Source: Bacilli bacterium
Lineage (GTDB): Bacteria > Bacillota_I > Bacilli_A > JBKEDG01
Length of the DNA stretch: 64,000 nt
NCBI GenBank assembly: GCA_047973085.1
Contig: JBKEBI010000070.1
Span: forward strand, 1,338-65,337
Reading direction: 5' to 3'
Shown: positions 1 to 64,000 of the stretch, one piece after another
Position numbering within the stretch: the first letter of the stretch is position 1
Layout: every line of letters begins with the position of its first letter
The notes under the pieces: model-generated
What the model saw: the letters and a program-made list of their open reading frames with translations, nothing else
What the model was told of the DNA's origin: nothing
Database searches by the model: none
Translations under genes and position numbers: made by a program

Positions 1-360
1 TAAAACTGTAAGAAAATATAAAAAGAGAATAGCACCCCAATTACCATAAGGTACAAATGCTAGGCTGAGTGTTGAAAGAAGTCCTAATAATAACAGAAAA
101 CTAAAAATTTTCTTTCTGTATCCTTTTATATCTGACATTGAACCAAGTAAAGGACCTAGCAGTGCTACGCATAATGAAGCTACAGTATTAATTACCGTCC
201 AATATAGTGTTGAATTAGTATCACTCATTACGCTATTTGTCATTGCCTTATAATAAATTGGTAAAACAGCAGTAGTAATAATAATTGAATATGCACTGTT
301 TGCCCAATCATACATTATCCACGACCATTGTTCTTTGTTAAAAAGAGATTTTTTAAACAT
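1..360 (-). CDS. MFS-type transporter (UMF1/Atg22-like), N-terminal part; the gene continues beyond the window start
   Basis: Minus-strand translation from the ATG at 358-360 (SD ggagaa just upstream) reads MFKKSLFNKEQWSWIMYDWANSAYSIIITTAVLPIYY... It is TM-rich, and the YDWANSA motif is typical of UMF1-family MFS transporters. It is absent from the ORF track because it is cut by the window edge. Confidence 0.45.
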   Translation of the reverse strand, partial: MFKKSLFNKEQWSWIMYDWANSAYSIIITTAVLPIYYKAMTNSVMSDTNSTLYWTVINTVASLCVALLGPLLGSMSDIKGYRKKIFSFLLLLGLLSTLSLAFVPYGNWGAILFLYFLTVL

Positions 361-364
361 TAAG

Positions 365-1627
365 TTATTCTCCAATCATAATATTTAGAATTTCAACATC
401 CGTTGACTTCATTCCTTCTTTTCCCATTCTCCAAAAGTTACGGATTGTTTTATCTACACTTGCTTCTACTAGCCCCTCGCCTGGCTTAAAAGCATTTCCA
501 GTTTTTGCCATTTCATACGCAAGCAAAGCTCCATCTAAAGAAGAAGCAATTTTTGCAGCACAGCTAGATTTAGCTCCATCACATGCAATACCTCCAATGT
601 TAGCTAGGCAGTTTATAATTGTTGCTTCAATAATTTTTGTATCTTCATCATTTAAATAAGCAATTGCACATCCTGCTCCACATGCCGCATTTACTGCTCC
701 ACAAAAAGCTGATAACTTACCTATTCCACTTTTAATATATATTGATACTAAATTACTAAGTGCCAATGCACGATACATTTTCTCTTCAGAAAAACCATTT
801 TCTCTAGCATAAACGATTGCTGGCACACTTGCTGTAATTCCTTGATTTCCACTACCTGAATTAATTACAACAGGCATAACACACCCATTCATTCTTGCAT
901 CACTTCCAGATGCTGCAATTGACTTAGCATTTTTATATGGAGATTCTATACTACTATTAAAAATGGTTTTACCAACATTTGCACCATATAAATTATTTAA
1001 CCCATACTCACCAATATTAATATTACACTCTACCTGCTTATTTAAAATATTATATAATTCTTCAAACGGTACTGTATTAATATATTCAAGAATACTTGAA
1101 AGCGAAAATTTATCAAGATCATGTTTACAAGCACACGACTCATTACCATTACATGTTTCAAAAACAATTTCATTATTTTTGGTAATCTTTGTAATATTGT
1201 TGTGACTCTCTACAATTTCAACACTAGAACTATTACCATTTGCTTCCATATAAATTTCAATATATAAATTCGGAATATTTTCTACCAACTCAACTTTACA
1301 TATATTTTGCATTAACTTGTCTTTTAGTTCAATAACATGTCCCTCATTCACGTCATTTAGCAAAGCAAGTTCCAATTCACTTTTTCCAACAATTGCACCT
1401 AATATTGCACTTGTTTCAATTCCAGTCATATCTTTAGTTCCAGGGACGATTACAGCCTTTACATTCTTTATTATATTCCCACTACATCTAACAGTAATTT
1501 TTTCTGGAAATTCTCCTAAAATATCACGAGCTTTCGCACTTGCATATGCTACAGCAATCGGTTCAGTACATCCCACTGCTACAAGTAACTCATCCTTTAA
1601 AATTTTTGAATAATTATTTTCTTTCAT
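365..1627 (-). CDS. YhaM/UPF0597 family protein (serine-dehydratase-like; L-cysteine desulfidase family)
   Basis: 420 aa. The N-terminal VGCTEPIAVAYASA motif matches the GCTEP signature of the YhaM/SDH-alpha-like family, and the length fits. Confidence 0.65.
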   Translation of the reverse strand: MKENNYSKILKDELLVAVGCTEPIAVAYASAKARDILGEFPEKITVRCSGNIIKNVKAVIVPGTKDMTGIETSAILGAIVGKSELELALLNDVNEGHVIELKDKLMQNICKVELVENIPNLYIEIYMEANGNSSSVEIVESHNNITKITKNNEIVFETCNGNESCACKHDLDKFSLSSILEYINTVPFEELYNILNKQVECNINIGEYGLNNLYGANVGKTIFNSSIESPYKNAKSIAASGSDARMNGCVMPVVINSGSGNQGITASVPAIVYARENGFSEEKMYRALALSNLVSIYIKSGIGKLSAFCGAVNAACGAGCAIAYLNDEDTKIIEATIINCLANIGGIACDGAKSSCAAKIASSLDGALLAYEMAKTGNAFKPGEGLVEASVDKTIRNFWRMGKEGMKSTDVEILNIMIGE

Positions 1628-1662
1628 ACTCTCCCCCTACTTTCATTTATATTATATCATAT

Positions 1663-1700
1663 AAAAACTATACTGTTCAAAAAGTATAGTATAGTTTTAT
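1663..1700 (-). terminator. Rho-independent terminator downstream of nadE
   Basis: Inverted repeat aaactatact ... agtatagttt followed by a T-run on the minus strand. Confidence 0.45.
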
Positions 1701-2416
1701 AGATATTTTTTATCAGGACATGTAATCCCATTTCTTTTGTGCTTAGAATTATTATGTAGTTTTTCTATAATCATTTTATCATTTTCATCAATACTTTTAC
1801 CTTTTAAATAGCTACACAAAGTATTATAACTTACTCCCATCTCTTCTTCATCAGTTAAAGAAGAACCAAGGCCTGCATTTGGACTCTTTTCTATAATAGA
1901 TTTTGGAATATTATATATTTTAGCCATTTCGTATACTTCAAGTTTATCTAAATGAATTAAAGGAGCAATATCTACTCCACCATCTCCATACTTTGTAAAA
2001 TAGCCAGTATACCATTCACATTTATTATCTGTTCCAACAACCAAATAATTATTTTCACTAGCTAGTGCATAGAGTTGTATCATTCTAAGTCTTGCCTTTA
2101 AATTTGATTTAGTAGTGTTTTTATCATATTCCATAATCTTCAGAAGTTCTTTGTACACATCATTTAAATCTGCTTGTAAATGTTTAATGTTACAAGCATT
2201 TACAAGTTCGCATGCATCAACAACATCCTCATTAGCAGACTCTATTGGAATAATTACACCTAAGTGGTTATCTGGAAAAGCTTCCTTAATTAAATTAGCT
2301 ACTAAAGCACTATCAATACCACCACTAACTCCAACTATTAAACCTTTTGTATTTGAATCATTTACACACTTTTTTAACCAATCAACTAAATAGTTTTTAT
2401 ATTCGACAATATCCAT
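1697..2416 (-). CDS. nadE: NH3-dependent NAD+ synthetase
   Basis: 239 aa with the GVSGGIDS PP-loop motif and overall NadE-like sequence. Confidence 0.9.
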   Translation of the reverse strand: MDIVEYKNYLVDWLKKCVNDSNTKGLIVGVSGGIDSALVANLIKEAFPDNHLGVIIPIESANEDVVDACELVNACNIKHLQADLNDVYKELLKIMEYDKNTTKSNLKARLRMIQLYALASENNYLVVGTDNKCEWYTGYFTKYGDGGVDIAPLIHLDKLEVYEMAKIYNIPKSIIEKSPNAGLGSSLTDEEEMGVSYNTLCSYLKGKSIDENDKMIIEKLHNNSKHKRNGITCPDKKYL

Positions 2417-2424
2417 AAGACCTC

Positions 2425-3711
2425 CTAATCATGCATTTCAAATTCAAAATCCATTATTCTTACAACATCTCCATCTACACAACCAATTTTTCGTAATTCA
2501 TCTTCAATTCCCATTTTTCTAAGTGTAGAAGCAAACTTTAAAACTGAATCTTCTTGATCAAAGTTTGTTCGTAAAAAGATTTTTTCAATTTTTTCTCCAG
2601 TAATTTCATATATTCTATCATCAATTTTACTGACTTTAAATTCTTCTTCTCTTCCTTCAAAAGTATATGTAACATGATCTACTTCTTCCTGTTTACTACC
2701 TGCAATTGAAAATCTTGGAGTTGATTCTACCAAATCAGCTAAACGATAAATAACCTTATCTAATCCCGTTTTTGTAATTGCTGTAGTTTCATAAACTTCC
2801 AAATCTGGTAATTCTTTTTTAAATTCAATAAGGTTTTTATCAGAACTTCCTAAATCCATTTTATTAGCAACAATAATTTGGGGCCTTAGTAATAAACTTT
2901 CATCATATTCTTTCAATTCCTTATTTATCTGCAAATAACTCTCAATTGGGGTAAATTCGCTGTTTTCTCCGCTCATATCAATTATATGACATAGAACTGA
3001 AGTTCTTTCAATATGCTTCAAAAATTGATGTCCTAGTCCTTTACCAGAACTTGCCCCTTCTATTAAGCCAGGCATATCAGCAATAACAAATTCTCGATTA
3101 TCCTTAGTTCTTGCTACACCAAGATTTGGAATAATTGTTGTAAATGGATAATTTGCAATTTTAGGCTTCACATTTGTAACCATTGAAATAAAAGTTGACT
3201 TACCTACGTTTGGAAACCCTATTAATCCAACATCAGCAAGTAGCTTTAACTCAACTATAACAGTCTTTTCTTCTCCTGCCTCACCATTTTCACTAATCTT
3301 TGGAGCTTTATTACTATTACTTTTAAAGAACTTATTCCCACGTCCTCCACGTCCTCCGTGACAAACTACAACACTTTGGTCATGTTCAACTAAATCAGCA
3401 ATAATTTCTCCAGTTTTTTCATCTTTTATAACAGTGCCGACTGGGACAGAAACATGAGTATCCTCACAATTTTTTCCATGCATACTACTACCCAAACCAT
3501 GACTACCATTTCCTGCTTTTACTAATGAGTTATACCTTAATGAGACAAGTGTACTAACTCCTTCATCTGCAACAAAAATGACATTTCCACCATTTCCACC
3601 ATTTCCGCCTGCAGGTCCTCCAAATGGAACATACTTTTCTCTTCTAAAAGCAACACACCCATTTCCACCATCTCCGGCTTTTATATTAACTTTCACATAA
3701 TCTACAAACAT
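2425..3711 (-). CDS. obg: GTPase Obg
   Basis: Glycine-rich Obg fold (KAGDGGNGCVAFRREKYVPFGGPAGGNGGNGG) plus G-domain motifs. The likely start is MFVDYVKV at 3711, which has an SD; the ORF track extends upstream to 3735. Confidence 0.95.
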   Translation of the reverse strand: MFVDYVKVNIKAGDGGNGCVAFRREKYVPFGGPAGGNGGNGGNVIFVADEGVSTLVSLRYNSLVKAGNGSHGLGSSMHGKNCEDTHVSVPVGTVIKDEKTGEIIADLVEHDQSVVVCHGGRGGRGNKFFKSNSNKAPKISENGEAGEEKTVIVELKLLADVGLIGFPNVGKSTFISMVTNVKPKIANYPFTTIIPNLGVARTKDNREFVIADMPGLIEGASSGKGLGHQFLKHIERTSVLCHIIDMSGENSEFTPIESYLQINKELKEYDESLLLRPQIIVANKMDLGSSDKNLIEFKKELPDLEVYETTAITKTGLDKVIYRLADLVESTPRFSIAGSKQEEVDHVTYTFEGREEEFKVSKIDDRIYEITGEKIEKIFLRTNFDQEDSVLKFASTLRKMGIEDELRKIGCVDGDVVRIMDFEFEMHD

Positions 3712-3737
3712 ATAACCACCACTCAAATTCCTCATAA

Positions 3738-3760
3738 TTAAAAAAGGGCAAAGCCCTTTC
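3738..3760 (-). terminator. Hairpin terminator between rpmA and obg
   Basis: aagggc-aaa-gccctt stem flanked by T-runs on both strands. Confidence 0.5.
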
Positions 3761-3762
3761 TT

Positions 3763-4041
3763 TTATTGTGTATATACACTAACTCTTTTCTTATTCTTAC
3801 CGAAAGTTTCATACTTAACTACTCCACTAACTTTAGAGAATAATGTATCATCTCCACCACGTCCAACATTCACACCTGGATGAATCTTAGTTCCTCTTTG
3901 GCGATATAAAATTGAACCAGCTTTAGCAAATTGTCCATCTGACATTTTTGCACCTAGTCTTTTAGAATGTGAATCACGTCCATTTTTTGTAGAACCAACA
4001 CCCTTTTTTGATGCAAACAACTGTATATTAAGCTTAATCAT
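3763..4041 (-). CDS. rpmA: 50S ribosomal protein L27 with N-terminal propeptide
   Basis: Sequence [32 protein letters not shown]... A GGAGGTGA SD sits 5 nt before the ATG at 4041. The N-terminal extension ending LF|ASKKG matches the Prp cleavage site of Firmicutes L27. Confidence 0.95.
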
Positions 4042-4357
4042 AACTTTCACCTCCATTATTAACCGATATATATTTTGGATACTGGATTTCTAATTCATTC
4101 AACATAATATGTAATGTATTAAGTACAGTATCAACATTTTTTAAATATTTATTTGTTGTTAATTTCAAATAGCCTTTTTTTTCATCTATTTCATACTTTA
4201 TCTTTGAATCAAATTCAATACATGTATTAAATGCAAGAATTGCCATTGAACTAACACTTGCACATACAATATCTGTTCCAGACTCTGAAAACATTGCATG
4301 TCCACTAATTACAACACTAGTAATATATTCAGTCTTTTCAAAAAAAACTTTTATCAT
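4034..4357 (-). CDS. prp: Ribosomal-processing cysteine protease Prp (YsxB)
   Basis: 107-aa protein between rplU and rpmA, with the catalytic-type [19 protein letters not shown] motif and the conserved operon position. Confidence 0.85.
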
Positions 4358-4359
4358 TA

Positions 4360-4659
4360 CTATGCCTTAATTTTTTTAATTTCAACTTTAGTATAAGGTT
4401 GTCTATGACCTTGTTTTCTTTTATAACCTTTTTTAGCCTTATGTTTAAAAACAATAATCTTTTTACCTTTACCATGCTTTTCAACAACACCTTCAACAAC
4501 TGCTCCATCAACTAACGGTTGACCAATTTTATCTCCAGCCATTAAAACTTCATCAAAAGTTACTTTCTTTCCAGCTTCAACTTCTAATTTTTCAATATAA
4601 ATTGTATCGCCTTCAGAAACCTTGTATTGCTTTCCACCTGTTTGAATAATTGCAAACAT
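4360..4659 (-). CDS. rplU: 50S ribosomal protein L21
   Basis: [25 protein letters not shown]... is canonical L21. Confidence 0.95.
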
Positions 4660-4921
4660 CTATTTATCCTCCTTTTTGTCAAGACTCGCCATCAAGGTGC
4701 TATGCTTTAAAACCTTTCTTGTACGGTTTGTAACCAAAAGGTTACATCACTTAATAATGATACTATATATTTACCATATTGTCAACATTTTTATCCCTTT
4801 TAGCCATAGAAAAACCCCCTTAAAGTTTTTAGTTAATTATAGAGTATCACTCTTTTTATTAACTGTCTACTTTATGGGGATTATATCAAAATACATTTTC
4901 TTCAATCTGTTTAAATTCCAT
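4660..4921 (-). promoter_or_regulatory. Structured 5' leader of the rplU-prp-rpmA operon (possible L21-leader-type autoregulatory element)
   Basis: About 260 nt non-coding upstream of rplU. It contains perfect small hairpins (GTAACC-TTTT-GGTTAC; AAACC...GGTTT) and an SD of aaaggagga. The plus-strand ORF 4676..4951 in the track is judged spurious. Confidence 0.3.
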
Positions 4922-5338
4922 TTAGTAATCACTATCCAAACCATCATTTAATAGTTTATAATCATTATTAATACCTTTTTGCTTCGCAAAACCGATATAT
5001 CCTAATATTACTGCTGGAAGACTCAAAACAAAATTACCAAGTATGAACAAAGTACATATGATTGTCCCTACCAAAATTAAACCTGGTTTTCTTTTTAAAT
5101 AACCAACCAGAACTAAAATTCCACTTATTAGGAAAGCAATTATAAATAATACTAATATTCCTACTGCTAATTGTACTGCCGCATCCTTTTCTGCTGCAGT
5201 TAAGTCTACACCCGTTAACTCAATTGATTCATTCATATCTGTTGTTAGTAACATTATAAATGAATAAGCTGAGGCAATTAACATTAAAATTGCAGCAATT
5301 AACGATGTTATGTGTCTCTTCATCTCCATATATTCCAC
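4922..5338 (-). CDS. Small integral membrane protein (4 predicted TM helices), function unknown
   Basis: 138 aa, hydrophobic, with a C-terminal acidic tail. Confidence 0.4.
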   Translation of the reverse strand: MEYMEMKRHITSLIAAILMLIASAYSFIMLLTTDMNESIELTGVDLTAAEKDAAVQLAVGILVLFIIAFLISGILVLVGYLKRKPGLILVGTIICTLFILGNFVLSLPAVILGYIGFAKQKGINNDYKLLNDGLDSDY

Positions 5339-5389
5339 CTCCTCACACTACTTAATTATAACATAAAAATACCTATTTATTTATACTTT

Positions 5390-6289
5390 TTATTCATAAA
5401 CTGGGATACAATTTGCTATTGCGATAGAAAGTAGTTTTTCATTAGCATTATCTGCTCTAGAAACTAGCACAACTGGAATTTTTGCTCCTACAATTACACC
5501 GGAAAATTCATACCCTGCAATATATTTTATACCCTTAGCCAGTGCATTACCAACTTCTATAAATGGGCACATAAATATATCAGCCTTTCCTCCAGCAGGA
5601 TCAACCACTCCCTTTATTTCACATGCTTCTACAGAAACTGCATTATCAAATTGCAAAGGACCACTTACAAGACAATTCTTTATAAGCCCTTGTTGATTCA
5701 TCTCTTGTAATTTTTGCGCATCTAATGTAGCAGGCATTTTATCATATGGTTTTTCTTTTGCACATAAATTAGCCACTATTGGTTTTTCCAAGCCTAAAGA
5801 ATTTGCAACTAAAACAGCATTATTAATAATATCTACTTTTTGCTCAAGATTAGGAGCAATATTCAAAGCTGGATCAGTAATAAAATACGTCTTTTCACCA
5901 TCTTTTGTCAGTAGTCCTACGTGACTTAATAATCTATCTGTTCTCAAGTTATTTTCACGTTTTAGCAATTCTTTAAGTAAAACAGAAGTATCGATTAACC
6001 CTTTCATCAATACATTAGCCTCGCGTAGTTTTAAAAGTTTCATTGTTTTAGATGCAGCCTCGACATCACAACTAGCCTCTACTACTTTAATTTTATACTT
6101 ATTTAAGTCATCCTCACTAATCACATTATAAATTTTTTCAGTTTCACCAACAAAAATAAATTTGCATAAATCCATTTTTATTGCATCAATAACTGCTTCT
6201 ATTGTCTCATCATCATATGGACATGTTACAACAGTTATTTGTTCCTTCTTAGATCTTGCTTTTTCAATTATATCTTTTTGATTTATCAT
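5390..6289 (-). CDS. ptb: Phosphate butyryltransferase-like phosphate acyltransferase
   Basis: 299 aa. MKGLIDTSVLLKELL, DPALNIAP and GKADIFMCPFIEVGNALAKG resemble clostridial Ptb. Confidence 0.75.
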   Translation of the reverse strand: MINQKDIIEKARSKKEQITVVTCPYDDETIEAVIDAIKMDLCKFIFVGETEKIYNVISEDDLNKYKIKVVEASCDVEAASKTMKLLKLREANVLMKGLIDTSVLLKELLKRENNLRTDRLLSHVGLLTKDGEKTYFITDPALNIAPNLEQKVDIINNAVLVANSLGLEKPIVANLCAKEKPYDKMPATLDAQKLQEMNQQGLIKNCLVSGPLQFDNAVSVEACEIKGVVDPAGGKADIFMCPFIEVGNALAKGIKYIAGYEFSGVIVGAKIPVVLVSRADNANEKLLSIAIANCIPVYE

Positions 6290-6425
6290 TTAAACACCTC
6301 ACTTACTATTAATATACCATAAAAATTTTATAATATAAATATAAACTAATAAATTTATTAAAATAATATTTACTACAAAAAATAAAAAGAAAATATGCAG
6401 TAAAACTAACATATTTTCCATTAAT

Positions 6426-9400
6426 TTATATTATCTCTTCAACTGTATTATCAATAATATTTTCTTCAATATCAACAGGTACGTAATCTTCAAGAAGAAT
6501 TTCCTCTGTATAATCTTCTTCAACTAAAGATTTTTTTACTGTATCTTTAAAGAATTTCGCTCCAGTACCAGCCGGAATAACTTTACCAATAATAACATTT
6601 TCCTTTAGACCTTCAAGACGATCTATTTTTCCATGAATTGCTGCATCTGTTAAAACTTTTGTTGTTTCTTGGAATGAAGCTGCTGATAAGAATGAATCAG
6701 TTTCAAGAGAAGCTTTTGTAATACCTAAAACAATTGGGCGCCCTACTGCAGGAACTTTTCCTTGAAGTAATGTTTCATTATTCTTTTCAGTAAACTCACG
6801 TACACTAACAAGTGAACCATCTAAGAAATCAGAATTTCCACTTTCAATAATTCTAATTTTAGAATTCATCTTACGTGCAACAATTTCAATATGTTTATCA
6901 CTTATCTCAACCCCTTGAGAACGATAAACTTTTTGTATTTCTTTTACAACATAGTTTTGAACAGTAAGCATATCTGTTGCTGTCATTAATTCTTTCGGAT
7001 CAATATTTCCTGAAGTTAATTTTTGACCTACATTTACATTGTCTCCTACATTAACACGTAGTCTCGACCCATATTGAGTTAAATACTTCTTCTCTTCAAT
7101 ATCATTACGAACAGTAATTTCATAACGTTCTCCATCAAGAACATTGATATCAATAACTTCACCAGATATTTCAGTAATTAAAGCACGCCCTTTAGGATTT
7201 CTTGCTTCAAATAACTCCTCAACACGAGGTAACCCTTGTGTAATATCATCAGCAGAGGCAACTCCACCTGTCTGGAATGTTCTCATTGTAAGCTGTGTTC
7301 CTGGTTCACCAATAGACTGAGCAGCAATAATACCTACTGTCTCTCCGACTTCAGCAATCTCACCTGTCGCTAGATTTCTACCATAACACTTAGTACAAAT
7401 ACCGTTTTTAGCATCACATGTAAGTACAGACCTTATTTCAACTTCATGATTACCATTATTTACAATACGAGTAGCCGTTTCTTCATCAATAAAGTCTCCC
7501 TTAGAAATAATTAAATCTCCTGTATCTTTAGCAAAAATATCTTCATTAATATATCTTCCAAGTAGTCTATCATAAAGGTTTTCAATAATCTTTCCATCTC
7601 TTGTATCAATAATATCACTTACTTTAAGACCAAGCTCTGTTCCACAATCTATTTCTTGTAAAATAACATCTTGTGTAACATCAACAAGTCTTCTCGTTAA
7701 ATATCCAGAGTTTGCAGTTTTTAGGGCACGATCGGCAAGACCTTTACGTGCACCATGCGTTGAAGTAAAGAACTCTGATACTGTAAGTCCCTCTATAAAT
7801 GATGATTTAATTGGGATTTCAATAGGCTCTCCTGTCGGTTTTGCCATAAGCCCACGCATACCTGCTAATTGCCCAAAGTGAGTAATGTTACCACGTGCAC
7901 CTGAATCCATCAGCATATAAATTGAGTTTTCAAAATTAACTTCATCTAAAACAACTTTTAATTTATCATAAATATCATCTTTTGTTTTTGTCCAAATATC
8001 AACTACTTTTGTATATCTTTCAAGATCAGTAATTAAACCACGCTCAAAATGCTTTTGAATCTTATTAACTTCTTTATCACTTTCTGAAATGATTTCTTCT
8101 TTATCATCAATTTCTAGAACATCATCAATAGAGAATGTCATCCCAGCTATTGTTGAATACTTAAGACCTAAATCTTTTAATTCATCAAGCATTCTTGAAG
8201 TTTCACTAGTTTTATATTTTGCAAATATTTCAGCAATTACCCTTCCAAGTATTTTCTTTCTAAATGGATCAACTAATGGAGTTTTAGCTAAAACTTCTTT
8301 AAAATTAGTTCCTGGCTTTAAGAAATATTTATCAGGTGTACCTAATTGTAAATTATTTTCAGTTGGCTCATTTATATATGGGAATGAGTCACTTAAGATT
8401 GCATTAAAAATTAACTTTCCTGGTGTAGTTACTAAATATGAATTATTTTGTTCTTCAGTAAAAGTAAAATTATTTAACGATTTAGCTGGAATAATTACAC
8501 GTGTATGTAAATGAATTAAATCATTTTGAAGTGCTAAACTAACTTCATCAAAATTTAAATAAACATTTCCTTCACGCTCAGGATCAGCTACTTCCATAGT
8601 TAAATAATAATTACCAAGCACCATATCTTGTGATGGTGTAACAACTGGTTTTCCATCCTTAGGATTCAAGATATTATTTGATGAAAGCATTAAAAGTCTA
8701 GCTTCTGCTTGAGCTTCAACACTTAATGGAACATGAACTGCCATTTGATCCCCATCAAAGTCAGCATTAAATGCTGTTGTAACTAAAGGATGTAATCTAA
8801 TAGCTCTACCATCAATAAGCTTTGGTTCAAAAGCTTGAATTCCTAGTCTATGAAGCGTAGGAGCACGATTTAGCAAGACTGGGTGCTCCTTAATGATATC
8901 TTCAACAACATCCCAAACTCGTTCATCTACACTATCAATCAACTTTTTAGCTGATTTAATATTTGAAGCAATTTCACGCTCAGTTAATTCTTTGATAATA
9001 TGTGGTTTAAATAGCTCTAATGCCATTTCTTTTGGAAGACCACATTGATACATCTTTAAATCTGGACCAACAACAATTACACTACGCCCAGAATAATCAA
9101 CACGTTTTCCTAAAAGATTTTGTCTGAAGCGACCCTGTTTACCCTTTAACATATGAGTTAAAGATTTAAGAGGTCTATTTCCAGCTCCTGCAACAGGTCT
9201 TCCTCTTCTACCATTATCAAGAAGTGCATCAACTGCCTCTTGTAACATACGTTTTTCATTTTGTACAATGATTGAAGGTGCATGAAGCTCTAATAACTTC
9301 TTCAAACGATTATTTCTATTAATAACTCTTCTGTATAAATCATTTAAATCACTCGTAGCAAATCTTCCACCATCAAGTTGGATCATTGGTCTAAGTTCAG

Positions 9401-10103
9401 GAGGAATAACTGGTAAAACACTTAAAATTAACCACTCTGGCCTATTACCTGACTTAATAAATGCATCTACTACTTCTAAACGCTTTAATAACTTATTACG
9501 CTTTTGTCCATACGCTTTCTTAAGTTCAGCATCTATTTGACTCTTTTCATAATCTAAATCCGTTTCTTCAAGTAATGCTTTAATTGCTTCTGCACCTTGC
9601 CCAGCTTTAAAACCCTTACCATATTTTTCATAATATGCACGATATTCTTTATCAGATAAAAGTTGCTTTTTAGCAAGCGGTGCATTTCCTGGATCAATTA
9701 CAATATGTGTAACAAAATACACTACTTCCTCAAGATCTCTAGGTGCAATATCTAAAACAAGTCCAAGTCTTGAAGGAATACTTTTTAAATACCAAATGTG
9801 TGAAACAGGAGCAGCTAACTCAATATGACCAAGGCGTTCACGACGAACCTTTGCTCTAGTTACTTCAACCCCACACTTATCACATACAATACCTTTGTAC
9901 CTTACTTTTTTATACTTACCACAAGAACATTCCCAATCTTTAGATGGTCCAAAAATCTTTTCACAAAATAACCCATCTTTTTCAGGTTTTAATGTTCTAT
10001 AATTTATTGTCTCAGGTTTCTTTACTTCACCATAAGACCAATTACGAATTTTTTCAGGTGATGCAAGAGCAATTTTCATTGCATCAAAATTATTAACATC
10101 CAT
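6426..10103 (-). CDS. rpoC: DNA-directed RNA polymerase subunit beta'
   Basis: 1225 aa with a zinc-finger N-terminus and the [14 protein letters not shown] catalytic motif. Confidence 0.97.
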
Positions 10104-10115
10104 TTAGCATCCTCC

Positions 10116-13100
10116 TTATATCATTTCGTTTTCAATATCATTTAATACATTGATGAATCCATCTTTAAATTCTTCTTCATCCTCTAACTTCTCACTCATA
10201 ATTTCCTGGATTTCTTCACGTTCAAAGCTATTAGAAGAAGGGTGCTCATCTACATCAATAAGTTCTACTTCTTCGTTATGTTCATTAAGCATTGTAACAT
10301 CAAGAGCAAGTGACTGTAATTCTTTTACAAGAACTCTAAATGACTCTGGAATTCCTGGTCTTGGTACAGACTCACCTTTAACAAGTGATTCGTAAACTTT
10401 AACACGTCCCATAATATCATCAGATTTAACAGTAAGAATTTCTTGCAGTGTATAAGCAGCACCATATGCTTCAAGTGCCCACACTTCCATCTCACCAAAA
10501 CGTTGCCCACCAAACTGAGCTTTACCTCCAAGTGGTTGCTGCGTAACAAGTGAATATGGACCAGTACTTCTCGCATGAAGCTTGTCATCAACCATATGTG
10601 CAAGTTTAATCATATGCATAATTCCAACTGCTACTCTATTATCAAACTTCTCACCAGTTCTACCATCATACAAATCAATTTTACCATCGGCATCAAGACC
10701 CGCTTCAGCCATTAATTCATAAATTTCATCTTTAGTTGCACCTTCAAATACAGGAGTAGCAATATGTAAATCTAAGCTTTCAGCTGCCATACCTAAATGC
10801 AGCTCTAGAATTTGTCCAATATTCATACGCGAAGGTACCCCTAGTGGATTAAGCATAATATCAACAGGAGTTCCATCAGGCATGTACGGCATATCTTCTT
10901 CAGGTAAAACAAGAGAAATAACACCTTTATTACCATGACGCCCAGCCATTTTATCCCCAACAGAAATCTTTCTCTTTTGAGCAATATATACTCTTATAAC
11001 TTCACTTACACCTGGACTTAAATCAACACCTTCATCAGTGTTTTTGAATATTTTAACATCATGAATAACCCCTGCACTCCCGTGAGGAACTCGTAGTGAA
11101 GTATCTCTAACTTCTCTCGTTTTCTCACCAAAAATAGCATGAAGCAAGCGTTCTTCACTTGATAAATCTGTAACCCCTTTAGGTGTAACCTTACCAACTA
11201 AAATATCTCCGTCACCAACTTCAGTACCAATCATAATAATTCCACGTTCATCTAAATATTTAGTATTATTTTCACCAACATTTGGAATATCACGTGTTAT
11301 TTCTTCTGCACCTAATTTGGTAATTCTTGACTCAATTTCGTAGCTTTCAATGTGAATTGAAGTATATACATCATCTTTTACTAAACGCTCAGATATAATT
11401 ACAGCATCCTCATAGTTATATCCATTCCAAGTCATAAATGCTACTTTAACATCTTGACCCAATGCAAGTTGTCCATTTTCACAACTTGGTCCATCAGCTA
11501 AAATATCTCCAACTTTAACATGTTGGCCAACACTTACAATTGGTACTTGATTATATGATGTACCTTGATTACTTCTACCATATTTAATCATCTTATATTC
11601 ATGAATTCCATCTGAAGATCGTACTTTGATAATTTTTGAATCAACATACTCAACATATCCATCAATCTCATTGATAATACATACACCACTATCTTTAATT
11701 GCCTTATGTTCCATTCCTGTACCTACTCTTGGAGTTTTAGGCTTAAGTAATGGTAATGCTTGACGTTGCATATTTGCTCCAAGCAATGCACGAGCAGGAT
11801 CATCATGCTCAAGAAACGGAATACATGCAGTAACAACTGATACAATTTGTTTTGGACTCACATCAACAAAGTCAATTTTATTTTTATTAACAAGAATATT
11901 TTCACCACGATACCTAGCAACAATATTCTCTTCTAAAATATTATTATTTTCATCCATTTTCACGTTTGCTTGTGCAACAACATAATTTTTCTCTTCATCT
12001 GCAGTCAAATATTCAATTTCATCAGTAACAACTAAATCTTTAACCTTGCGATATGGAGTTTGTACAAAACCATATTGATTAATTCTAGCATATGAAGCAA
12101 GCGAATTAATTAGTCCAATATTTGGTCCCTCAGGTGTTTCAATTGGACAAATTCTTCCGTAATGAGAATAATGAACATCACGAACTTCTAGACCAGCTCT
12201 ATCTCTTGTAAGACCTCCAGGTCCTAGAGCAGAAACTCTTCTCTTATGCGTAAGCTCAGCAAGTGGATTAGTTTGATCCATAAATTGAGACAATTGACTA
12301 CTTCCAAAAAATTCTTTAATTACTGCAGTAATTGGACGAATATTAATCAACGACTTTGGAGCTACAACATCAATTTCTTGCGTTGACATACGCTCTTTAA
12401 CAACACGTTCCATACGTGTTAAACCTATTCTAAATTGATTTTGAAGCAACTCTCCAACTGATCTAATTCTTCTGTTTCCTAAATGATCAATCTCATCAAT
12501 TTTCCCAACTCCTTCTTGAATATTTAAATAATAACTAAAAGAAGCAATAATATCACTAATTGTCACATGTTTTTTTGTTAAAGTTTGATCACAACCAATA
12601 ACTTTTATTTTTCTTTTACCTTCAGGATCAGCAGGTGAATAAATTTCAATAACTTGAACACGATTACTATCTTCTAAATCATTATTTAGATTTATATCAA
12701 CCATTCCGTATCCTTCATTTAAAATTGGTTCTAACTCATTTAATAACTCTGAAGTAATTAAGTCCCCATCTCTTGCAATAACAGTTTTTCCCACTTTAAT
12801 ATCTTGAGCTAAAATTTGACCTTGCAAACGGTCAGTAATATTTAACTTTTTATTAAATTTATAACGCCCTACAGAACTTAAATCGTATCTTCTATCATCA
12901 AAGAAACGAGCAATCATAAGACTTCTAGAAGAATCTACTGTAGCTGGCTCTCCTGGTCTAAGTTTTTCATACAAACTAATTAATGCTTCTTCAACACTTG
13001 TAGTATCGTCTTTAGCTAATGTATTCTCTAATGAAGCATAATCACCAAATAATTCTGTCATTTGTGCATCACTAACAAGACCTAAAACACGTAAAAACAA

Positions 13101-13703
13101 TGTTGCAGGCATCTTTCTAGTACGATCAATCCTAATGTTAATCACATCTTTTGAATCAAGTTCAAATTCTAACCATGTCCCACGATTTGGAATAATATTA
13201 CAATTAAAAACTTTTCGCCCACTTTTATCTGTTTCCAAACCAAAATACACACTTGGACTTCTTACCAACTGCGATACAATTACTCTTTCTGTTCCGTTTA
13301 TAATGAACGTTCCAGCAGGTGTCATTAGAGGAATATCACCTAAGAAAACATTCTGTTCTTTTATTTCTTTTAACTGTTTCACACCATCAATAGTTTCATA
13401 AATTGTCAATCTAACTAAAACATTTAATCGTGCACTATAGTTTAAATCTTTTTCCTTACATTCAAACGGAGAATATGGTGGTTCACCTACTTCACAATCA
13501 ATAAAATCCATACTTAAATTACCAGCAAAATCTGTAATTGGACTCATCTCATTCAGAATTTCCATAATCCCATCTTTCAAAAACCACTTAAATGACTCTA
13601 ACTGTACTTCAATTAAATTTGGCAGTTCTAAACCACTTTTAATTTTAGAATAACTCTTTCTTTCAATATACTTTTTACTTTCTTCAACAACACTATTAGG
13701 CAT
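10116..13703 (-). CDS. rpoB: DNA-directed RNA polymerase subunit beta
   Basis: 1195 aa with conserved RpoB blocks, sitting immediately upstream of rpoC. Confidence 0.97.
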
Positions 13704-13814
13704 TAAAATCCTCCTTCATTAGAACAAATGTACAAAGCAATCCTATATTAAAGATTACACATTATATTATTATACCTCAAATATAACACAAAAGCAATAC
13801 AAAATATTTAAAGT

Positions 13815-14231
13815 TTAATCTAAGAATCCAATACTTTTCATATTGTCTCTTATTATAATTAATTGTCCATATACATAATCAGCATTAAAATCACTATAAG
13901 AATCAAGCAAAATGCCTATATCTTTAAATATATCAACAGTTTCATTACCAATTGTATATACATTACCCGTTGCTCCACCTGAAGCATTTATTTTCGTAAC
14001 TTTTTCATTAAAAGTAGTAATATAAGACTCATACAATGAAATACATTTTACATATGCAATACTTTTTATTGTTGAATTATATGAATCTAAAAAATCAGTT
14101 TGCTCAGTTGGAATATCATAGCTAGTACCTACTACTGAAGAATCAACTAGCTCACTTGACTTTTTTAAATCTGTATTCCCGCAACCAGTGAATACAAATA
14201 AACTAAGAACTAATACAAATATCTTCTTCAT
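13815..14231 (-). CDS. Lipoprotein, function unknown
   Basis: MKKIFVLVLSLFVFTGCG signal peptide plus lipobox. The start is taken at MKK (SD GGGGAGAA) rather than the ORF-track start at 14264. Confidence 0.45.
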   Translation of the reverse strand: MKKIFVLVLSLFVFTGCGNTDLKKSSELVDSSVVGTSYDIPTEQTDFLDSYNSTIKSIAYVKCISLYESYITTFNEKVTKINASGGATGNVYTIGNETVDIFKDIGILLDSYSDFNADYVYGQLIIIRDNMKSIGFLD

Positions 14232-14232
14232 C

Positions 14233-14871
14233 TTATTCTCCCCACTTCTCATTAAAGTCAGCAATCATATTCTCTAAATCGTTCAATTCATCATCAGTTA
14301 TTTTGAAGTCTTTTTCACACTCAGATATATATACTGTAATATCAGTTACTTCTTTTGATAGTTCATCACCTCTACTGTAGAGCTCTTGAAATTTAGTTCT
14401 TTGCTCTTCTAAAGGCAAATCCACACTAACATCTATGTTATCACCATTTTCAACAGTTTCATATGTACTATTAAACGTTTCAATCAATTCATAAAACTCT
14501 CTACTATTCTTAGTTTCAGTACGCTTTTCAATATCATATGTCTTAGTGTTAATCACTATAAATAATACAGCAGCAATAATTACAGCTGTTAAAAAAATAC
14601 CTCCTACAATAATTCCAATAATTAAACCTTTTTTCTTTTTATTATCTTGTAAAGGTGTTTCTACACTAGCATTAACGTCACTAGGTTTTTTTTCAGAAAC
14701 AATTTCATCAAATGCATCTTCATTTTCTGATCCATCACAATTAATTATTTTCAACTCAGACTCAAGTAATGAATATAAGTTCTCTTTTGTAATATTTTCA
14801 TCATATTCAATCTTATTTTCATCAGCAAAGCTTTTTAATTCTTCTAGAGTAGTATCTTTACTTATACTCAT
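14233..14871 (-). CDS. Single-pass membrane protein, function unknown
   Basis: 212 aa with a central TM helix (GLIIGIIVGGIFLTAVIIAAVLFIV). A GGAGGA SD is present. Confidence 0.4.
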   Translation of the reverse strand: MSISKDTTLEELKSFADENKIEYDENITKENLYSLLESELKIINCDGSENEDAFDEIVSEKKPSDVNASVETPLQDNKKKKGLIIGIIVGGIFLTAVIIAAVLFIVINTKTYDIEKRTETKNSREFYELIETFNSTYETVENGDNIDVSVDLPLEEQRTKFQELYSRGDELSKEVTDITVYISECEKDFKITDDELNDLENMIADFNEKWGE

Positions 14872-15163
14872 TTACTATATCCTCCACTTTATCAATTGCC
14901 TCACTGTAGCTTTCTAATTCACTCTTACTGATTTTCCCATCTTTAACAATATCATCTTCTAATTCCTTTATATCAGCATCTACTTTATAGATTGAACTTC
15001 TTAGATTATCTACAGCTTCTTCATCTAATTTTTCAACCTTTTTAGCTACTTCTTCTAAAACTAGCTTTTCATACCTCTCAACTTGCTCATTGTACGCACT
15101 TTCATTTGTACAACCTGTAAACATAAATACTAGCCCTAACAACATCATTACTAATTTCTTCAT
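14858..15163 (-). CDS. Small lipoprotein, function unknown
   Basis: MKKLVMMLLGLVFMFTGC lipobox, with SD AGGGGGAA. Confidence 0.45.
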   Translation of the reverse strand: MKKLVMMLLGLVFMFTGCTNESAYNEQVERYEKLVLEEVAKKVEKLDEEAVDNLRSSIYKVDADIKELEDDIVKDGKISKSELESYSEAIDKVEDIVNEYK

Positions 15164-15173
15164 AAATTCCCCC

Positions 15174-17987
15174 TTATAAATAATTTTTTAAATACTGTCC
15201 TGTATAAGAATTACTATACTTGACAATTTCCTCAGGTGTACCTGTAGCAATAATTACTCCACCACCATCTCCACCTTCTGGGCCTAAATCAATTATATTA
15301 TCTGCCATCTTAATAACATCCAAATTATGTTCAATTACTACTAATGTATCTCCATTATCTGCAATTCTATTTAAAACTCCGATAAGTTTTTTTACATCAT
15401 CAGTATGAAGACCTGTAGTTGGCTCATCTAAAATATATAAGGTTTTACTTGTTGAACGCTTTTGCAATTCTTTAGCAAGTTTCACTCGCTGAGCTTCTCC
15501 ACCTGATAATGTCGGAGCCGCCTGTCCTAGTTTGATATAACTAAGTCCAACATCACTCAATGTATTTAATCCATTTATAATGGATGGTTGATTAGCAAAG
15601 AAATCGCACGCATCTTCTACTGTTAAATCTAATACGTCAGAGATTGAATGCCCTTTAAATTTCACATCCAAAGTTTCACGGTTATAACGCTTTCCTTTAC
15701 ACACTTCACACTCTATATATACATCAGGTAAAAAGTGCATTTCAATTTTTTTTACACCATCACCGTTACATGCCTCACAACGTCCACCTTTTACATTGAA
15801 TGAAAAACGACCTTTTTTATATCCTCTTACTTTTGACTCTGGTAAAGCAGCAAATAAGTCTCTAATCTTATCAAATACTCCAACATATGTAGCGGGATTA
15901 CTTCTTGGTGTTTTACCAATTGGAGATTGAGAAATATTAATTACTTTATCAAGATTTTCAACTCCACTTACACTTTTGTGAGCTCCAACATCATGCTTTG
16001 CTCTATTTACCTCATTAGCTACAACTTTATATAAAATTTCATTAACTAAAGTACTCTTTCCACTTCCACTAACTCCTGTAACACAATTAAACATTCCCAA
16101 TGGAAAAGTTACATTTATATTTTTCAAATTATTTTCACTGGCACCTTTTATAGCAAGTTTTTTTGAGTTACCAGACCTTCTAGATTCTGGGACATCTATC
16201 TTTTCTCTACCACTTAAATATCTACCAGTAATAGAATCTTCAGCATTTAAAATTTCATCATACGTACCAGCAAATACTATTTCTCCCCCACTACGTCCAG
16301 CACCCGGACCGATATCTACAATATAGTCACATGATTTCATTGTATCCTCATCATGCTCGACTACAACTAAGGTATTTCCAAGTTCTGTCATAGCACGAAG
16401 TGAGGCAATTAAACGATCATTATCTCGCTGGTGAAGGCCAATAGATGGCTCATCAAGCACATAGAGAACTCCTGTTAATTGACTTCCTACTTGAGTAGCA
16501 AGTCTAATACGTTGAGATTCCCCACCAGATAGTGTTCCTGCTTCCCTTTCAAGTGTTAAATATGTAAGTCCTACATTTACTAAAAACTCAAGTCTTGAAA
16601 CTATCTCTTTTAAAATAAGTCTAGCAATTGATTCTTGTTTTGGAGTTAATTCTAAATCTTTCATAAATTCTAAACCGTTACTTATACTAAGTGTAGTAAA
16701 CTCATAAATATTTTTCCCACCTACAAGAACGCTTAAAACTTCACTTTTAAGCCTTGATCCATTACATTTATTACATTTATGATTTTTCATAAACCCTTCA
16801 TAGTAATCTCTCATATAAGAACTAGAAGTTTCTAAATACCTTCGTTCAAGTCCTTTAATTATTCCTTCAAATTTTTCCTTGCTACTTCTTGTACCACTTT
16901 TTGAAGTAAAACTAAACTCAATTTCATCTGGAGTACCATACATTAAATAGTCCAATTCTTTTTTACTTAAATCTTCTACAGATTTTGTTAAATCTATATC
17001 ATAATAATCTGCAACTGCTTGCAACATTTGAATATAAATCCCTGATTCATTCATTTTAAAAGTAGCAATTGCTCCATCCATAATACTTTTACTTCTATCT
17101 GGAATAACTAAATCTATATCCATTTCTAGCTTAACTCCTAGACCCTTACACTCTTCACATGCTCCAAGTGGTGCATTGAAAGAGAATAATCTGGGCTCAA
17201 GTTCTGGAATTACAAAGTCACAATGCTTGCAAGCATAGTTTTCACTAAATATATGCCTAGTTTCATCAACAATATCAATAATTACGTTTCCATCACCTTT
17301 CTTCAAAGCTATTTCAACTGAGTCAGTAAGCCTAGAAACAATTTCTGGTTTAATAACAAGTCTGTCTACTATTAATTCAATAGTATGCTTCTTATTCTTT
17401 TCTAAAACAATTTCTTCATCTAAATCTCTTTGTTCTCCATTTACAATTACTCTCCTAAATCCATCTTTTTTTAAATCTTCAAATAGTTTTGAATGTGTAC
17501 CCTTCTGTCTACTGATAATTGGGCTAATAACTTGAATTTTTGATTTTTCTGGAAAACTAAGAATTTTATCAACAATCTCCTCAATCGTTTGAGGGATAAT
17601 AGGTTCTTTATGAACAGGACAATAAGCAGTTCCAATTCTAGCATACAAGAGTCTTAAGTAATCATAAATCTCCGTTATTGTACCGACAGTACTTCTTGGA
17701 TTTTTATTTGTAGACTTTTGATCGATACTAATTGCTGGAGAAAGACCATCAATAGAATCAACATCTGGCTTCTCACTATTACCTAAAAACTGCCTAGCAT
17801 AAGCACTTAAGCTTTCAACATATCTACGTTGACCTTCAGCATAAATTGTATCAAAAGCAAGTGAGCTTTTACCACTCCCACTTACTCCAGTCATAACAAT
17901 AAACTTATCTTTTGGAATACTTATATCAACATTTTTTAAATTATTTTCCCGAGCACCTTTTACTACTATTTCATTTATTTTCATCAT
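15174..17987 (-). CDS. uvrA: Excinuclease ABC subunit A
   Basis: 937 aa with two ABC modules and zinc-finger cysteines. The N-terminus MMKINEIVVKGARENNLKNVDISIPKDKFIVMTGVSGSGKSS is canonical UvrA. Confidence 0.95.
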   Translation of the reverse strand: MMKINEIVVKGARENNLKNVDISIPKDKFIVMTGVSGSGKSSLAFDTIYAEGQRRYVESLSAYARQFLGNSEKPDVDSIDGLSPAISIDQKSTNKNPRSTVGTITEIYDYLRLLYARIGTAYCPVHKEPIIPQTIEEIVDKILSFPEKSKIQVISPIISRQKGTHSKLFEDLKKDGFRRVIVNGEQRDLDEEIVLEKNKKHTIELIVDRLVIKPEIVSRLTDSVEIALKKGDGNVIIDIVDETRHIFSENYACKHCDFVIPELEPRLFSFNAPLGACEECKGLGVKLEMDIDLVIPDRSKSIMDGAIATFKMNESGIYIQMLQAVADYYDIDLTKSVEDLSKKELDYLMYGTPDEIEFSFTSKSGTRSSKEKFEGIIKGLERRYLETSSSYMRDYYEGFMKNHKCNKCNGSRLKSEVLSVLVGGKNIYEFTTLSISNGLEFMKDLELTPKQESIARLILKEIVSRLEFLVNVGLTYLTLEREAGTLSGGESQRIRLATQVGSQLTGVLYVLDEPSIGLHQRDNDRLIASLRAMTELGNTLVVVEHDEDTMKSCDYIVDIGPGAGRSGGEIVFAGTYDEILNAEDSITGRYLSGREKIDVPESRRSGNSKKLAIKGASENNLKNINVTFPLGMFNCVTGVSGSGKSTLVNEILYKVVANEVNRAKHDVGAHKSVSGVENLDKVINISQSPIGKTPRSNPATYVGVFDKIRDLFAALPESKVRGYKKGRFSFNVKGGRCEACNGDGVKKIEMHFLPDVYIECEVCKGKRYNRETLDVKFKGHSISDVLDLTVEDACDFFANQPSIINGLNTLSDVGLSYIKLGQAAPTLSGGEAQRVKLAKELQKRSTSKTLYILDEPTTGLHTDDVKKLIGVLNRIADNGDTLVVIEHNLDVIKMADNIIDLGPEGGDGGGVIIATGTPEEIVKYSNSYTGQYLKNYL

Positions 17988-20900
17988 TTCACATCCATAT
18001 CATATATATTAATTAATTCTAATAAATCATCTTTCCAACACGAAGTTTTTCCTCTATCTATTATAACATAAATTTTAGACATTTTATTAACCAACCTCAC
18101 TTGCCTACCAACTTTTGTAGCAGCCTCTAAGAGCTTAATTCCATCAATATTATTTCTTGTAAATTCAAGCGTTATCAGTAGCTTTTTTTCTTCAATTTTT
18201 TTTAATCCAAAATTATTAATTTTAACATTAAAAAGCACATCTTTCATATATTCTTCTACTTTATTTGGAATCTTTCCATAAATATCACTTATTTCTTCAT
18301 AAACTATACTATAACTTTCATCATCAGTTATTGTTTGAATTTTTTTATGAATTGCAAGTTTTAAATCATCATTTGAAACATATTCACTTGGAATATGATT
18401 TGAATATGCTGTGAGAGGAAGTCTATTTACAATATCAATACTCGCTTCTCCCTTTTTAGTATCAATTACATCTTTCAACATTTTCATATATAGGTCAAAC
18501 CCAACGGTATCGATAAAACCAGTTTGCTCTGCTCCAAGTACATCTCCTGCTCCTCTAATTGATAAATCTCTAGATGCAATTTTAAATCCACTACCAAGTG
18601 ATGTGAAATTTTTAATTGCTTCAAGTCTAGCAATTGCAGTAGTAGTTAAAGCTTTAGAAGCATTGTATGTTAAATATGCGTACGCTATATTATCACTTCT
18701 TCCTACTCTTCCTCTTATTTGATACAATTGAGAAAGCCCAAACTTATCTGCATCTAATACAATTAAAGTATTGGCATTAGCTATATCTATACCCGTTTCA
18801 ATTATAGTAGTTGCAATCAGTACATTAAATTCATTATTATTAAAATTAAAAAAAACTTCCTCAATTTGTTCTTTAGTCATTTTACTATTAACTACCTCTG
18901 CTCTTACATTTTCTAGCTTGTTTTCAATCAGCTTCTTAATCTTATTTTGAGAAGAAATCATATTGCATAAAATAAATACTTGTCCAGAACGTGAAACTTC
19001 TTTTTTTATCGCCTCAAAAACAACTTCATCACTATACTCAATAACATATGTTTGGATAGGGAAGCGGTTTATCGGAGCAGTTTCAATAACTGACAATCCA
19101 CGAATTCCTAAAAGTGACATTTGAAGAGTTCTTGGAATTGGTGTAGCAGTCAATGTTAAAACATCTACATTAACCTTAATTTCCTTAATTTTCTCTTTGT
19201 GTTCTACACCAAAGCGCTGTTCTTCATCTACAATTAGCAACCCTAAATCTTTATATTCAATATTTGAATTTAGTAAGCTGTGTGTTCCTATAATAAAATC
19301 TATATGACCAGATTTTAACTTTTGATAAACTTCTTCTTTCTTTTTAGATGTAGTAAATCTATTCAAGATAGCAATATTTATTGGAACATTGCTAAATCTT
19401 TTTAAAGCATTTTCATATTGCTGAATAGAAAGTACTGTGGTTGGACATAAATAAGCTACCTGTTTGCTATTATCCATCGCCTTATATGCAGCTCTAAATG
19501 CAACCTCAGTCTTTCCAAATCCAACATCACCACATAACAACCTATCCATAGGAGTATTACTTTCCATATCAATCTTAATCTCATTAATAGCCTTTATTTG
19601 ATCTCTTGTCGGTTCAAATTCAAACTCATTTTCAAAAACTAGAGCATCTACACTATCTTCAGAACAAGCAAAGCCAGAAACGGAATTTCTTTTAGCATAA
19701 ATATCCAAAAGCTTTTGGGCCATTTCTTCCATTCTTCCACGAATCTTTCGCTTAGTCTTTTCCCATTCAACTCCACCCAAAGTATTTATTTTAGGTTCAT
19801 AAGTTGAGTCACTACTATATTTTTGAATTAAATTTATTTGCTCAATAGGTACATATAACCTATCCCCTTTTTTATAACTAACTTCAAAAAAATCATTAGA
19901 AATCTCACCATTACCTGCTTGACTAACAATAGTTTTTATTCCTTCATATCTCCCTATCCCATGTTTTTCATGAACAATATAATTACCTTTTTGTAACTCC
20001 TCGATATCTCTAATTTTTTGAGAAAATTTAAATTTGTTTGAATATTTTTTATATACAATAGTTTTATTAAAAATTGTATAACTATTAATAATGCAAATTT
20101 TTCTATCAGAAAAATCAACACTTTCAGCAACATGTGAAATAACAATATTTAGTTTACTATAATCTAGTTCATCTTCACTAGAAACAATTTTATAATCTAT
20201 CTTTAAATTACTAATAATTGTTTCAACCTGATTTCTAGAGTCAAGAGAAATAACAACTAAATAATTATCCTTTAGTTTATATGTAACAAAGTTTCTTAAA
20301 TATTCAAAATTATTATTAAAAGAATCAATAACTTCACTCCTATAAAAAACTTTCTCAACATTTAAATTAATATCGGTATCTACACCAACTAAAAAACAAT
20401 TAAAATTAGACTTATTGAAAACATTTGAAAAATTATTGCTATTCAAATACCTACTATTAATTCTATTATAATCAACAACAATATTATATCCATTTACATA
20501 TTCATTTATTGTAGAAAAATTTGTCTCATCTTTATAACAATCAGCATTTGGAAAAATTGTAGCACTTTCAATATTTTCAATACTTCTTTGAGTAACTAAA
20601 TCAAATTTTCTAATTGATTCAACCTCATCACCCCAAAATTCAATTCTAATTGGATTATCAGTATTTTCAAGGTAAATATCTAAAATATGCCCTCTAAAAG
20701 AAAACTCACCTGTTTGAGAAACCATACTGACACGTTCATATAGATTTTCTACTAGAAAATTTTCCAAAATTGAAAAAGAAATTTCATTACCTACACTAAT
20801 TTCAATAATTTCACTTCCATACTTATCAAAATTAATCAAATTATGTAAATAACCCTCAAGAGAAGCTATAACAATATAATTTTCATTTGTCATTAGTTTA

Positions 20901-21184
20901 GATAAAGTATCAAAACGTTCTTGCATAAATTCTGGACTTATTGCATCTGAATTTTCAAATACAATGCTATCCATTGGAAAAGTTAAAATATTTTTAGTAA
21001 GTAAAATAAGCATGTTATATAAATTATTTACATCGGAATTATCATCAACTACAACAAGAATATTATTCTCTAATTTTTTATAACATTCAAAAATATAATT
21101 TGCTTTCATATAATTTGTAAGCCCAAAAACACCTACTTGTGTAGATGTTTTTATCTCATTAAAAAAATTATAAGAAACTGCCAT
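17984..21184 (-). CDS. mfd: Transcription-repair coupling factor
   Basis: 1066 aa with the superfamily-2 helicase motifs LLCGDVGFGKTEVA and DEEQRFGV. It lies downstream of pth, as is typical. Its stop overlaps the uvrA start (ATGA). Confidence 0.9.
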   Translation of the reverse strand: MAVSYNFFNEIKTSTQVGVFGLTNYMKANYIFECYKKLENNILVVVDDNSDVNNLYNMLILLTKNILTFPMDSIVFENSDAISPEFMQERFDTLSKLMTNENYIVIASLEGYLHNLINFDKYGSEIIEISVGNEISFSILENFLVENLYERVSMVSQTGEFSFRGHILDIYLENTDNPIRIEFWGDEVESIRKFDLVTQRSIENIESATIFPNADCYKDETNFSTINEYVNGYNIVVDYNRINSRYLNSNNFSNVFNKSNFNCFLVGVDTDINLNVEKVFYRSEVIDSFNNNFEYLRNFVTYKLKDNYLVVISLDSRNQVETIISNLKIDYKIVSSEDELDYSKLNIVISHVAESVDFSDRKICIINSYTIFNKTIVYKKYSNKFKFSQKIRDIEELQKGNYIVHEKHGIGRYEGIKTIVSQAGNGEISNDFFEVSYKKGDRLYVPIEQINLIQKYSSDSTYEPKINTLGGVEWEKTKRKIRGRMEEMAQKLLDIYAKRNSVSGFACSEDSVDALVFENEFEFEPTRDQIKAINEIKIDMESNTPMDRLLCGDVGFGKTEVAFRAAYKAMDNSKQVAYLCPTTVLSIQQYENALKRFSNVPINIAILNRFTTSKKKEEVYQKLKSGHIDFIIGTHSLLNSNIEYKDLGLLIVDEEQRFGVEHKEKIKEIKVNVDVLTLTATPIPRTLQMSLLGIRGLSVIETAPINRFPIQTYVIEYSDEVVFEAIKKEVSRSGQVFILCNMISSQNKIKKLIENKLENVRAEVVNSKMTKEQIEEVFFNFNNNEFNVLIATTIIETGIDIANANTLIVLDADKFGLSQLYQIRGRVGRSDNIAYAYLTYNASKALTTTAIARLEAIKNFTSLGSGFKIASRDLSIRGAGDVLGAEQTGFIDTVGFDLYMKMLKDVIDTKKGEASIDIVNRLPLTAYSNHIPSEYVSNDDLKLAIHKKIQTITDDESYSIVYEEISDIYGKIPNKVEEYMKDVLFNVKINNFGLKKIEEKKLLITLEFTRNNIDGIKLLEAATKVGRQVRLVNKMSKIYVIIDRGKTSCWKDDLLELINIYDMDVK

Positions 21185-21192
21185 AATAACTC

Positions 21193-21747
21193 CTAATTAT
21201 ATTTTGACCTAAGCGTCAAGAAATCATACTTTACAAAATCTATACAAGCTTCTTTTGCCATTTTTATTTGTGGTATAACCACTTTTAATTCTTCTTCACT
21301 AAATTTACCAAGTACATATTTTATTACTGGAATTTGAGAAGACCTACTAATACCAAATTTCAATCTTTTAAATTCATTAGTTCCTAAATGTTGCTCTATA
21401 GACTTTATTCCATTATGTCCACCATTACTAGATTTCGCTCTAAATCTAAGTCTTCCAACATCTAAATCTAGGTCATCATAAACAACTAAAATATCATCAA
21501 TATTAATTTTGTAAAAATCAACTACAGCCCTAACACTTTCACCACTTAAATTCATAAAAGTTAACGGCTTTAAAATTATTACTTGTTCTTGCCCTACTCT
21601 AACTTTAGCATAATAACCTTTAAATTTTTCATCGTATCTACTAATACCAAACTCTTTAGCAACTTCATCTACAATAACAAATCCAATATTATGTCTTGTA
21701 TTCTCATACTCTCTACCAGGATTTCCTAATCCAACAATTAATTTCAT
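21193..21747 (-). CDS. pth: Peptidyl-tRNA hydrolase
   Basis: MKLIVGLGNPGREYENTRHNIGF. Confidence 0.95.
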   Translation of the reverse strand: MKLIVGLGNPGREYENTRHNIGFVIVDEVAKEFGISRYDEKFKGYYAKVRVGQEQVIILKPLTFMNLSGESVRAVVDFYKINIDDILVVYDDLDLDVGRLRFRAKSSNGGHNGIKSIEQHLGTNEFKRLKFGISRSSQIPVIKYVLGKFSEEELKVVIPQIKMAKEACIDFVKYDFLTLRSKYN

Positions 21748-22463
21748 AGTTCAACCTCACTTTTCACAGTACTTTCTACAAAATCATTTAATTCCTTAAC
21801 ACTCATTTCACTATATACATTAGCATCAATTGGAGAGTGAATATAAATAATAGCTCTCCCTTTCTTCATTTTCCAAGAGCTTGGATGTAAATCATGTGAA
21901 TGAGAGATTGAAACAGGAACTATTACAGATTTTTTTCTTGTAGCAACTTTTAAGCTACCAGATTTAAAATCTCTCATAATTCCACTATCTGTTCTAGTCC
22001 CCTCTGGAAAAATCACTAAATTTACCCCCTTTTTAAGTAAATCTCCTCCGTCTTTTATCATTTTCATACCTGATTTAACATTTTCACGATCTAAAAACAA
22101 GCAATCCATAATTTTCATATAGTGTGAAATTATAGGTACTTTTAAAATGGAGTCTTTAGAAATGAAAGATACTCCATAATTTTTAAATGTTAAAGAAAGT
22201 AATGGAATATCAAAATAACTCTGATGATTAGCTACCACCAAAAATCCATTATTTATACTTTTTAACTTGTCATATCCAACTACATCATATTTTATATTTC
22301 CAAATTTAAAAACAGAAGAAAAAACAAAGTTTGTTAATTTATAAATTTCATTATAATCCTTCTCATTTCCTCTAACAATATATTTAATATATCTATAAAA
22401 TACAATAGGAGATACTAAAATTAAATGAACAAAAACTAAAAAATAAATATATAATGCACGCAT
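21744..22463 (-). CDS. plsC: 1-acyl-sn-glycerol-3-phosphate acyltransferase
   Basis: Acyltransferase motifs NHQSYFD and FPEGTR, with an N-terminal TM helix. Confidence 0.8.
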   Translation of the reverse strand: MRALYIYFLVFVHLILVSPIVFYRYIKYIVRGNEKDYNEIYKLTNFVFSSVFKFGNIKYDVVGYDKLKSINNGFLVVANHQSYFDIPLLSLTFKNYGVSFISKDSILKVPIISHYMKIMDCLFLDRENVKSGMKMIKDGGDLLKKGVNLVIFPEGTRTDSGIMRDFKSGSLKVATRKKSVIVPVSISHSHDLHPSSWKMKKGRAIIYIHSPIDANVYSEMSVKELNDFVESTVKSEVEL

Positions 22464-22515
22464 ATAAATTCTCCTTTAATATATGATATAATATAACTAG
22501 AAAGGTGATGATAAA

Positions 22516-22884
22516 ATGAATATTGCTTTAATAGCCCACGATAAAAAGAAAGAGAAAATGATTGAGTTTGTTGAAGATTGGCAAGAATTTTTATTAGAAA
22601 ATACTTTATGGGGTACCAAAACTACAGGAACACTTATTAATGATAATACCAAATTAAATGTTCATTGCTTAAATTCTGGACCACTTGGTGGTGATCAAGA
22701 AATAGGTAGTATGATTGCTAAAGGTGAGCTTGATTTAATAATATTTTTTAGAGATCCTCTTACCGCACAACCTCATGAACCAGATGTTAGTGCATTAATC
22801 AGATTGTCAGACGTTTATGCTATTCCTACTGCAACAAATTTTACCTCGGCTTCACTAATAATGAAAGCTTTAACTTCAAGTTAA
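22516..22884 (+). CDS. mgsA: Methylglyoxal synthase
   Basis: 122 aa, [18 protein letters not shown]...[12 protein letters not shown]. Confidence 0.9.
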
Positions 22885-22905
22885 AGTTTTTATTTTAGTA
22901 ATTTA

Positions 22906-23547
22906 TTATCCCTTCAGTAACTCCAGTAAACTAATTCCAGCACCTGCAACATTAACTGTGATATTTATCAAATCTAGAGCATACTTATTAAAAAATGATT
23001 CTTTAACGTGTTCGTCTTGATAGTTAGCAATAAGAGTATCAATATCTCTTTCTAGTATATTATGAGTAATCATTATTTCTTTGTATTTCTTAAGATTATT
23101 AACAAAAGAAGTGTTATTTATTGATTGATAATTAATTCCTCCATTTGTTGCTACTTGAACTGGCCCATTTGTTCCATCAATATTAATATTAGATTCTTTT
23201 TTTTCAGTTATAGGTATAACTTTATATAAAACAAATGGTCCTTTCGAAATATCATCTTTCATAAAATAATATTTTTTATCTATTAATTCAGATATTATAT
23301 ATTTATATCCCCCTTTGCTAGTTACTTCTTTATTTTGATAATTATCACTTAAAATAAAGCTTTGTTTATTGTCTTCATAATCTTTATATGGAAACCTTAA
23401 ACCAGTATCTCCGTTATCAAGCTTAAAGAAAGTTCCTGGTATTGATATTTTACTATAATCTGTATTAGCATCTTCTTTCATTTTTTTATTTATATAAATT
23501 ATATATAATATAAATAGCAGTAGCAATAATATAAGTAAAAATTTCAT
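22906..23547 (-). CDS. Membrane-anchored hypothetical protein
   Basis: N-terminal TM helix (MKFLLILLLLLFILYIIY) with no recognisable domain. Confidence 0.35.
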   Translation of the reverse strand: MKFLLILLLLLFILYIIYINKKMKEDANTDYSKISIPGTFFKLDNGDTGLRFPYKDYEDNKQSFILSDNYQNKEVTSKGGYKYIISELIDKKYYFMKDDISKGPFVLYKVIPITEKKESNINIDGTNGPVQVATNGGINYQSINNTSFVNNLKKYKEIMITHNILERDIDTLIANYQDEHVKESFFNKYALDLINITVNVAGAGISLLELLKG

Positions 23548-23594
23548 TTTATCAACTCCTTTTTTATCATTTTATATTAAGCACATGTTATCTA

Positions 23595-23933
23595 TCATAA
23601 TTCTATTATAACAAAAGTTGTAACATAAGTATCATTGTATGTAATACTAAGCTCAATGTTATATCCTTTATAGTCTACAATAGGCTTTCCTTTATCATTA
23701 GATAAGATTGTAATATCACTAAATTTCACTTCATCTATTCCAATTCCAAGCGCTTTAAAAATTGCTTCTTTTGAACTAAATCTAGAAGCAATAAATTTTT
23801 GTTTTTTACTATCTTGCAAAGTTTTAAAATATTTCTTTTCAGCTACAGATAAAAATTTTTTACAATACTTTTCATAATTGATTACCTTAAAGCGATCAAT
23901 ACGCTCAGAATCAACACCAATCATAAAATTCAT
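23595..23933 (-). CDS. acpS: Holo-[acyl-carrier-protein] synthase
   Basis: An internal start at MNFMIGVDSERIDRF gives about 113 aa of AcpS. The ORF-track start at 24026 overlaps ddl and is unlikely. Confidence 0.75.
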   Translation of the reverse strand: MNFMIGVDSERIDRFKVINYEKYCKKFLSVAEKKYFKTLQDSKKQKFIASRFSSKEAIFKALGIGIDEVKFSDITILSNDKGKPIVDYKGYNIELSITYNDTYVTTFVIIEL

Positions 23934-23934
23934 T

Positions 23935-25062
23935 TTATTTACCCTTTTTTCCCTTAAAATTACCTTTTTCAAGAACATTAGTATCATAACTACTAATCTT
24001 ACTAGCTTTAATACGCTTTTTTTCAATAGCTAAATTAATCAACTCTTTATATAAATCTAACTTACTCACTCCAGAATAATCCCATAAATAATACGCAAGT
24101 GAACCTGGAATAGTATTAACTTCATTAATGTAGACATCATCATTATAAATCATCAAATCAAAACGAACTACTCCTGATAAATTTAACTTTTTAAACGCAT
24201 CAAGACACATTTTTTGTGCTTTCAATGTTAGTTCTTCATTAATTCTTGCTGGAATATGTCTACCTGTTGAAGCCATTCCTTTTGATTTAGAACCACTCAT
24301 ATATTTACTTTCAAAAGATAAAAAATCTTCGCAAAGAATTTCTTCAAGTACACTAGCCTTAGCATTTTTATAACTTCCAAGTATTGAACAGTTAACCTCC
24401 AAAAAATCTGAAATCTTGTTTTCAATTACAACTTTTGTATCATATTTAAACGCCTCATTAAGTGCAGCTTCTAATTCATCCTCACTATCGCAAAATCCAA
24501 TTCCTACACTACTTCCTAAAGTTGCAGGTTTTAACACAACTGGATATGTAAGACTTTTAACTTGTGCTTTTATTTCATCAACTGACATTGCGTCACTAAT
24601 ATTAATATAGTCTACAACATTAAAATTATTTGCTTTTAAAATATCTTTAGTAAATGTCTTATCTTGACCAATTACACTACCATAATGAGAAGGCCCTGTA
24701 TACTCAAGCCCTATTACATCTAAAAAACCTTGTAATCTACCATCTTCCCCCATTGCTCCATGCATAGCCAAAAAAGCCAAGTCAATTTGATGTTTTTTTC
24801 CAAATAACTTGTTTTCAACTACATATACTTGATTTCCAATACGTTCAAAGTGAACTTCAATACTCTTACTTACAACCTCATCTAAATTTTTATAATTATC
24901 AAGTTTTGATAAATTATCGCCAATATAAAATTTTCCATTTTTAGCATAATAAACATTCATAACATCATAACTACTTATTAATTCTTCATAAATTTGCATT
25001 GCAGTAATAATACTTATTTCATGCTCTACACTAATTCCACCATAAATTAATCCAAGTCTCAT
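23935..25062 (-). CDS. ddl: D-alanine--D-alanine ligase
   Basis: MRLGLIYGGISVEHEISI... with an ATP-grasp fold. Confidence 0.9.
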   Translation of the reverse strand: MRLGLIYGGISVEHEISIITAMQIYEELISSYDVMNVYYAKNGKFYIGDNLSKLDNYKNLDEVVSKSIEVHFERIGNQVYVVENKLFGKKHQIDLAFLAMHGAMGEDGRLQGFLDVIGLEYTGPSHYGSVIGQDKTFTKDILKANNFNVVDYINISDAMSVDEIKAQVKSLTYPVVLKPATLGSSVGIGFCDSEDELEAALNEAFKYDTKVVIENKISDFLEVNCSILGSYKNAKASVLEEILCEDFLSFESKYMSGSKSKGMASTGRHIPARINEELTLKAQKMCLDAFKKLNLSGVVRFDLMIYNDDVYINEVNTIPGSLAYYLWDYSGVSKLDLYKELINLAIEKKRIKASKISSYDTNVLEKGNFKGKKGK

Positions 25063-25064
25063 AT

Positions 25065-25685
25065 TTATTCACCCATTGTTTTTTGTACATGATATGCTAG
25101 AACTAATAATTCACTACTTAAATCAACATTATGTACAGCTGTTTTTATAGTACTTGCAAAACGTTCAGTAGTAAAGTTTAATATCCCACGTATATTACAA
25201 TTTGTTAAATTATCAACTACTGTCTGTGCATTTTCGTTATTAACGCAAACAATAGCGATTTCTGCATCATCATAAATTGAACAGCCTTCTCCAAGCTTCT
25301 CAATTTTTATACCATTAATCTCTTTTCCAATTAATAATGGATTTGCATCATATGCTTTAGTAATTACAAGACCAAATTCTGCTTCAAAATCATAGTTAAG
25401 TAATGCAGTTCCTAAATTACCTACACCAATTAAAATTGCATGCATTGTTTTAATTCCCAATTCTTTCTTAAAAATTTCAACTAAATAATCAACATTATAA
25501 CCGTATCCTTGCTTTCCAAGTTCTCCAATCATTGAAAAATCTCTACGAATAGTAGAAGCCTGAATATTTAGATAATCAGCAAGCTCTGAACTTTTAACCT
25601 TATCTATTCCCAATTTCTGTAACCTTCTAAGACCTTGATAATATATAGGTACTCTTTTATTTGTTGCACTAAAATTATTTATCAT
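25065..25685 (-). CDS. rex: Redox-sensing transcriptional repressor Rex
   Basis: Winged helix followed by a Rossmann fold (ILIGVGNLGTALL). Confidence 0.9.
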   Translation of the reverse strand: MINNFSATNKRVPIYYQGLRRLQKLGIDKVKSSELADYLNIQASTIRRDFSMIGELGKQGYGYNVDYLVEIFKKELGIKTMHAILIGVGNLGTALLNYDFEAEFGLVITKAYDANPLLIGKEINGIKIEKLGEGCSIYDDAEIAIVCVNNENAQTVVDNLTNCNIRGILNFTTERFASTIKTAVHNVDLSSELLVLAYHVQKTMGE

Positions 25686-26691
25686 TATAACACTCCTCTA
25701 ACTTTAAATTTGGATTAGCATTAATACCATAATCGCTAAAATCATTTTTTAAATATTGATGATATGCAACAGCACCAATCATTACTGCATTATCTGTACA
25801 ATATTTTATACTTGGTATAACTAGATCAATATCAATATTAGTTTCTAGCTGATCTCTTAAATAACTATTGGCAGCAACTCCTCCTGCAACAACTAATTGT
25901 TTAATATCATGCATTTTAATTGCTTTAGTTGTTTTATCGACCAACTGCATAACTGCCAGTTTTTGAAAACTATAACAAACATCTTCTTCATTAATACTAT
26001 CTAGCTTCATTTTCGCACTATTAACATAGTTTACTATTGCAGTCTTAAGACCACTATATGAGAAACTATTAAGACTACTATCATATTTATAATTTAAATC
26101 AATTTCGCTCTTGCTAAGCTTAGCAAGTCTGTCTATGTGTGGTCCACCAGGATAAGGTAGTTTTAAAACACGAGCTACTTTATCAAATGTTTCTCCAATA
26201 GCATCATCAGTTGTTTTAAATAACACTTCAAAATTTAAATCTTCTTTCATATAAATAAGTTCAGTATGTCCTCCACTAACTACCAATGCCATTAATGGAA
26301 ACTTTAATTCAGATTCAATATTATTAGCATAAATATGTCCTGCAATATGATGGACACCAATTAAAGGTTTATCATAACAAAACGAAAGTGTTTTAGCTGA
26401 TTCAATACCTACAAGAAGCGCACCAACAAGCCCTGGACCCATAGTTGTTGCAATAGCATCAATCTCATCAAAATCAACACCTGCTTCTTTAATTGCCTTA
26501 TCAACAACATATGTAATTTGTTCTGCATGTAGTCTTGATGCAATTTCTGGAATTACTCCTCCTGTTTGAGTATGGGTTTTAATTTGTGAAGAAACAATAT
26601 TACTTAATACAGTTTTACCATTTTCAACAACTGCACAACTCGTTTCATCACAACTTGTCTCAATCGCAAGAATTTTAATGTTTTTCATCAT
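25675..26691 (-). CDS. tsaD: tRNA N6-adenosine threonylcarbamoyltransferase
   Basis: ILAIETSCDETSCAV ... HIAGHI. Confidence 0.95.
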   Translation of the reverse strand: MMKNIKILAIETSCDETSCAVVENGKTVLSNIVSSQIKTHTQTGGVIPEIASRLHAEQITYVVDKAIKEAGVDFDEIDAIATTMGPGLVGALLVGIESAKTLSFCYDKPLIGVHHIAGHIYANNIESELKFPLMALVVSGGHTELIYMKEDLNFEVLFKTTDDAIGETFDKVARVLKLPYPGGPHIDRLAKLSKSEIDLNYKYDSSLNSFSYSGLKTAIVNYVNSAKMKLDSINEEDVCYSFQKLAVMQLVDKTTKAIKMHDIKQLVVAGGVAANSYLRDQLETNIDIDLVIPSIKYCTDNAVMIGAVAYHQYLKNDFSDYGINANPNLKLEECYNDK

Positions 26692-26696
26692 ATCAC

Positions 26697-27305
26697 CTAC
26701 ACTTCTGAATCTATTTTTTTTATGTACTTTGGTTTAAATGTATAATAGTCTTCTAAAACACTTAATTTTTTAAAACATTCTATATCAAAGTATGAAAAAT
26801 CACTAATAATTTTAGTAGAAATATTAATAAATTCTCTCGTAGAAACAACCAGACAATCATCTCTTAAATCACAATATTCAACGACATCTGGGTCTTCATC
26901 TACTCCTTCATAAACACTCATATCATCTTTATCTAAAAACCCATAGTAGTATTTGTAACTTCTAGCATCATCTATACCTATTACTTTTCTATTTTCAACA
27001 AATAAATTATAAAATAATATTGAGCTAAATGAATAAAGCTCGGTATTTAAAGCATAACTCATAGTTTTAGCTACAGATAAAGCAAGTCTTATCCCAGTAA
27101 AAGCTCCGGGTCCTCTTCCACAATATATTTTGACAATTTTTGATTTATCACATGAGTTTTCATCTAGAAATAGTATTAACTCATTTAATAAATATTTTGA
27201 AATTTCTCTTCCTACATCAACACGTTTAAAAACATATCCCTCATCTTTTATTAAACCAAGCATAATAAATTCTCTACTTGTATCAATTACTAATTCATAG
27301 CTCAT
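26697..27305 (-). CDS. tsaB: tRNA threonylcarbamoyladenosine biosynthesis protein TsaB
   Basis: YeaZ-like N-terminus; adjacent to tsaD and tsaE. Confidence 0.8.
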   Translation of the reverse strand: MSYELVIDTSREFIMLGLIKDEGYVFKRVDVGREISKYLLNELILFLDENSCDKSKIVKIYCGRGPGAFTGIRLALSVAKTMSYALNTELYSFSSILFYNLFVENRKVIGIDDARSYKYYYGFLDKDDMSVYEGVDEDPDVVEYCDLRDDCLVVSTREFINISTKIISDFSYFDIECFKKLSVLEDYYTFKPKYIKKIDSEV

Positions 27306-27747
27306 AGGAGTTCACCTTACTTTCCAATTCATCTTTATTTACAAAACTCAAAGTTATTTTCCTAGATTCTTCTCCTAAGTGTTCAATATATAACTGAACA
27401 TATGAATAAGGTAAAAAATTACTTATAAATTCTGGCCATTCAATTACAGTAATACCACTATTATAATAATCAAAAATATAGCTAACATCTTCATCTATAC
27501 CTTCTAACCGATATGCATCAATATGATAAAGTGAAATATTTTCATTGTGATATTCTTTTGCTAAAGTAAAAGTTGGAGACATGATTTCTTCTTCTATACC
27601 TAAAAATTTTGCAAAATATTTAGTAAAAAATGTTTTCCCTGCACCTAAATCTCCATTTAGTAAAATAACATCTCTACTTTTACATAATTTTGCAAACATT
27701 TTAGCAACATCAATCATCTCTTGCTTATTATTAACAGTAATTTGCAT
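27295..27747 (-). CDS. tsaE: tRNA threonylcarbamoyladenosine biosynthesis ATPase TsaE
   Basis: GDLGAGKTFFTK P-loop, 150 aa. Confidence 0.85.
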   Translation of the reverse strand: MQITVNNKQEMIDVAKMFAKLCKSRDVILLNGDLGAGKTFFTKYFAKFLGIEEEIMSPTFTLAKEYHNENISLYHIDAYRLEGIDEDVSYIFDYYNSGITVIEWPEFISNFLPYSYVQLYIEHLGEESRKITLSFVNKDELESKVNSYEL

Positions 27748-27861
27748 ACAATCACCTCCTAAATATTATAACATATTTCACAAAGGTTTTATATCAAAAA
27801 TATAAATTTGTTTAAATTTCACAAAAAAAGAATACAATAATAATAATTGTATTCTAAAATC

Positions 27862-28407
27862 TTAAATTGTCATTAAATCTTTTTCTTTTTTACTACAAAT
27901 TTCATCAATTAGTTTATTATACTTATTAGTTAATTCTTGAACATCTTCCATAAAAGCTTTTTGTTCATCTTCTCTTAAATCAGATTTTTTTAATTCATCA
28001 TTTGCATCTTTTCTTGAATTTCTAATCTCCACTTTAATATTTTCCCCAATTTTTTTCACATCTTTAACTAAAGATTTTCTAGTTTCTTCAGTAATTGCCG
28101 GAAAATTAATTCTAATATTTTCTCCATCATTATTTGGAACAAGATTTAAATTTGCTTCATTAATTGCAACCTCAATATCCTTTAATGAATTTTTATCAAA
28201 AGGCTTTATCAATAATTGTCTAGCTTCTGAAACACTTATTACAGCAATTTGATTTAATGGAGTAGCAGTTCCATAATAATCAGCACTAAGTCCATCAAGC
28301 ACAGCTGGATTTGCTCTACCTGTTCTTAATTTATCTAATTCACTATTTAATCTTTCAATCGCTTTTTTCATTCTTTCTTCACATTGATTTATAATTATAT
28401 CACTCAT
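27862..28407 (-). CDS. frr: Ribosome recycling factor
   Basis: 181 aa with a canonical Frr sequence. Confidence 0.95.
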   Translation of the reverse strand: MSDIIINQCEERMKKAIERLNSELDKLRTGRANPAVLDGLSADYYGTATPLNQIAVISVSEARQLLIKPFDKNSLKDIEVAINEANLNLVPNNDGENIRINFPAITEETRKSLVKDVKKIGENIKVEIRNSRKDANDELKKSDLREDEQKAFMEDVQELTNKYNKLIDEICSKKEKDLMTI

Positions 28408-28418
28408 AAAACTCTCCT

Positions 28419-29129
28419 TTATTTTGTAATTACCGTTCCGATTTCTTCACCTTCAATAACACGTAAAATATTACCTGACTCATTCAAATTAAATACAACG
28501 ATTGGAATATTATTTTCTTTTCCCATTGTAACTGCAGTAAGGTCCATTACTTGTAATTCTTTTGCAACCATTTCGTCATATGTTAAATTATCAAATTTTT
28601 TGGCATTTGCATTTACTTTAGGATCGCTATCGTAGACACCATCAACATAGTTTTTAGCCATTAGAATTACGTCTGCATTAATCTCAGCGGCTCTTAAACA
28701 ACTCGCTGAATCAGTTGAAAAATATGGAGAACCTGTTCCACCTACAAAAATTACAACTCTTTTGTTTTCTAAATGCTTTAAGGCGCGGCCTCTAATATAA
28801 GGTTCAGCAACACGGTTTGCTTCAATAGAAGTCATTACACGATTATCAACGCCCTCACTGTTTAGACCATCACTTATAGCAAGTCCATTCATCATTGTCG
28901 CAAGCATTCCCATATAATCAGCAGTAGAACGATCCATTCCAAGCTCACTTGCAATTTTTCCACGCCAAATATTTCCACCTCCAACAACTATAGCAATTTC
29001 TACACCTTTTTCATATAGTTGCTTTATTTCCTTTGAAATTTCAAAAATAATGCTTGGATTAATTACATTGTCATCATCAGCTTTAAGTGCCTCACCACTA
29101 AGTTTTAGTAACACACGCTTATATTTCAT
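28419..29129 (-). CDS. pyrH: UMP kinase
   Basis: [13 protein letters not shown] ... canonical PyrH. Confidence 0.95.
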
Positions 29130-29172
29130 AAGTTCCTCCTTATTATTTTTAAAAAGAACACAAAGTGTTCTT

Positions 29173-30054
29173 TTACATTCTTGCTTGACTCATTACTTCT
29201 TCAGCAAAGTTATCTTCCTTCTTTTCAATACCTTCACCTACAGTGTATGTTACAAACGAAAGAATTTCACATCCTAGTGACTTAGTAAATTGATCCATTG
29301 TTTGTTCAGGATTCTTAAAATATTTTTGTTCTTTCAAACAAACTTCCTCAAAATATTTTCTCATTCTTCCTTCAACCATCTTATCAACAATATTTTCAGG
29401 TCTACCTTCATTTAAAGCTTGAGTTCTTAAAATCTCACGCTCTGCATCTAAGCTAGCTTGATCTACATCAGCAGAACTAACAAATTTCGCTCCCATTGCA
29501 GCAACTTGCATAGAACTTTCACGTGCAGCTTCATAACTATCTCCTTCAACTACTGACAACACAGCAATTCTTCCTCCTTGGTGTAAATAATCACCAAAAG
29601 TTTGCGTCGAAGTTTTTTCAATTACTTCAAATCTTCTAAAAGTTAATTTTTCACCAATAATTGCTTGTTTAGTAGCCATATATGTCTCTAAAGTTTCCCC
29701 AGCTACATCAATTTTCAATGCTTCTTCCATGTTAGCAGGCTTACTTGCAAGAATAGCATTTGTTACAGTATCAACTACATCTAAAAACATTTCGTTCTTA
29801 GCAACAAAATCTGTCTCTGCATTAATTTCACAAATTGCAGCAAAATTACCATCAATAGCAATCTTTGCTAAACCTTCAGCAGCAATACGATCAGCTTTCT
29901 TACCAGCAGAAGCAATTCCCTTTTCACGTAACCAAGTTAATGAAGCTTCAATATCATTATCATTAGCTTCTAAAGCTTTCTTACAATCTAAAATCCCTGC
30001 TCCTGATTTTTCTCTTAATTCTTTTACTAAATTCATTACACTCATTTTATGCAC
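29173..30054 (-). CDS. tsf: Elongation factor Ts
   Basis: [23 protein letters not shown]-like N-terminus; 293 aa. Confidence 0.95.
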
Positions 30055-30138
30055 TCCTTTTTAACTATCCATAGTATATATTATCAAAATACAGTATAAA
30101 AATCAATAACAAACGATAAATATACCACTTAAAATAGT

Positions 30139-30810
30139 TTAATACTCAATAGTTTCACTACCATATGCTATATTACCATAAACTTCCATATTAATAAAAA
30201 ATTGAAAATGTGGATTATCAAAGAAATTTGATATTTCTTCCAACAAATTTTCTCCTCCATTAGGTTGATACATCGAATCTACCATTGCATAATTAATATT
30301 AATACTGCTTAATTCATTGCTTTCATCAAAGCTAAATATATATTGATGTCTAGAACCATTAATAGTATCAGCCTCATCTATCTCCTCGACAATGCACGTA
30401 ACAACTCGATCCTGAAGACTACAAGTACTAGTGTCTATATCATATAGACTAGTCATTCCATAAGAAATATTGCTCAATTCCACTGACGGAGACTTTAAGT
30501 TACTTTCTAACGTGAATTCATTTTCTCCGATGCTTTCAGTTGTTCCAATTAAACTTACATTTCCAGAAGATAACGTTCCAGAATATGTTGTAATACTAGC
30601 TCCACCTTGTAAAACACCTGCTGAAAATTCTCCGTTAACACTTCCTTGCTTAGAAGAATCAATACTTTCTATTACGATGTCGTAGTATTCTCTTTCAGTC
30701 AACACATTTTCTTCTATATTTGTTGTTTCATCAGAAGAATTATCAGTTGTTTCGCTACTGCATCCAACAAATAATACTAAAGCACTAAATATTAAAAAGA
30801 TTTTATTCAT
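30139..30810 (-). CDS. Lipoprotein, function unknown
   Basis: MNKIFLIFSALVLFVGCSS lipobox, followed by an S/T/G-rich extracellular region. Confidence 0.45.
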   Translation of the reverse strand: MNKIFLIFSALVLFVGCSSETTDNSSDETTNIEENVLTEREYYDIVIESIDSSKQGSVNGEFSAGVLQGGASITTYSGTLSSGNVSLIGTTESIGENEFTLESNLKSPSVELSNISYGMTSLYDIDTSTCSLQDRVVTCIVEEIDEADTINGSRHQYIFSFDESNELSSININYAMVDSMYQPNGGENLLEEISNFFDNPHFQFFINMEVYGNIAYGSETIEY

Positions 30811-30896
30811 AAATATCCCTCCACTTCTTAACTATATTATAAAATAATTATAAAGTAAAGTAAATAAAATAGTATAAGATCTTTAATTGTATAGTA

Positions 30897-31820
30897 TTAT
30901 TTAAACTCTATTTCACTAATATCATTTAATAAATTTTCTAAATACTCAACCGTAGCTTCATCAACATCAGTTAGCGGATTATACTCTACAATATCTATAG
31001 ATACAATTTCAAAATTTTTATTTATTTCTCTTATTAATTTAATGGGATCTTCTAACTCAAGACCTCCAACTACAGGTGTTGAAACACCTTTTATTAATTT
31101 AGGATTTATTCCATCTAAATCAAGTGAAATATGTACTTTTGTAGTAATTTTTTTTAAATAATCAATTGCTTCTGCTAAGCATACGTCAAAAGATTTATTT
31201 TTAATAATTTTATCACTATACTCTTTAATATCATATTTTTCTATTAGCTTTTTTTCTTCATTATCAACTGCTCTAATAGCAAAATAAACAATATTTTCTG
31301 GTTTAATTCTTTTTTTATTACCTAAATTATTATATTTTTCATCATTAATTCCAAGTAATCCAGAAACTGGCATTCCATGAATATTGCCACTTTCACTAAT
31401 TTCAAAAGTATTAAGATCAGCATGAGCATCAATCCAAATAAGACCGATTTCTTCCTTAGTAGCTTCCATACTTGCTTTAACACTACCTAATGCCAACGAG
31501 TGATCTCCTCCAACTGTAATAACTAAATTCCCATTATTTAAGTCATTTAAATTTTTATTATAAATTTCTAAACTTGCATTATAAACTGTATTATAAAATT
31601 TGCAATTTGTTTGCTTCATATCTTCATCACAAAGTTTATGATTTAAATAATCAATCCGCTCAGCTAAATTTGGCTTTAATTTATTAATCATTATGTAGCC
31701 ATGAGCAATTCCTAATACATTTGCTCCAAATCCTATATCACTCATATTTAATTTTATATTTTTCATATTATATTCTCCTATATTTTTATCCAATATAAAA
31801 GAAGAAATGGCTTTCTTCAT
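30897..31820 (-). CDS. Arginase-family ureohydrolase (arginase-like)
   Basis: GGDHSLALG, DAHADLNT, SGNIHGMPVSGLLG and SLDLDGINP metal-binding motifs. The true start may be the internal MKNIKLNMSDIG. Confidence 0.75.
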   Translation of the reverse strand: MKKAISSFILDKNIGEYNMKNIKLNMSDIGFGANVLGIAHGYIMINKLKPNLAERIDYLNHKLCDEDMKQTNCKFYNTVYNASLEIYNKNLNDLNNGNLVITVGGDHSLALGSVKASMEATKEEIGLIWIDAHADLNTFEISESGNIHGMPVSGLLGINDEKYNNLGNKKRIKPENIVYFAIRAVDNEEKKLIEKYDIKEYSDKIIKNKSFDVCLAEAIDYLKKITTKVHISLDLDGINPKLIKGVSTPVVGGLELEDPIKLIREINKNFEIVSIDIVEYNPLTDVDEATVEYLENLLNDISEIEFK

Positions 31821-31827
31821 TTATATC

Positions 31828-32400
31828 TTACTTATTCTTTATAGCACGCTCTATCTTATGCATAAAATTTCTTTCTAAATTGTATTTCCCCAAATAATAA
31901 TTAAAGCTTCTCTCACATTCTTCATAAGTCAAACTTTCAACTTCAAGTTCATAATCAACATTTCCATTTGCATAAATATTCTCATCTAGAAAAAGAATGT
32001 GATCATCATACTTACAAACAGTTCTATTTGTTGTAAATACATTATAATTTGTAACTTTAGAAAGATTTATGTTATGATCCATCAAATAATCTAAGATGAC
32101 TTCTGACTCTATAATATTTTCCTCTAACACTCTATCTAACTCACACTTTCCTAGAAAATCACTTACTTCAATATAATAGTATTTATCTTTCTCTTCTACT
32201 TTATGCTTAATAGTAATTTGATTACAATGATCTTTCTCTCTAATTCTAAGTGCCATATTATAACTGTTTAACATCTCATCTTCAGTGTCAAAATAATGGT
32301 TAATATGCGAATATTGTTCAGACACTTTATTTTCACTTAAAATTATATCAAATAACTCTTTAGAAACTAGTGCTTTAAATTCTATCTCTATATTTTTCAC
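31828..32400 (-). CDS. CYTH-domain protein (YjbK-like triphosphate tunnel metalloenzyme)
   Basis: IEIEFKALV ... HYFDT ... ALRIRE ... YELEVE pattern, about 190 aa. Confidence 0.5.
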   Translation of the reverse strand: MKNIEIEFKALVSKELFDIILSENKVSEQYSHINHYFDTEDEMLNSYNMALRIREKDHCNQITIKHKVEEKDKYYYIEVSDFLGKCELDRVLEENIIESEVILDYLMDHNINLSKVTNYNVFTTNRTVCKYDDHILFLDENIYANGNVDYELEVESLTYEECERSFNYYLGKYNLERNFMHKIERAIKNK

Positions 32401-33821
32401 TACCCTATACTCCCTTCCATTTCAATTTTAATCAATTGATTTAACTCAACTGCATACTCCATTGGTAACTCTCTTGAAAATGGTTCAATAAACCCCATTA
32501 CAATCATTTCTGTAGCTTCTTCCTCGCTAAGACCTCTACTCATTAAATAAAATAACTGATCTTCACTAACCTTAGAAACGGTTGCTTCATGTTGAATAGT
32601 AGAAGAATCATTTCTTACAATATTTGTTGGAATAGTATCACTTTTACTAAGAGCATCTATTATAATAGTATCACATTCAATATTGGAAGTAGCGCCAATT
32701 GCTTTACTACCGTGACTAACAATTCCACGATACGTAACATTTCCACCTCCTTTTGAAATTGATTTAGAAATTATTGAAGATTTCGTATTTTTTCCCAAAT
32801 GAATCATTTTTGCTCCTGCATCTTGCACTTGATTATTCGAAGCAATTGCAATAGAAATAGTTGTTCCTTTAGAACTGTCTCCTTGCAAAACACAAGCTGG
32901 ATATTTCATTGTAACTGCACTTCCAATATTTCCATCTATCCATTCCATGCTAGCATTCTCCATGCATTTTGCACGTTTGGTAACTAAATTATAAATATTA
33001 TTAGACCAATTTTGAATAGTTGAATAACGACATTTACCATCTTTTAAAATAACAATTTCAACAACAGCAGCGTGTAAACTTGCACTTGAGTATGTAGGTG
33101 CAGTACAACCTTCTACATAATGTACATCTGCTCCTTCATCAACAATAATCAAAGTTCTCTCAAACTGCCCCATATTTTCAGAATTAATTCTAAAATATGA
33201 TTGTAAAGGTCTTTCTAATTTTGCTCCCTTAGGCACATAAATAAAAGTTCCCCCACTCCATACAGCTCCATTTAAAGCTGCAAATTTATTATCTGTATAT
33301 GAAACAACTGTATTAAAATATTTTTTAAAAATCTCTGGATATTCTCTTAATGCAGAATCTGTATCTAAAAAAACAATTCCCTCTTTAGATAATTCATCCA
33401 TCATATTATGATATACAACTTCACTTTCAAATTGAGTATGTACTCCAGATAAATATTTTTGCTCAGCCTCAGGAATCCCAAGTTTATCAAATGTCTCCTT
33501 AATTTCTTCAGGAACTTCATTCCAATCACTAGCATTATTACCACCTGGTTTTACATAATACGTAATTTCATCAAAATCAATAGCACTTAAATCATCTGCT
33601 CCCCATGTTGGAAGCTCCATTTCTAAATATTTCTTATAAGCATTCAATCTAAATTCAAGCATCCATTCTGGCTCATTTTTTAAACTTGAAATTTTTCTTA
33701 CAACTTCTTCATTAAGTCCTTTTCCAGTATCAAATGCATTTTTTGTTTCCGTAACAAAACCGTACTGATATTCACCACTGATTACATCAAAATCATTTTT
33801 ATTCATCACTATCCTCCTCAA
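32400..33821 (-). CDS. sufB: Fe-S cluster assembly protein SufB
   Basis: 473 aa with the conserved SufB C-terminal beta-helix region. Confidence 0.95.
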
Positions 33822-34242
33822 GAATCTTTATGGCACCCTCCCAAGGTAATAATGCACATTTAATACGATTTGGTTGCATATAAATTGTTTGAAAAACATT
33901 TGCTTCCTCAAGAATTTCTTTGTCGTATTCTTTTTCAAAAATCATATTATTATAATTATCAATAATATCCTTAGCGTCTGCTATTGATTTCCCTATTAGA
34001 AGTTTACTCATAATAGAAGCTGCTGCAGTAGAAATAGTACATGCTTCTCCATCAAAACGAATATCTTCAATAACTCCGTTTTCAATTCTAGCTTGCACGT
34101 AAATATCATCCACACAACTTTCACTATCCATATGAACTTTTTTATATGAATCGTCCTCAACTAACCCCCGGTTAGAAGGCTTCTTGTAATTTTCTAAAAT
34201 AATTTGTCGTTGAAAAGATGTATCATCAAATATATCAGTCAT
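33799..34242 (-). CDS. sufU: SUF-type Fe-S scaffold/sulfurtransferase SufU (copy 1)
   Basis: [19 protein letters not shown] and C-terminal CALLPWEGA Cys ligands. Confidence 0.85.
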
Positions 34243-34254
34243 TTTATCACCCCT

Positions 34255-35496
34255 TTACAATATTAATGCACTTTGACTATTGCATTTACTTACAGCATCC
34301 ACAAAGAAGTCAATCTCCTCTTTCGTATTGTAAAAACCAAAGGAAGCACGACATGTAACTCTCACATCCAAAGCATTGTTAAGTAACTTTGCACAATGAT
34401 CCCCTACACGTACTGCAATACCAAATGTATTCAAATACGACGCAACATCCTGTGGAAAAACCCTTTCATCTCCATCATAAACATTAAAAATCACTACACT
34501 ATTTTCACTATGTTCATTATATATTTTTATATTTGGTAGTTCTTTTAATTTTAACAGTGCATACTTTTTTAACCCTTTTTCGTATTCATTGATGTTATCC
34601 ATACCAATATTACTTAAGTAATTGATTGCTGCTCCCATTCCAAGCACTCCTGCAATATTTTGTGTTCCTGCCTCAAACACTGTAGGAACATTTTTATAGC
34701 TTACGCATAAATTATTATCAAATCTAGCATTCATCCCTCCGCCTTGATTATACGGTGCCATTTTCTCAAGTAATTCATACCTTCCATATAAAACTCCAAT
34801 TCCTGTTGGACCACACATTTTATGTGCTGAGTAAACATAAAAGTCACAATCTAGTTCTCTTACATCTACTTTTTTGTGTGGTATGGCTTGCGCACCATCA
34901 ATCATTGTATATATGCCATTTTCTTTAGCGTATTTACAAATACTTACAACATCACGTGTGTCAGCAACTGTGTTTGTAACATGTGCACATGCTATAAGTT
35001 TTGTATTTTGAGTTACCACTTTTTTTATATTTTCTAAAGTTAGTTCATTATGTTCATTTAAAGGACAAAATACTATTTTAAGCCCTAATCTATCTGCTAA
35101 ACTATACCATGGTAATATATTACTTGCATGCTCTGCATAATTTAATATTATTTCATCTCCTGTACTTAAGTGACTTTCAAAAAAACTTCTTGCAACTAAG
35201 TTTACTCCCTCAGTTGTTCCAGCAGTGAAAACCACCTCATTTTTATCACAATTAATGAAATTTGCCGTATCCTTACGCACATTTTCATATTTAACATCTA
35301 CTTTATGACTTAGCTCATAATCTCCACGATGACTATTTGCACTTAGCTTTGCATAATAATTTACTATTTCTTCTATTACTACACTCGGTCTCAATGACGT
35401 TGCTGAACTATCAAAATATACTAATTGCTTCCCTGCCATCTTCTCTTTTAAAATAGGAAAATCTTCTCTTACTTTATAAACATCAAAATTTGACAT
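34255..35496 (-). CDS. sufS: Cysteine desulfurase SufS
   Basis: Class V aminotransferase with the SAHKMCGPTGIG lysine motif and RASFGFYNTKEEID. Confidence 0.95.
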   Translation of the reverse strand: MSNFDVYKVREDFPILKEKMAGKQLVYFDSSATSLRPSVVIEEIVNYYAKLSANSHRGDYELSHKVDVKYENVRKDTANFINCDKNEVVFTAGTTEGVNLVARSFFESHLSTGDEIILNYAEHASNILPWYSLADRLGLKIVFCPLNEHNELTLENIKKVVTQNTKLIACAHVTNTVADTRDVVSICKYAKENGIYTMIDGAQAIPHKKVDVRELDCDFYVYSAHKMCGPTGIGVLYGRYELLEKMAPYNQGGGMNARFDNNLCVSYKNVPTVFEAGTQNIAGVLGMGAAINYLSNIGMDNINEYEKGLKKYALLKLKELPNIKIYNEHSENSVVIFNVYDGDERVFPQDVASYLNTFGIAVRVGDHCAKLLNNALDVRVTCRASFGFYNTKEEIDFFVDAVSKCNSQSALIL

Positions 35497-35888
35497 TATA
35501 TCACCTCCTTAAGAAGTTTTTCTGCTGCTTCCCATGGCAATAACGCACATGGCACTCTACTAGGTTGTGAGTGAATATTCTTAAAGACATTTGCTTCTTC
35601 AAGTAAATCGCTATCATATTCTTTTTGCTGTACCATATTATTATAATTATCAATTATAAATTTCACTTCTTCCACCGTTTTACCCATAAATAATTTTGTC
35701 ATAATTGAAGCAGTAGCAGTTGAAATGGTACAAGCTTCTCCATCAAAGCGAATATCTTCAATAATTTCATCTTTAATTTTAATTTGTACATAAATATCAT
35801 CAATACAACTTTCATAATCCATATGAATTTGCATATATGTATCATCATCTACTAAACCTCTATTACTAGGTTTTTTATAATTTTCCAA
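35496..35888 (-). CDS. SufU paralog (copy 2), non-ATG (TTG) start
   Basis: 130 aa, strongly similar to copy 1 over its whole length. Similarity continues upstream of the annotated start (…ELFDDVSYQQEIIL) but is cut by an in-frame TGA. Confidence 0.75.
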   Translation of the reverse strand: MENYKKPSNRGLVDDDTYMQIHMDYESCIDDIYVQIKIKDEIIEDIRFDGEACTISTATASIMTKLFMGKTVEEVKFIIDNYNNMVQQKEYDSDLLEEANVFKNIHSQPSRVPCALLPWEAAEKLLKEVI

Positions 35889-36104
35889 AATAATTTCTTG
35901 CTGATATGATACATCATCAAATAATTCCTTCAGAACTCCCGGTTCTGTAATGTCTTGTCAAAGACCTGTTTTACATGCTGTTTTTTCCATCTTCTTCTCC
36001 CAAATATTATATTATATATTTTTGTTACTCGTATATTATAACACAATATTTTTAATTTTTATAATTACTGTAAAAAAAACAATATAAAAATTATAAAAAT
36101 CTAT

Positions 36105-36968
36105 TTAAACATGTAAAACATTTTGAATTTCTTCTATTACTAAATCTTTCATATTTTCTTCACTAATATTAGTAGTTACACTAAGTAAAAATCCATTTAT
36201 TAAAAGTACAAGACACTGCTCATAGCTTAATCCACGTGACTGCATATAATACAATTCATCTTCATTAATCTGACCTACTGCAGCAGCATGGCTTGCTTCA
36301 ACATCATACTCATCAATCAACAAAACTGGATCACACTCAGCTATCGCATTTTCACCTAAAACAATTGCTTTAGTATCTTGGTGACACTTACTTAAACTAC
36401 AACCCTTTTCAATAAAACCTGTAGTATTATTTACATACTTTCCACCACTTAAAATTACACTTCTACTTATTGCAGTACTACTAGTAACTTTATTTAAATG
36501 CTTAGTATTAATAGTAAACTCACTCTTTGTATCATTTAAATTTACGCATGCTGTTTTTAAATTATATTCAGCGTATTCTCCATTTAAACTAGTATCAAAT
36601 TTATTGACTCCATATTTACTTAAATTAATAAAGAACATGTTATATAATGCATTACTTGCAACTGTACTAGTGAATTTATTATTATTACTATTTTTTTGTA
36701 TATAAATCATTTCAAAATTAGCATGATTTTTTACATTGATTTCATAACATAACTCTGCCTCTGTAAAATTAAATGTTACAAAAACTTTAGCTTTAACATT
36801 ATCCTCAACATTAATTTTCATATTATCAAATTTATCTTCAACATTTAAAAACAATGTTTGACTATTAGTTAAATTTACTTCTAAACACTCACTAAAACTT
36901 ATACTATCATTACTAAACCCTTTAACTACACTAAGACTATTCATTAACAAACAAATCCTTTGTTGCAC
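36105..36968 (-). CDS. sufD: Fe-S cluster assembly protein SufD (short form)
   Basis: The C-terminus SHAAAVGQINEDELYYMQSRGLSYEQC matches the conserved SufB/SufD C-terminus. It is adjacent to sufC. Confidence 0.75.
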   Translation of the reverse strand: MQQRICLLMNSLSVVKGFSNDSISFSECLEVNLTNSQTLFLNVEDKFDNMKINVEDNVKAKVFVTFNFTEAELCYEINVKNHANFEMIYIQKNSNNNKFTSTVASNALYNMFFINLSKYGVNKFDTSLNGEYAEYNLKTACVNLNDTKSEFTINTKHLNKVTSSTAISRSVILSGGKYVNNTTGFIEKGCSLSKCHQDTKAIVLGENAIAECDPVLLIDEYDVEASHAAAVGQINEDELYYMQSRGLSYEQCLVLLINGFLLSVTTNISEENMKDLVIEEIQNVLHV

Positions 36969-37767
36969 AACTTCCTATCGAAATGCGTTGATTTGATTTT
37001 TCATCTTTAATTCCTAGTTCTTTTTTTATCCAGTCATATCCTTCATTTTCAACTTTTAAAGCAAGTTTACTATCTCCAGACATAACAATTTTTCCATTTA
37101 ACATAATATGTACAAAATCAGGTTTAATATAATCAAGAAGTCTTTGATAGTGAGTAATAACTAAAAATCCAATATCTTCACTGCGTTCTTTAGCCATTGA
37201 CATAACGTTTTCACCAACGATTTTTAAAGCATCAACATCAAGTCCAGAATCTATTTCATCAAGAATTGCAATTTTAGGTTCTAAAAGTTTCATTTGTAAA
37301 ATTTCATTACGTTTCTTTTCTCCACCACTAAACCCTTCATTTAAGAATCTGTGTGCTAAATCGCTATTCATCTTTAAATCATCAACAGCATTTTCCATCT
37401 TTTTTATAAAAGTGTAAAGACTTGTGTTTTCTTCAGACTTAGCGTTTAAAGCTGCTCTCAAAAAATCAGAATTGGTAATTCCACTAATTTCTTGAGGATA
37501 TTGCATTGCTAAAAATATTCCTTTTCTAGCACGTTCATCTACGCTCATCTCTATAATAGATTCATCATTTAGTATTATACTTCCGTCTGTAACCTCATAT
37601 TTAGGATGCCCCATAACAACAGAAGAAAGTGTAGACTTTCCTGTTCCATTAGGCCCCATTACTGCATGAATTTCACCTGCATTAATTTCTAAATCTATTC
37701 CTTTTAAAATTTCTTTATCATCTATCTTGGCACACAAGTTGTTTATTTTAAATTTAACATTGGACAC
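36937..37767 (-). CDS. sufC: Fe-S cluster assembly ATPase SufC
   Basis: ABC ATPase with GPNGTGKST; 276 aa. Confidence 0.95.
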   Translation of the reverse strand: MSNVKFKINNLCAKIDDKEILKGIDLEINAGEIHAVMGPNGTGKSTLSSVVMGHPKYEVTDGSIILNDESIIEMSVDERARKGIFLAMQYPQEISGITNSDFLRAALNAKSEENTSLYTFIKKMENAVDDLKMNSDLAHRFLNEGFSGGEKKRNEILQMKLLEPKIAILDEIDSGLDVDALKIVGENVMSMAKERSEDIGFLVITHYQRLLDYIKPDFVHIMLNGKIVMSGDSKLALKVENEGYDWIKKELGIKDEKSNQRISIGSCATKDLFVNE

Positions 37768-37908
37768 AAATATCCCTCCTCTACAAAATATATTTTATCA
37801 GATTTCCATATGATTTAAAAGTATTGTACACCTTTTTGCATTTTTTTTTATAAAATTGTATTGAGATAACTCAATTAAAGTGGTAATATATATTGTGAGG
37901 TGAAATTT

Positions 37909-38946
37909 ATGAATCAAAAACGAAAAAATATTATACTAGTGTTAGTAGCTTTAGTTGTTACTAATTTAATTACACATTATGCTTCAAGTGGGCAAGATTC
38001 AAGACTGGGGAAAAAGACTACTGTTGTGATTGCTAGTGTTGACGGAAAAGAATTTACATCAAATGATATCTATAACTCTTGGAAAAGTGATGGACAAAGT
38101 TCTACTACTATCAATTCATTAATTAATTCTGTTGATAGTTATATTTTAAATGATAAATATGAAGATAGTGAAGAAATTGCAGAAGAACTAGATACTCAAG
38201 TAAAACAAGCAAAAGCTTATTATGAAGATCAGGGACAAGACTTTGATGAATTACTTAGTCAAAGTGGTATGACTGAAGATTCTTGGGAAGAAATGTTAAA
38301 ACTTCAAATACAAACTCAAAAAGAAACTCAAAGCTATGTAGAAAGTATTGTAACAAAAGACCAAGTTCAAGAAGCATATGATGCTGATGAGGTAAAAGTT
38401 AGAACTAGTCAAATTTTATTTAAAGTGGAAGTTAGTGAAGACACAGCTGTAGCTGATGTTGAAGCAGAAGCAAAAGCAAAAGCTGATGATGTTTATAAAT
38501 TGCTGACAGAGGAAATGGAAAACAGCGAAGATAAGCAAGCAACTTTTGCAAAATATGCAAAAGAATATTCAGAGGATGTCGACTCAAAAGAAAATGGTGG
38601 AGATGTAGGATTTTCAAATAGTGAAGACAGCGCTTATCAAGAAGCAATAAAAGATCTTGAAATAGATGAATACACAGAGGTTGTTAAAACTTCATACGGA
38701 TATGCTATCATTATGAAAACAGATGTTCAAGAAAAGAAAAGTTTAGATGATGAAGCTGTATATGAAAAATATCAAACTCAAGTGGCTGAGCAAATGATTG
38801 AAGAAAATTCAAGTTATTCTCAACTAGCATTAATAGAACTAAGAAGTTCATATGGACTTAAATTTAAAGATACTGATTTAGGTGAGCAATACAGTACAAT
38901 TGTAGAGCAAACTAACGCTCAGTTTGAAACTACAGAAACTGAGTAA
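37909..38946 (+). CDS. prsA: Parvulin-type peptidyl-prolyl isomerase / foldase (PrsA-like), membrane anchored
   Basis: N-terminal TM anchor, a long acidic chaperone region, and a parvulin core (SQILFKV ... GGDVGFS ... GYAIIMK). ATG at 37909 preceded by a GAGGTGA SD. Confidence 0.7.
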   Translation: MNQKRKNIILVLVALVVTNLITHYASSGQDSRLGKKTTVVIASVDGKEFTSNDIYNSWKSDGQSSTTINSLINSVDSYILNDKYEDSEEIAEELDTQVKQAKAYYEDQGQDFDELLSQSGMTEDSWEEMLKLQIQTQKETQSYVESIVTKDQVQEAYDADEVKVRTSQILFKVEVSEDTAVADVEAEAKAKADDVYKLLTEEMENSEDKQATFAKYAKEYSEDVDSKENGGDVGFSNSEDSAYQEAIKDLEIDEYTEVVKTSYGYAIIMKTDVQEKKSLDDEAVYEKYQTQVAEQMIEENSSYSQLALIELRSSYGLKFKDTDLGEQYSTIVEQTNAQFETTETE

Positions 38947-38963
38947 ATAAATACCTTATACTA

Positions 38964-39003
38964 AAAATACCTCATTATTTAAAGAATAATGAGGTATTTT
39001 TTT
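38964..39003. terminator. Bidirectional rho-independent terminator between prsA and metG
   Basis: Perfect 14-15 bp stem aaatacctcattat / ataatgaggtattt around the loop aaaga, with T-runs in both orientations. Confidence 0.8.
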
Positions 39004-40873
39004 AATATACTACAGCACCACTTTTAGCAATACTTTCCAAAATATTTAATTCATCATCTAACTCTGCTGATAAAATCATCCCTTCACTTAATTCCCCTCT
39101 CAATTTGACAGGTTTTAAATTTGCAACGATAACTACGTTTTTCCCCACCAATTCTTGAGGATTATAAAATTGTGCTATTCCACTACAAATTTGTCTTGTT
39201 TCATTTCCTACTTTTAGTTTAAATAATAATAACTTATCAGCATTTGGATGTTGTATACACTCAACTACTTCCGCCACTCTTAATTCAATTTTATCAAAAT
39301 CGTCAATTGTAATTTCTGCTTTCTTATTTTCATCTACATTACTCATTTTTTCAAGCTCCTCTTCTATATTTAATCTTTGATATATAATACTTGGTTTATT
39401 AACCAAAAATTTATTATCTTTTTCCAAAGTGACTCTCCTATAGTTAGAATTAGAATCAAATTGAAATTGTTTATCTATTTCTATGGAAGTCTCATTGATA
39501 AATGGTTTTACTAAAATTGAAACATTTCTTAAACTTTCCACAAGATTGTATAAAACGTTCATTAATTTATCCTTATCTTCTTTTACTAGTACCCAAGGCA
39601 TTGTTTCATCAACAAATTTATTACATCTAGAAATAAACTTCCATACAGCTTGAAGCGCTCGTTTAGTGTCATATCCCTCCATTGAATTATGATACTCATC
39701 TAAAACTTCATTAAACACTTTCCACAAATCAGCTTCTACATCGATCTTAATACTCTCATCATATGTAATTTCTGAGTCAAAGTATTTAAAACACATACTA
39801 GCAGTACGGTTTACAAGGTTACTTAAATCATTTACTAAATCATAATTATATCTTTCTATAAATCTTTCTAAAGTAAAGCTTCCATCATTTCCATTTGCAA
39901 GCTCAGTTAATAAATAATATCTGACAGGATCTACTCCATATACTTCAGTGTAATCTTTTGGATAAACAACATTTCCAAGTGATTTACTCATCTTGTCATC
40001 ACCCATCATAATAAAACCATGTGTCATAATGCTATCTGGTAATTTTTCATTTAATGCCATTAACATAATTGGCCAATATATCGCATGAAATCTAATAATA
40101 TCTTTTCCAACAATATGTAAAACTTCTCCATTATTCCAATATTTTTCATACAAATCATTATTAGGATAATTTAGAGCAGAAATATAATTTGATAATGCAT
40201 CAATCCAAACATATATAATGTGTTTAGGATTACTTGGAACCTTAATTCCCCACTCAAAGCTAGTTCGAGTTACACTTAAATCTTCAAGACCGTTAGATAA
40301 AAATGATAAAATTTCATTCCTTCTTGATTCAGGCATAATAAAATTCTTATTTTCATTGATGTGCTTTATCAATCTCTCTTCATACTTTTTTAAATTTAAA
40401 AAATAGCTTTCTTCACTAATTAATTCCGTAGTTCTACCACAATCTGGGCATTTTCCATCTTTTAGCTGTGAATCTGTATAAAAGGATTCACATCCTATAC
40501 AATAATTACCATTATAAGTTGAAAGATAAATATCCCCATTATTTAAAAGTTTTTCAAATATTTTTTGTACTACTTCTTTATGCTCTACATCAGTTGTGCG
40601 AACAAAATAATCATTGCTAATTTGCAAATGCTCAAATAAACTTTTAGCTTCATTAGATAATGTATCTACATGTTTTTGAGGTTCAATATTTAATTGCTTT
40701 GCCGTTTCTTCAATTTTTTTCCCATGCTCATCCATTCCAGTCATAAAGAAAACATCATTTTCTTTTAACCTATTATACCTTGCTATTGCATCAGCATAAA
40801 TAATCTCATATGCACTTCCTATATGCAAACTACTATTTGAATAAAAAATTGCTGTAGAAATAAACTTATTCAT
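39002..40873 (-). CDS. metG: Methionine--tRNA ligase with C-terminal tRNA-binding (EMAP) domain
   Basis: 623 aa with the HIGS-like and KMSKS motifs. Confidence 0.95.
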   Translation of the reverse strand: MNKFISTAIFYSNSSLHIGSAYEIIYADAIARYNRLKENDVFFMTGMDEHGKKIEETAKQLNIEPQKHVDTLSNEAKSLFEHLQISNDYFVRTTDVEHKEVVQKIFEKLLNNGDIYLSTYNGNYCIGCESFYTDSQLKDGKCPDCGRTTELISEESYFLNLKKYEERLIKHINENKNFIMPESRRNEILSFLSNGLEDLSVTRTSFEWGIKVPSNPKHIIYVWIDALSNYISALNYPNNDLYEKYWNNGEVLHIVGKDIIRFHAIYWPIMLMALNEKLPDSIMTHGFIMMGDDKMSKSLGNVVYPKDYTEVYGVDPVRYYLLTELANGNDGSFTLERFIERYNYDLVNDLSNLVNRTASMCFKYFDSEITYDESIKIDVEADLWKVFNEVLDEYHNSMEGYDTKRALQAVWKFISRCNKFVDETMPWVLVKEDKDKLMNVLYNLVESLRNVSILVKPFINETSIEIDKQFQFDSNSNYRRVTLEKDNKFLVNKPSIIYQRLNIEEELEKMSNVDENKKAEITIDDFDKIELRVAEVVECIQHPNADKLLLFKLKVGNETRQICSGIAQFYNPQELVGKNVVIVANLKPVKLRGELSEGMILSAELDDELNILESIAKSGAVVY

Positions 40874-40887
40874 AATTTCCTCCTAAT

Positions 40888-41105
40888 AAAAAAATCCTTA
40901 AATTAATAAGGACGAAAATTCGCGGTACCACCTTAATTTACATAAAATCTAATTTATGCATCTCAAATCTTTAACGCAGATATACGCATGAACTTACATA
41001 TCAACCCATGTACTCCAAAGCCATTTTCATTATACTACTTTCATTTGTTTTCACCAAGCACAAACTCTCTGGGCAAAGCACATATAACTACTCTCTTCTT
41101 CAACG
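40888..41105 (-). promoter_or_regulatory. T-box riboswitch leader of metG (Met-specific), with its own promoter
   Basis: Minus strand carries the conserved T-box sequence AAGGTGGTACCGCG (plus-strand cgcggtaccacc at 40921-40932). There is an AGAGAG GA-motif near the 5' end (Stem I), AUG triplets in Stem I, and a hairpin plus U-run just before the SD. The upstream promoter has -35 TTGAAA, a 17-bp spacer and -10 TAAAAT at about 41113-41141. Confidence 0.6.
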
Positions 41106-41148
41106 TATTCTAATTTTAACATATAAATATCACAATTTCAATATTTTA

Positions 41149-44100
41149 CTATTTACAATTAATTTTTTTAGTAACTATTATAGCTTCATCATTTACCACA
41201 TCAAACATCATTTTATCAATTATTCTAGTTCGTTTAAAATTATATTCAAATTTTTCAGTATTTGTAATTATAATTCTATTTTTTATCTCACTTAAAACTT
41301 TACTATTTACATCTCTGTAATAAAAACTTTTATAAAAATTACCCGAAACAAAATCATCATATATAAGAACTACATCACTTACACAAACCTTAGAAAAATC
41401 TCTTAAATATAAATAATTATCTTCCTTTGAAATAGCAAATTTTTTTTTAGATGGTTTTAAGTGTGATAAATAATTTTTAAATTCGACAACATCATTTCCA
41501 TATAAACATATACCTTCTCCTATCAAAAAATCTGTTTTACTCTGTTTTTTATAAAATAAAGTAAAGAGTTCCCCAGGATCGCTAACAGATAACATAAATT
41601 TATTATCAAATATCTTTATTAATCTAGATAACCTTCCTGATATGCCTAACGCAGTAATTATAATTCTTATATTGTCATATCGTCTGTAGCCACACTCTTC
41701 AATAAAACTTAGTAATAGTTCTGAGGTAAATAATTCAAAACCGTCTATAATGAAGTATGTATTTACTTTCAAAGTTTTTGCATAACTAATAAATATTTCA
41801 ATTTGAGTATCAGTATCAACATAAATATCCACTTTATTTATAAAACTATCATCTTTCCCAAAATATATTATACATCCATCAAATTTACTTATAATAGTTT
41901 TGATAAGCTCACTTTTCCCACTTTGCATTTTTCCTATAATAAGATAATTATCATGTGAAATTTCATATTCTGTAAAGTTTTTTCTATCACTAAAGTTAAG
42001 TAAAACTTTATTTGATTCTTCAACTGGAAAACTTTTCCATATAACATAATCTGTTTTTTGATACTTTAGATTTAAATTAAAAATGTTGTCATTAAGAATT
42101 GTAGTACTGAATTCATCAGCTCCATTTATTACAACATTACTTTTTTTAAAGTCAAGGCAATTGAATACCTTAATGTACGTATTATAATTATTGACAGACA
42201 CAATTGCCTCGCCAGAAAAACTAAAATATGCAGCTTCTTTACTACCAATAACCTCGATGCTGTCTTGAACTGAATTTACTTTTAAACATATCTTATAATT
42301 AATATTACTCTTTAACTGCTCTGTCAATATTCCTGAAGATTTTTGTAAAGATAATATTAAAAAAATACCTAAACTTCTTCCTACTCTTGCTATTGATTCA
42401 ATTTCTTCTATAATATTTCCTAGATTTTTTTTAACTTCAGCAAATTCATCAATTATAATGAACAACCTTGGCAATTTAAAATGATTATTGATTTCATTGT
42501 ACTCACTAATTCCATACTTACTAAAAAGCTTTTGACGATATATCAATTCACTTTTAATAGAAGCAAGAACATTTTCATAATTTCCACTTAAATTTGAAAA
42601 CACTGAAGCAATATGTGCAAGGGATATGACCTTTGAAATCAACGAATCTCCTTTAAAATCAATTATCCCAATTACTGCTTCTTCGGGTGTATAATGTAGT
42701 GCAATTTCCATAATTATCTGCAGTAGTAAAACACTCTTCCCACTTCCTGTCATTCCAACTATTAATCCATGTGGGCCTTTATTTTCTATATCTAATACGT
42801 AATTTTCACTTAATCTTATTCCAAACTTAATAAAATTAATTTTTTTACTACTATTAAAAATTATTTTTTTCTCGTAAATATATAAAATTCTTGAATTCAA
42901 AGTAATATAACTATATAAATAGAAAACCCCCGTTTTAGTTATAAATCTATTTCTAAATAAATTATTTACTTCAAGTATATCATCTGTCATATCTTTAACA
43001 TCTAAATAAATTACCTTGTTATCATTCATGAAATTACTTAAGTTTATATTAACATTACAAACAATAATACATCCCTTAAAATTTTTATAAAAAGAAAAAT
43101 TATTCATACTGTAATATTCAGCATTTACTATAAAATCATAACGACTAAAATTTCCTATAAAAATTATTCTTTGGTAAAAATCACAATTTATTATTGATAA
43201 TAATAAATTATGTAAAAACAATGTAGCATATTTGCCCACAAAAGTAATTTGCTTCAAATAAATTTTAAAATGAAAACTTCCCAACTCTTTAACTTTTTGT
43301 GTAAAATGGATTTTCAAATTTTTCTCAGTAATTCTTGCATTAACATTAATTGGTTTTAATATATAGCCAATGCACATATTTTTTTGTTTAATTAGTTTAA
43401 ATTCAGTTATTAAATAATTTTTACGTAAATCTTTTTTTATTATTAAAAATAGCTTATTGAGAGCTAAATCAAAATTTTGCTGAACAAATCTATTATAGTA
43501 TTCAACTTTCCTCTTTTGTTTAAAATACATTACTAAAGAGGCACTAACAGTTGAAATACTGCTAGCTAACATAAAAATAATCATGCTACTTCTTCTTGTA
43601 AAAAAAGAGAGTAAAATCATTACTACCACCATTATTACGGGAGGAATAATATATCTTGAAATATTTTCTTGAAACAATTGAAGCGTATCATTGTAGTTAA
43701 ATTCATAATCAAACTTACTTTCATAATCTTTTTTGATTGTATCTAATTCATTATATATAAAATAAGAATTTCCTTTATATTTTCCTTTTTGATTTAAGAA
43801 AACTAAGTTTTGATCAATAATAAACTTATAAACTCCCGTACAAATACTTAGAGATCCATTAAAATAAAATTCCCCTTGTTCATAAAATTTGTTTTCTACA
43901 TAAACTGGAGAGGTAAATTTAATATATTTTTTCTCTAAATTTATTTCTACATCGGATGTTGTAAGAATAATTTCATTAAGTTTAAACTTCTCTTTTTTAA
44001 TACAAATCCTATTTCCAATACATCCAATTACATAAAAAAATAAGTATTTTTCAATATAGTAAAGTTTATTTAATTTAAAATTATTTTCAAAAATAAAATT

Positions 44101-44235
44101 AGAAGTTAATTTTTTATTGCTAATCATAATAAAAAGTTTATTATTTATTATATTCAAATATGTTTTTTTATCTTCTTTTATATAATATTCAAAATAATAA
44201 TCTTTTACATATATTCTTATAAATACTTGACTCAT
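41149..44235 (-). CDS. essC: FtsK/SpoIIIE-family ATPase of type VII secretion (EssC/YukB-like), short 1028-aa form
   Basis: N-terminal FHA-like region, two TM helices (IIPPVIMVVVMILLSFF ... MIIFMLASSISTV), Walker A GMTGSGKS, Walker B IIIDEFAEV, and a second P-loop GKMQSGKS. Directly downstream of WXG100 and YukD-like genes. Confidence 0.8.
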   Translation of the reverse strand: MSQVFIRIYVKDYYFEYYIKEDKKTYLNIINNKLFIMISNKKLTSNFIFENNFKLNKLYYIEKYLFFYVIGCIGNRICIKKEKFKLNEIILTTSDVEINLEKKYIKFTSPVYVENKFYEQGEFYFNGSLSICTGVYKFIIDQNLVFLNQKGKYKGNSYFIYNELDTIKKDYESKFDYEFNYNDTLQLFQENISRYIIPPVIMVVVMILLSFFTRRSSMIIFMLASSISTVSASLVMYFKQKRKVEYYNRFVQQNFDLALNKLFLIIKKDLRKNYLITEFKLIKQKNMCIGYILKPINVNARITEKNLKIHFTQKVKELGSFHFKIYLKQITFVGKYATLFLHNLLLSIINCDFYQRIIFIGNFSRYDFIVNAEYYSMNNFSFYKNFKGCIIVCNVNINLSNFMNDNKVIYLDVKDMTDDILEVNNLFRNRFITKTGVFYLYSYITLNSRILYIYEKKIIFNSSKKINFIKFGIRLSENYVLDIENKGPHGLIVGMTGSGKSVLLLQIIMEIALHYTPEEAVIGIIDFKGDSLISKVISLAHIASVFSNLSGNYENVLASIKSELIYRQKLFSKYGISEYNEINNHFKLPRLFIIIDEFAEVKKNLGNIIEEIESIARVGRSLGIFLILSLQKSSGILTEQLKSNINYKICLKVNSVQDSIEVIGSKEAAYFSFSGEAIVSVNNYNTYIKVFNCLDFKKSNVVINGADEFSTTILNDNIFNLNLKYQKTDYVIWKSFPVEESNKVLLNFSDRKNFTEYEISHDNYLIIGKMQSGKSELIKTIISKFDGCIIYFGKDDSFINKVDIYVDTDTQIEIFISYAKTLKVNTYFIIDGFELFTSELLLSFIEECGYRRYDNIRIIITALGISGRLSRLIKIFDNKFMLSVSDPGELFTLFYKKQSKTDFLIGEGICLYGNDVVEFKNYLSHLKPSKKKFAISKEDNYLYLRDFSKVCVSDVVLIYDDFVSGNFYKSFYYRDVNSKVLSEIKNRIIITNTEKFEYNFKRTRIIDKMMFDVVNDEAIIVTKKINCK

Positions 44236-44435
44236 AGAAAGATAACATCTCCAGTTCTAATATCAGTATCATAAATTAGCTTGCTTACATCATAGTAGCA
44301 ATCATTAAATAAGCTATAAACATACTTATTTTCTACTCCAAAAATTTTACATATTTCAGAAATTGTAGCAAAAATATTGCAATCTATGCAATATTTTTTA
44401 CCATCCACAATAGCATCAATAAATATTCTATCCAA
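44232..44435 (-). CDS. esaB: YukD/EsaB-like small ubiquitin-fold protein
   Basis: 67 aa ending in the TGDVIFL ubiquitin-like C-terminus. Lies between the WXG100 and essC genes and is translationally coupled to both. Confidence 0.5.
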   Translation of the reverse strand: MDRIFIDAIVDGKKYCIDCNIFATISEICKIFGVENKYVYSLFNDCYYDVSKLIYDTDIRTGDVIFL

Positions 44436-44706
44436 GAATTGTTTTATCGACTTCAGAAATAGATTCTGCTGTATGTTTAATTACTCTACTAGTTTCTAAG
44501 ATAACTTCTTTTAGTCTTAAAATTGATGGCTTTACCTCTAAATAATTTTTTTCAAATTTATTTGCTGAAGCTCCTTCCCAATATGTTTGTAATTCAATAA
44601 GCATATTATCCAAATTTCTCACCATTTCTTCAACATTATCTGACTGCCTTTCATATTTAATTGCAACTGCTAGCATCTGTTCCACATCTAATTTAATTCT
44701 ACTCAT
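44428..44706 (-). CDS. esxA: WXG100-family (ESAT-6-like) secreted protein
   Basis: 92 aa helical hairpin with a central W-x-G (LQTYWEGASANKF). Confidence 0.8.
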   Translation of the reverse strand: MSRIKLDVEQMLAVAIKYERQSDNVEEMVRNLDNMLIELQTYWEGASANKFEKNYLEVKPSILRLKEVILETSRVIKHTAESISEVDKTILG

Positions 44707-44781
44707 TTTATCATCTCCTCACTAAATATGTTCTGTATTATTATTTCATTTCCTACAAAAAAAAGAAGTTATATATAACTT

Positions 44782-45585
44782 CTAATCAAAAGTAAGTAAA
44801 AACTCACCTACTGCACCTTCCTCATTGGTTTTATTTAAAATAATATTTCCAACACTTTTTAATTTATGAGTAGCGTTTTTCATAACCACCCCATTGTTAC
44901 ATTCTTTAATCATTTCATAATCATTATTTGCATCACCAAATGTATAAATATCTTCATTTTTAATACCATATAACTTTGCTACTTCACAGACTGCATGCCA
45001 CTTATTAGTATTATCAGGATTTACCTCAATATATGATTCATGATAGTTACCATCCCAACTATTGAAATCTTGCTCTGGAAATTTATTTTTTATATCTTTT
45101 CTAACTTTTTCTACCATATTATTGCGAACTATTAATGCAATGGAATTTACATTTATGTCATTATTTAATTCTTTTACATCAACTCCGCATCCAGTCATCA
45201 TTAACTTTTCAATAACCAACTCATGATATTTGTGAACATATATTTGATTGTTCGCATAATAATATATATTTTCAATGTTATCATGTATAGTAGGTGATAA
45301 AATATACTCTATTAATTCTTTCTTAACACATCTGCTCCACCCAATATAATTTCTATTGCTTGGATTATTTAAAATAGAGCCGTTAGATGTAATTAAAAAT
45401 GTATCCATATTTAATTCATTATAAAAATTTATGCATGCACATTCTGCTCTACCAGTAGCAATAACCACTTTATGTCCAAGTGACGTTACATGTTTGACCC
45501 CTTCAATTGTTTTGGGATGAAGAGTAACAAAATTTAATAATGCAGTTCCATCTAAATCAATTACAAATAGTTTCGTATTTTTCAT
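44782..45585 (-). CDS. Cof-type HAD-IIB phosphatase
   Basis: FVIDLDGTALLN DxD motif and GDANNDYEMI motif IV. Confidence 0.8.
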   Translation of the reverse strand: MKNTKLFVIDLDGTALLNFVTLHPKTIEGVKHVTSLGHKVVIATGRAECACINFYNELNMDTFLITSNGSILNNPSNRNYIGWSRCVKKELIEYILSPTIHDNIENIYYYANNQIYVHKYHELVIEKLMMTGCGVDVKELNNDINVNSIALIVRNNMVEKVRKDIKNKFPEQDFNSWDGNYHESYIEVNPDNTNKWHAVCEVAKLYGIKNEDIYTFGDANNDYEMIKECNNGVVMKNATHKLKSVGNIILNKTNEEGAVGEFLLTFD

Positions 45586-45586
45586 T

Positions 45587-46111
45587 TTATTCTCCTATCT
45601 TTACAGCCAAAATATATGGCGAATTTACCCTGTTAATAAATTGATATTTTAATACATCATGCTTTTTATCAATCTTTGATAAAAACTTTTCTAATTCTCT
45701 TGCTTCTTCACCTTCATCATGACCAGTATAAACAACTATAACAATTATTCCATTCTTAATTATAGACAGCAACGACTCTACTGCTTTAATAGTAGAATTA
45801 AAATTAGTTGTAATGGCGTGATCAAAATTTGGTAAATAACCTAAATTAAAAATTGCTCCACTACATTCAGTTACAAAATCTCCTACTCTTTCATGTGAAG
45901 CCAAGATTAATTCATAATTACTATAGTCCCCTAATTTATTTCTTGTAGCTTCAACCGCTATTTCTTGTATATCAAATCCATATACATATTTAAAGTTCTG
46001 GCACAAGAATAATGTATCATGTCCATTTCCAATAGTGGCATCTACAACAATATCTTCTTTTTTTAAATTTTCAATCAGTAATTGTTTTGAAAAACTTAAA
46101 ACATTTTTCAT
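45587..46111 (-). CDS. Putative rRNA/tRNA SAM-dependent methyltransferase (YtqB-like)
   Basis: VVDATIGNGHDTLFL SAM-binding motif; about 175 aa; paired with the ytqA-like radical SAM gene as in Bacillus. Confidence 0.65.
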   Translation of the reverse strand: MKNVLSFSKQLLIENLKKEDIVVDATIGNGHDTLFLCQNFKYVYGFDIQEIAVEATRNKLGDYSNYELILASHERVGDFVTECSGAIFNLGYLPNFDHAITTNFNSTIKAVESLLSIIKNGIIVIVVYTGHDEGEEARELEKFLSKIDKKHDVLKYQFINRVNSPYILAVKIGE

Positions 46112-47049
46112 TCTTTTCCCTCGCAAACTAATTTACCTTGAAATGTAAAATTATTTTTTTGATATTTATCTATTTCATTTAAAGTAATAAATTTTTTATT
46201 AACCCATTGTGGAGCAACTAACATTTCTTGTGGTACATCTCCTCCAATTCTAAAAATGACTACTTTAGAAGGAATTAGTTCTAGCTGCTTACAAGTAATA
46301 TCAACAAATTCTTCTCTACTTAAAACATTAAAATTATTTTCATTATATAAATACTCTAAAGCAGTTCCTTTTATTATGTGCATCATATGGATTTTAACTC
46401 CATCTACTCCAACATTTACAATATCTTTTATAGTATTCAACATATCATCTTCTGTTTCATTAAAAATTCCATTTATAATGTGAGTACACACTTTTATTTT
46501 TGCTTTTCTCAATTTTTTTACACAAGATATATACTCATTAAAAGTATGTCCTCTATTTAAAAACCTTGCAGTTTCATCATTAGTTGACTGCAATCCAAGT
46601 TCTATCCAAAAATCACACCTTAATGATAATTCTTGAAAATACGTAATCATTTCATCACTAATACAATCTGGTCTAGTCGCTATATGTAGCCCAACTACAT
46701 TATCTTGTTTTAAAATTATTTCATAATATGTTTTTAACTTATCTAAACTACCATATGTATTGGAAAATGCTTGAAAATATCCAACATAATAAGAATCAGG
46801 CCATTTTTTTAATCTTTGATTCTTTATTTGATTAAACTGTTTTACTAGGTTATCACGAGGGTTACCAGCAGTTTCTCCACTACCTTCACTACTGCAAAAA
46901 ATACACCCCCCACTACCTTTAGTTCCATCTCTATTTGGACAAGTAAAATCAGCATTTAAATTAACTTTAAATACTTTTTTACCAAATTTACTCTTAAAAT
47001 AGTAACTTAGAGTATGATATCTTTTATTATCACTTGAATACATAAACAT
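46108..47049 (-). CDS. Radical SAM protein, YtqA/TIGR01212 family
   Basis: 313 aa; the CPNRDGTKGSGGCIFCS cluster region is typical of the family. Confidence 0.75.
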   Translation of the reverse strand: MFMYSSDNKRYHTLSYYFKSKFGKKVFKVNLNADFTCPNRDGTKGSGGCIFCSSEGSGETAGNPRDNLVKQFNQIKNQRLKKWPDSYYVGYFQAFSNTYGSLDKLKTYYEIILKQDNVVGLHIATRPDCISDEMITYFQELSLRCDFWIELGLQSTNDETARFLNRGHTFNEYISCVKKLRKAKIKVCTHIINGIFNETEDDMLNTIKDIVNVGVDGVKIHMMHIIKGTALEYLYNENNFNVLSREEFVDITCKQLELIPSKVVIFRIGGDVPQEMLVAPQWVNKKFITLNEIDKYQKNNFTFQGKLVCEGKE

Positions 47050-47151
47050 ACAATCACCATCTTAATTATACACAAAAAAACTATAAATATCAAAAGAAAA
47101 TAAATTAAAAAGAGTTAACTTCGCTAAAAGTTAACCCCATACAGTATAAAC

Positions 47152-47805
47152 TTAATTCATTGCATAAAATGCCTTTAATTCACTAAAATATAAATTTAAA
47201 TTTTCAACTATATCTTCAAGCTCTAGCTCATTTTCATCAGCTGAGTTAAACTTTGATAAAGTATTTTTTTCTACATTATACAAGTATTGATTATAATATA
47301 TTTCTAATTCTAATTCCTCAGTATTACACTCATCAATACTACAATCAACATAAATTTTTTCTTCAATTAAAAGCGTATATTCATGATTATTATATATACT
47401 TATTATAAATTCAGTTTCATCATTATTTATTTTAGTAATAAAATTAGTACTATTATTTAAATTTTGATCATAGTCCTTTGAAAAATAATATGTTTCAATG
47501 GGATTTTCTACTTTATCATATTTATTTTCAATTGTTTCCTTACTAACTTTTACAAATGAATATTTATTCATAAAAGTACTGGGTTCATATATGCTATAAG
47601 AATTTGCATATGCAACTTCTTCTAAATCATCTATTTCTCTTTTTTCATTATAGATATAATTTAAAACCTCTATTCTAGAATCAGTTTCTGTTTGACTAAC
47701 GTCACTGCTATTTTTAGTGCTGAGCACATAAAATCCGACTGCTAATAAAATAAAAGCTACTACCAAACCTTGTATAATTATCATTTTTTTATTAATTTTT
47801 TTCAT
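47152..47805 (-). CDS. Membrane-anchored hypothetical protein
   Basis: N-terminal TM helix (IIIQGLVVAFILLAVGFYVL) and an acidic, low-complexity ectodomain. Confidence 0.35.
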   Translation of the reverse strand: MKKINKKMIIIQGLVVAFILLAVGFYVLSTKNSSDVSQTETDSRIEVLNYIYNEKREIDDLEEVAYANSYSIYEPSTFMNKYSFVKVSKETIENKYDKVENPIETYYFSKDYDQNLNNSTNFITKINNDETEFIISIYNNHEYTLLIEEKIYVDCSIDECNTEELELEIYYNQYLYNVEKNTLSKFNSADENELELEDIVENLNLYFSELKAFYAMN

Positions 47806-47953
47806 TTAGTTTAGTCCCCATTTCAATTTTTATCCAAATATACTTTAACATATTTTCACAAAAATAACAAACAATCCGTCTAATTAATTTAAATCATTGA
47901 TTTTAATAATTTCTTAACATATAATAATATATAGATATATTTGGAGGTTAAAA

Positions 47954-48189
47954 TGACTGACTTTAATAAAGTAGAATTTATAACAAATAAAAATATAAAA
48001 TACCATGTAACATTACTAACAAATTTATTTTTTGGTATGTTTGGAGTTCATCGTATTATAAATAAGAAATTTATTAGCGGATTTATTATGCTTGGAATCG
48101 GCGTTTTTTCATCAATTTTATGGTTGATATCACTATTTGTTGATTCAACACTATTTACAACGATAACAATAGGATTTAATCAGCAATAA
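47954..48189 (+). CDS. TM2-domain small membrane protein
   Basis: FGMFGVHRIINKKFISGFIMLGIG matches the TM2 G-x-x-G-x-HRF motif. GGAGG SD lies before the ATG at 47954. Confidence 0.5.
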
Positions 48190-48191
48190 AT

Positions 48192-48899
48192 ATGTGGAAA
48201 CTAATTGATTTATCCTTAATATTAACAAAAAATTTTAAGAATAAAAATGGAGAATATATTACTATCAACAAGCCCTTTTGGAAAATTTGGAGTAATATTT
48301 TATCAATCTGCATAATTATCCTTTCACTTTTGATTACTAGCATTGCTGGATTTGTTATAGTTATTAAAAATGTTACATACAATAGTAAGTATATAGCTGA
48401 AGAAGTAGAGGCATGTTTAAATGATCCAGAAAATGTAAACGTACTAAAAAATGAGAAAGCTATAGCTTCATTTTTTGAAAATAAGGGATATGATGAAATA
48501 GAAAGTAGTTTCCCTTATGAAAAAAAATTTCAGAATAAGATTGATAAAGATATTTTTTTAGAGTTTTCTTACTATATAAACTATGATAAGACAATTACAT
48601 GTAATGTTAGAATGTTATATACTGCTGATGAAGATTATATAGTAACACTATACCCTATTAGTTCTGAATCCGACTTTTCTAATAAGTCGAGTATTTATGT
48701 AAACTTAAGTGCAAGTTATGATGAGTATATAGTCGTTCATGCAAATCCAAACGAATTAGTTTACATCTCCGTAAATAATGGTAGTGATTATGAAAGTATT
48801 TCTAATAATAAATTTGAAAATAAGTATGAAAAAGAATATAACTTAACAATCGATGCTATTGATATTTTTACAATAGAATACTCTAATATTATTAAATAA
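48192..48899 (+). CDS. Membrane-anchored hypothetical protein
   Basis: N-terminal TM helix followed by a ~170-aa domain of unknown function; translationally coupled to the TM2 gene. Confidence 0.35.
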   Translation: MWKLIDLSLILTKNFKNKNGEYITINKPFWKIWSNILSICIIILSLLITSIAGFVIVIKNVTYNSKYIAEEVEACLNDPENVNVLKNEKAIASFFENKGYDEIESSFPYEKKFQNKIDKDIFLEFSYYINYDKTITCNVRMLYTADEDYIVTLYPISSESDFSNKSSIYVNLSASYDEYIVVHANPNELVYISVNNGSDYESISNNKFENKYEKEYNLTIDAIDIFTIEYSNIIK

Positions 48900-48943
48900 A
48901 TATACAATATCTTGATAAAAGATTCTTCCATACGAAGAATCTT

Positions 48944-49495
48944 TTAAATTGTTTCATCTAGTTTTATACTACAAATAATAATATATCCTTTATTTATAAT
49001 GCACTCTAATTCAAAACTATCCTCATATATTAATAAACTATCTTCTTTTAATATATTATACTCAACATTATTAATAATAACTCTACAATCCTCACTAGCA
49101 TAAATAATATAGTGATTATAGCTATTAAATAACATTTTAAAGTTATTTTTTTTAATTTGCATATCACATTCTAAATTTTTTTTACAAATTAAATTAAAAT
49201 CAATACAAATTCCTTTACTATTTGTTTCTACATCTCCATCAAATTTATATGGTACTAAAGGAGAAATAATGGTGTCATTTAAGGTAATACTATTGTCAAG
49301 AGTTGTAATAAATCTTTGGTAATTATTATATTTAGTAAACTTTGAATCTATATTGACTGTTGCACTAGAAATACGATAAATAAAGTTTTGATTAACAACT
49401 TGTGCAGAATTTGGATAAATAGTTATCTGACTAGTTTCTCCCCCTACCCACTTTGACTTAATATAATCATTTTTATAAACTTTCAGTATATTCAT
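48944..49495 (-). CDS. Hypothetical protein, possibly HutD/Ves-like cupin
   Basis: N-terminal KWVGGETSQITIYP resembles the HutD W-x-NGGG-T-x-EI motif. This is a weak call. Confidence 0.3.
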   Translation of the reverse strand: MNILKVYKNDYIKSKWVGGETSQITIYPNSAQVVNQNFIYRISSATVNIDSKFTKYNNYQRFITTLDNSITLNDTIISPLVPYKFDGDVETNSKGICIDFNLICKKNLECDMQIKKNNFKMLFNSYNHYIIYASEDCRVIINNVEYNILKEDSLLIYEDSFELECIINKGYIIICSIKLDETI

Positions 49496-50251
49496 ATTAA
49501 TCTCCTTTAAATTTAACCTGTTTCAAGAATTATACCATATAATAATATTTATTAATATATAACTATATAAAAAATCATCACACTACTTATCATAATGAGA
49601 TGATTATTATATATTTCAATTAAATTTATTATATTTGTAAATATGTTCTCTAATAACAATTTAAGCAATGTTAAGGCTTGGAAAAAGCAAACTACAATAA
49701 TTACACTATTTTCAAAGAGTTTTTCTAATATATATGTATGTTACTTGTTAGAAATAAAAATTACACATGACAACATTTTTCTCATCTCGGCATAATGAGT
49801 TATTCTTATTTGTTTATTTTCATATTCAACAAGCATAAACCCATATATTATTTTGTTGAAATACAACACATAATTACCCTATTGCTTTATAATTATATTT
49901 GCAATACCTTTTCTATCAAAATATAATCATATACATAATAAATCACTCTATTTAGTGTCGGCATCATAGCCACCAGTATGCCGGTTTATTATGTTATGAA
50001 AATAAATATATGAAAGAACTATGTAGTAATTTTAAACTTTGTGAGACAATCATAGATAAAATTATTTATAAACCCCATTTACCAATGTATACTTCATCAT
50101 ATTTGGATGAACAACATTTCTGTTTTTATAGTTGATTTTATAATTCATATTAAGTTTTACTAAGCGTTACTTTCCCCTAACCATCAACGTATACAATTTT
50201 ACAAGAGTTTTAACTAAATATCAATATTTAGCGCATATCATGCACTTTTGG

Positions 50252-50280
50252 GTACATATCTTGCATTTTTTGTACACTTC
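50252..50280 (+). promoter_or_regulatory. Direct repeats GTACATATC / GTACACTTC (20-bp period): candidate LytTR-regulator binding box
   Basis: Two 9-bp imperfect direct repeats sit immediately upstream of the -35 of the kinase promoter. This geometry resembles AgrA/ComE-type boxes. Confidence 0.35.
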
Positions 50281-50294
50281 TTATACATGTAATA

Positions 50295-50324
50295 TTGACA
50301 TAGGTATATATAAGGATATATAAT
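50295..50324 (+). promoter_or_regulatory. Sigma-A-type promoter of the AgrC/AgrA-like operon
   Basis: -35 TTGACA (50295-50300), an 18-bp spacer and -10 TATAAT (50319-50324). An AGAGGTGA SD follows, then the ATG at 50346. Confidence 0.55.
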
Positions 50325-50345
50325 TATTACAGAAGTAGAGGTGAT

Positions 50346-51719
50346 ATGATGACTAATTTTATAGTGTTTTATACAGTGTCATTTATATTAGAATACCTTA
50401 TTATATATTTAACAATTGGTCGGAATTTTTATCTAGTAAAAAAGCTTAAATTTAACAGTTACATAAAAATTATAATATTAATAGTATTAAGCATTTTTAT
50501 TAGAACACTTACTTCTATGAATGGGGTCCCCCATTTTATAAATATTATTACATTTATATTATTATTTATATATTTACTAATTTTATCAAAAAATTCATTT
50601 AAGTCAGCATTTTATTGGATAGTAATGACTTCATTTATTATATTTATTTCAGAAGTTTTTGTATTTATGATTGATAATATATTTATAGATAAAACCTTTC
50701 TTTCATCTTCTATGATAATTCGCATAAATACTACAGAACGCTTTATTAAACTATTTATACTTATGCTTGCTTCAAAGTTAGTAATATATATTTTATTAAA
50801 ACTGTTTACATCTCTTGTTTTAGAAAAAAAATCTATTCTTCAAAACTATAGTGTAGAATTTAGAATAATCATTGCAATTATGTTTATGCTTTTATTATTT
50901 ATAGCAATTGTTCAATTAAATTTAAGAGGATTTCTTAAAAACCCCATTATATTTATCAACTTATTTATAATAATATTATTTAGCTTATCAATACTATTTT
51001 TATTCTTATTTTTAAGAATAGCTAAGACTGCAGATGAACATATTAAAAGACAAAAGCTTGTAGAAACTCTCGAAAATAAAATCAAATTAAATAATACTAT
51101 TGAAACTGCTGAAGCTAATTTAAAAGCACTTAGGCACAATTTTTCCAATATATTTACAGTAATAACTGGACTTTTAAATCTTCAAGAATATTCTAAACTT
51201 AAAGAATATATTAATGAAATTAATGATGATATATATGATGCACATAAAATTGTTTTTTTAGCAAATAAACCCTTAGAAATCCTTGTAAATAACAAATTAA
51301 ATATAGCAAAACAACATAATATAAATTTTAAAACAATTATATCAACACACTCAATTACAAATTTTAAGAATAGTGATTTGTGTGACATAATGGGAAATAT
51401 TTGGGATAATGCTATTGATGCTGCTACAGAAGAACAAGGTGTAAAAACTATTATCTCAATAATGAATGTTCAAGATGGAAATTATGTAATAACGTGTGAA
51501 AATCCATACATTATTCCTCCAAATAGAATTGGAAATAAGTTTATTTCCACTAAAGGAGAAAATCGTGGTTTTGGTACGAAAAATGTTAATGCTATTGTAA
51601 AAAAATATAATGGTAACTTAAAATATGAGTTTAGAGATGGAATATGCAATGTATCAATAAAATTTCCTATCAAGAAACTAGATGAAAATAAAATTGAAAT
51701 TATTTTAAATGATGTGTAG
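50346..51719 (+). CDS. AgrC/ComD-type (HPK10) membrane sensor histidine kinase
   Basis: Six or more N-terminal TM helices, a phospho-acceptor H in LRHNFSN, and a C-terminal GHKL region (GENRGFGTKNV). Confidence 0.8.
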   Translation: MMTNFIVFYTVSFILEYLIIYLTIGRNFYLVKKLKFNSYIKIIILIVLSIFIRTLTSMNGVPHFINIITFILLFIYLLILSKNSFKSAFYWIVMTSFIIFISEVFVFMIDNIFIDKTFLSSSMIIRINTTERFIKLFILMLASKLVIYILLKLFTSLVLEKKSILQNYSVEFRIIIAIMFMLLLFIAIVQLNLRGFLKNPIIFINLFIIILFSLSILFLFLFLRIAKTADEHIKRQKLVETLENKIKLNNTIETAEANLKALRHNFSNIFTVITGLLNLQEYSKLKEYINEINDDIYDAHKIVFLANKPLEILVNNKLNIAKQHNINFKTIISTHSITNFKNSDLCDIMGNIWDNAIDAATEEQGVKTIISIMNVQDGNYVITCENPYIIPPNRIGNKFISTKGENRGFGTKNVNAIVKKYNGNLKYEFRDGICNVSIKFPIKKLDENKIEIILNDV

Positions 51720-51728
51720 GTGAGTTGA

Positions 51729-52454
51729 ATGGGGTATAATATACTAATCTGTGAAGATAATAAATATGCATTAAAAATAAATGATTCATACATAAAAAAA
51801 GCGTTAAGTGATATGAAAATAAATGGATGTATTCATACATACACTAATCCAGAAGTATTCTTTAGTGATGCCTCACATTTGGAGTTTGATATAGCATTCC
51901 TCGATATTAGATTTACAAATTCAAAATACTCTGGAGTAGATATTGCAAAAAAATTGAATGAAACAAATGATAATATTGTAATAGCATTTATTACTGGAGA
52001 GACAATTGATGTGACTGAAGCATACGAAGTAAGAGCATTTGATTATATAAAAAAGCCTATTATATGTAGTGACTTTCAATATACTTTTGCTAGAATTATA
52101 AAGCAAGCTGCATCTATAAAACATTATAATAGACCAAACTATATCTATTTAAGAACAAATTATTTGAAACAAAAAATTAGAACATCCGAAATTATTTATA
52201 CTGAAAAAATCGGTCATTCAATTGAAATAAATTTAAAAAATGGCAAAAAAATTATCGCAAACCATAGTACTAAGGAATTATGTGCTATGCTTGATAATAC
52301 ATTTTCAAGACCAAATCAAACAAATATTGTAAATCTAAATTATATAAATTATATTGATAAAAAAAATCTTGTTTTAAAAAATAGTTTAAAGTTAAAAATT
52401 TCAAGACATTTTAATAAGTCATTTATAGAAGATTATAGCAAATTTAATATTTAA
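51729..52454 (+). CDS. LytTR-family response regulator (AgrA/ComE-like)
   Basis: Receiver domain (ILICEDN ... FLDIRF) and a C-terminal LytTR DNA-binding domain. Confidence 0.85.
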   Translation: MGYNILICEDNKYALKINDSYIKKALSDMKINGCIHTYTNPEVFFSDASHLEFDIAFLDIRFTNSKYSGVDIAKKLNETNDNIVIAFITGETIDVTEAYEVRAFDYIKKPIICSDFQYTFARIIKQAASIKHYNRPNYIYLRTNYLKQKIRTSEIIYTEKIGHSIEINLKNGKKIIANHSTKELCAMLDNTFSRPNQTNIVNLNYINYIDKKNLVLKNSLKLKISRHFNKSFIEDYSKFNI

Positions 52455-52548
52455 AACTAGTATATTTATGATTTATAAGTTAGTTATATTTATTTACTAA
52501 AAAAGCATCAATTAGATGCTTAGTTATAATATATTTATAATTTAAATA

Positions 52549-52623
52549 TGGCAGGGGTAACAGGATTTGAACCCGTACTAACGGTTTTGGAGACCGCTGT
52601 GCTACCGTTGACACCATACCCCT
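52549..52623 (-). tRNA. tRNA-Trp (anticodon CCA)
   Basis: Reverse complement reads AGGGGTATGGTGTCAACGGTAGCACAGCGGTCTCCAAAACCGT...TTCAAATCC...TACCCCTGCCA, with a 7-bp acceptor stem and anticodon loop CUCCAAA. Confidence 0.85.
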
Positions 52624-52624
52624 A

Positions 52625-52701
<77 letters not shown>

Positions 52702-52808
52702 ATTGCCTTAATATTATATCATAACAAAAATTAAAATTCCAGTAAAAATTTGAAAAACTTATTTTTTATTTGAAATACCATATTGTATGGTTTTAATCGG
52801 AGGTATTT

Positions 52809-53672
52809 ATGCATTACAAAAAAGTAAAAAGTATTCTTTCAACTAAAGATAGAATGAATTTATATCGTGGATGTACACATGGGTGCATATACTGTGATTC
52901 TAGAAGTACATGCTATCAAATAAAACATGAGTTTGAAGATGTTGAAATAAAAGAAAATGCAATCGAACTTTTAGAAAACACTCTATTTAAAAAAAGAAAA
53001 AAATCAATGATAGAAATGGGATCAATGACAGACCCATATCTTCCAATAGAAAAAACTGTTTGTCACACTAGACAAGCACTTGAAACAATATATAAACATG
53101 GATTTGGTGTGTCATTAATAACAAAATCTGATCTAATCTTACGTGATGTAGATATTTTAAAAAAAATTAATGAACGCTCCAAATGTGTAGTTCAAATAAC
53201 TATAACAACTATTGATGATAGTTTATGTAAAATAATTGAACCTAATGTGGCAATTACAAGTAAAAGAATGAAAGTATTAGAAATTATGCAAAAAGAAAAT
53301 ATTCCTACTGTAGTTTGGTTAACCCCTATTCTTCCATATATTAATGATACAGAAGAAAACATTACAAGAATTATTGATAAGTGTATTGAATATGGAGTAA
53401 AAGGTATTATGTGTTTTAATATAGGTTTAACACTAAGAGAAGGTAATAGAGAGTATTTTTATAGTCAACTTGATAAAAATTTTCCTGGTTTAAAACAAAA
53501 ATATATAAATATGTATGGAAATAATTATATTATTGAAAGTAAAAATAATCAAAAATTAATGAATATTTTCATAAAAAAATGTAGAGAAAATAACATAATG
53601 TATGATACAAACCAAATTTTTGAATATTTACATCATATGGAAGAAAAAGAAAAACAACTTAGTTTATTTTAA
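52809..53672 (+). CDS. Radical SAM protein, SplB-like (COG1533 'DNA repair photolyase' family)
   Basis: CTHGCIYC CxxxCxxC cluster near the N-terminus; 287 aa. Confidence 0.55.
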   Translation: MHYKKVKSILSTKDRMNLYRGCTHGCIYCDSRSTCYQIKHEFEDVEIKENAIELLENTLFKKRKKSMIEMGSMTDPYLPIEKTVCHTRQALETIYKHGFGVSLITKSDLILRDVDILKKINERSKCVVQITITTIDDSLCKIIEPNVAITSKRMKVLEIMQKENIPTVVWLTPILPYINDTEENITRIIDKCIEYGVKGIMCFNIGLTLREGNREYFYSQLDKNFPGLKQKYINMYGNNYIIESKNNQKLMNIFIKKCRENNIMYDTNQIFEYLHHMEEKEKQLSLF

Positions 53673-53714
53673 ACTGGTGTTTCAACTAAATAATTGACAA
53701 GAAGTTAAAATACA

Positions 53715-54575
53715 TTAAATTCTTAACTCTTCAAATTGTAAAGGTATCATTCCTAATGTAGAATGATATCTTTTATTTGGATAATAATCTTCCAAGTAAT
53801 CAATCATCTCTGAAATTAAGAAATGTTTTGATATATTTATATTAGGATAAACCACTTTCCTTCTTGAAGTTACTAAAAAATGATTCACAAACAGCATTGT
53901 CGTAGGGATTACCCGGTCTTGACATTGAGTGGATTACAGAATATTCTTCAAGTAAATTTCTAAATTCCTTACTTGTATATTGTGATCCTCTATCTGCATG
54001 AATTATCATATCTTCGGTTGAATTAATCTTTAAATATTTTTCTAATTCTCCTGTAACTAGTACACTTTTCATGTTTGTGCTTATCATGTAACATACCAGA
54101 TTTCTTGAATAAATGTCTAATATATTGATAAATATAACATTCCTGTTTTATGGCGAAGATGTGTAATATTGCTACACAATATTTTTCCTTTACTTTCAGC
54201 ATAAAATTCTCTATTTAATAAGTTTTCTCGTATATAATCATCTAGTGATTTTTGATTTCTATACTTACGTTTATGCCTATAACCTACAGCTATTAAATTA
54301 TTATCTCGCATTATTTCTGCCACAACTCTTTTATTAGTTTCTATTCCCTCACTAAATAATTAAAGTGCTATTTTAGGTGAACCATATCTACCTTTATGAT
54401 CTTTAAAAACTCTAATTACTTCTTTTTAGTAATCATTCCTCTTTTTATTTGTGTAAGTGATTTAGGACGACTTTTAAAGTTATAATATCACGCTCTTGTA
54501 ACATTTAAGAGTTTGCAAAGTTCACTTACTGTATATTTATTTCTGTAACCATCAGAATTTAGAGTTCTTAAATAA
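53715..54575 (-). pseudogene. Degenerate IS3-family transposase (orfA HTH remnant plus frameshifted orfB/rve integrase in at least three pieces)
   Basis: Fragments ADRGSQYTSKEF...SMSRPGNPYDNAVCESFF (rve DDE core), the C-terminal piece YYPNKRYHSTLGMIPLQFEE, an N-terminal orfB piece, and an upstream HTH-like remnant. They lie in different frames with intervening stops. Confidence 0.7.
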
Positions 54576-55055
54576 CAAAGAAAATGTATTGCTATTTGGT
54601 AATCCTAGTGTTGGTAAAACACACTTAGCAATAGGATTAGGAATAGAAGCATGCTTATCTAATAAAACTGTTTTATTTATAAGCGTACCTAATTTGATGA
54701 TAGAATTAAAAGAAGCAATGAATTTAAATCAAATTCAAAAGTACAAAAGGAATTTTGAAAAATATGACTTAGTAATATTGTATGAACTGGATATATATTT
54801 GAGAAGGAGGCAAACGAGGTATTATTTAACTTATTGTCAAATAGAAATAATAAAGGCTCAATAATACTTACAACCAACCTAACATTTGAGAGATGGAATG
54901 AAGTATTTAAGGATCAAGTATTAACTGCTACAATTGTTGATAGATTAGCTCATAAGTCACATATCATTGATTTAACAGGTGAAAGTTTTAGAGCAAAGGA
55001 AACCATTGATTGGTTAAATAAAAATCAGGTTGCAAGTAGACTCATTTTCACTTGA
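54576..55055 (+). pseudogene. IS21-family IstB helper ATPase fragment (5'-truncated, internally frameshifted)
   Basis: Begins abruptly at the Walker A motif (LFGNPSVGKTHLAIGLG), continues LVILYELD (Walker B), then shifts frame into ...TTNLTFERWNEVF...DRLAHKSHIIDL. The N-terminal ~100 aa are missing exactly where the IS3 remnant abuts. Confidence 0.65.
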
Positions 55056-56748
55056 CAAATACATCATTGGGTCCTATGTTAATAAATATACAATTATCAA
55101 CTTTTTTAATATATCCTTTTTGTGGATAATATGTCATATCCTCAGAAATTTTTTCTTCTTCTACAACTGTTAAACTTTTTATATTACAAGCATTTACATC
55201 ATAACCCAAATAATTTATATATTTAATTAGATATTCTTGCTTCAAATTAGGATATCCTGTTGTTCCAAATGTGTCTAAATATACAATATTGCTATAATAT
55301 GAGAAATCATAGTAGTCTTTCCCTTCATTTTCTAATATTCCCCCATAAAACCTATTTTCAATTGTATTAAATATTTTTCCACGAAGTGTATTCTTTTCTA
55401 TCTGTATGATTGCATCATCATTTTCACTATCATCAATTTTATATTTACCAACAAAATAAATTTTTTGTTCCGTACCATATTTGCTCTCAACATCATGTAT
55501 TATTGTATAAAAAAATCTTTCTTGCTCTACATTCTTTTGCCAATCTCGTTCATAAAACATATTTTGCAAATGAGCACCAGAATATACAGCAAACGCAGAT
55601 ATTATTATAAAACCCTTTTTAAATATTTTTCTATCAAGCATTAAATAGACATATGCACTTCCAAACATCACGAATGTTGCCATAGTTTGAAGTGTTCTTG
55701 GGAGCTGCGACTTACCATCTACTATAGAAATACCAAAAATAGTTAAATTTATCATAATTAGAATAAAGAAATTTATCCATCTTGTTTTTCTATCTTTAAT
55801 AGTAAATATTCCAACAAACATTAAAATTGTTACTATTACATGAAACATGTGTGAAAAACTAAATAAAGCAACAAAATAGTGATCCACAAATATATTAATG
55901 ATCAAACTTTTCAAAGTATGTATGATAGAATCTGAACTTAACCATACACTTTCGGATATTGAAACTCGATCCAATTTATCCACATTTAAAATATTAATTA
56001 ATCCATTAGCAATCAAACTTTCAAAAATAGTAGCTACTATAATTACAATCATTGATATAATTAACAGCTGTAATAGACTAGTAACATTTATTTTACTATT
56101 TCGTGTACTACTAAATAAGCAAATAAATAATATCATCATAAAATACACAAAAACAAATGATTCATACGAGCTTATTAATAGTATCAATAGCAGAGTGATT
56201 ACAATTAAATATTTAATTTTTTGAGTAAGGCAATATTGTATAGTATATACTACTGCAAGTATTGATAGTAAATATCCAAGCGCAGTTAAAACTGTTACTA
56301 ATAAATATTTAAATATTAAAGCATTAGTCGGAAATGTTAACAATAATCCTGTAAATATAGCTAAAACTACATAGTTTTTTATCCCACTAATCATTTTTAA
56401 AAGGGCTGCAGTTAAAACTGAAGCAATTATAAAAATAATAATTGTTATGGCCATTGTAAAAAATACATGATATTGCATTACATCAAATACTTCATGCAAA
56501 ATTTGTCCTACAAATCTACCTTGACTTATAAGACCATAGTTATCAAAAAATCGAATTGTATCTAGATCATCAACACCTGTTGCATGAAAATAAAGAGAAA
56601 AGCCATATGTTAAAAACGTAAAAAAAAGCGTAATTAACATAAATATATTATTAAAAAACAATTTTCTAACATTTTTGAAATAATCATTTAAAAAATCTCC
56701 ATTATATTTAATACAATTAAATTTTAAAAGCTCTTTTAATTTATACAT
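55048..56748 (-). CDS. Polytopic membrane glycosyltransferase, GtrC/GtrII-like (paralog 1)
   Basis: 566 aa, about 12 TM helices, conserved DDLD...F...G.ISQGRFVGQ N-terminal loop and a C-terminal soluble domain. Located in an operon with gtrA and gtrB. Confidence 0.55.
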   Translation of the reverse strand: MYKLKELLKFNCIKYNGDFLNDYFKNVRKLFFNNIFMLITLFFTFLTYGFSLYFHATGVDDLDTIRFFDNYGLISQGRFVGQILHEVFDVMQYHVFFTMAITIIIFIIASVLTAALLKMISGIKNYVVLAIFTGLLLTFPTNALIFKYLLVTVLTALGYLLSILAVVYTIQYCLTQKIKYLIVITLLLILLISSYESFVFVYFMMILFICLFSSTRNSKINVTSLLQLLIISMIVIIVATIFESLIANGLINILNVDKLDRVSISESVWLSSDSIIHTLKSLIINIFVDHYFVALFSFSHMFHVIVTILMFVGIFTIKDRKTRWINFFILIMINLTIFGISIVDGKSQLPRTLQTMATFVMFGSAYVYLMLDRKIFKKGFIIISAFAVYSGAHLQNMFYERDWQKNVEQERFFYTIIHDVESKYGTEQKIYFVGKYKIDDSENDDAIIQIEKNTLRGKIFNTIENRFYGGILENEGKDYYDFSYYSNIVYLDTFGTTGYPNLKQEYLIKYINYLGYDVNACNIKSLTVVEEEKISEDMTYYPQKGYIKKVDNCIFINIGPNDVFVK

Positions 56749-56762
56749 TTTTATCTACCACT

Positions 56763-58456
56763 CCTTCTTATTCATCAATACTATTTTGTCCTATATTAAC
56801 AAATATACACCCATCTTGTTCTTTTATGTATCCATTTTGTGGATAATAATTCATATCTTTAGCCATATCTTTTTCTTCAGTTTCATCTAAATATTCAATA
56901 TCGCATGAATTCACATCATACCCTAAATATATAATATATCTAATAAAGTACTCTTGTTTATGTTATGTTTTAGCATAATCTCCAAAAACATCAATTAGCA
57001 CAGAACTACTGTAATATGCATATGCATAATAGTCAGAACCCTCATTAGTTAATTTGCTATCATAAAATCTTTTATTTATATAATTAAATATCTTTCCAGG
57101 ATAACTATCTTTAGTTATTTGTAAAACAGAATCATCATACCATTTCTGTTCAACATCATACTTACCAATAAAATATACATTTTGTCCACTACCATATTGA
57201 TATTCAACATCATGCATAAGCGTATTTAAAAAGTTTTCTTGTTTTAAATGATTTTTCCATTCTCTTTCATAATATAAATTTTGTAAATGCGCACTTGAAT
57301 ATATTGCAAAAGACACCACAATAATAAATGTTTTTTTAATCCACTTCTTACATAATGCAATATAAACATATCCACTACCAAACATAACAAAGGTTGAAAA
57401 AGTTTGCATTGTTCGCGCTAACTGTACTTTTCCTTCTACAACAGTTATTCCATAAACTGAAATATTTATTAAAATAATTATTAATATGCTTCTCAATAAA
57501 TATTTTCTATCGCTTACAAAAAAAGTAGCAACAAACATAAAAAATACAATTAAAACATAATACATATGAGAAAAATCTAAAAGTCCTATAAAGAAATAAT
57601 TAATAAAAATATTAAAGATTAGTCTTTTGATAGTATACATAGATGGTGATTTAAACCACATACTTTCAGATATAGCGACTCTATTTATTTTTTCTAAATC
57701 TAGGATGTAAATTAGTAAATTAGAAACTAATGATTCTATAAGTGTTGAAACTATTATTAATATACATACATATAATAAAAATTTTATGATTGACTGCGTT
57801 TTAAACCTACTATTAATTCTCAAACTAAATAAAATAAAAAATAAAATCATAGTAAAATAAACAAAAACAAATGATTCATATGAACTAATTGCAAAAACTA
57901 ATAAAGAGATTACTACTAAACTACTTTTGATTTTTTTCTCTAAAATAAAATGAATGGTATATACAACAGCAAATATAGATAGTATATATTCTAAGCTTGT
58001 TAAAACTGTAGCTAAAATAAATTCAAAAATAAAAGCATTTGTTGGAAAAACAAGCATTAAGGCTGTAAACAACGCAATCATAAAGTTATTCTTAATACCA
58101 CTTATCATTTTTAGCAATGCTGCTGTAAAAATAGATGCAACAATAAAGAGAATGATTGTAATAGCCATTGTAAAAAAAGCATGATTCCACATAATATCAA
58201 ATACTTCGTGTAATATTTGTCCAACAAATCTACCTTGCCTTATTAATCCATATTCAACGAAAAATCTATCTCTATCTAAATCATCAGCTCCTATTGCATG
58301 AAAATAAAGATAAAAGCCGTATGTTAAAAACGAAGTACCAAGTAGAAATAACATAAAACAATTACTTTTAATAAGTTCTTTTACTGTATCATAGTATTCT
58401 TTTAGAAAATTTCCATCATAAGTTAAAATATTATCTTTTTTCAATAATTTTTTCAT
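56763..58456 (-). pseudogene. GtrC/GtrII-like paralog 2, interrupted by an in-frame TAA at 56963-56965
   Basis: 497-aa ORF highly similar to paralog 1 (GADDLDRDRFFVEYGLIRQGRFVGQILHEVFD...). Homology to paralog 1's C-terminus (HKQEYFIRYIIYLGYDVNSCDI...NGYIKEQDGCIFVNIG) continues in the same frame directly after the TAA stop. Confidence 0.55.
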
Positions 58457-58477
58457 TAGTTCCTCCTAATTTTTATT

Positions 58478-59374
58478 TTATTTTAAAGAGTCGCCTAATT
58501 TTTTAAATCCATTTTCTAAACTAATTCTAGGATGCCAATTAGGTAAAGTTTTGTAGGCTCTTTTTAATTTCATAATCTCCATAGGACGGTAGTCTTTTCC
58601 ACCCCAATTAACATTAATTTGGCAACCATTAACTTCTTCATATAATTTAACCGTATCTTTAACACTTAAAGTTACTGGTGAATATACATAAAATTCTTCA
58701 TATGTCTCTGAACTATTTATTAAATACTCGTGAGCACACACAAATGCCCTACATACATCTTCTGCATGGGTTAAATTCATATCTTGTTCTCCAAGTGTAA
58801 GATTTGTCTCAATATCAGTACCACAATTTTGTGCAATAAGATTTATTAGTTTTATTCTAATATCCTTTTCCGAATAATTGTCAAACAATTTCAATGTTAA
58901 ACATTTCATTTTTTCCACATCAGAATAATACTTCATCATATCAATAAATGCCTGTTTTGTCGCGGCATAGAGATTTGTTGGAATGTATTCATCTGTACTT
59001 GTAAAATGTTGTGAAAATGTACCTGTATTGATAAAATATTTAATATTATTTTTTTTCATCAACTCAAGCATATGTACTCCTAATTTAATATTACTATCAA
59101 GCATTCTATCAACATCGTTTATTGTATGAAAACCAACTATACAAGATGCTAAATGAAAAATAACATCGACAGTTTTGTTATTAAAGTATATTAAAAGCTT
59201 GTCAAGATCTCCATTATATTCATATACATCAATTTTATCTATAATATCAATCAAATTACTATCATTAAAATTTTCCACATCTAAAACTGTAACATTATAT
59301 CCATCATCAAGTAAGATTTTTACTAAATTAGATCCGATAAAACCAGCACCGCCAGTTACAATTGCATTTTTCAT
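58478..59374 (-). CDS. NAD(P)-dependent sugar epimerase/reductase (SDR), likely CDP-4-keto-6-deoxyhexose reductase/epimerase
   Basis: VTGGAGFIGSNL Rossmann motif and YAATK catalytic motif. Start taken at MKNAIVTGG (59374), immediately after the gtrB stop. Sits in the rfbFG/gtr operon. Confidence 0.65.
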   Translation of the reverse strand: MKNAIVTGGAGFIGSNLVKILLDDGYNVTVLDVENFNDSNLIDIIDKIDVYEYNGDLDKLLIYFNNKTVDVIFHLASCIVGFHTINDVDRMLDSNIKLGVHMLELMKKNNIKYFINTGTFSQHFTSTDEYIPTNLYAATKQAFIDMMKYYSDVEKMKCLTLKLFDNYSEKDIRIKLINLIAQNCGTDIETNLTLGEQDMNLTHAEDVCRAFVCAHEYLINSSETYEEFYVYSPVTLSVKDTVKLYEEVNGCQINVNWGGKDYRPMEIMKLKRAYKTLPNWHPRISLENGFKKLGDSLK

Positions 59375-59375
59375 C

Positions 59376-60323
59376 TTATTCACCATCCTCGGAGAAATTA
59401 ATTCTCTCTTCTTCAATTACATGAGGTCGCTTCATAACTCTTGTATTAATACTTAAAATATATTCTCCCACAATACCTATAAAAAATAATTGCACAGCCC
59501 CTAAAAAGAATACTCCAACTAAAAGTGATGGAAATCCTAAAGCAAATTTATCCCAATTTAACGCCTTTTGAAAGGCCACTACAATTGCAAAAATAAATGA
59601 TAAAAATCCAACAAAAACTCCCATAAAAATAGCTAATCTAAGAAAAACAGTAGTATATGAAGTTATTCCTTGCATTGCTACATCATAGTTTCGTATAAAA
59701 TTGAAATTTGAAAAACCTCTATTACTTTTTTCTTGAGTATATTGGATGATTTTAATATTTGATCCAAATTCAACTACAATCCCTTTAAGATATGGATTGG
59801 GATCGTCTATTTCATGCAAAATATTAATAAATTTTTTATCATACAAACCAAATCCAACAAAATGTTTAATTTGATCAATTTCACCAAATCTATCCATTAT
59901 CCAATAAAAAATTGATCTAAACTTAAACATTAACCAATTTTCCTTACTAACTAGCTTTTGTCCAACTACAACTTGATGCCCTTTTTCCCATTCAGATATA
60001 AAATCAACAATTAATTCAGGTGGATCTTGTAAATCTCCATAAACTAAAAAGGTAGCTTCACCAGAACCTTGTTTCAAAGCATGAAAAACATTTCTTGAAA
60101 ATCCAAAATTTTTACTATTAAAAATACATTTTACACGCTTATCTTGTGCTGCAAGTTTTCTAAGTAAAGTTCTTGTATTATCTTCAGAACAATTATCAGC
60201 AAAAATCAATTCAAAATCATAATTTAAAAGTTGACTTTCAAAAACACTTAAAATTCTATCATATATAACTTCAACACTTTTTTCTTCATTAAATGTAGGA
60301 ACTACTACACTAATTATTTTCAT
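59376..60323 (-). CDS. gtrB: GT2 polyprenyl-phosphate glycosyltransferase (GtrB/CsbB-like)
   Basis: VVVPTFNEE and ADNCSED GT-A motifs plus two C-terminal TM helices. Confidence 0.8.
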   Translation of the reverse strand: MKIISVVVPTFNEEKSVEVIYDRILSVFESQLLNYDFELIFADNCSEDNTRTLLRKLAAQDKRVKCIFNSKNFGFSRNVFHALKQGSGEATFLVYGDLQDPPELIVDFISEWEKGHQVVVGQKLVSKENWLMFKFRSIFYWIMDRFGEIDQIKHFVGFGLYDKKFINILHEIDDPNPYLKGIVVEFGSNIKIIQYTQEKSNRGFSNFNFIRNYDVAMQGITSYTTVFLRLAIFMGVFVGFLSFIFAIVVAFQKALNWDKFALGFPSLLVGVFFLGAVQLFFIGIVGEYILSINTRVMKRPHVIEEERINFSEDGE

Positions 60324-60711
60324 CTACTTTTCCCCCTTTAAAGCCCCAATATTTATTTAAAATATAGTTTATTGGAGTTGTTATCATCACTCCAAAAATA
60401 GGAGCAATTTTTTCGTTTATACTCATAATATCAACAAATAAATACATTAAAAAAGTATATACAATTAAAGAAAATATATAAATTGAATACACTTTTACTA
60501 TACTGTTAAAACTATGTTTTACTTTGAAAACAAAGAATCTATTCATAACATATGCATTTAAAATACTTAAAAAATAAGCAAAAATTGTTGCTATTAAATA
60601 ATGAATATTTAATAATAGTAATAAATTATAAACTGAAATATTAATTGCAAAGTTAATAAAACCTATAATACAAAAAAATATAAATTTTTTAGAAAAAAAA
60701 TCATTACGCAT
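60310..60711 (-). CDS. gtrA: GtrA-family small membrane protein (lipid-linked sugar flippase)
   Basis: 133 aa with 4 TM helices, located immediately upstream of gtrB. Confidence 0.7.
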   Translation of the reverse strand: MRNDFFSKKFIFFCIIGFINFAINISVYNLLLLLNIHYLIATIFAYFLSILNAYVMNRFFVFKVKHSFNSIVKVYSIYIFSLIVYTFLMYLFVDIMSINEKIAPIFGVMITTPINYILNKYWGFKGGKVDENN

Positions 60712-60738
60712 TTATTATCTCCTTAAATCGTATAATAT

Positions 60739-61779
60739 TTATAGCTTATCAATAAAGTATTGAATCTGTCTATTTGTCACATCATTTTTATCACTACATT
60801 TTGCCCATTCTACACATAAAGCAATCGCTTCATCAACATTAAAAAGAGGTTGCCAATTTAAAATGTTTTTTGATTTAGAACAATCAAGTTTTAAAAATCC
60901 AGCTTCATGTGGTCCATTATTATTAATAATTTTAAATGAAGCATTTTCCTTCCACTCATTACAAAACTTTTCTACTAGAGTACCTGTTGTAATACAATCT
61001 TCTTCATTTGGACCAAAATTATAACATCCTTCAAAACTTTTATTATTATATTGCTTTATTGCAAGCAATAAATACCCACTTATACAATCCATAACATGCT
61101 GATAAGGTCTTGTAGAATTTGGATTCCTAATAATGATTTCTTCCTTGTTAGCTGCATATTTTATGCAATCAGGTATTATTCTATTTGCAGAAAAGTCTCC
61201 TCCACCAATTACATTACCTGATCTTGCAGTAGAAACTGAAATATTATCTTTTAAATCGAAAAAAGATTTTTTATAACTATATGAAACAAGTTCACTACAT
61301 GATTTTGAATTTGAATATGGATCATATCCACATAACTCTTCATTTTCACGATATCCCCAATTCCACTCTCTATTTAAATAAACTTTATCTGTAGTTACGT
61401 TAATAAAAGATTTAATGCAATCTAAACTTCTAACAACTTCTAAAATATTAACTGTTCCCATCACATTAACATCATATGTATACACTGGTTCATCATATGA
61501 ATCTCTAACTAACGGCTGTGCTGCAAGATGTAAAACTATATCAGGTTGAAACTTTTCAATACAAGACTTTAAAAAAGTAAAATCTCTTATATCTCCTTCA
61601 AAATGAGTAATCTTATTTTTTGTTTTCAAAATATCAAACATCTCATATGTTTGATGAGAATAGCCTGCAACTTCTGCACCGAATTTTAGCAATATTTCTG
61701 TTAACCAAGTTCCCTTAAAACCTGTATGTCCAGTAATAAGAACTTTCTTACCTCTATAAAAATCTACCATTTTTTCCAT
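60739..61779 (-). CDS. rfbG: CDP-glucose 4,6-dehydratase
   Basis: KKVLITGHTGFKGTWL Rossmann N-terminus, an SDR-extended fold, and adjacency to rfbF. Confidence 0.85.
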   Translation of the reverse strand: MEKMVDFYRGKKVLITGHTGFKGTWLTEILLKFGAEVAGYSHQTYEMFDILKTKNKITHFEGDIRDFTFLKSCIEKFQPDIVLHLAAQPLVRDSYDEPVYTYDVNVMGTVNILEVVRSLDCIKSFINVTTDKVYLNREWNWGYRENEELCGYDPYSNSKSCSELVSYSYKKSFFDLKDNISVSTARSGNVIGGGDFSANRIIPDCIKYAANKEEIIIRNPNSTRPYQHVMDCISGYLLLAIKQYNNKSFEGCYNFGPNEEDCITTGTLVEKFCNEWKENASFKIINNNGPHEAGFLKLDCSKSKNILNWQPLFNVDEAIALCVEWAKCSDKNDVTNRQIQYFIDKL

Positions 61780-62534
61780 TTTGCTTTTCCTTCTTCAATA
61801 AGTTCTTCTAGATATTCTTTATCTCTTAATGTGTCCATACACTGCCAAAATCCATTATATTTATATGCACCAAGTTCATTATTTTGAGCAAGAGATTCAA
61901 GCGGAAAACGCTCTAAGATTTCATTATCATTTCTTAAATAATCAAATATTTCTTTTTCTAGAACCATAAATCCACCATTAATATACCCCATATCATCTTT
62001 TGATTTTTCTCTAAATGCATGGATCTCAGATTTATTCCCTATTTCCAAAATACCAAATCTTCCTTCTGGACGTACAGCAGTAAGTGTAGCTTTAAATTTA
62101 GAATTCTTATGAAATTCAATTAGTTCGTTAATATTTAAATCACATACTCCATCTCCATATGTTAGCATAAAAGTTTCATCTCCAACATACTCTTGAATTC
62201 GTTTAACTCTTCCACCAGTCATTGTATCTAATCCAGTATCAATAAGAGTTACATTCCATGGTTCAGAAAAATTATTATGAACTTTCATAGTATTATCTTT
62301 CATATTAAAAGTTACATCCGAAGTATGTAAATAATAATTTGCAAAGTACTCTTTAATTTTATAAGCTTTATATCCAAGACAAATAATAAAGTCATTATGT
62401 CCATAATGTGAATACATTTTCATTATGTGCCACAAAATTGGTTTTCCTCCAATTTCTATCATTGGTTTTGGAATTAAATGACTCTCTTCAGATATTCTTG
62501 TACCATATCCACCAGCTAAGATTACTACTTTCAT
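61764..62534 (-). CDS. rfbF: Glucose-1-phosphate cytidylyltransferase
   Basis: MKVVILAGGYGTRISEE...KPMIEIGGKPILWHIMKMYS is a hallmark of RfbF/DdhA. Confidence 0.9.
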   Translation of the reverse strand: MKVVILAGGYGTRISEESHLIPKPMIEIGGKPILWHIMKMYSHYGHNDFIICLGYKAYKIKEYFANYYLHTSDVTFNMKDNTMKVHNNFSEPWNVTLIDTGLDTMTGGRVKRIQEYVGDETFMLTYGDGVCDLNINELIEFHKNSKFKATLTAVRPEGRFGILEIGNKSEIHAFREKSKDDMGYINGGFMVLEKEIFDYLRNDNEILERFPLESLAQNNELGAYKYNGFWQCMDTLRDKEYLEELIEEGKAKWKKW

Positions 62535-62647
62535 AAATACACCTCTTTTATTTATTTATTTTTTCTATTATAACATATTTGTATTACATTTTACCATTAA
62601 ATATCATAGTATTTTAAAATCTATTAAATTAATAATCTTAATAATTT

Positions 62648-63457
62648 TTATAAGAAATCAGGATAAAATTTTCTTAGTCTTCCTTGTAAAACAGCACCTA
62701 ATATAAGCAGTAAAAAAACAACTCCCCAGAAGTATAAATGATAATTAATTGTAATATAATTTGATACTTGAAAAGATTCTCTAAAACCACACAAAATATA
62801 AGTTATTGGGTTGGCTAAAATTAGTTTTTTAACAATTGCTAAATCTGTTAAACCACCAATTGACTCTACTGACCAAAATATTGGTATAAAATAAATAATT
62901 ATTCTTATAATTGCCATATACAACTCCTTAAAGTCCTTTGATATAGCAATAAATCCTGAAATAAAATGAGTAAAAGCTATCATTAGCATTATCATTGCAA
63001 AATTATAATAAATAAATAACAGCGGTTGAATATTTTTTAAATAACCAAAAAATGCTAAAATAATAAATCCTATCACATATGTTAATGATCTTCTATAAAA
63101 TATTGATAATGTTTCATACGTTGGAATAATACTAACAGGAAACTTTATACTCTTAAATATTGATCGATTTCTAATTAAGCATTGACTTCCTGTTGATAAT
63201 ACTTCTGATATAAAAAACCATGCAAGCATACCAGTGACTAAATAAACTGTTCTTGGTGCTCCATCAATACTTCCTCCACGATAAATAAAAGTCATAAAGA
63301 AACTATATGTTACTAAATAAATAATATCTTTATATAAAGACCAAAAAATCCCTAAAGAAGTTCCAGCATAATGTTTTCGTGTACTAGATATTGATAATGA
63401 TATTAATTGTTTAAATGAAGAAATATGCTCATTTAAAAATAATTTAATTGTAGACAT
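62648..63457 (-). CDS. ABC-2 type polysaccharide/teichoic-acid export permease (Wzm/TagG-like)
   Basis: 269 aa with 6 TM helices and an ABC-2 family signature; overlaps the upstream ATPase gene (ATGA). Confidence 0.75.
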   Translation of the reverse strand: MSTIKLFLNEHISSFKQLISLSISSTRKHYAGTSLGIFWSLYKDIIYLVTYSFFMTFIYRGGSIDGAPRTVYLVTGMLAWFFISEVLSTGSQCLIRNRSIFKSIKFPVSIIPTYETLSIFYRRSLTYVIGFIILAFFGYLKNIQPLLFIYYNFAMIMLMIAFTHFISGFIAISKDFKELYMAIIRIIIYFIPIFWSVESIGGLTDLAIVKKLILANPITYILCGFRESFQVSNYITINYHLYFWGVVFLLLILGAVLQGRLRKFYPDFL

Positions 63458-64000
63458 TATTTACTCACCCCATTATCTTTATTATACATTTCAAAGGCTT
63501 CATCAGGATTTCCATCAAATGCAATGTGTCCATCCTTTAAATAAATAACACGTTCACATAAATCTTTAACTTGATTTTCTGAATGTGAAACAAACAAAAT
63601 TGTCTTACCTTCTTCAAAAAATTTCATAGTCATTTTCTTTGATTTTTCTTGAAAATTTTTATCCCCAACTGCAAAAACCTCATCTATAATTAGAATATCA
63701 GGATTAGTTTTAGCTGATAATGCAAAACCCAAGCGAGCTTTCATACCAGAGGAATATGTTTTTAATGGTAAATCAATGTAGTCTCCAATTTCAGCAAATT
63801 TAATAATGTCTGACATAACAGAAATTAAAAAATCTCTAGTAAAACCCATCAATTGCCCTTTTAGCATTATGTTTTCTCTTCCTGTTAAGTCAGGCTCAAA
63901 GCCTGCACTTAATTCAATTAAACTGGCAATACTACCATTTACACTAATATTTCCACTATTTGGATAATATATTTCAGCAATTAATTTTAAAACTGTTGAT
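63457..64000 (-). CDS. ABC transporter ATP-binding protein (Wzt/TagH-like), C-terminal part; the 5' end lies beyond the window
   Basis: The frame stays open to the window edge upstream of the track's Met: ...STVLKLIAEIYYPNSGNISVNGSIASLIELSAGFEPDLTGRENIMLKGQLMGF... followed by the ABC signature YSSGMKARLGFA and Walker B ILIIDE. Confidence 0.8.
   Translation of the reverse strand, partial: STVLKLIAEIYYPNSGNISVNGSIASLIELSAGFEPDLTGRENIMLKGQLMGFTRDFLISVMSDIIKFAEIGDYIDLPLKTYSSGMKARLGFALSAKTNPDILIIDEVFAVGDKNFQEKSKKMTMKFFEEGKTILFVSHSENQVKDLCERVIYLKDGHIAFDGNPDEAFEMYNKDNGVSK

What the first reader, a model, noticed from the sequence alone, without database searches (positions are those of the whole stretch)
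41149..44706. Minimal three-gene type VIIb secretion core (WXG100 - YukD-like - short EssC) with no EssB/EsaA/EssA
The minus strand carries a translationally coupled esxA-like WXG100 gene (W-E-G motif), a 67-aa ubiquitin-fold YukD/EsaB-like gene, and a 1028-aa FtsK/SpoIIIE ATPase with an FHA-like N-terminus, 2 TM helices and only two clear P-loops.

Staphylococcus/Bacillus T7SSb loci also need EssB(YukC), EsaA(YueB) and EssA, and their EssC is about 1480 aa with three or four ATPase domains. None of those extra components is present. The neighbours are metG and its T-box leader on one side and a HAD phosphatase on the other.

This could be a stripped-down or ancestral WXG100 export unit, or a degenerating system. 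No LXG or other toxin substrate lies next to it.
Basis: partly seen in the sequence, partly recalled or inferred. Interest (0 to 1): 0.65.

Follow-up and report, generated by a model that had tools for sequence, protein, structure and literature searches.

The report
Three-gene stripped-down type VII secretion module
An uncultured low-GC Bacilli lineage keeps a conserved three-gene operon: a WXG100 secreted protein, a tiny YukD-like protein and a shortened EssC-type membrane ATPase. No other known type VII secretion part lies nearby, so it is a candidate for the smallest natural version of this machine.

Summary
The minus strand carries three overlapping ORFs: a 92-aa WXG100 protein, a 67-aa protein and a 1028-aa FtsK/SpoIIIE ATPase.

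- **WXG100:** it is EsxA-type. W43, G45 and D87 sit at the positions of the S. intermedius EsxA export motif.
- **Small protein:** it has no Pfam hit but is a remote YukD/EsaB relative by profile tests. Its fold could not be confirmed.
- **Other parts:** no EssB, EsaA, EssA or LXG homologue lies in the 64-kb window or in the flanks of related loci.
- **Conservation:** the trio is intact in 8 related loci; a near-identical sister strain carries an apparent frameshift in the ATPase. In five of them it sits beside HAD and/or metG. WXG100 is about as conserved as MetRS.
- **Rarity:** the ATPase family has about 7 clusters among 1.8 billion representatives.

It fits none of the published T7SSa-j arrangements, so I call it a new variant of a known kind.

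Limits: absence of partner genes elsewhere in the genome could not be tested, and secretion is inferred.

The parts
44707..44781 (-). Upstream intergenic region. An AT-only inverted repeat plus a T-run follows the HAD stop codon (44781-44757). A GAGGAG Shine-Dalgarno sequence lies about 8 nt before the WXG100 ATG. The operon promoter is presumed to lie here.
   Evidence: Sequence read. The promoter/terminator scan was uninformative in this AT-rich DNA. Promoter placement is inferred.
44428..44706 (-). EsxA-type WXG100 protein, 92 aa. It carries WxG (W43, G45) and a C-terminal PhixxxD motif (I83...D87).
   Evidence: PF06013 1.1e-12 and TIGR03930 60.4 bits, above cutoff. Best PDB matches are Geobacillus EsxA 3zbh (1.8e-15) and S. 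aureus EsxA. W43, G45 and D87 are invariant in 8 family members. These are the positions of the export motif shown to be essential in S. intermedius EsxA (PMC13355648).
44232..44435 (-). Small 67-aa protein, a remote YukD/EsaB (TsxB)-like candidate. It has a TTG start inside the WXG100 stop region, and its stop overlaps the ATPase ATG.
   Evidence: The ORF, its TTG start ('MDR...') and the ATGA overlap are conserved in seven related loci; the most divergent locus (L091) keeps a 63-aa ORF with a different start and overlap. hhalign against a 73-sequence YukD profile gives E=2.3e-4, colinear over the full length. That score of 23.2 compares with a column-shuffle null of 10.1+/-2.4, with 0 of 150 shuffles reaching it. 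The A2 HMM ranks YukD ORFs 1, 2, 3, 5 and 9 among 17,191 ORFs, of which 72 are YukD. There is no direct Pfam, NCBIfam or PDB hit, and the AF2 single-sequence model is unreliable (pLDDT 43).
41149..44235 (-). Shortened EssC-type membrane ATPase, 1028 aa.
   Evidence: PF01580 1.4e-20 and EssC TIGR03928 1.9e-64, below cutoff. The best PDB sequence match is B. subtilis YukB 9qks at 1.1e-60. The AF2 model has mean pLDDT 80. Foldseek gives EccC 4nh0 at 2.6e-26 and EssC 4lya at 2.7e-23.
43693..44235 (-). ATPase residues 1-181: an all-beta N-terminal region modelled as tandem FHA-like domains.
43516..43659 (-). ATPase residues 193-240: a two-helix TM hairpin, followed by a stalk helix to about residue 276.
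   Evidence: The profile match to the YukB TM and stalk region has E=6.8e-8. BLASTP to B. mycoides EssC residues 230-283 gives 2e-7. Helices are seen in the AF2 model.
42847..43374 (-). ATPase residues 288-463: a DUF/D0-like alpha/beta domain with no Walker A. The TM-to-D1 span that contains it is about 135 residues shorter than in canonical EssC.
42166..42819 (-). ATPase residues 473-690: the D1 catalytic domain. Walker A is GMTGSGKS (494-501), Walker B is IIIDEFAE (593-600), and ARxGRSLG follows.
   Evidence: 38% identity to B. mycoides EssC D1, 5e-44. The motifs are conserved across 12 family members, apart from one conservative substitution each in Walker A.
41461..42102 (-). ATPase residues 712-925: a D2-equivalent degenerate NTPase domain. 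It has a Walker A-like GKMQSGKS (768-775), and its Walker B lacks the DE pair (FIIDG).
   Evidence: hhalign of the C-terminal region alone hits EssC D2 at 97.4% probability (1.2e-11). D3 is matched only at the P-loop, at 37%. The P-loop is lost in 4 of 12 family members.
41152..41418 (-). ATPase residues 940-1028: a family-specific beta-rich C-terminal domain that sits where canonical EssC has D3.
   Evidence: AF2 secondary structure. Conserved residues include E997, M1009 and D1012. It matches no known family. Its function is unknown.

Best explanation
This is a conserved, chromosomally inherited type VII secretion module reduced to the three near-universal T7SS parts. No known accessory subunit is encoded next to it.

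**Proposed mechanism.**
- The 1028-aa EssC-type protein inserts through a two-helix hairpin and, like EccC and YukB, oligomerises into the membrane translocase (inferred).
- Its D1 domain is the only motor. D2 is a structural or recognition domain, and D3 has been lost.
- The 67-aa YukD-like protein is made by translational coupling. It is proposed to dock between the N-terminal FHA-like domains and the DUF, as YukD does on YukB, to stabilise assembly (inferred).
- The 92-aa EsxA-type protein forms a helical-hairpin homodimer displaying the WxG plus PhixxxD87 export motif. The ATPase recognises it and exports it (inferred).
- A dimer of about 20 kDa could cross peptidoglycan unaided, which might make an EsaA-like conduit dispensable (speculative).

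**Shown:** gene identities, domain architecture, motif conservation, synteny, and absence of known partners nearby.

**Inferred:** oligomerisation, docking, export and self-sufficiency.
For: **Identity of the three genes.**

**Gene order and coupling.** The order matches B. subtilis yukE-yukD-(yukC)-yukB, with overlapping stop and start codons.

**Export motif.** W43, G45 and D87 are invariant. They lie at the positions where the D87A mutation abolishes EsxA secretion in S. intermedius (PMC13355648).

**ATPase domains.** The D1 motifs are conserved in all 12 members, while the D2 P-loop is dispensable. This agrees with the finding that only the D1 Walker motifs are needed for export in T7SSb (PMC13355648).

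**YukD docking model.** YukD sits between the FHA domains and the DUF of YukB (PMC12637312). Both domains are retained in the model here.

**Conservation.** The trio is intact in L001, L003, L004, L005, L087, L089, L090 and L091 and, as far as the contig reaches, in L088. ATPase identity to the window falls as low as 31-34%. WXG100 identity (54-83%) is on a par with MetRS (68-77%).

**No known partners nearby.**
- Every window ORF of 290 aa or more was assigned to another family by Pfam.
- B. mycoides EsaA, EssA, EssB and EsaB find nothing in the window or family loci, while EsxA and EssC from the same locus do.
- Pfam lists for the flanks of L001, L004, L005 and L091 show no T7SS family.
Against: - Whole-genome absence of EssB, EsaA, EssA or novel partners could not be tested. 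Only 64 kb of this MAG and up to 10 kb of flank in relatives were seen.
- In studied T7SSb systems, EssB, EsaA and EssA are essential according to the literature (from memory), and C-terminal truncations of EssC removing one or more ATPase domains abolish secretion (PMC13355648). A D3-less, partner-less machine therefore contradicts current experimental experience.
- The small protein's ubiquitin fold is not confirmed (pLDDT 43).
- A strain 98.5% identical in nucleotides (L095) carries a +1 insertion in a G-run that splits the ATPase. The same truncated product occurs in two assemblies.
- Pairwise dN/dS for the ATPase is 0.37, against 0.07 for metG.
- No expression or secretion data exist.
Confidence: 0.6

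Rival explanations
1. Split or incompletely recognised system. The trio is only the conserved core. Essential membrane partners, either EssB/EsaA/EssA homologues or novel lineage-specific proteins, are encoded elsewhere in the genome or among unannotated neighbours.
For: Every characterised or predicted T7SS subtype has at least 5 components (PMC11217815). The retained tandem FHA-like module is the surface that binds the EssB/YukC pseudokinase in B. subtilis, which hints at a partner. Two membrane proteins with no Pfam hit lie 2.4-4 kb upstream (47152-47805 and 48192-48899). The rest of the genome was not seen.
Against: In all described subtypes the core components cluster with the ATPase (PMC11217815). 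Here both flanks are housekeeping genes in five loci beside the window. The 217-aa membrane protein is absent from the L001 neighbourhood, so it does not travel with the trio. In the most divergent locus (L091) the trio keeps its organisation with different downstream genes.
Confidence: 0.25
2. Degenerating remnant of a canonical T7SSb locus that no longer secretes.
For: D3 is lost and the N-terminal and DUF regions are shortened. The D2 P-loop is lost in 4 of 12 members. An apparent frameshift occurs in a sister strain. The ATPase dN/dS of 0.37 is higher than for the neighbouring metG.
Against: Intact ORFs are kept, with translational coupling. Sequence constraint on WXG100 equals that on MetRS, and the export motif is invariant. 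The D1 catalytic motifs are conserved. The same architecture persists across lineages whose ATPases share only 31-52% identity. The L095 insertion creates a G7 run together with two adjacent substitutions, a pattern compatible with a sequencing artefact.
Confidence: 0.1
3. An FtsK, TcpA or TraG-type DNA translocase or conjugative coupling protein that happens to lie next to a WXG100 gene.
Against: Sequence profiles favour YukB (1e-60) and EccC (1e-43) over FtsK (1e-16) and TcpA (2e-15). Foldseek ranks EccC and EssC first. The TM hairpin, DUF and FHA modules match EssC, YukB and EccC specifically. No FtsK_gamma or FtsK_4TM domain is present. No full-length relative occurs on 72,556 plasmids, and the best plasmid hits are annotated essC. 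Linkage to WXG100 and the YukD-like gene is fixed.
Confidence: 0.03

Closest known systems
T7SSb of Bacillus subtilis (YukE-YukD-YukC-YukB-YueB-YueC) and Staphylococcus aureus (EsxA-EsaA-EssA-EsaB-EssB-EssC)
   Same: It has an EsxA-type homodimer-class WXG100 protein with the WxG/PhixxxD motif and a small YukD/EsaB-like gene between esxA and the ATPase. The ATPase has a tandem FHA-like N-terminus, two TM helices, a DUF, a catalytic D1 and a D2. The best sequence matches are YukB and EssC.
   Different: No EssB/YukC, EsaA/YueB or EssA/YueC lies nearby. The ATPase lacks D3 and is about 470 residues shorter. It scores 218 bits against the 778-bit EssC model cutoff. The small protein is 63-67 aa rather than about 80 and falls below the Pfam YukD threshold. 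No LXG toxin or Lap genes are adjacent.
T7SSc-T7SSj variants (Garrett, Higginson & Palmer 2024, PMC11217815), especially the simplest ones: T7SSg (TsgA1/A2/B/C/L) and T7SSd (5 components)
   Same: It follows the same logic: a TsxA (WXG100), TsxB (ubiquitin-like) and TsxC (ATPase) core in Bacillota, with lineage-specific reduction or replacement of accessory parts.
   Different: All of c-j are described as having four NTPase domains and at least two further components, such as kinases, PPM phosphatases, FHA proteins, TsxI or TsgL. Here no such neighbours were found and only D0-D2 are present. T7SSg and T7SSh lack FHA domains, whereas this ATPase keeps an FHA-like module.
Mycobacterial/actinobacterial T7SSa (EccC with EsxA/B; ESX-4 as the smallest, from memory)
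   Same: It has an EccC-like ATPase fold (4nh0 is the Foldseek top hit), a DUF domain similar to the EccC5 DUF, and a WXG100 substrate with a bipartite signal.
   Different: There is no EccB, EccD, EccE or MycP. It has a single WXG100 gene rather than a pair. It has an FHA-like N-terminus. The ubiquitin-like element is a separate small protein rather than a domain of EccD.
FtsK/SpoIIIE DNA translocases and TcpA-type conjugative coupling proteins
   Same: They share the RecA-like motor fold of D1.
   Different: There is no gamma domain and no 4-TM N-terminus. Similarity is lower than to EssC and EccC. Linkage is to WXG100 and YukD-like genes rather than to division or conjugation genes.

Membership tests
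T7SS in the broad sense (TsxA/TsxB/TsxC core, PMC11217815) | A WXG100 helical-hairpin protein encoded with the ATPase, carrying WxG and a C-terminal acidic export residue | tested here: met
   PF06013 and TIGR03930 score above cutoff. W43, G45 and D87 are invariant. EsxA structures are the best PDB matches.
T7SS in the broad sense (TsxA/TsxB/TsxC core, PMC11217815) | A membrane-anchored EssC/EccC-type FtsK-family ATPase (TM hairpin, DUF, catalytic D1) | tested here: met
T7SS in the broad sense (TsxA/TsxB/TsxC core, PMC11217815) | A small protein related to EsaB/YukD | tested here: met
   The evidence is at profile level only. hhalign gives E=2.3e-4, colinear, with 0 of 150 shuffles reaching the score. 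YukD ORFs rank 1, 2, 3, 5 and 9 of 17,191. Pfam PF08817 itself does not hit.
T7SS in the broad sense (TsxA/TsxB/TsxC core, PMC11217815) | Ubiquitin (beta-grasp) fold of the small protein | tested here: inconclusive
   The AF2 single-sequence model has pLDDT 43.
T7SS in the broad sense (TsxA/TsxB/TsxC core, PMC11217815) | An ATPase with four NTPase-like domains (D0-D3) | tested here: not met
   The C-terminal region aligns to D2 (97.4%), and D3 is matched only at the P-loop. Only 341 residues follow D1, against 626 in B. mycoides EssC.
Canonical T7SSb (Ess/Yuk) | EssB/YukC pseudokinase membrane protein in the locus | tested here: not met
   No PF10140-type hit occurs among window ORFs of 290 aa or more. 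B. mycoides EssB finds nothing. The rest of the genome could not be tested.
Canonical T7SSb (Ess/Yuk) | EsaA/YueB large polytopic protein in the locus | tested here: not met
   The window ORFs above 900 aa are RpoB and RpoC (by size and position; RpoB confirmed), a UvrA-like protein, Mfd and the ATPase itself. B. mycoides EsaA finds nothing.
Canonical T7SSb (Ess/Yuk) | EssA/YueC small membrane protein in the locus | tested here: not met
   B. mycoides EssA finds nothing in the window or family loci. Neighbouring small ORFs have other assignments or none. Sensitivity for such a short, divergent protein is low.
Canonical T7SSb (Ess/Yuk) | EssC N-terminal tandem FHA domains | tested here: met
Canonical T7SSb (Ess/Yuk) | NCBIfam EssC equivalog (TIGR03928) score above its cutoff | tested here: not met
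   218 bits against a cutoff of 778.4.
T7SSc-T7SSj (PMC11217815) | Subtype-specific accessory genes next to the ATPase (Ser/Thr kinase TsxD, PPM phosphatase TsxF, FHA protein TsxJ, TsxI, TsgL, EspG-like) | tested here: not met
   The neighbours are a HAD phosphatase, an rRNA methylase, a radical SAM protein, metG and PrsA. The same holds in related loci. Phylogenetic placement against subtype reference ATPases was not done.
FtsK/SpoIIIE DNA translocase or TcpA/TraG coupling protein | FtsK gamma and 4-TM domains, or a conjugation gene context, with best similarity to these families | tested here: not met
   No PF09397 or PF13491 hit. Scores are weaker than for EssC and EccC. No full-length plasmid relative exists.

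The most novel reading that the evidence does not exclude
The three genes are a self-sufficient secretion machine. An EssC-like hexamer with a single active motor domain, clamped by a mini-ubiquitin-like protein, would be all that is needed to export a WXG100 dimer across a Gram-positive membrane. That would identify the ATPase itself as the T7 translocon. It would also provide the smallest natural T7SS, an eleventh arrangement beside T7SSa-j.
Probability: 0.4. Interest if true: 0.8.

Novelty: new variant of a known kind. Interest (0 to 1): 0.55.

Why it matters
What forms the T7SSb channel, and which subunits are truly required, is still unresolved. In model organisms EssB, EsaA and EssA are reported as essential (from memory), and C-terminal truncations that remove EssC ATPase domains abolish secretion (PMC13355648). 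Here a naturally conserved operon keeps only the three near-universal parts, with a D3-less ATPase.

That offers a simple test system of about 3.6 kb and three proteins for reconstitution and structural work on the minimal translocon. It would also extend the catalogue of T7SS arrangements (T7SSa-j) into an uncultured, deep-branching Bacilli lineage.

If partner genes turn up elsewhere, the locus becomes just another divergent T7SS variant.

Tried and rejected
- **Window protein look-ups.** The look-up of encoding contigs on three window proteins returned nothing on record. The window was annotated with Pfam scans instead.
- **Genome-contig scan.** It therefore says nothing about whether the family is present among GTDB species.
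- **JGI metagenome scan.** WXG100 family patterns found no family member.
- **Small protein.**
  - The word-indexed homologue search found only its own cluster, because most gene callers miss this ORF.
  - Pfam, NCBIfam and PDB sequence searches were negative.
  - A single-sequence comparison with B. mycoides EsaB aligned only the C-terminal GD motif.
No fold search was run on that model.
- **afdb50 library.** It was unavailable.
- **Promoter and terminator scan.** It gave nothing above background in this AT-rich DNA.
- **Sample metadata.** A literature search for the sample and assembly accessions found nothing, so the habitat is unknown.
- **HAD phosphatase upstream.** I considered it as a T7SS-linked phosphatase, by analogy with the PPM phosphatases of other subtypes. 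I rejected it as unsupported. It is a Cof-type Hydrolase_3 protein. An inverted repeat plus a T-run separates it from the trio. It also sits in housekeeping synteny.


Full report
**Source and observation**

The window is a contig of an NCBI MAG labelled 'Bacilli bacterium'. Its proteins MFV0425139-MFV0425142 are annotated as MetRS, 'FtsK/SpoIIIE domain-containing protein', 'hypothetical protein' and 'WXG100 family type VII secretion target'. GC content is 24-33%.

RpoB is 74-92% identical only to unnamed metagenomic proteins, and about 64-65% identical to named Bacillales. The organism is therefore a deep, uncultured Bacilli lineage. It encodes D-Ala-D-Ala ligase, so it presumably makes peptidoglycan.

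WXG100 (44428-44706) overlaps the 67-aa ORF (44232-44435, TTG start) by 8 nt. That ORF's TGA stop overlaps the ATG of the 1028-aa ATPase (41149-44235) as ATGA. A GAGGAG ribosome-binding site precedes only the first gene. This supports translational coupling of the two downstream genes.

The flanks are as stated. On one side is the metG T-box leader (40905-41112, Rfam 126.8 bits). On the other is a Hydrolase_3 HAD phosphatase.

**The WXG100 protein**

- It passes the Pfam and NCBIfam cutoffs.
- A family profile matches T7SSb EsxA structures best: Geobacillus 3zbh at 1.8e-15, then S. aureus 2vs0 and 2vrz.
- In S. intermedius EsxA the export signal is W43/G45 plus D87 of a PhixxxD motif, and D87A abolishes secretion (PMC13355648).
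- This protein has W43-E-G45 and I83-S-E-V-D87. W43, G45 and D87 are invariant in all eight family sequences.
- Across lineages it is 54-83% identical, on a par with MetRS at 68-77%. The ATPase has drifted to 32-53% over the same comparisons.

**The ATPase**

*Sequence similarity.* A family profile hits B. subtilis YukB (9qks) at 1.1e-60 in two segments. One is the TM hairpin and stalk (E=6.8e-8). The other is D1. EccC follows at 1e-43, then FtsK at about 1e-16 and TcpA at 2e-15.

*Pairwise comparison.* BLASTP to an annotated B. mycoides EssC gives 38% identity over D1 (5e-44) and 33% over the TM hairpin (2e-7).

*Structure model.* AF2 with a 12-sequence family alignment gave mean pLDDT 80.
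- Foldseek ranks EccC (2.6e-26) and EssC D2-D3 (2.7e-23) ahead of FtsK and TcpA at about 1e-13.
- The FHA similarity is invisible at sequence level.

*C-terminal part.* Profile-profile alignment to 45 clostridial EssCs is colinear from the N-terminus to D2. The C-terminal third, aligned alone, hits D2 (97.4%, 1.2e-11), and D3 only at the P-loop.

*Resulting architecture.* FHA-like x2 (1-181), TM x2 (193-240), DUF (288-463), D1 (473-690), D2 (712-925), then a family-specific beta-rich tail (940-1028). There is no D3.

*Catalytic motifs.* D1 Walker A, Walker B and the ARxGRSLG motif are conserved in all 12 members. The D2 P-loop is replaced by E-E-R-L-type or other sequences in 4 of 12 members. 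D2 never has the DE pair in Walker B. The motor is therefore effectively a single-engine one. This agrees with the finding that only the D1 Walker motifs are needed for T7SSb export.

**The 67-aa protein**

It is missed by most gene callers. It is nevertheless conserved in every related locus. In seven related loci it has the same TTG start ('MDR...') and an ATGA overlap with the ATPase. The most divergent locus (L091) keeps a 63-aa ORF with a different start.

No library model hits it. To test remote homology I built a YukD profile from 73 small ORFs that lie immediately downstream of essC in clostridial loci. The profile was seeded with B. subtilis YukD, whose sequence I supplied from memory. 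One member of this profile was checked against Pfam and gave only a sub-threshold YukD match.
- hhalign against the small-protein alignment gives a full-length colinear match at E=2.3e-4.
- The score of 23.2 compares with 10.1+/-2.4 for 150 column-shuffled profiles, none of which reach it.
- In the reverse direction, an HMM of the small protein searched against all 17,191 ORF segments of those loci ranks YukD ORFs 1, 2, 3, 5 and 9, although only 72 YukD ORFs are present.
- The shared C-terminal 'I-x-[TN]-G-D-h-h-h-L' motif resembles YukD and EsaB.

I accept remote homology.

**Family size and conservation**

An exhaustive HMMER search of 1.84 billion representatives finds only about seven clusters at 50% identity with a full-length match (lengths 1009-1065, plus one fragment). 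Everything else matches only the NTPase domains.

Every locus that could be fetched keeps the trio. It is complete in L001, L003, L004, L005, L087, L089, L090 and L091, and is cut by the contig end in L088. It lies between HAD and metG in L001 and L004. HAD lies upstream in L005 and L006, and metG lies downstream in L087. In the most divergent member (L091) it is followed by alr. This pattern indicates long vertical inheritance of a stable unit rather than recent decay.

**Absence of other T7SS parts**

- Every window ORF of 290 aa or more was assigned to an unrelated family. Examples are RpoB/C, a UvrA-like protein, Mfd, SUF proteins, Ddl, TsaD, Obg, and glycosyl- and nucleotidyl-transferases.
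- Bona fide EsaA, EssA, EsaB and EssB from an annotated B. mycoides locus detect nothing in the window or family loci with filters off. EsxA and EssC from the same locus detect their counterparts at 1e-12 and 1e-47.
- No second WXG100 gene is present, and no LXG protein was detected.
- No full-length relative is found on plasmids.
- What cannot be excluded is a partner encoded elsewhere in the genome.

**Comparison with published work**

Garrett et al. 2024 (PMC11217815) define T7SSa-j. TsxA, TsxB and TsxC are the near-universal core. All new ATPases have four NTPase domains, and every subtype has at least five components.

The present system has the core only, and one NTPase domain fewer. It is best described as a further variant. 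It is closest to T7SSb in its ATPase N-terminus and in its EsxA.

**Caveats**

- A strain 98.5% identical in nucleotides (L095) has a +1 insertion, with two adjacent substitutions, that creates a G7 run at window position 43838 and splits the ATPase. The same truncated product occurs in two assemblies. This could be a poly-G artefact, phase variation or recent inactivation.
- Pairwise dN/dS for the ATPase is 0.37, against 0.07 for metG. The ATPase is constrained, but less tightly.
- All functional statements (oligomerisation, docking, export) are inferred by homology.

Noticed in passing
L095:877 (equivalent to window 43838); also proteins P0001 and P0122: A sister strain 98.5% identical in nucleotides has GGGAGT changed to GGGGGGG (a +1 insertion) in the FHA-like region. 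This splits the ATPase into 136-aa and 827-aa ORFs. The truncated product appears in two independent Logan assemblies. It could be a poly-G artefact, phase variation or pseudogenisation.
   Followed up: partly
window 40905-41141 (-): The metG T-box leader (Rfam RF00230, 126.8 bits) is preceded by a TG-extended promoter-like site (TTGAAA-17-TAAAAT, 41141-41113). This site starts 8 nt after the ATPase stop codon. No terminator lies between the ATPase and metG.
   Followed up: partly
window 50346-52454 (+): A GHKL histidine kinase and a LytTR response regulator lie 5.6 kb from the trio. Similar kinase/regulator pairs lie near essC in L058 (phmmer 3.5e-12 and 1.2e-7). A LytTR protein sits directly after essC in L039. 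T7SSi is reported to have a LytR-like regulator. A regulatory link is possible but untested.
   Followed up: no
window 47152-47805 (-), 47941-48189 (+), 48192-48899 (+): Two membrane proteins have no Pfam hit (217 aa with an N-terminal TM helix and an acidic body; 235 aa), and a TM2-domain protein lies between them. The 217-aa gene is present in L005 and L006 but absent from L001, so it does not track the trio.
   Followed up: partly
L039:8096-15800 (Butyrivibrio sp. NC3005), and about 70 other clostridial loci among L007-L086: Full-length (about 1500-1680 aa) clostridial essC genes are followed by a YukD-like ORF. In L039, the one locus scanned with Pfam, no EssB or EsaA was recognised among the ten neighbouring ORFs. 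These loci probably belong to the non-b T7SS variants of PMC11217815.
   Followed up: partly
window 10116-13703 (-): RpoB is only about 64-65% identical to any named taxon (Bacillales). It is 74-92% identical to a handful of unnamed metagenomic sequences, one of them on a 1.7-Mb JGI contig. The host is a deep uncultured Bacilli lineage, possibly with a small genome.
   Followed up: partly
window 55048-58456 (-): Two tandem paralogous GtrII-like glucosyltransferase membrane proteins (566 and 497 aa) sit next to a sugar-nucleotide and glycosyltransferase cluster (58478-63457).
   Followed up: no
window 41152-41418 (-), ATPase residues 940-1028: A conserved beta-rich C-terminal domain with no match to any family occupies the position of D3. 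It might have taken over substrate recognition.
   Followed up: no

Follow-up and report, generated by a model that had tools for sequence, protein, structure and literature searches.

In Staphylococcus aureus, the AgrC kinase acts with the response regulator AgrA, and the agr P2 promoter has direct repeats approximately 21 bp apart and a promoter spacer of 18 nt. The Pfam architecture of the kinase described below is also found in ComD, PlnB, and BlpH, and the ComD/ComE, BlpH/BlpR, and PlnB/PlnCD systems are autoregulated via direct repeats. Receptors that stand apart from a signal gene are known from the LuxR solos, which eavesdrop on acyl-homoserine lactones. Dispersed agr components have been described in clostridia: agrBD and agrCA form separate operons in Clostridium acetobutylicum (PMC10301443), and Clostridium autoethanogenum contains two incomplete, separately located agr modules, the response regulators of which are presumed to be encoded elsewhere (PMC8748961).

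The stretch of DNA analysed here (hereafter the window) comprises 64,000 nt of a 65,692-nt contig from a fragmented MAG, and the absence of any gene is reported for this window. It encodes a sensor kinase and a LytTR-type regulator (Table 1), which we consider likely to be a functional, autoregulated AgrC/AgrA-type system that is derived from an agr module, now stands apart from the pheromone genes, and probably responds to an AgrD-derived ligand. The GC content of the window is approximately 23–35% (2-kb bins), and most of its genes have housekeeping functions and lie on the minus strand. The kinase–regulator pair is located within a patch (approximately 47.9–55 kb) of plus-strand genes, two tRNA genes, and IS debris. 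Signs of local decay, i.e. this IS debris and a frameshifted neighbouring gene, are present near the pair.

Table 1. Features of the kinase–regulator locus and its surroundings (positions in the window)
Feature	Position	Strand	Description or evidence
EssC-like FtsK/SpoIIIE ATPase and WXG100 genes	41–44.7 kb		
Non-coding gap	49496–50230		Extends from the divergent hutD-like gene to the promoter region of the kinase gene; neither a gene nor an RNA is recognisable
Three tandem direct repeats	50231–50291	+	20–21 bp, starting at 50231, 50252, and 50272; repeat and box searches
Sigma-70-type promoter	50295–50324	+	TTGACA-N18-TATAAT; 12/12 consensus, best site in a 4.2-kb scan
Ribosome-binding site	50338–50343	+	GAGGTG ahead of the kinase ATG; read from the sequence
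AgrC-type sensor histidine kinase	50346–51719	+	457 aa; 7 TM, DHp with H264, HATPase_c_5; ORF call, Pfam, and alignment
AgrA-type response regulator	51729–52454	+	241 aa; REC (D59 in DIAFLDI, K-P in YIKKP) and LytTR; Pfam Response_reg and LytTR
GC-containing hairpin	52503–52521		In the space that separates the regulator stop from the convergent tRNA pair; terminator scan, minus-strand site 52521–52503
tRNA-Trp and tRNA-Ile genes	52549–52701		
Radical-SAM gene	52809–53672		
IS fragments	53.7–55.1 kb		
GtrII/GT2/GtrA genes	55–62.5 kb		

In Pfam searches, the kinase matched HATPase_c_5 (E 1e-15), SPOB_a (6e-8), and HATPase_c, the first two above the Pfam cut-offs; SPOB_a represents the dimerisation domain and HATPase_c_5 the ATPase. 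Seven hydrophobic segments are present in residues 6–219, the pattern of a polytopic sensor with 6–7 TM helices and no large extracellular domain, and the loops that lie outside the membrane between these segments are short. In an alignment of 20 sequences (the kinase and 19 homologues), the N-box GNIWDNAIDA and the G-box GFGT are both kept, and residues H264, N351, N355, G408, and G410 show little or no variation. Among the solved structures in the PDB, only those of S. aureus AgrC were matched: 6e52 (kinase module; E 5.8e-6) and 4bxi (ATP-binding domain). Residues 68–420, including transmembrane helices, align with the AgrC equivalog model of NCBIfam (NF046015), with a score of 31.2 bits (E 1.3e-7) against a curated cut-off of 500, and the kinase is therefore regarded as a member of the AgrC family rather than as an orthologue. 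For the cytoplasmic half, the DcuS/MalK subfamily model scored higher (62 bits) than the staphylococcal AgrC model (31 bits), both scores being far under the respective cut-offs. The LytS-type sensors, to which the first-pass annotation had pointed as the possible other affiliation, were also considered, and no Pfam match to a LytS-type domain (5TMR-LYT, GAF, or His_kinase PF06580) was obtained in the kinase; it is of the AgrC/ComD (HATPase_c_5) type and not of the LytS type. The NCBI record of the kinase (MFV0425150.1) begins at M94 and contains 364 aa (the regulator is MFV0425151.1). Four observations support the 457-aa start: the GAGGTG site, the position of the promoter, the full-length alignment with homologues (residues 6–454 with relative P0026), and the gene call in a second strain, L033.

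The regulator provides the adjacent REC–LytTR partner of AgrC-type kinases, and its acceptor motif (DIAFLDI) and K-P motif are also present in the regulators of the relatives. Its start lies 9 nt past the kinase stop and is preceded by GGTGAG, which indicates that the two genes form an operon. The initial description of a two-gene operon of the AgrC/ComD type is thus borne out by the ORFs, the Pfam matches, and the AgrC-only PDB matches. The tRNA genes have their terminator in the hairpin downstream of the regulator gene; this hairpin probably also serves as a weak terminator for the kinase–regulator operon.

The direct repeats upstream of the kinase gene were detected in two ways: a repeat search matched 50234 with 50255 over 16 nt (spacing 21, 88% identity), corresponding to the first two units, and the second and third units contain exact GTACAYWTC boxes (at 50252 and 50272). 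Only one further exact copy of this box exists on both strands of the 64 kb. A loose search for paired boxes in the window found arrays only ahead of the kinase gene, together with one match in coding DNA that is at the background level (shuffles yielded 2.9 pairs on average). A gap of 3 nt separates the third repeat from the promoter. Since a perfect promoter directly follows three direct repeats, autoregulation of the operon is suggested; the repeats are putative binding sites of the LytTR regulator, and the layout is that which would be expected for such a regulator activating its own operon. To our knowledge, the repeat motif matches no published AgrA, ComE, or PlnC consensus, and no common repeat or regulator box was found in the promoters of the relatives.

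A comparison with strain L033 was possible through a 7-kb Logan contig, on which the gene order is identical to that in the window and the coding genes share approximately 98.7–99.6% nucleotide identity. Both the kinase and regulator ORFs are intact and full length in the two strains. The regulator has 5 synonymous substitutions against 1 non-synonymous (dN/dS 0.05), and the kinase has only 18 in all, 7 synonymous and 11 non-synonymous (dN/dS 0.40), the latter value being compatible with relaxed constraint; 8 of the 11 amino acid changes in the kinase are located in the sensor half. The repeats and the consensus promoter are conserved: only one substitution is present in the 100-nt bin 50180–50279, and the final 250 nt upstream of the kinase show 1–2.5% divergence.

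Pheromone, processing, and export genes were searched for throughout the window. A custom AgrB (PF04647) HMM constructed from 120 sequences gave only negative scores in each of the six reading frames, both for the window and for L033 (200 bits in a control locus), and the tblastn search of the upstream gap for AgrB was likewise negative. The AgrD motif (a Cys/Ser ring with an [E/Q/K]-P-x-x-P follower) had no Cys-type match in the window; the same regular expression recovers AgrD in all five control loci. No double-glycine-leader ORF was found in the window outside the long genes, and no C39-type or other peptide exporter was found among the Pfam-scanned ORFs, a set that covers all but some 20 ORFs, most of which lie within the first 36 kb; the ABC matches in this set were only SufC, UvrA, and an ABC-2 permease. 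The window thus contains neither the linked AgrB and AgrD precursor of a complete agr locus nor the double-glycine pheromone gene with a nearby C39-peptidase ABC exporter that marks a ComD/ComE-type locus. The observation of the first-pass annotation that agrB/agrD, a double-glycine peptide gene, and a peptide exporter are lacking nearby therefore extends to the HMM, motif, and Pfam searches of the 64-kb window.

The annotation had also considered that the signal might be encoded in the 850-bp region upstream of the kinase. This was not confirmed: the gap contains no AgrD motif, double-glycine leader, small ORF with a ribosome-binding site, AgrB remnant, or Rfam match. The Rfam search (E ≤ 1) returned the two tRNAs and chance matches only, with no RNAIII-like element, and neither the 120-sequence AgrB HMM nor Pfam, which was run on three minus-strand and three plus-strand frames of the gap in the window and on one in L033, detected anything. 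Two candidates in the gap were rejected. A 41-aa ORF (50010–50135) has no ribosome-binding site and no AgrD or double-glycine motif, and is interrupted by a premature stop in L033. A decayed agrB was dismissed as chance: tblastn with three AgrB sequences gave E values of approximately 0.1–9, and the weak matches, which include a minus-strand ‘QALTLL’ resembling the AgrB C-terminus, were judged fortuitous. The middle of the gap (49580–49880) is the fastest-evolving stretch of the locus, with 4–10% substitutions and 34 gap columns between the two strains. Synonymous sites in the flanking genes diverge more slowly (0.009–0.037), and the middle of the gap thus appears to be unconstrained.

The neighbouring genes had been named as possible regulatory targets. 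The T7SS-like, tRNA/IS, and glycosylation regions were located as described (EssC-like/WXG100 genes, tRNAs, IS fragments, and GtrII/GT2/GtrA genes), and their proposed role as targets did not find support: paired boxes occur only before the kinase gene, the lone loose match elsewhere is background, and no boxes were found near the T7SS-like or glycosylation genes. The paired repeat motif is absent elsewhere in the window, which leaves no link between the kinase–regulator pair and the T7SS-like or glycosylation genes.

Relatives of the kinase were collected by a search of 1.84 billion representatives, in which the family amounted to 14,544 representatives at 50% identity (E ≤ 1e-3). The kinase is divergent, its nearest relative sharing only 42% identity. 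Among the six nearest relatives (30–42% identity), five adjoin AgrB and/or an AgrD-like peptide with the ring C-x-[W/A/L]-F-[L/F]. P0026 (42%) is accompanied by a divergent AgrB and a 59-aa AgrD (CMAFL/NEVEEPK; …KCMAFLNEVEEPK…), and P0027 (36%) is found in the order kinase–regulator–AgrB–radical SAM/SPASM, followed by a 64-aa AgrD (CAWFL/YEPERP; …GCAWFLYEPERP…). A divergent AgrB and a 49-aa AgrD (CSWFL/YEPKMP; …ECSWFLYEPKMP…) accompany P0028 (32%), which lies beside a YcaO/nitroreductase cluster; P0029 (34%) adjoins a 66-aa AgrD-like peptide (CQWFF/CKPKQP; …RCQWFFCKPKQP…) and a radical SAM/SPASM enzyme, and P0031 (30%) adjoins AgrB and an AgrD-like ORF of 62 aa (CLLFF; …GCLLFFGEAKKTP…). The sixth, P0030 (30%), is located in another type of peptide/ABC cluster, in which MacB-type ABC transporters and an M50-like peptidase accompany two small peptides that are paralogues of each other. 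In a more distant relative, P0002 (27%), a 45-aa peptide with a double-glycine leader, MFRKLTEEELLKTDGG, is encoded between the regulator and the kinase. The regulators paired with P0027, P0028, and P0029 are 34–38% identical to that of the window, and the H-box variant RHN[ILF]SN[IT]F is common to the kinase of the window and P0026, P0027, P0028, and P0029. Together with the agr linkage of the relatives, these similarities indicate that the pair belongs to an agr-linked clade, and since agrB/agrD is adjacent in the nearest relatives, its standing alone is a derived state. Neither the radical-SAM gene of the window nor its other neighbours resemble the cluster genes of the relatives.

Broader relatives were surveyed in metagenomes (80 loci, 26 of which are well flanked, i.e. 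by at least 4 kb and 3 kb). In the well-flanked set, an adjacent LytTR regulator was present at 21 loci, and AgrB was nearby at 5 and absent at 21. Over all 80 loci, 20 contain an AgrB or AgrD-like ORF and 60 contain neither; a double-glycine-leader ORF was found at one. Given this AgrB-less majority and the published split agr systems of clostridia, a kinase–regulator pair without adjacent pheromone genes is an ordinary arrangement for the family.

The agr linkage of five of the six nearest relatives makes an agr-derived receptor module separated from its pheromone genes the most likely origin of the pair. Because no ligand gene was found in the window, the ligand type is predicted from the relatives only. 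If this prediction is correct, the seven-TM sensor would bind an extracellular peptide, most likely an AgrD-derived cyclic thiolactone with a five-residue hydrophobic or aromatic ring of the C-x-W-F-L kind. The kinase would then autophosphorylate on H264, the phosphate would pass to D59 in the LytTR regulator, and the phosphorylated regulator may increase transcription of its own operon by binding to the three direct repeats that adjoin the -35 element. Further targets of the regulator, if any, would lie outside the window, and the peptide could originate from an unlinked agrBD locus elsewhere in the genome or from other cells.

Some observations run against this reading: the relatives are just 30–42% identical and sensor domains shift specificity quickly, P0030 lies beside a different peptide/ABC cluster, and P0002 is found with a double-glycine-leader peptide. 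In addition, the DcuS/MalK model outscores AgrC for the cytoplasmic half, the dN/dS value of the kinase is 0.4, and the repeats are unlike the consensus sequences known to us.

Among the other explanations, it is rather unlikely that the pair is a true genomic solo, i.e. that agrBD is absent from the entire genome and the pair eavesdrops on the cyclic peptides of other bacteria. The absence of agrB and agrD holds over 64 kb, and the adjacent agrB/agrD genes of the nearest relatives imply that their loss here is derived; however, this absence is established within the window only, approximately one MAG contig, and agrBD located apart from agrC(A) has been described in clostridia (PMC8748961, PMC10301443). 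In its apparent lack of constraint, the upstream gap resembles a deletion scar, but it contains no detectable AgrB remnant, and a local deletion is thus hypothetical. The intact pair, with the regulator under strong purifying selection in two strains, speaks for a solo. A more specific version, an ‘AgrCA solo’ that has lost agrBD and any linked peptide-biosynthesis cluster and in which the autoregulated receptor is kept under selection for community peptides, is unlikely. A further idea is that of a decaying relic that has no function and is heading for loss after deletion of its partner genes. The IS debris and frameshifted neighbour point to local decay, the upstream gap evolves fast, and the kinase has a dN/dS of 0.4 with most changes (8/11) in the sensor half, but both ORFs are full length in the two strains, all catalytic motifs are intact, the dN/dS of the regulator is 0.05, and the promoter and repeats are conserved; we consider a relic very improbable.

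The remaining alternatives concern the ligand. It might be of the ComC/Blp/Pln kind, i.e. a peptide, linear or bacteriocin-like, that has a double-glycine leader, depends on ABC/C39 export, and is encoded elsewhere, given that ComD, PlnB, and BlpH share the Pfam architecture, that P0002 has its 45-aa leader peptide, and that P0030 adjoins the peptide/peptidase/ABC cluster described above. This is improbable in view of the AgrB and/or AgrD found instead in five of the six closest relatives, the lack of a double-glycine-leader ORF or C39 exporter in the window, and the single double-glycine-leader ORF among the 80 surveyed loci. It also appears improbable that the kinase is not a quorum-sensing receptor and senses a non-peptide cue, such as the state of the membrane or cell envelope or a small molecule: its closest clade is tightly agr-linked, it has no LytS-type domains, and the direct repeats and self-directed promoter fit the positive feedback of peptide quorum-sensing systems, even though only short extracellular loops join the seven TM segments, AgrB is absent in 21 of 26 well-flanked relatives, and both AgrB and AgrD are absent at 60 of 80 loci.

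Taken at face value, the locus adds one more divergent AgrC/AgrA-type pair, from uncultured low-GC Bacilli, to a family in which stand-alone pairs are common. If a complete genome proved to lack agrBD, the pair would become a clear-cut candidate for eavesdropping on the peptides of other species, and a solo would then represent a Gram-positive counterpart of the LuxR solos. A by-product of the analysis is of more use, i.e. that the nearest clade of the kinase includes agr modules located inside radical-SAM/SPASM or YcaO peptide-modification clusters.

As in AgrC/AgrA of S. aureus, a kinase with a polytopic sensor, DHp, and HATPase_c_5 is paired with a REC–LytTR regulator, and as at agr P2, direct repeats spaced by approximately 21 bp adjoin a promoter whose spacer is 18 nt long. 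Unlike in the S. aureus agrBDCA operon, the order is kinase–regulator only, without agrB/agrD in the operon or in the 64 kb; furthermore, the repeat sequence differs, no RNAIII-like element was detected, and the kinase is not an orthologue. ComD/ComE, BlpH/BlpR, and PlnB/PlnCD consist of the same kinase and regulator families, but their double-glycine pheromone gene and ComAB-type exporter are absent from the window, and the nearest relatives of the window kinase are linked to agr and not to double-glycine peptides.

The dispersed agr systems of clostridia (PMC10301443, PMC8748961) resemble the locus in that the components are split into units, some of which are missing from a given locus, and the nearest relatives, which are uncultured, likewise contain divergent agrB–agrD and kinase–regulator units. 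In the published clostridial cases, at least agrD, or agrB and agrD, stays beside the kinase, whereas here the pair stands alone among housekeeping genes. Three uncultured agr modules located inside RiPP-like clusters (L040, L121, and L122) differ from the window in their AgrB and/or AgrD, their radical-SAM/SPASM or YcaO enzymes, their CPBP proteases, and their ABC transporters, which have no counterpart in it, but they contain the closest relatives of its kinase (32–36% identity) and regulator (34–38% identity), and the same H-box variant is present.

The kinase gene is annotated publicly (MFV0425150.1, 364 aa) with its start at M94, so that transmembrane segments 1 to 3 are lost. The 457-aa form (window 50346-51719) is supported instead by the alignment with homologues, by the position of a ribosome-binding site and by the gene as called in L033, a second strain with the same gene order. 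Within the 850-bp non-coding gap upstream of this gene, positions 49580-49880 show 4-10% divergence and 34 gap columns between the two strains, compared with 98.7-99.6% identity in the neighbouring genes. This segment may be the scar of a deletion or a tract exchanged by recombination, and no gene remnant was identified in it. The gap also contains a hairpin, CGGCAT-N13-ATGCCG, with a T-rich run behind it. The hairpin stem is kept in L033 although the loop carries a deletion, and the structure could not be linked to any particular transcript.

The TM2-domain gene (window 47941-48899) is split by a 1-nt deletion near position 48179 into two ORFs of 82 and 235 aa, and is present in L033 as a single 315-aa ORF; the split reflects either pseudogenization or a fault in the assembly. 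Besides the ATPase and WXG100 pair, which is flanked by tRNA-synthetase and housekeeping genes, no further T7SS components were evident. IS debris occupies window positions 53715-55055 and adjoins both the tRNA-Trp/tRNA-Ile pair and, at 52809-53672, a radical-SAM gene of the PA0069/Rv2578c family. The glycosylation block encodes two tandem GtrII-like glucosyltransferases, GT2, GtrA, two epimerase/dehydratases, a nucleotidyltransferase and an ABC-2 permease, with a GC content of ~23-27.5%, similar to that of the flanking DNA.

Features of the window and of the clusters carrying the nearest kinase relatives
Sequence	Position	Strand	Feature
Window	41149-44706		FtsK/SpoIIIE-family ATPase (EssC-like, 1028 aa) beside WXG100 protein (92 aa)
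Window	49953-49977	+	Hairpin and T-rich run
Window	53842-54087	-	rve integrase-core fragment (one, clear)
Window	53715-54323 (including the rve fragment)	-	Short ORFs without Pfam matches on either side of the rve fragment
Window	54589-55055	+	IstB (IS21 helper) fragments (two)
Window	55048-63457		Glycosylation block
L040	4684-9494		AgrB and/or AgrD, CPBP proteases, ABC transporters; radical-SAM/SPASM enzyme
L121	84-7070		AgrB and/or AgrD, CPBP proteases, ABC transporters; YcaO and nitroreductase
L121	84-236		(SC)n-repeat precursor, 50 aa
L122	1137-7722		AgrB and/or AgrD, CPBP proteases, ABC transporters; radical-SAM/SPASM enzyme

The nearest relatives of the kinase, found in three uncultured loci (L040, L121 and L122), belong to agr modules set within peptide-modification clusters. 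A conserved protein of ~167-195 aa without a Pfam match is encoded directly upstream of the agrD-like gene or, in L121, after AgrB. These clusters may encode a class of AgrD-type peptides that are further modified, or a class of RiPPs under agr control.

What the first reader, a model, noticed from the sequence alone, without database searches (positions are those of the whole stretch)
55048..64000. Surface-glycosylation island: CDP-hexose pathway fused to a Gtr-type three-component glycosylation module and a Wzm/Wzt exporter
One co-directional minus-strand cluster reads wzt(partial)-wzm | rfbF - rfbG - gtrA - gtrB - SDR - gtrC'(interrupted) - gtrC.

GtrA/GtrB/GtrC-type systems normally load undecaprenyl-phosphate from a UDP-sugar (UDP-Glc, UDP-GlcNAc or UDP-Gal). 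A GT-C enzyme then decorates the polymer outside the cell.

Here the only nucleotide-sugar genes in the operon make CDP-glucose (RfbF) and CDP-4-keto-6-deoxy-glucose (RfbG), followed by an SDR epimerase/reductase. There is no RfbH/DdhC-type 3-dehydrase, so the product would be a CDP-6-deoxyhexose rather than a 3,6-dideoxyhexose.

This suggests a polyprenyl-P-(6-deoxyhexose) intermediate made by the GtrB-like GT2 from a CDP-sugar, and a deoxyhexose decoration on a teichoic-acid or S-layer-type polymer exported by Wzm/Wzt. Cytidine-linked donors are uncommon for this enzyme family.

The island is bounded by tRNA genes and IS debris, consistent with a variable serotype-type locus.
Basis: partly seen in the sequence, partly recalled or inferred. 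Interest (0 to 1): 0.6.

Follow-up and report, generated by a model that had tools for sequence, protein, structure and literature searches.

The report
CDP-deoxysugar-fed three-component surface glycosylation operon
A gut-type Bacilli genome carries an operon that appears to make a cytidine-activated 6-deoxy sugar, load it onto a lipid carrier with a GtrB-like enzyme, and attach it to a surface polymer outside the cell. That enzyme has lost the residue that reads uridine, and the same variant turns up widely next to CDP-sugar genes but has not been characterised.

Summary
The minus strand of 55048-64000 reads wzt(partial)-wzm | rfbF-rfbG-gtrA-GT2(GtrB-like)-SDR-GtrII'(TAA nonsense)-GtrII. The genes from rfbF to the first GtrII are tightly packed, and the window holds no RfbH, RmlC, RmlA or GalU.

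The CDP-donor idea gains independent support:
- GtrB Asp43 hydrogen-bonds uracil N3, and its equivalents are PfDPMS Asp39 and ArnC Asp48. In the window GT2 this position is Asn44.
- In 80 metagenome loci, 26 of 48 "DN"-type GT2s have rfbF, rfbG or rfbH within 10 kb, against 0 of 32 Asp-type (16/3 vs 0/16 with long flanks; p≈3e-7).
- The window enzyme is the DN-type sister (100% bootstrap) of a gut-Clostridia clade that has reverted to Asp and sits in dTDP-sugar/Glf clusters.
- The SDR belongs to a family found with rfbF and rfbG in 9 of 12 genomes, usually right after an RmlC-like epimerase. This fits a terminal 4-ketoreductase.

The most likely pathway is CDP-Glc → CDP-4-keto-6-deoxy-Glc → CDP-6-deoxyhexose → polyprenyl-P-6-deoxyhexose → flipped → transferred by the GT-C enzyme.

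Three things remain inferred: the acceptor polymer, the sugar stereochemistry and the enzyme activities. I rate it a new variant of a known kind, and widespread rather than unique.

The parts
63457..64000 (-). wzt/tagH-like ABC-transporter ATPase. Partial: the N-terminus lies beyond the window end.
   Evidence: PF00005 at 33 bits. Best NCBIfam hits are TagH (183 bits) and galactan Wzt (144 bits), both below cutoff because the sequence is truncated.
62648..63457 (-). wzm-like ABC-2 permease. Its start codon overlaps the wzt stop by 1 nt.
   Evidence: PF01061 at 26.7 bits against a cutoff of 26.9. NF050109 Wzm at 41 bits. Five hydrophobic segments predicted. The assignment rests on weak similarity plus position.
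61764..62534 (-). rfbF, glucose-1-phosphate cytidylyltransferase (makes CDP-glucose).
   Evidence: TIGR02623 equivalog at 403.6 bits, cutoff 300. A ribosome-binding site and a 113-nt AT-rich gap lie upstream.
60739..61779 (-). rfbG, CDP-glucose 4,6-dehydratase (makes CDP-4-keto-6-deoxy-D-glucose).
   Evidence: TIGR02622 equivalog at 424.8 bits, cutoff 278. Overlaps rfbF by 16 nt.
60310..60711 (-). gtrA-family small membrane protein, the putative flippase for the lipid-linked sugar.
   Evidence: PF04138 at 76 bits. Lies 27 nt after rfbG and overlaps the GT2 start by 14 nt.
59376..60323 (-). GtrB-like polyprenyl-phosphate glycosyltransferase: GT2/GT-A domain plus two C-terminal TM helices. Carries Asn44 at the base-reading position and Y95-G-D97 in place of DXD.
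   Evidence: PDB GtrB 5EKE at 1e-39, ArnC at 5e-20, DPMS at 2e-13. The link between the DN motif and CDP-sugar genes is, and the phylogeny.
58478..59374 (-). Extended SDR (TGGAGFIGS, YAATK), probably a CDP-4-keto-6-deoxyhexose 4-reductase. It has Asp after beta-strand 2, which suggests NAD(H).
   Evidence: PF01370 at 103 bits; GalE model at 68 bits against a cutoff of 262. Family alignment A1. Homologues sit beside rfbF and rfbG in 9 of 12 genome loci, usually right after an RmlC-like gene. The AF2 model has pLDDT 93, and Foldseek does not discriminate.
56768..58456 (-). GtrII-family GT-C glycosyltransferase, copy 1. Interrupted by an in-frame TAA at 56963-56965; 65 more homologous codons follow in the same frame.
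   Evidence: PF14264 at 52 bits. DDLD at residues 58-61 and 8 or more hydrophobic segments. Read-through alignment to the paralogue.
55048..56748 (-). GtrII-family GT-C glycosyltransferase, copy 2. Intact, 566 aa.
   Evidence: PF14264 at 45 bits. 55% identical to copy 1. DDLD at residues 60-63 and 10 hydrophobic segments.
53715..55055 (.). Insertion-sequence debris at the downstream edge: fragments of an rve-type transposase (minus strand) and of an IstB-like ATPase (plus strand).
   Evidence: PF00665 at 48 bits for 53842-54087. PF01695 at 44 and 66 bits for 54589-54864 and 54834-55055. All are short, broken ORFs.

Best explanation
This is a three-component (GtrA / GtrB-like / GT-C) extracytoplasmic glycosylation system whose sugar comes from a CDP-hexose pathway in the same operon.

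Proposed steps:
1. RfbF makes CDP-D-glucose.
2. RfbG makes CDP-4-keto-6-deoxy-D-glucose.
3. The SDR reduces C4 to give a CDP-6-deoxyhexose. With no 3-dehydrase and no 3,5-epimerase present, this would be D-quinovose or D-fucose.
4. The GtrB-like GT2 transfers the sugar to undecaprenyl phosphate at the inner face of the membrane. It reads cytosine with Asn44, where UDP-, dTDP- and GDP-using relatives have Asp.
5. GtrA flips the lipid-linked sugar.
6. The intact GtrII-type GT-C enzyme (and formerly its now-truncated paralogue) attaches the sugar to a surface acceptor outside the cell. The acceptor is probably the glycopolymer exported by the adjacent Wzm/Wzt-type transporter.

What is shown: gene identities, operon packing, absence of alternative donor genes, the residue substitution, and its statistical and phylogenetic link to CDP-sugar genes.

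What is inferred: every enzyme activity, the role of Asn44, the sugar stereochemistry and the acceptor.
For: Gene identities: rfbF and rfbG pass the equivalog cutoffs. GtrA, GT2 and GtrII are assigned by Pfam. The GT2 matches the GtrB structure at 1e-39 and has two C-terminal TM helices.

Operon packing: overlaps or gaps of at most 27 nt run from rfbF to the first GT-C gene, and no terminator-like site was found.

No alternative donor genes: no RfbH, RmlC, RmlA or GalU in 64 kb.

The base-reading residue:
- GtrB D43 aligns with window N44.
- The literature reports Asp43 of GtrB hydrogen-bonding UDP N3, Asp39 of PfDPMS binding guanine N1/N2, and D48 of ArnC hydrogen-bonding UDP.
- The SfV and P22 GtrBs read NDGS.

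Neighbourhood association:
- 26 of 48 DN-type GT2 loci carry rfbF, rfbG or rfbH, against 0 of 32 Asp-type. With at least 10 kb of flank the counts are 16/3 vs 0/16, Fisher p = 3e-7.
- In several loci rfbF lies 21-54 bp from the GT2, and those rfbF genes pass TIGR02623.
- An independent SDR-seeded genome scan found DN-type GT2s in 3 of 4 CDP loci.
- 119 of 120 relatives of the L009 GT2 are DN-type. Contexts in Bacteroides and Methanoregula again carry CDP-pathway genes.

Phylogeny: the window GT2 groups with the Asp-revertant 'DDYS' clade in 100% of bootstraps. That clade sits in RmlA/RmlB/2,3-dehydratase/Glf clusters, so the base-reading residue changes where the pathway changes.

Three-component context: DN-type GT2s frequently abut a GtrA gene and large polytopic membrane proteins.

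The SDR family sits in CDP clusters.

Conservation: the GT2-SDR-GtrII order recurs in a related contig.
Against: - There is no biochemical evidence.
- The DN/CDP association is partly phylogenetic: the DN sequences form one paraphyletic superclade. Only two residue transitions are inferred, so the Fisher p-value overstates independence.
- One NDGS-type GtrB-like GT2 sits inside a CDP cluster (L007).
- Some DN loci with long flanks lack CDP genes (L088, L099).
- Residues held to be important in GtrB (D94, D157, R200) are not conserved in the window enzyme: Y95, G157 and S200.
- The window SDR has Asp where most family members have Arg or Lys after beta-strand 2. That is an NAD+-type site, as in epimerases. 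Its best structural neighbours are UDP-hexose 4-epimerases, though only at about 20% identity.
- The CDP-sugar could also, or instead, feed cytoplasmic glycosyltransferases encoded beyond the window end.
- One of the two GT-C genes is broken and IS fragments abut the cluster, so the system may be decaying.
Confidence: 0.6

Rival explanations
1. Two separate pathways happen to share an operon. The GtrB-like GT2 uses a housekeeping UDP-sugar (UDP-Glc or UDP-GlcNAc) as classical Gtr, Csb and Gac systems do. RfbF, RfbG and the SDR supply a CDP-deoxysugar to cytoplasmic glycosyltransferases that build the Wzm/Wzt-exported polymer, whose genes lie beyond the window end.
For: All characterised GtrB-type enzymes use UDP-sugars, or GDP-Man in DPMS. 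The wzm/wzt genes lie directly upstream and the rest of that cluster is unseen. One NDGS-type GT2 does sit in a CDP cluster (L007).
Against: The uracil-contacting Asp is replaced by Asn44. The DN variant is linked to CDP genes in dozens of loci, and the Asp variant is linked in none of the metagenome loci. gtrA and the GT2 are inserted between rfbG and the SDR with overlapping or near-abutting reading frames. No UDP-sugar gene is present.
Confidence: 0.15
2. The lipid-loading logic is the same, but the SDR is not a simple 4-ketoreductase. It could be an NAD+-bound epimerase acting on CDP-glucose or CDP-6-deoxyhexose. It could be a bifunctional GMER-like epimerase/reductase. It could also reduce the 4-keto sugar only after transfer to the lipid, as DprE2 does. 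In each case the transferred sugar differs from D-quinovose or D-fucose.
For: Asp after beta-strand 2 in the window SDR and in its 74% relative, where other family members have Arg or Lys. The top Foldseek and PDB neighbours are 4-epimerases and Pal. The SDR gene lies after the GT2 rather than next to rfbG. In Mycobacterium tuberculosis the genes for a GtrA-like protein, DprE1, DprE2 and the GT-C enzyme AftA are adjacent; this is from my own knowledge and was not checked here.
Against: In 9 of 12 genomes the family sits with rfbF and rfbG, typically right after an RmlC-like epimerase or after RfbH-RfbF-RfbG. That is the position of a terminal 4-reductase. Without a reductase, the RfbG product would stay an unstable 4-keto sugar. 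Structural matches at about 20% identity do not separate SDR sub-functions.
Confidence: 0.17
3. The cluster is a decaying remnant that no longer glycosylates anything.
For: There is a nonsense codon in GT-C copy 1. IS fragments lie directly downstream. The sequence is a MAG contig that nobody has cultured.
Against: The other eight genes are intact, with good ribosome-binding sites and conserved catalytic motifs. The sequence after the premature stop is still homologous and in frame, so the lesion is recent or an assembly error. The second GT-C copy is complete.
Confidence: 0.08

Closest known systems
Phage and Shigella/Salmonella GtrA-GtrB-Gtr(type) O-antigen glucosylation, with Synechocystis GtrB (PDB 5EKE/5EKP) as the structural reference
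   Same: The same three parts in the same logic: a GtrA-family protein; a GT2 with a GT-A domain and two C-terminal TM helices (1e-39 to GtrB); and a PF14264 GtrII-family GT-C enzyme with an acidic motif in its first outer loop.
   Different: The classical systems use UDP-glucose and read NDGS, with Asp43 on uracil N3. This GT2 has Asn44 and Y-G-D instead of D-x-D. Its operon encodes its own CDP-glucose to CDP-4-keto-6-deoxyglucose pathway plus an SDR. There are two GT-C paralogues, and the host is a Gram-positive-type Bacilli MAG.
Gram-positive three-component decoration systems: CsbB/GtcA/YfhO on teichoic acids, GacI/GacL and SccN/SccP on rhamnopolysaccharides, and PgfS/PgfE/PgfM1/PgfM2 and GtrB/PgtC2 on Ser/Thr-rich proteins
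   Same: A lipid-linked monosaccharide is made inside the cell and transferred outside to a wall polymer or protein. The Pgf operon also carries an SDR (PgfE) between the GT2 and a GT-C gene. PgfS is the best NCBIfam hit for the window GT2.
   Different: Those systems use UDP-Glc, UDP-GlcNAc or UDP-GalNAc, and PgfE is a UDP-hexose 4-epimerase. Their GT-C enzymes are of the YfhO type. The window GT2 scores 184 bits against the PgfS model, whose cutoff is 500. The SDR belongs to a CDP-pathway family, and the GT-C enzymes are GtrII-type.
CDP-3,6-dideoxyhexose pathways of Salmonella and Yersinia (RfbF/DdhA, RfbG/DdhB, RfbH/DdhC, RfbI/DdhD, then RfbS/RfbJ or AscE/AscF)
   Same: The first two enzymes are clear equivalogs. 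The SDR family occupies the terminal-reductase position in related clusters that do contain RfbH and an RmlC/AscE-like epimerase.
   Different: The window has no RfbH, RfbI or epimerase, so the product should keep its 3-OH and be a 6-deoxyhexose. In Salmonella and Yersinia the CDP-sugar is used by cytoplasmic transferases on the Und-PP-linked repeat unit, not by a GtrB-type enzyme (my own knowledge).
The 'DDYS' GtrB-like clade of gut Clostridia (C. difficile, Oscillibacter, Dysosmobacter, Peptoanaerobacter). It is uncharacterised and is the nearest sequence relative.
   Same: 54-60% identical to the window GT2, and sister to it with 100% bootstrap support. It shares the loss of the first DXD aspartate (F-G-D against Y-G-D). 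It is embedded in a deoxysugar pathway together with a GtrA gene.
   Different: The base-reading residue is Asp. The neighbouring genes are RmlA, RmlB, an NDP-hexose 2,3-dehydratase, a 3-ketoreductase, RmlC, an SDR and a Glf-type mutase, so the donor would be thymidine- or uridine-linked rather than cytidine-linked.

Membership tests
Three-component GtrA/GtrB/GT-C extracytoplasmic glycosylation system | A GtrB-type polyprenyl-phosphate glycosyltransferase: a GT-A (GT2) domain followed by two C-terminal TM helices | tested here: met
   PF00535 at 84 bits. PDB GtrB at 1e-39, ArnC at 5e-20 and DPMS at 2e-13, over residues 4-302. Hydrophobic segments at 220-238 and 259-277.
Three-component GtrA/GtrB/GT-C extracytoplasmic glycosylation system | A GtrA-family small membrane protein encoded next to the GT2 | tested here: met
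   PF04138 at 76 bits, cutoff 26. Overlaps the GT2 start by 14 nt.
Three-component GtrA/GtrB/GT-C extracytoplasmic glycosylation system | A polytopic GT-C glycosyltransferase with an acidic motif in the first outer loop | tested here: met
   PF14264 (GtrII) at 52 and 45 bits, cutoff 30. 8-10 hydrophobic segments, with DDLD at residues 58-61 and 60-63. The fold itself was not modelled.
Three-component GtrA/GtrB/GT-C extracytoplasmic glycosylation system | A UDP-sugar donor, read by the conserved Asp (GtrB D43, ArnC D48) | tested here: not met
   Window N44 aligns with GtrB D43. The SfV and P22 GtrBs have Asp. The operon has no UDP-sugar gene, and the only donor genes are rfbF, rfbG and the SDR. 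The actual donor is not testable with these tools.
Three-component GtrA/GtrB/GT-C extracytoplasmic glycosylation system | Formation of Und-P-monosaccharide and its transfer to an extracytoplasmic acceptor | not testable with these tools
   Needs membrane assays and glycan analysis.
Glucose-1-phosphate cytidylyltransferase (RfbF/DdhA, TIGR02623) | Full-length match above the curated equivalog cutoff | tested here: met
   403.6 bits against a cutoff of 300.25, covering residues 1-256 of 256.
CDP-glucose 4,6-dehydratase (RfbG/DdhB, TIGR02622) | Full-length match above the curated equivalog cutoff | tested here: met
   424.8 bits against a cutoff of 278.45.
CDP-3,6-dideoxyhexose pathway | Presence of the PMP-dependent 3-dehydrase RfbH/DdhC | tested here: not met
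   tblastn with an RfbH that passes NF011936 (746 bits) finds nothing in the window.
UDP-glucose 4-epimerase (GalE/PgfE type), tested for the SDR | Match to the GalE equivalog model above cutoff | tested here: not met
   TIGR01179 at 67.7 bits against a cutoff of 262. The best PDB sequence hit is Pal at 1e-15. Foldseek hits to 4-epimerases have TM about 0.84 but only 18-23% identity, which is the generic extended-SDR fold.
CDP-4-keto-(3,)6-deoxyhexose 4-reductases (RfbS, RfbJ, AscF type), tested for the SDR | Sequence relationship to characterised RfbS, RfbJ or AscF, and NAD(P)H-dependent reduction of a CDP-4-ketosugar | not tested
   No reference sequences or models for these enzymes were available in the libraries searched. 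Only context evidence exists: the family sits beside rfbF and rfbG in 9 of 12 genomes, after an RmlC-like gene or after RfbH-RfbF-RfbG.
Pgf protein O-glycosylation system (PgfS/PgfM1/PgfE/PgfM2) | A PgfS equivalog plus YfhO-type GT-C enzymes | tested here: not met
   NF047588 at 183.7 bits against a cutoff of 500. The window's GT-C enzymes hit GtrII (PF14264), whereas PgfM1 and PgfM2 are described as YfhO-domain proteins.
Wzm/Wzt (TagG/TagH) ABC-transporter-dependent glycopolymer export | An ABC-2 permease and a cognate ATPase above family thresholds | tested here: inconclusive
   The ATPase fragment clearly matches the TagH/Wzt models, but it is truncated and so falls below the equivalog cutoffs. 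The permease scores 26.7 bits against a Pfam cutoff of 26.9. The two genes overlap by 1 nt.

The most novel reading that the evidence does not exclude
The window enzyme is one member of a very large, phylogenetically broad and so far uncharacterised class of GtrB-type polyprenyl-phosphate glycosyltransferases. The class is found in Bacteroidota, Firmicutes, Actinomycetota, Margulisbacteria, Patescibacteria and methanogenic archaea. Its members would take CDP-activated deoxy, dideoxy or branched hexoses as donors. A single Asp-to-Asn switch at the base-reading position (GtrB D43) would act as the specificity determinant for cytosine against uracil, thymine or guanine. A derived gut-Clostridia clade has switched back to Asp together with a dTDP/UDP pathway.
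Probability: 0.5. Interest if true: 0.75.

Novelty: new variant of a known kind. Interest (0 to 1): 0.62.

Why it matters
Three-component systems are a general route by which bacteria decorate O-antigens, teichoic acids, rhamnopolysaccharides and surface proteins after export. These decorations set serotype, phage receptor status and immune recognition. Recent work still describes the lipid-loading enzyme as a UDP-sugar user.

If a CDP-dependent branch exists, three things follow:
- Rare immunodominant sugars such as 6-deoxy, 3,6-dideoxy and branched hexoses could be added outside the cell in many gut and environmental organisms.
- Genome annotation could predict the donor nucleotide from one residue.
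- The Asp/Asn position would be a simple handle for re-engineering donor specificity in glycoengineering.

The prediction is directly testable with CDP- versus UDP-sugars and with reciprocal point mutants.

Tried and rejected
- **Exact-sequence look-ups.** Look-ups of the window's wzm and GT2 products found no contig on record. The 1.7 kb of the source contig beyond 64000 could therefore not be read.
- **Promoter and terminator scan.** Promoter-like sites were no more frequent than in shuffles, and there were no terminators. This says nothing about whether rfbF has its own promoter.
- **Genome scan with the SDR alignment.** It was saturated by the generic TGxxGxxGS pattern. Only about 12 of 80 loci were true family members.
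- **Foldseek of the SDR model (pLDDT 93).** It returned only generic extended-SDR neighbours, with UDP-hexose 4-epimerases at about 20% identity. It cannot decide between reductase and epimerase.
- **Alternative genetic code for the stop in GT-C copy 1.** Rejected. The codon is TAA, other genes use TAA, TAG and TGA as stops, and the paralogue has Asn at that position.
- **Pgf-type protein glycosylation system and GalE-type SDR.** Rejected on model scores and on context.
- **3,6-dideoxyhexose product.** Rejected because no RfbH is present.
- **Text searches for 'uracil' or 'nucleobase'.** The GtrB cryo-TREM paper and the ArnC paper gave nothing useful. The base contact was found in the DPMS paper, and a second search of the ArnC paper found D48.
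- **Literature searches pairing GtrB, GtrA or undecaprenyl phosphate with CDP-sugars.** No paper describes such an enzyme. Subscription-only literature was not covered.

Full report
**1. What is in the sequence**

The window is a low-GC (about 25%) chromosomal stretch. Sources name the identical proteins 'MAG: Bacilli bacterium', on a 65.7-kb contig. The rest of the window holds core genes: rpoB, rpoC, uvrA, mfd, sufB, sufS and metG.

Pfam and NCBIfam results:

| Gene | Coordinates | Evidence |
|---|---|---|
| wzt (partial) | 63457 to >64000 | TagH/Wzt-like ABC ATPase fragment |
| wzm | 62648-63457 | ABC-2 permease, marginal: 26.7 bits vs cutoff 26.9 |
| rfbF | 61764-62534 | TIGR02623, 404 bits vs cutoff 300 |
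| rfbG | 60739-61779 | TIGR02622, 425 bits vs cutoff 278 |
| gtrA | 60310-60711 | PF04138, 76 bits |
| GT2 | 59376-60323 | GtrB-like (see below) |
| SDR | 58478-59374 | extended SDR |
| GtrII copy 1 | 56963-58456 | PF14264, 52 bits |
| GtrII copy 2 | 55048-56748 | PF14264, 45 bits |

- The GT2 matches solved Synechocystis GtrB at 1e-39, ArnC at 5e-20 and archaeal DPMS at 2e-13. It has two C-terminal hydrophobic helices.
- The two GT-C paralogues are 55% identical. Each has a DDLD motif in the first loop and 8-10 hydrophobic segments.
- Copy 1 carries one in-frame TAA at 56963-56965. After it the frame stays open and homologous for 65 more codons. This looks like a recent nonsense mutation or an assembly error, not recoding.
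- From rfbF to GT-C copy 1 the genes overlap or lie at most 27 nt apart. A 113-nt AT-rich gap separates wzm from rfbF. No terminator-like site was found.
- Directly downstream lie broken rve and IstB ORFs. Further on come a radical-SAM gene, then tRNA-Ile and tRNA-Trp.

The 'island boundary' is visible on one side only.

**2. No other donor pathway is present**

tblastn with RfbH, RmlC, RmlA, RmlB and Glf probes found nothing else in the 64 kb. The RfbH probe itself passes its equivalog model. The operon therefore makes CDP-glucose and CDP-4-keto-6-deoxy-glucose, has one further SDR, and has no 3-dehydrase or 3,5-epimerase.

**3. What the SDR is**

It is a full-length extended SDR with TGGAGFIGS and YAATK motifs. 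It scores only 68 bits against GalE, whose cutoff is 262. Its best solved relative is Pal, at 1e-15.

Homologues at 30-48% identity form a well-conserved family (alignment A1). In 12 true family members recovered from species-representative genomes, 9 lie within a few kb of rfbF and/or rfbG; these come from Proteobacteria, Actinomycetota, Firmicutes, Bacteroidota and Margulisbacteria. In most of those loci the SDR directly follows an RmlC-type epimerase, and an RfbH, C-methyltransferases or transketolase-like subunits are also present. A 44% relative sits in the order RfbH-RfbF-RfbG-SDR.

That is the position of the terminal 4-ketoreductase in CDP-deoxysugar pathways.

Two cautions apply:
- The window protein and its 74% relative have Asp after beta-strand 2, where the others have Arg or Lys. 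That suggests NAD(H).
- Foldseek on a confident model (pLDDT 93) returns only generic neighbours, led by UDP-hexose 4-epimerases at about 20% identity.

I take 'CDP-4-keto-6-deoxy-D-glucose 4-reductase giving CDP-D-quinovose or CDP-D-fucose' as most likely. The stereochemistry, and even the reductase-versus-epimerase question, stay open.

**4. The GT2 and its donor**

The published structures identify the base-reading residue. Asp39 of PfDPMS binds guanine N1/N2. The equivalent Asp43 of GtrB hydrogen-bonds N3 of UDP (PMC5526996). ArnC D48 hydrogen-bonds UDP (PMC12690121).

In an ungapped stretch of the HMMER and pairwise alignments, GtrB N42-D43-G44-S45 aligns with window D43-N44-C45-S46. The experimentally studied phage GtrBs of SfV and P22 read NDGS.

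Uracil, thymine and guanine present an N-H donor to this carboxylate. Cytosine presents an acceptor (N3) next to an amino donor, which an Asn amide can match. This chemical argument is inference.

**5. Does the Asn variant track CDP-sugar genes?**

- *Nearest homologues.* All 119 nearest homologues of the window GT2 (54-60% identity) read DD[YCFHS]S.
- *SDR-seeded loci.* Three of the four GtrB-like GT2s found inside CDP clusters in the SDR-seeded scan read DN; the fourth (L007) reads NDGS.
- *Metagenome scan.* A scan seeded with the DN-type GT2s returned 80 loci. Of these, 48 are DN-type and 32 are ND/DD-type. rfbF (at least 45% identity), rfbG or rfbH lies within the fetched flanks in 26 of 48 DN loci and in 0 of 32 others. 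With at least 10 kb of total flank the counts are 16/3 against 0/16, Fisher p = 3e-7.
- *Tight linkage.* In several loci rfbF starts 21-54 bp from the GT2, and those genes pass TIGR02623.
- *Three-component context.* DN-type GT2s often abut a GtrA gene and large polytopic membrane proteins, so they belong to three-component systems.
- *Wider family.* A search with the Margulisbacteria DN-type enzyme found 119 of 120 top relatives to be DN-type. They include gut Bacteroides, Mucilaginibacter, Smithella, Patescibacteria and Methanoregula. The two contexts examined again contain RfbF-, RfbG- or RfbH-like genes plus a YerE-like TPP enzyme.

**6. Phylogeny**

A neighbour-joining tree with 100 bootstraps gave these results:

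| Grouping | Bootstrap support |
|---|---|
| Classical ND/DD-G-S enzymes separate from everything else | 100% |
| Window GT2 together with the DDYS clade | 100% |
| DDYS clade monophyletic without the window | 88% |
| DN sequences alone as a clade | 0% |

The DDYS clade is therefore a derived Asn-to-Asp revertant inside the DN superclade. The window enzyme is its DN-type sister.

All four DDYS contexts examined carry RmlA, RmlB, an NDP-hexose 2,3-dehydratase, a 3-ketoreductase, RmlC, an SDR, a Glf-type mutase and GtrA. These contexts come from C. difficile, Oscillibacter, Dysosmobacter and Peptoanaerobacter. The RmlA, RmlB and Glf genes that were tested, those of the Oscillibacter locus L168, pass their equivalog cutoffs.

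So the residue changes exactly where the neighbouring nucleotide changes from cytidine to thymidine or uridine. Only two transitions are inferred, which means the Fisher test overstates independence. Even read purely as clade-level gene linkage, however, the data tie this GT2 lineage to CDP-sugar pathways.

**7. Mechanism proposed**

1. RfbF makes CDP-Glc.
2. RfbG makes CDP-4-keto-6-deoxy-Glc.
3. The SDR makes a CDP-6-deoxyhexose.
4. The GT2 (Asn44) makes Und-P-6-deoxyhexose.
5. GtrA flips it.
6. The intact GtrII-type GT-C enzyme transfers the sugar to a surface acceptor.

The neighbouring wzm and wzt genes, and similar ABC-exporter genes in related loci (L001 and L007), make an ABC-exported wall glycopolymer the most likely acceptor. 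Protein acceptors, as in streptococci, cannot be excluded.

The first aspartate of DXD (GtrB D94) is Tyr in the window enzyme, Phe in the DDYS clade and mostly a small hydrophobic residue in the DN clade. In PfDPMS, the residue at this position is among those expected to sense the sugar's O2 configuration. Its loss may relate to deoxysugar donors, but that is speculation. It also means this lineage departs from the GtrB catalytic template: D157 and R200 are not conserved either.

A related contig keeps the GT2-SDR-GtrII order, with the last 54 residues of the GT2 at 96%, the SDR at 74% and the GT-C enzyme at 58% identity.

**8. Comparison with what is known, and novelty**

The architecture is a clear member of the three-component family for three of four structural criteria. 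It fails the 'UDP-sugar donor / conserved Asp' criterion. It is not a Pgf system, not a GalE-containing system and not a 3,6-dideoxyhexose pathway (see the membership tests).

Full-text searches of the open-access corpus found no paper linking GtrB-type enzymes to CDP-sugars. A 2024 study states that GtrB-type enzymes use a UDP-sugar. Subscription-only literature was not covered.

I therefore rate it a new variant of a known kind.

**9. Verdict**

| Measure | Value |
|---|---|
| Confidence in the CDP-fed three-component mechanism | about 0.6 |
| Interest | 0.62 |

The broader reading is a widespread CDP-dependent GtrB class with an Asp/Asn nucleotide switch. It would deserve about 0.75 if confirmed, and it is directly testable with a handful of assays.

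Noticed in passing
L001 10001-18314; L168 5638-14004; L169; L170: The nearest relatives of the window GT2 (54-60% identity, motif DD[YC]S / F-G-D) come from C. difficile, Oscillibacter, Dysosmobacter and Peptoanaerobacter. They sit in a conserved cluster with RmlA, RmlB, an NDP-hexose 2,3-dehydratase, a GFO-type 3-ketoreductase, RmlC, an SDR, a Glf-type mutase and GtrA. This suggests a lipid-linked 2,6-dideoxyhexose (possibly in furanose form) or Galf decoration system, which also appears uncharacterised.
   Followed up: partly
L083, L084, L085 (8643-10876): A 45% homologue of the SDR, paired with an RfbH-like DegT gene, lies on 100-190 kb contigs. Its neighbours look phage-like: DNA polymerase III alpha, several Lar-type restriction-alleviation genes, GIY-YIG, RNase T and SocA_Panacea. 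rfbF and rfbG were not detected in the fetched flanks by tblastn, and no genes were called in the 5.7-8.6 kb stretch just upstream of the RfbH-like gene.
   Followed up: no
L172/L173 (gut Bacteroides) and L174 (Methanoregula): DN-type GtrB-like GT2s sit in clusters with RfbF- and RfbG-like genes and a ~600-aa TPP-dependent enzyme that is YerE-like, hinting at branched-chain CDP-sugars. The Bacteroides locus also has two GtrA genes, a GT87-family GT-C enzyme and a MACPF protein. The family reaches methanogenic archaea.
   Followed up: partly
window 56963-56965: A single TAA truncates GT-C copy 1 at codon 498. The downstream 65 codons remain in frame and homologous to the paralogue, which has Asn at this position. 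The cause is a recent nonsense mutation, strain heterogeneity in the MAG, or a consensus error.
   Followed up: yes
window 59376-60323 (GT2 residues 95, 157, 200): Residues highlighted as functionally important in Synechocystis GtrB (D94, D157, R200) align with Y95, G157 and S200 in the window enzyme. D96 and Q98, the metal ligands, are kept as D97 and Q99. The catalytic details of this lineage may differ from GtrB.
   Followed up: partly
L171 (Logan contig, 2.5 kb): A related organism keeps the same GT2-SDR-GtrII order. The end of the GT2 is 96% identical to the window, but the SDR is only 74% identical and the GT-C enzyme 58%. Divergence along the module is uneven, which would fit diversifying selection on the outward-facing enzyme.
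   Followed up: partly
window 50346-52454: This is an AgrC/LytS-like GHKL histidine kinase with a polytopic N-terminus, followed by a LytTR response regulator. The pair lies just beyond the tRNA genes from the cluster. No link to the glycosylation genes was tested.
   Followed up: no
window 53715-55055: Fragments of two different insertion-sequence proteins lie between the cluster and a radical-SAM gene. One is an rve-type integrase core on the minus strand. The other is an IstB-like ATPase, split into two ORFs on the plus strand. The end of the IstB fragment overlaps the stop of GT-C copy 2.
   Followed up: partly
window 41149-44235: A 1028-aa FtsK/SpoIIIE-family ATPase sits among housekeeping genes (metG at 39002-40873; rpoB and rpoC at 6426-13703; uvrA and mfd at 15174-21184; sufB and sufS at 32400-35496). 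Two neighbouring ORFs, 47152-47805 and 48192-48899, have no Pfam match.
   Followed up: no
L177 (MT838861.1, human faecal virome scaffold): The best hit in the phage collection is a DN-type GT2 (FIDNDS, 48% identity) on an unannotated 4.8-kb 'Bacteriophage sp.' scaffold. No CDP-pathway gene was detected on this short record.
   Followed up: partly
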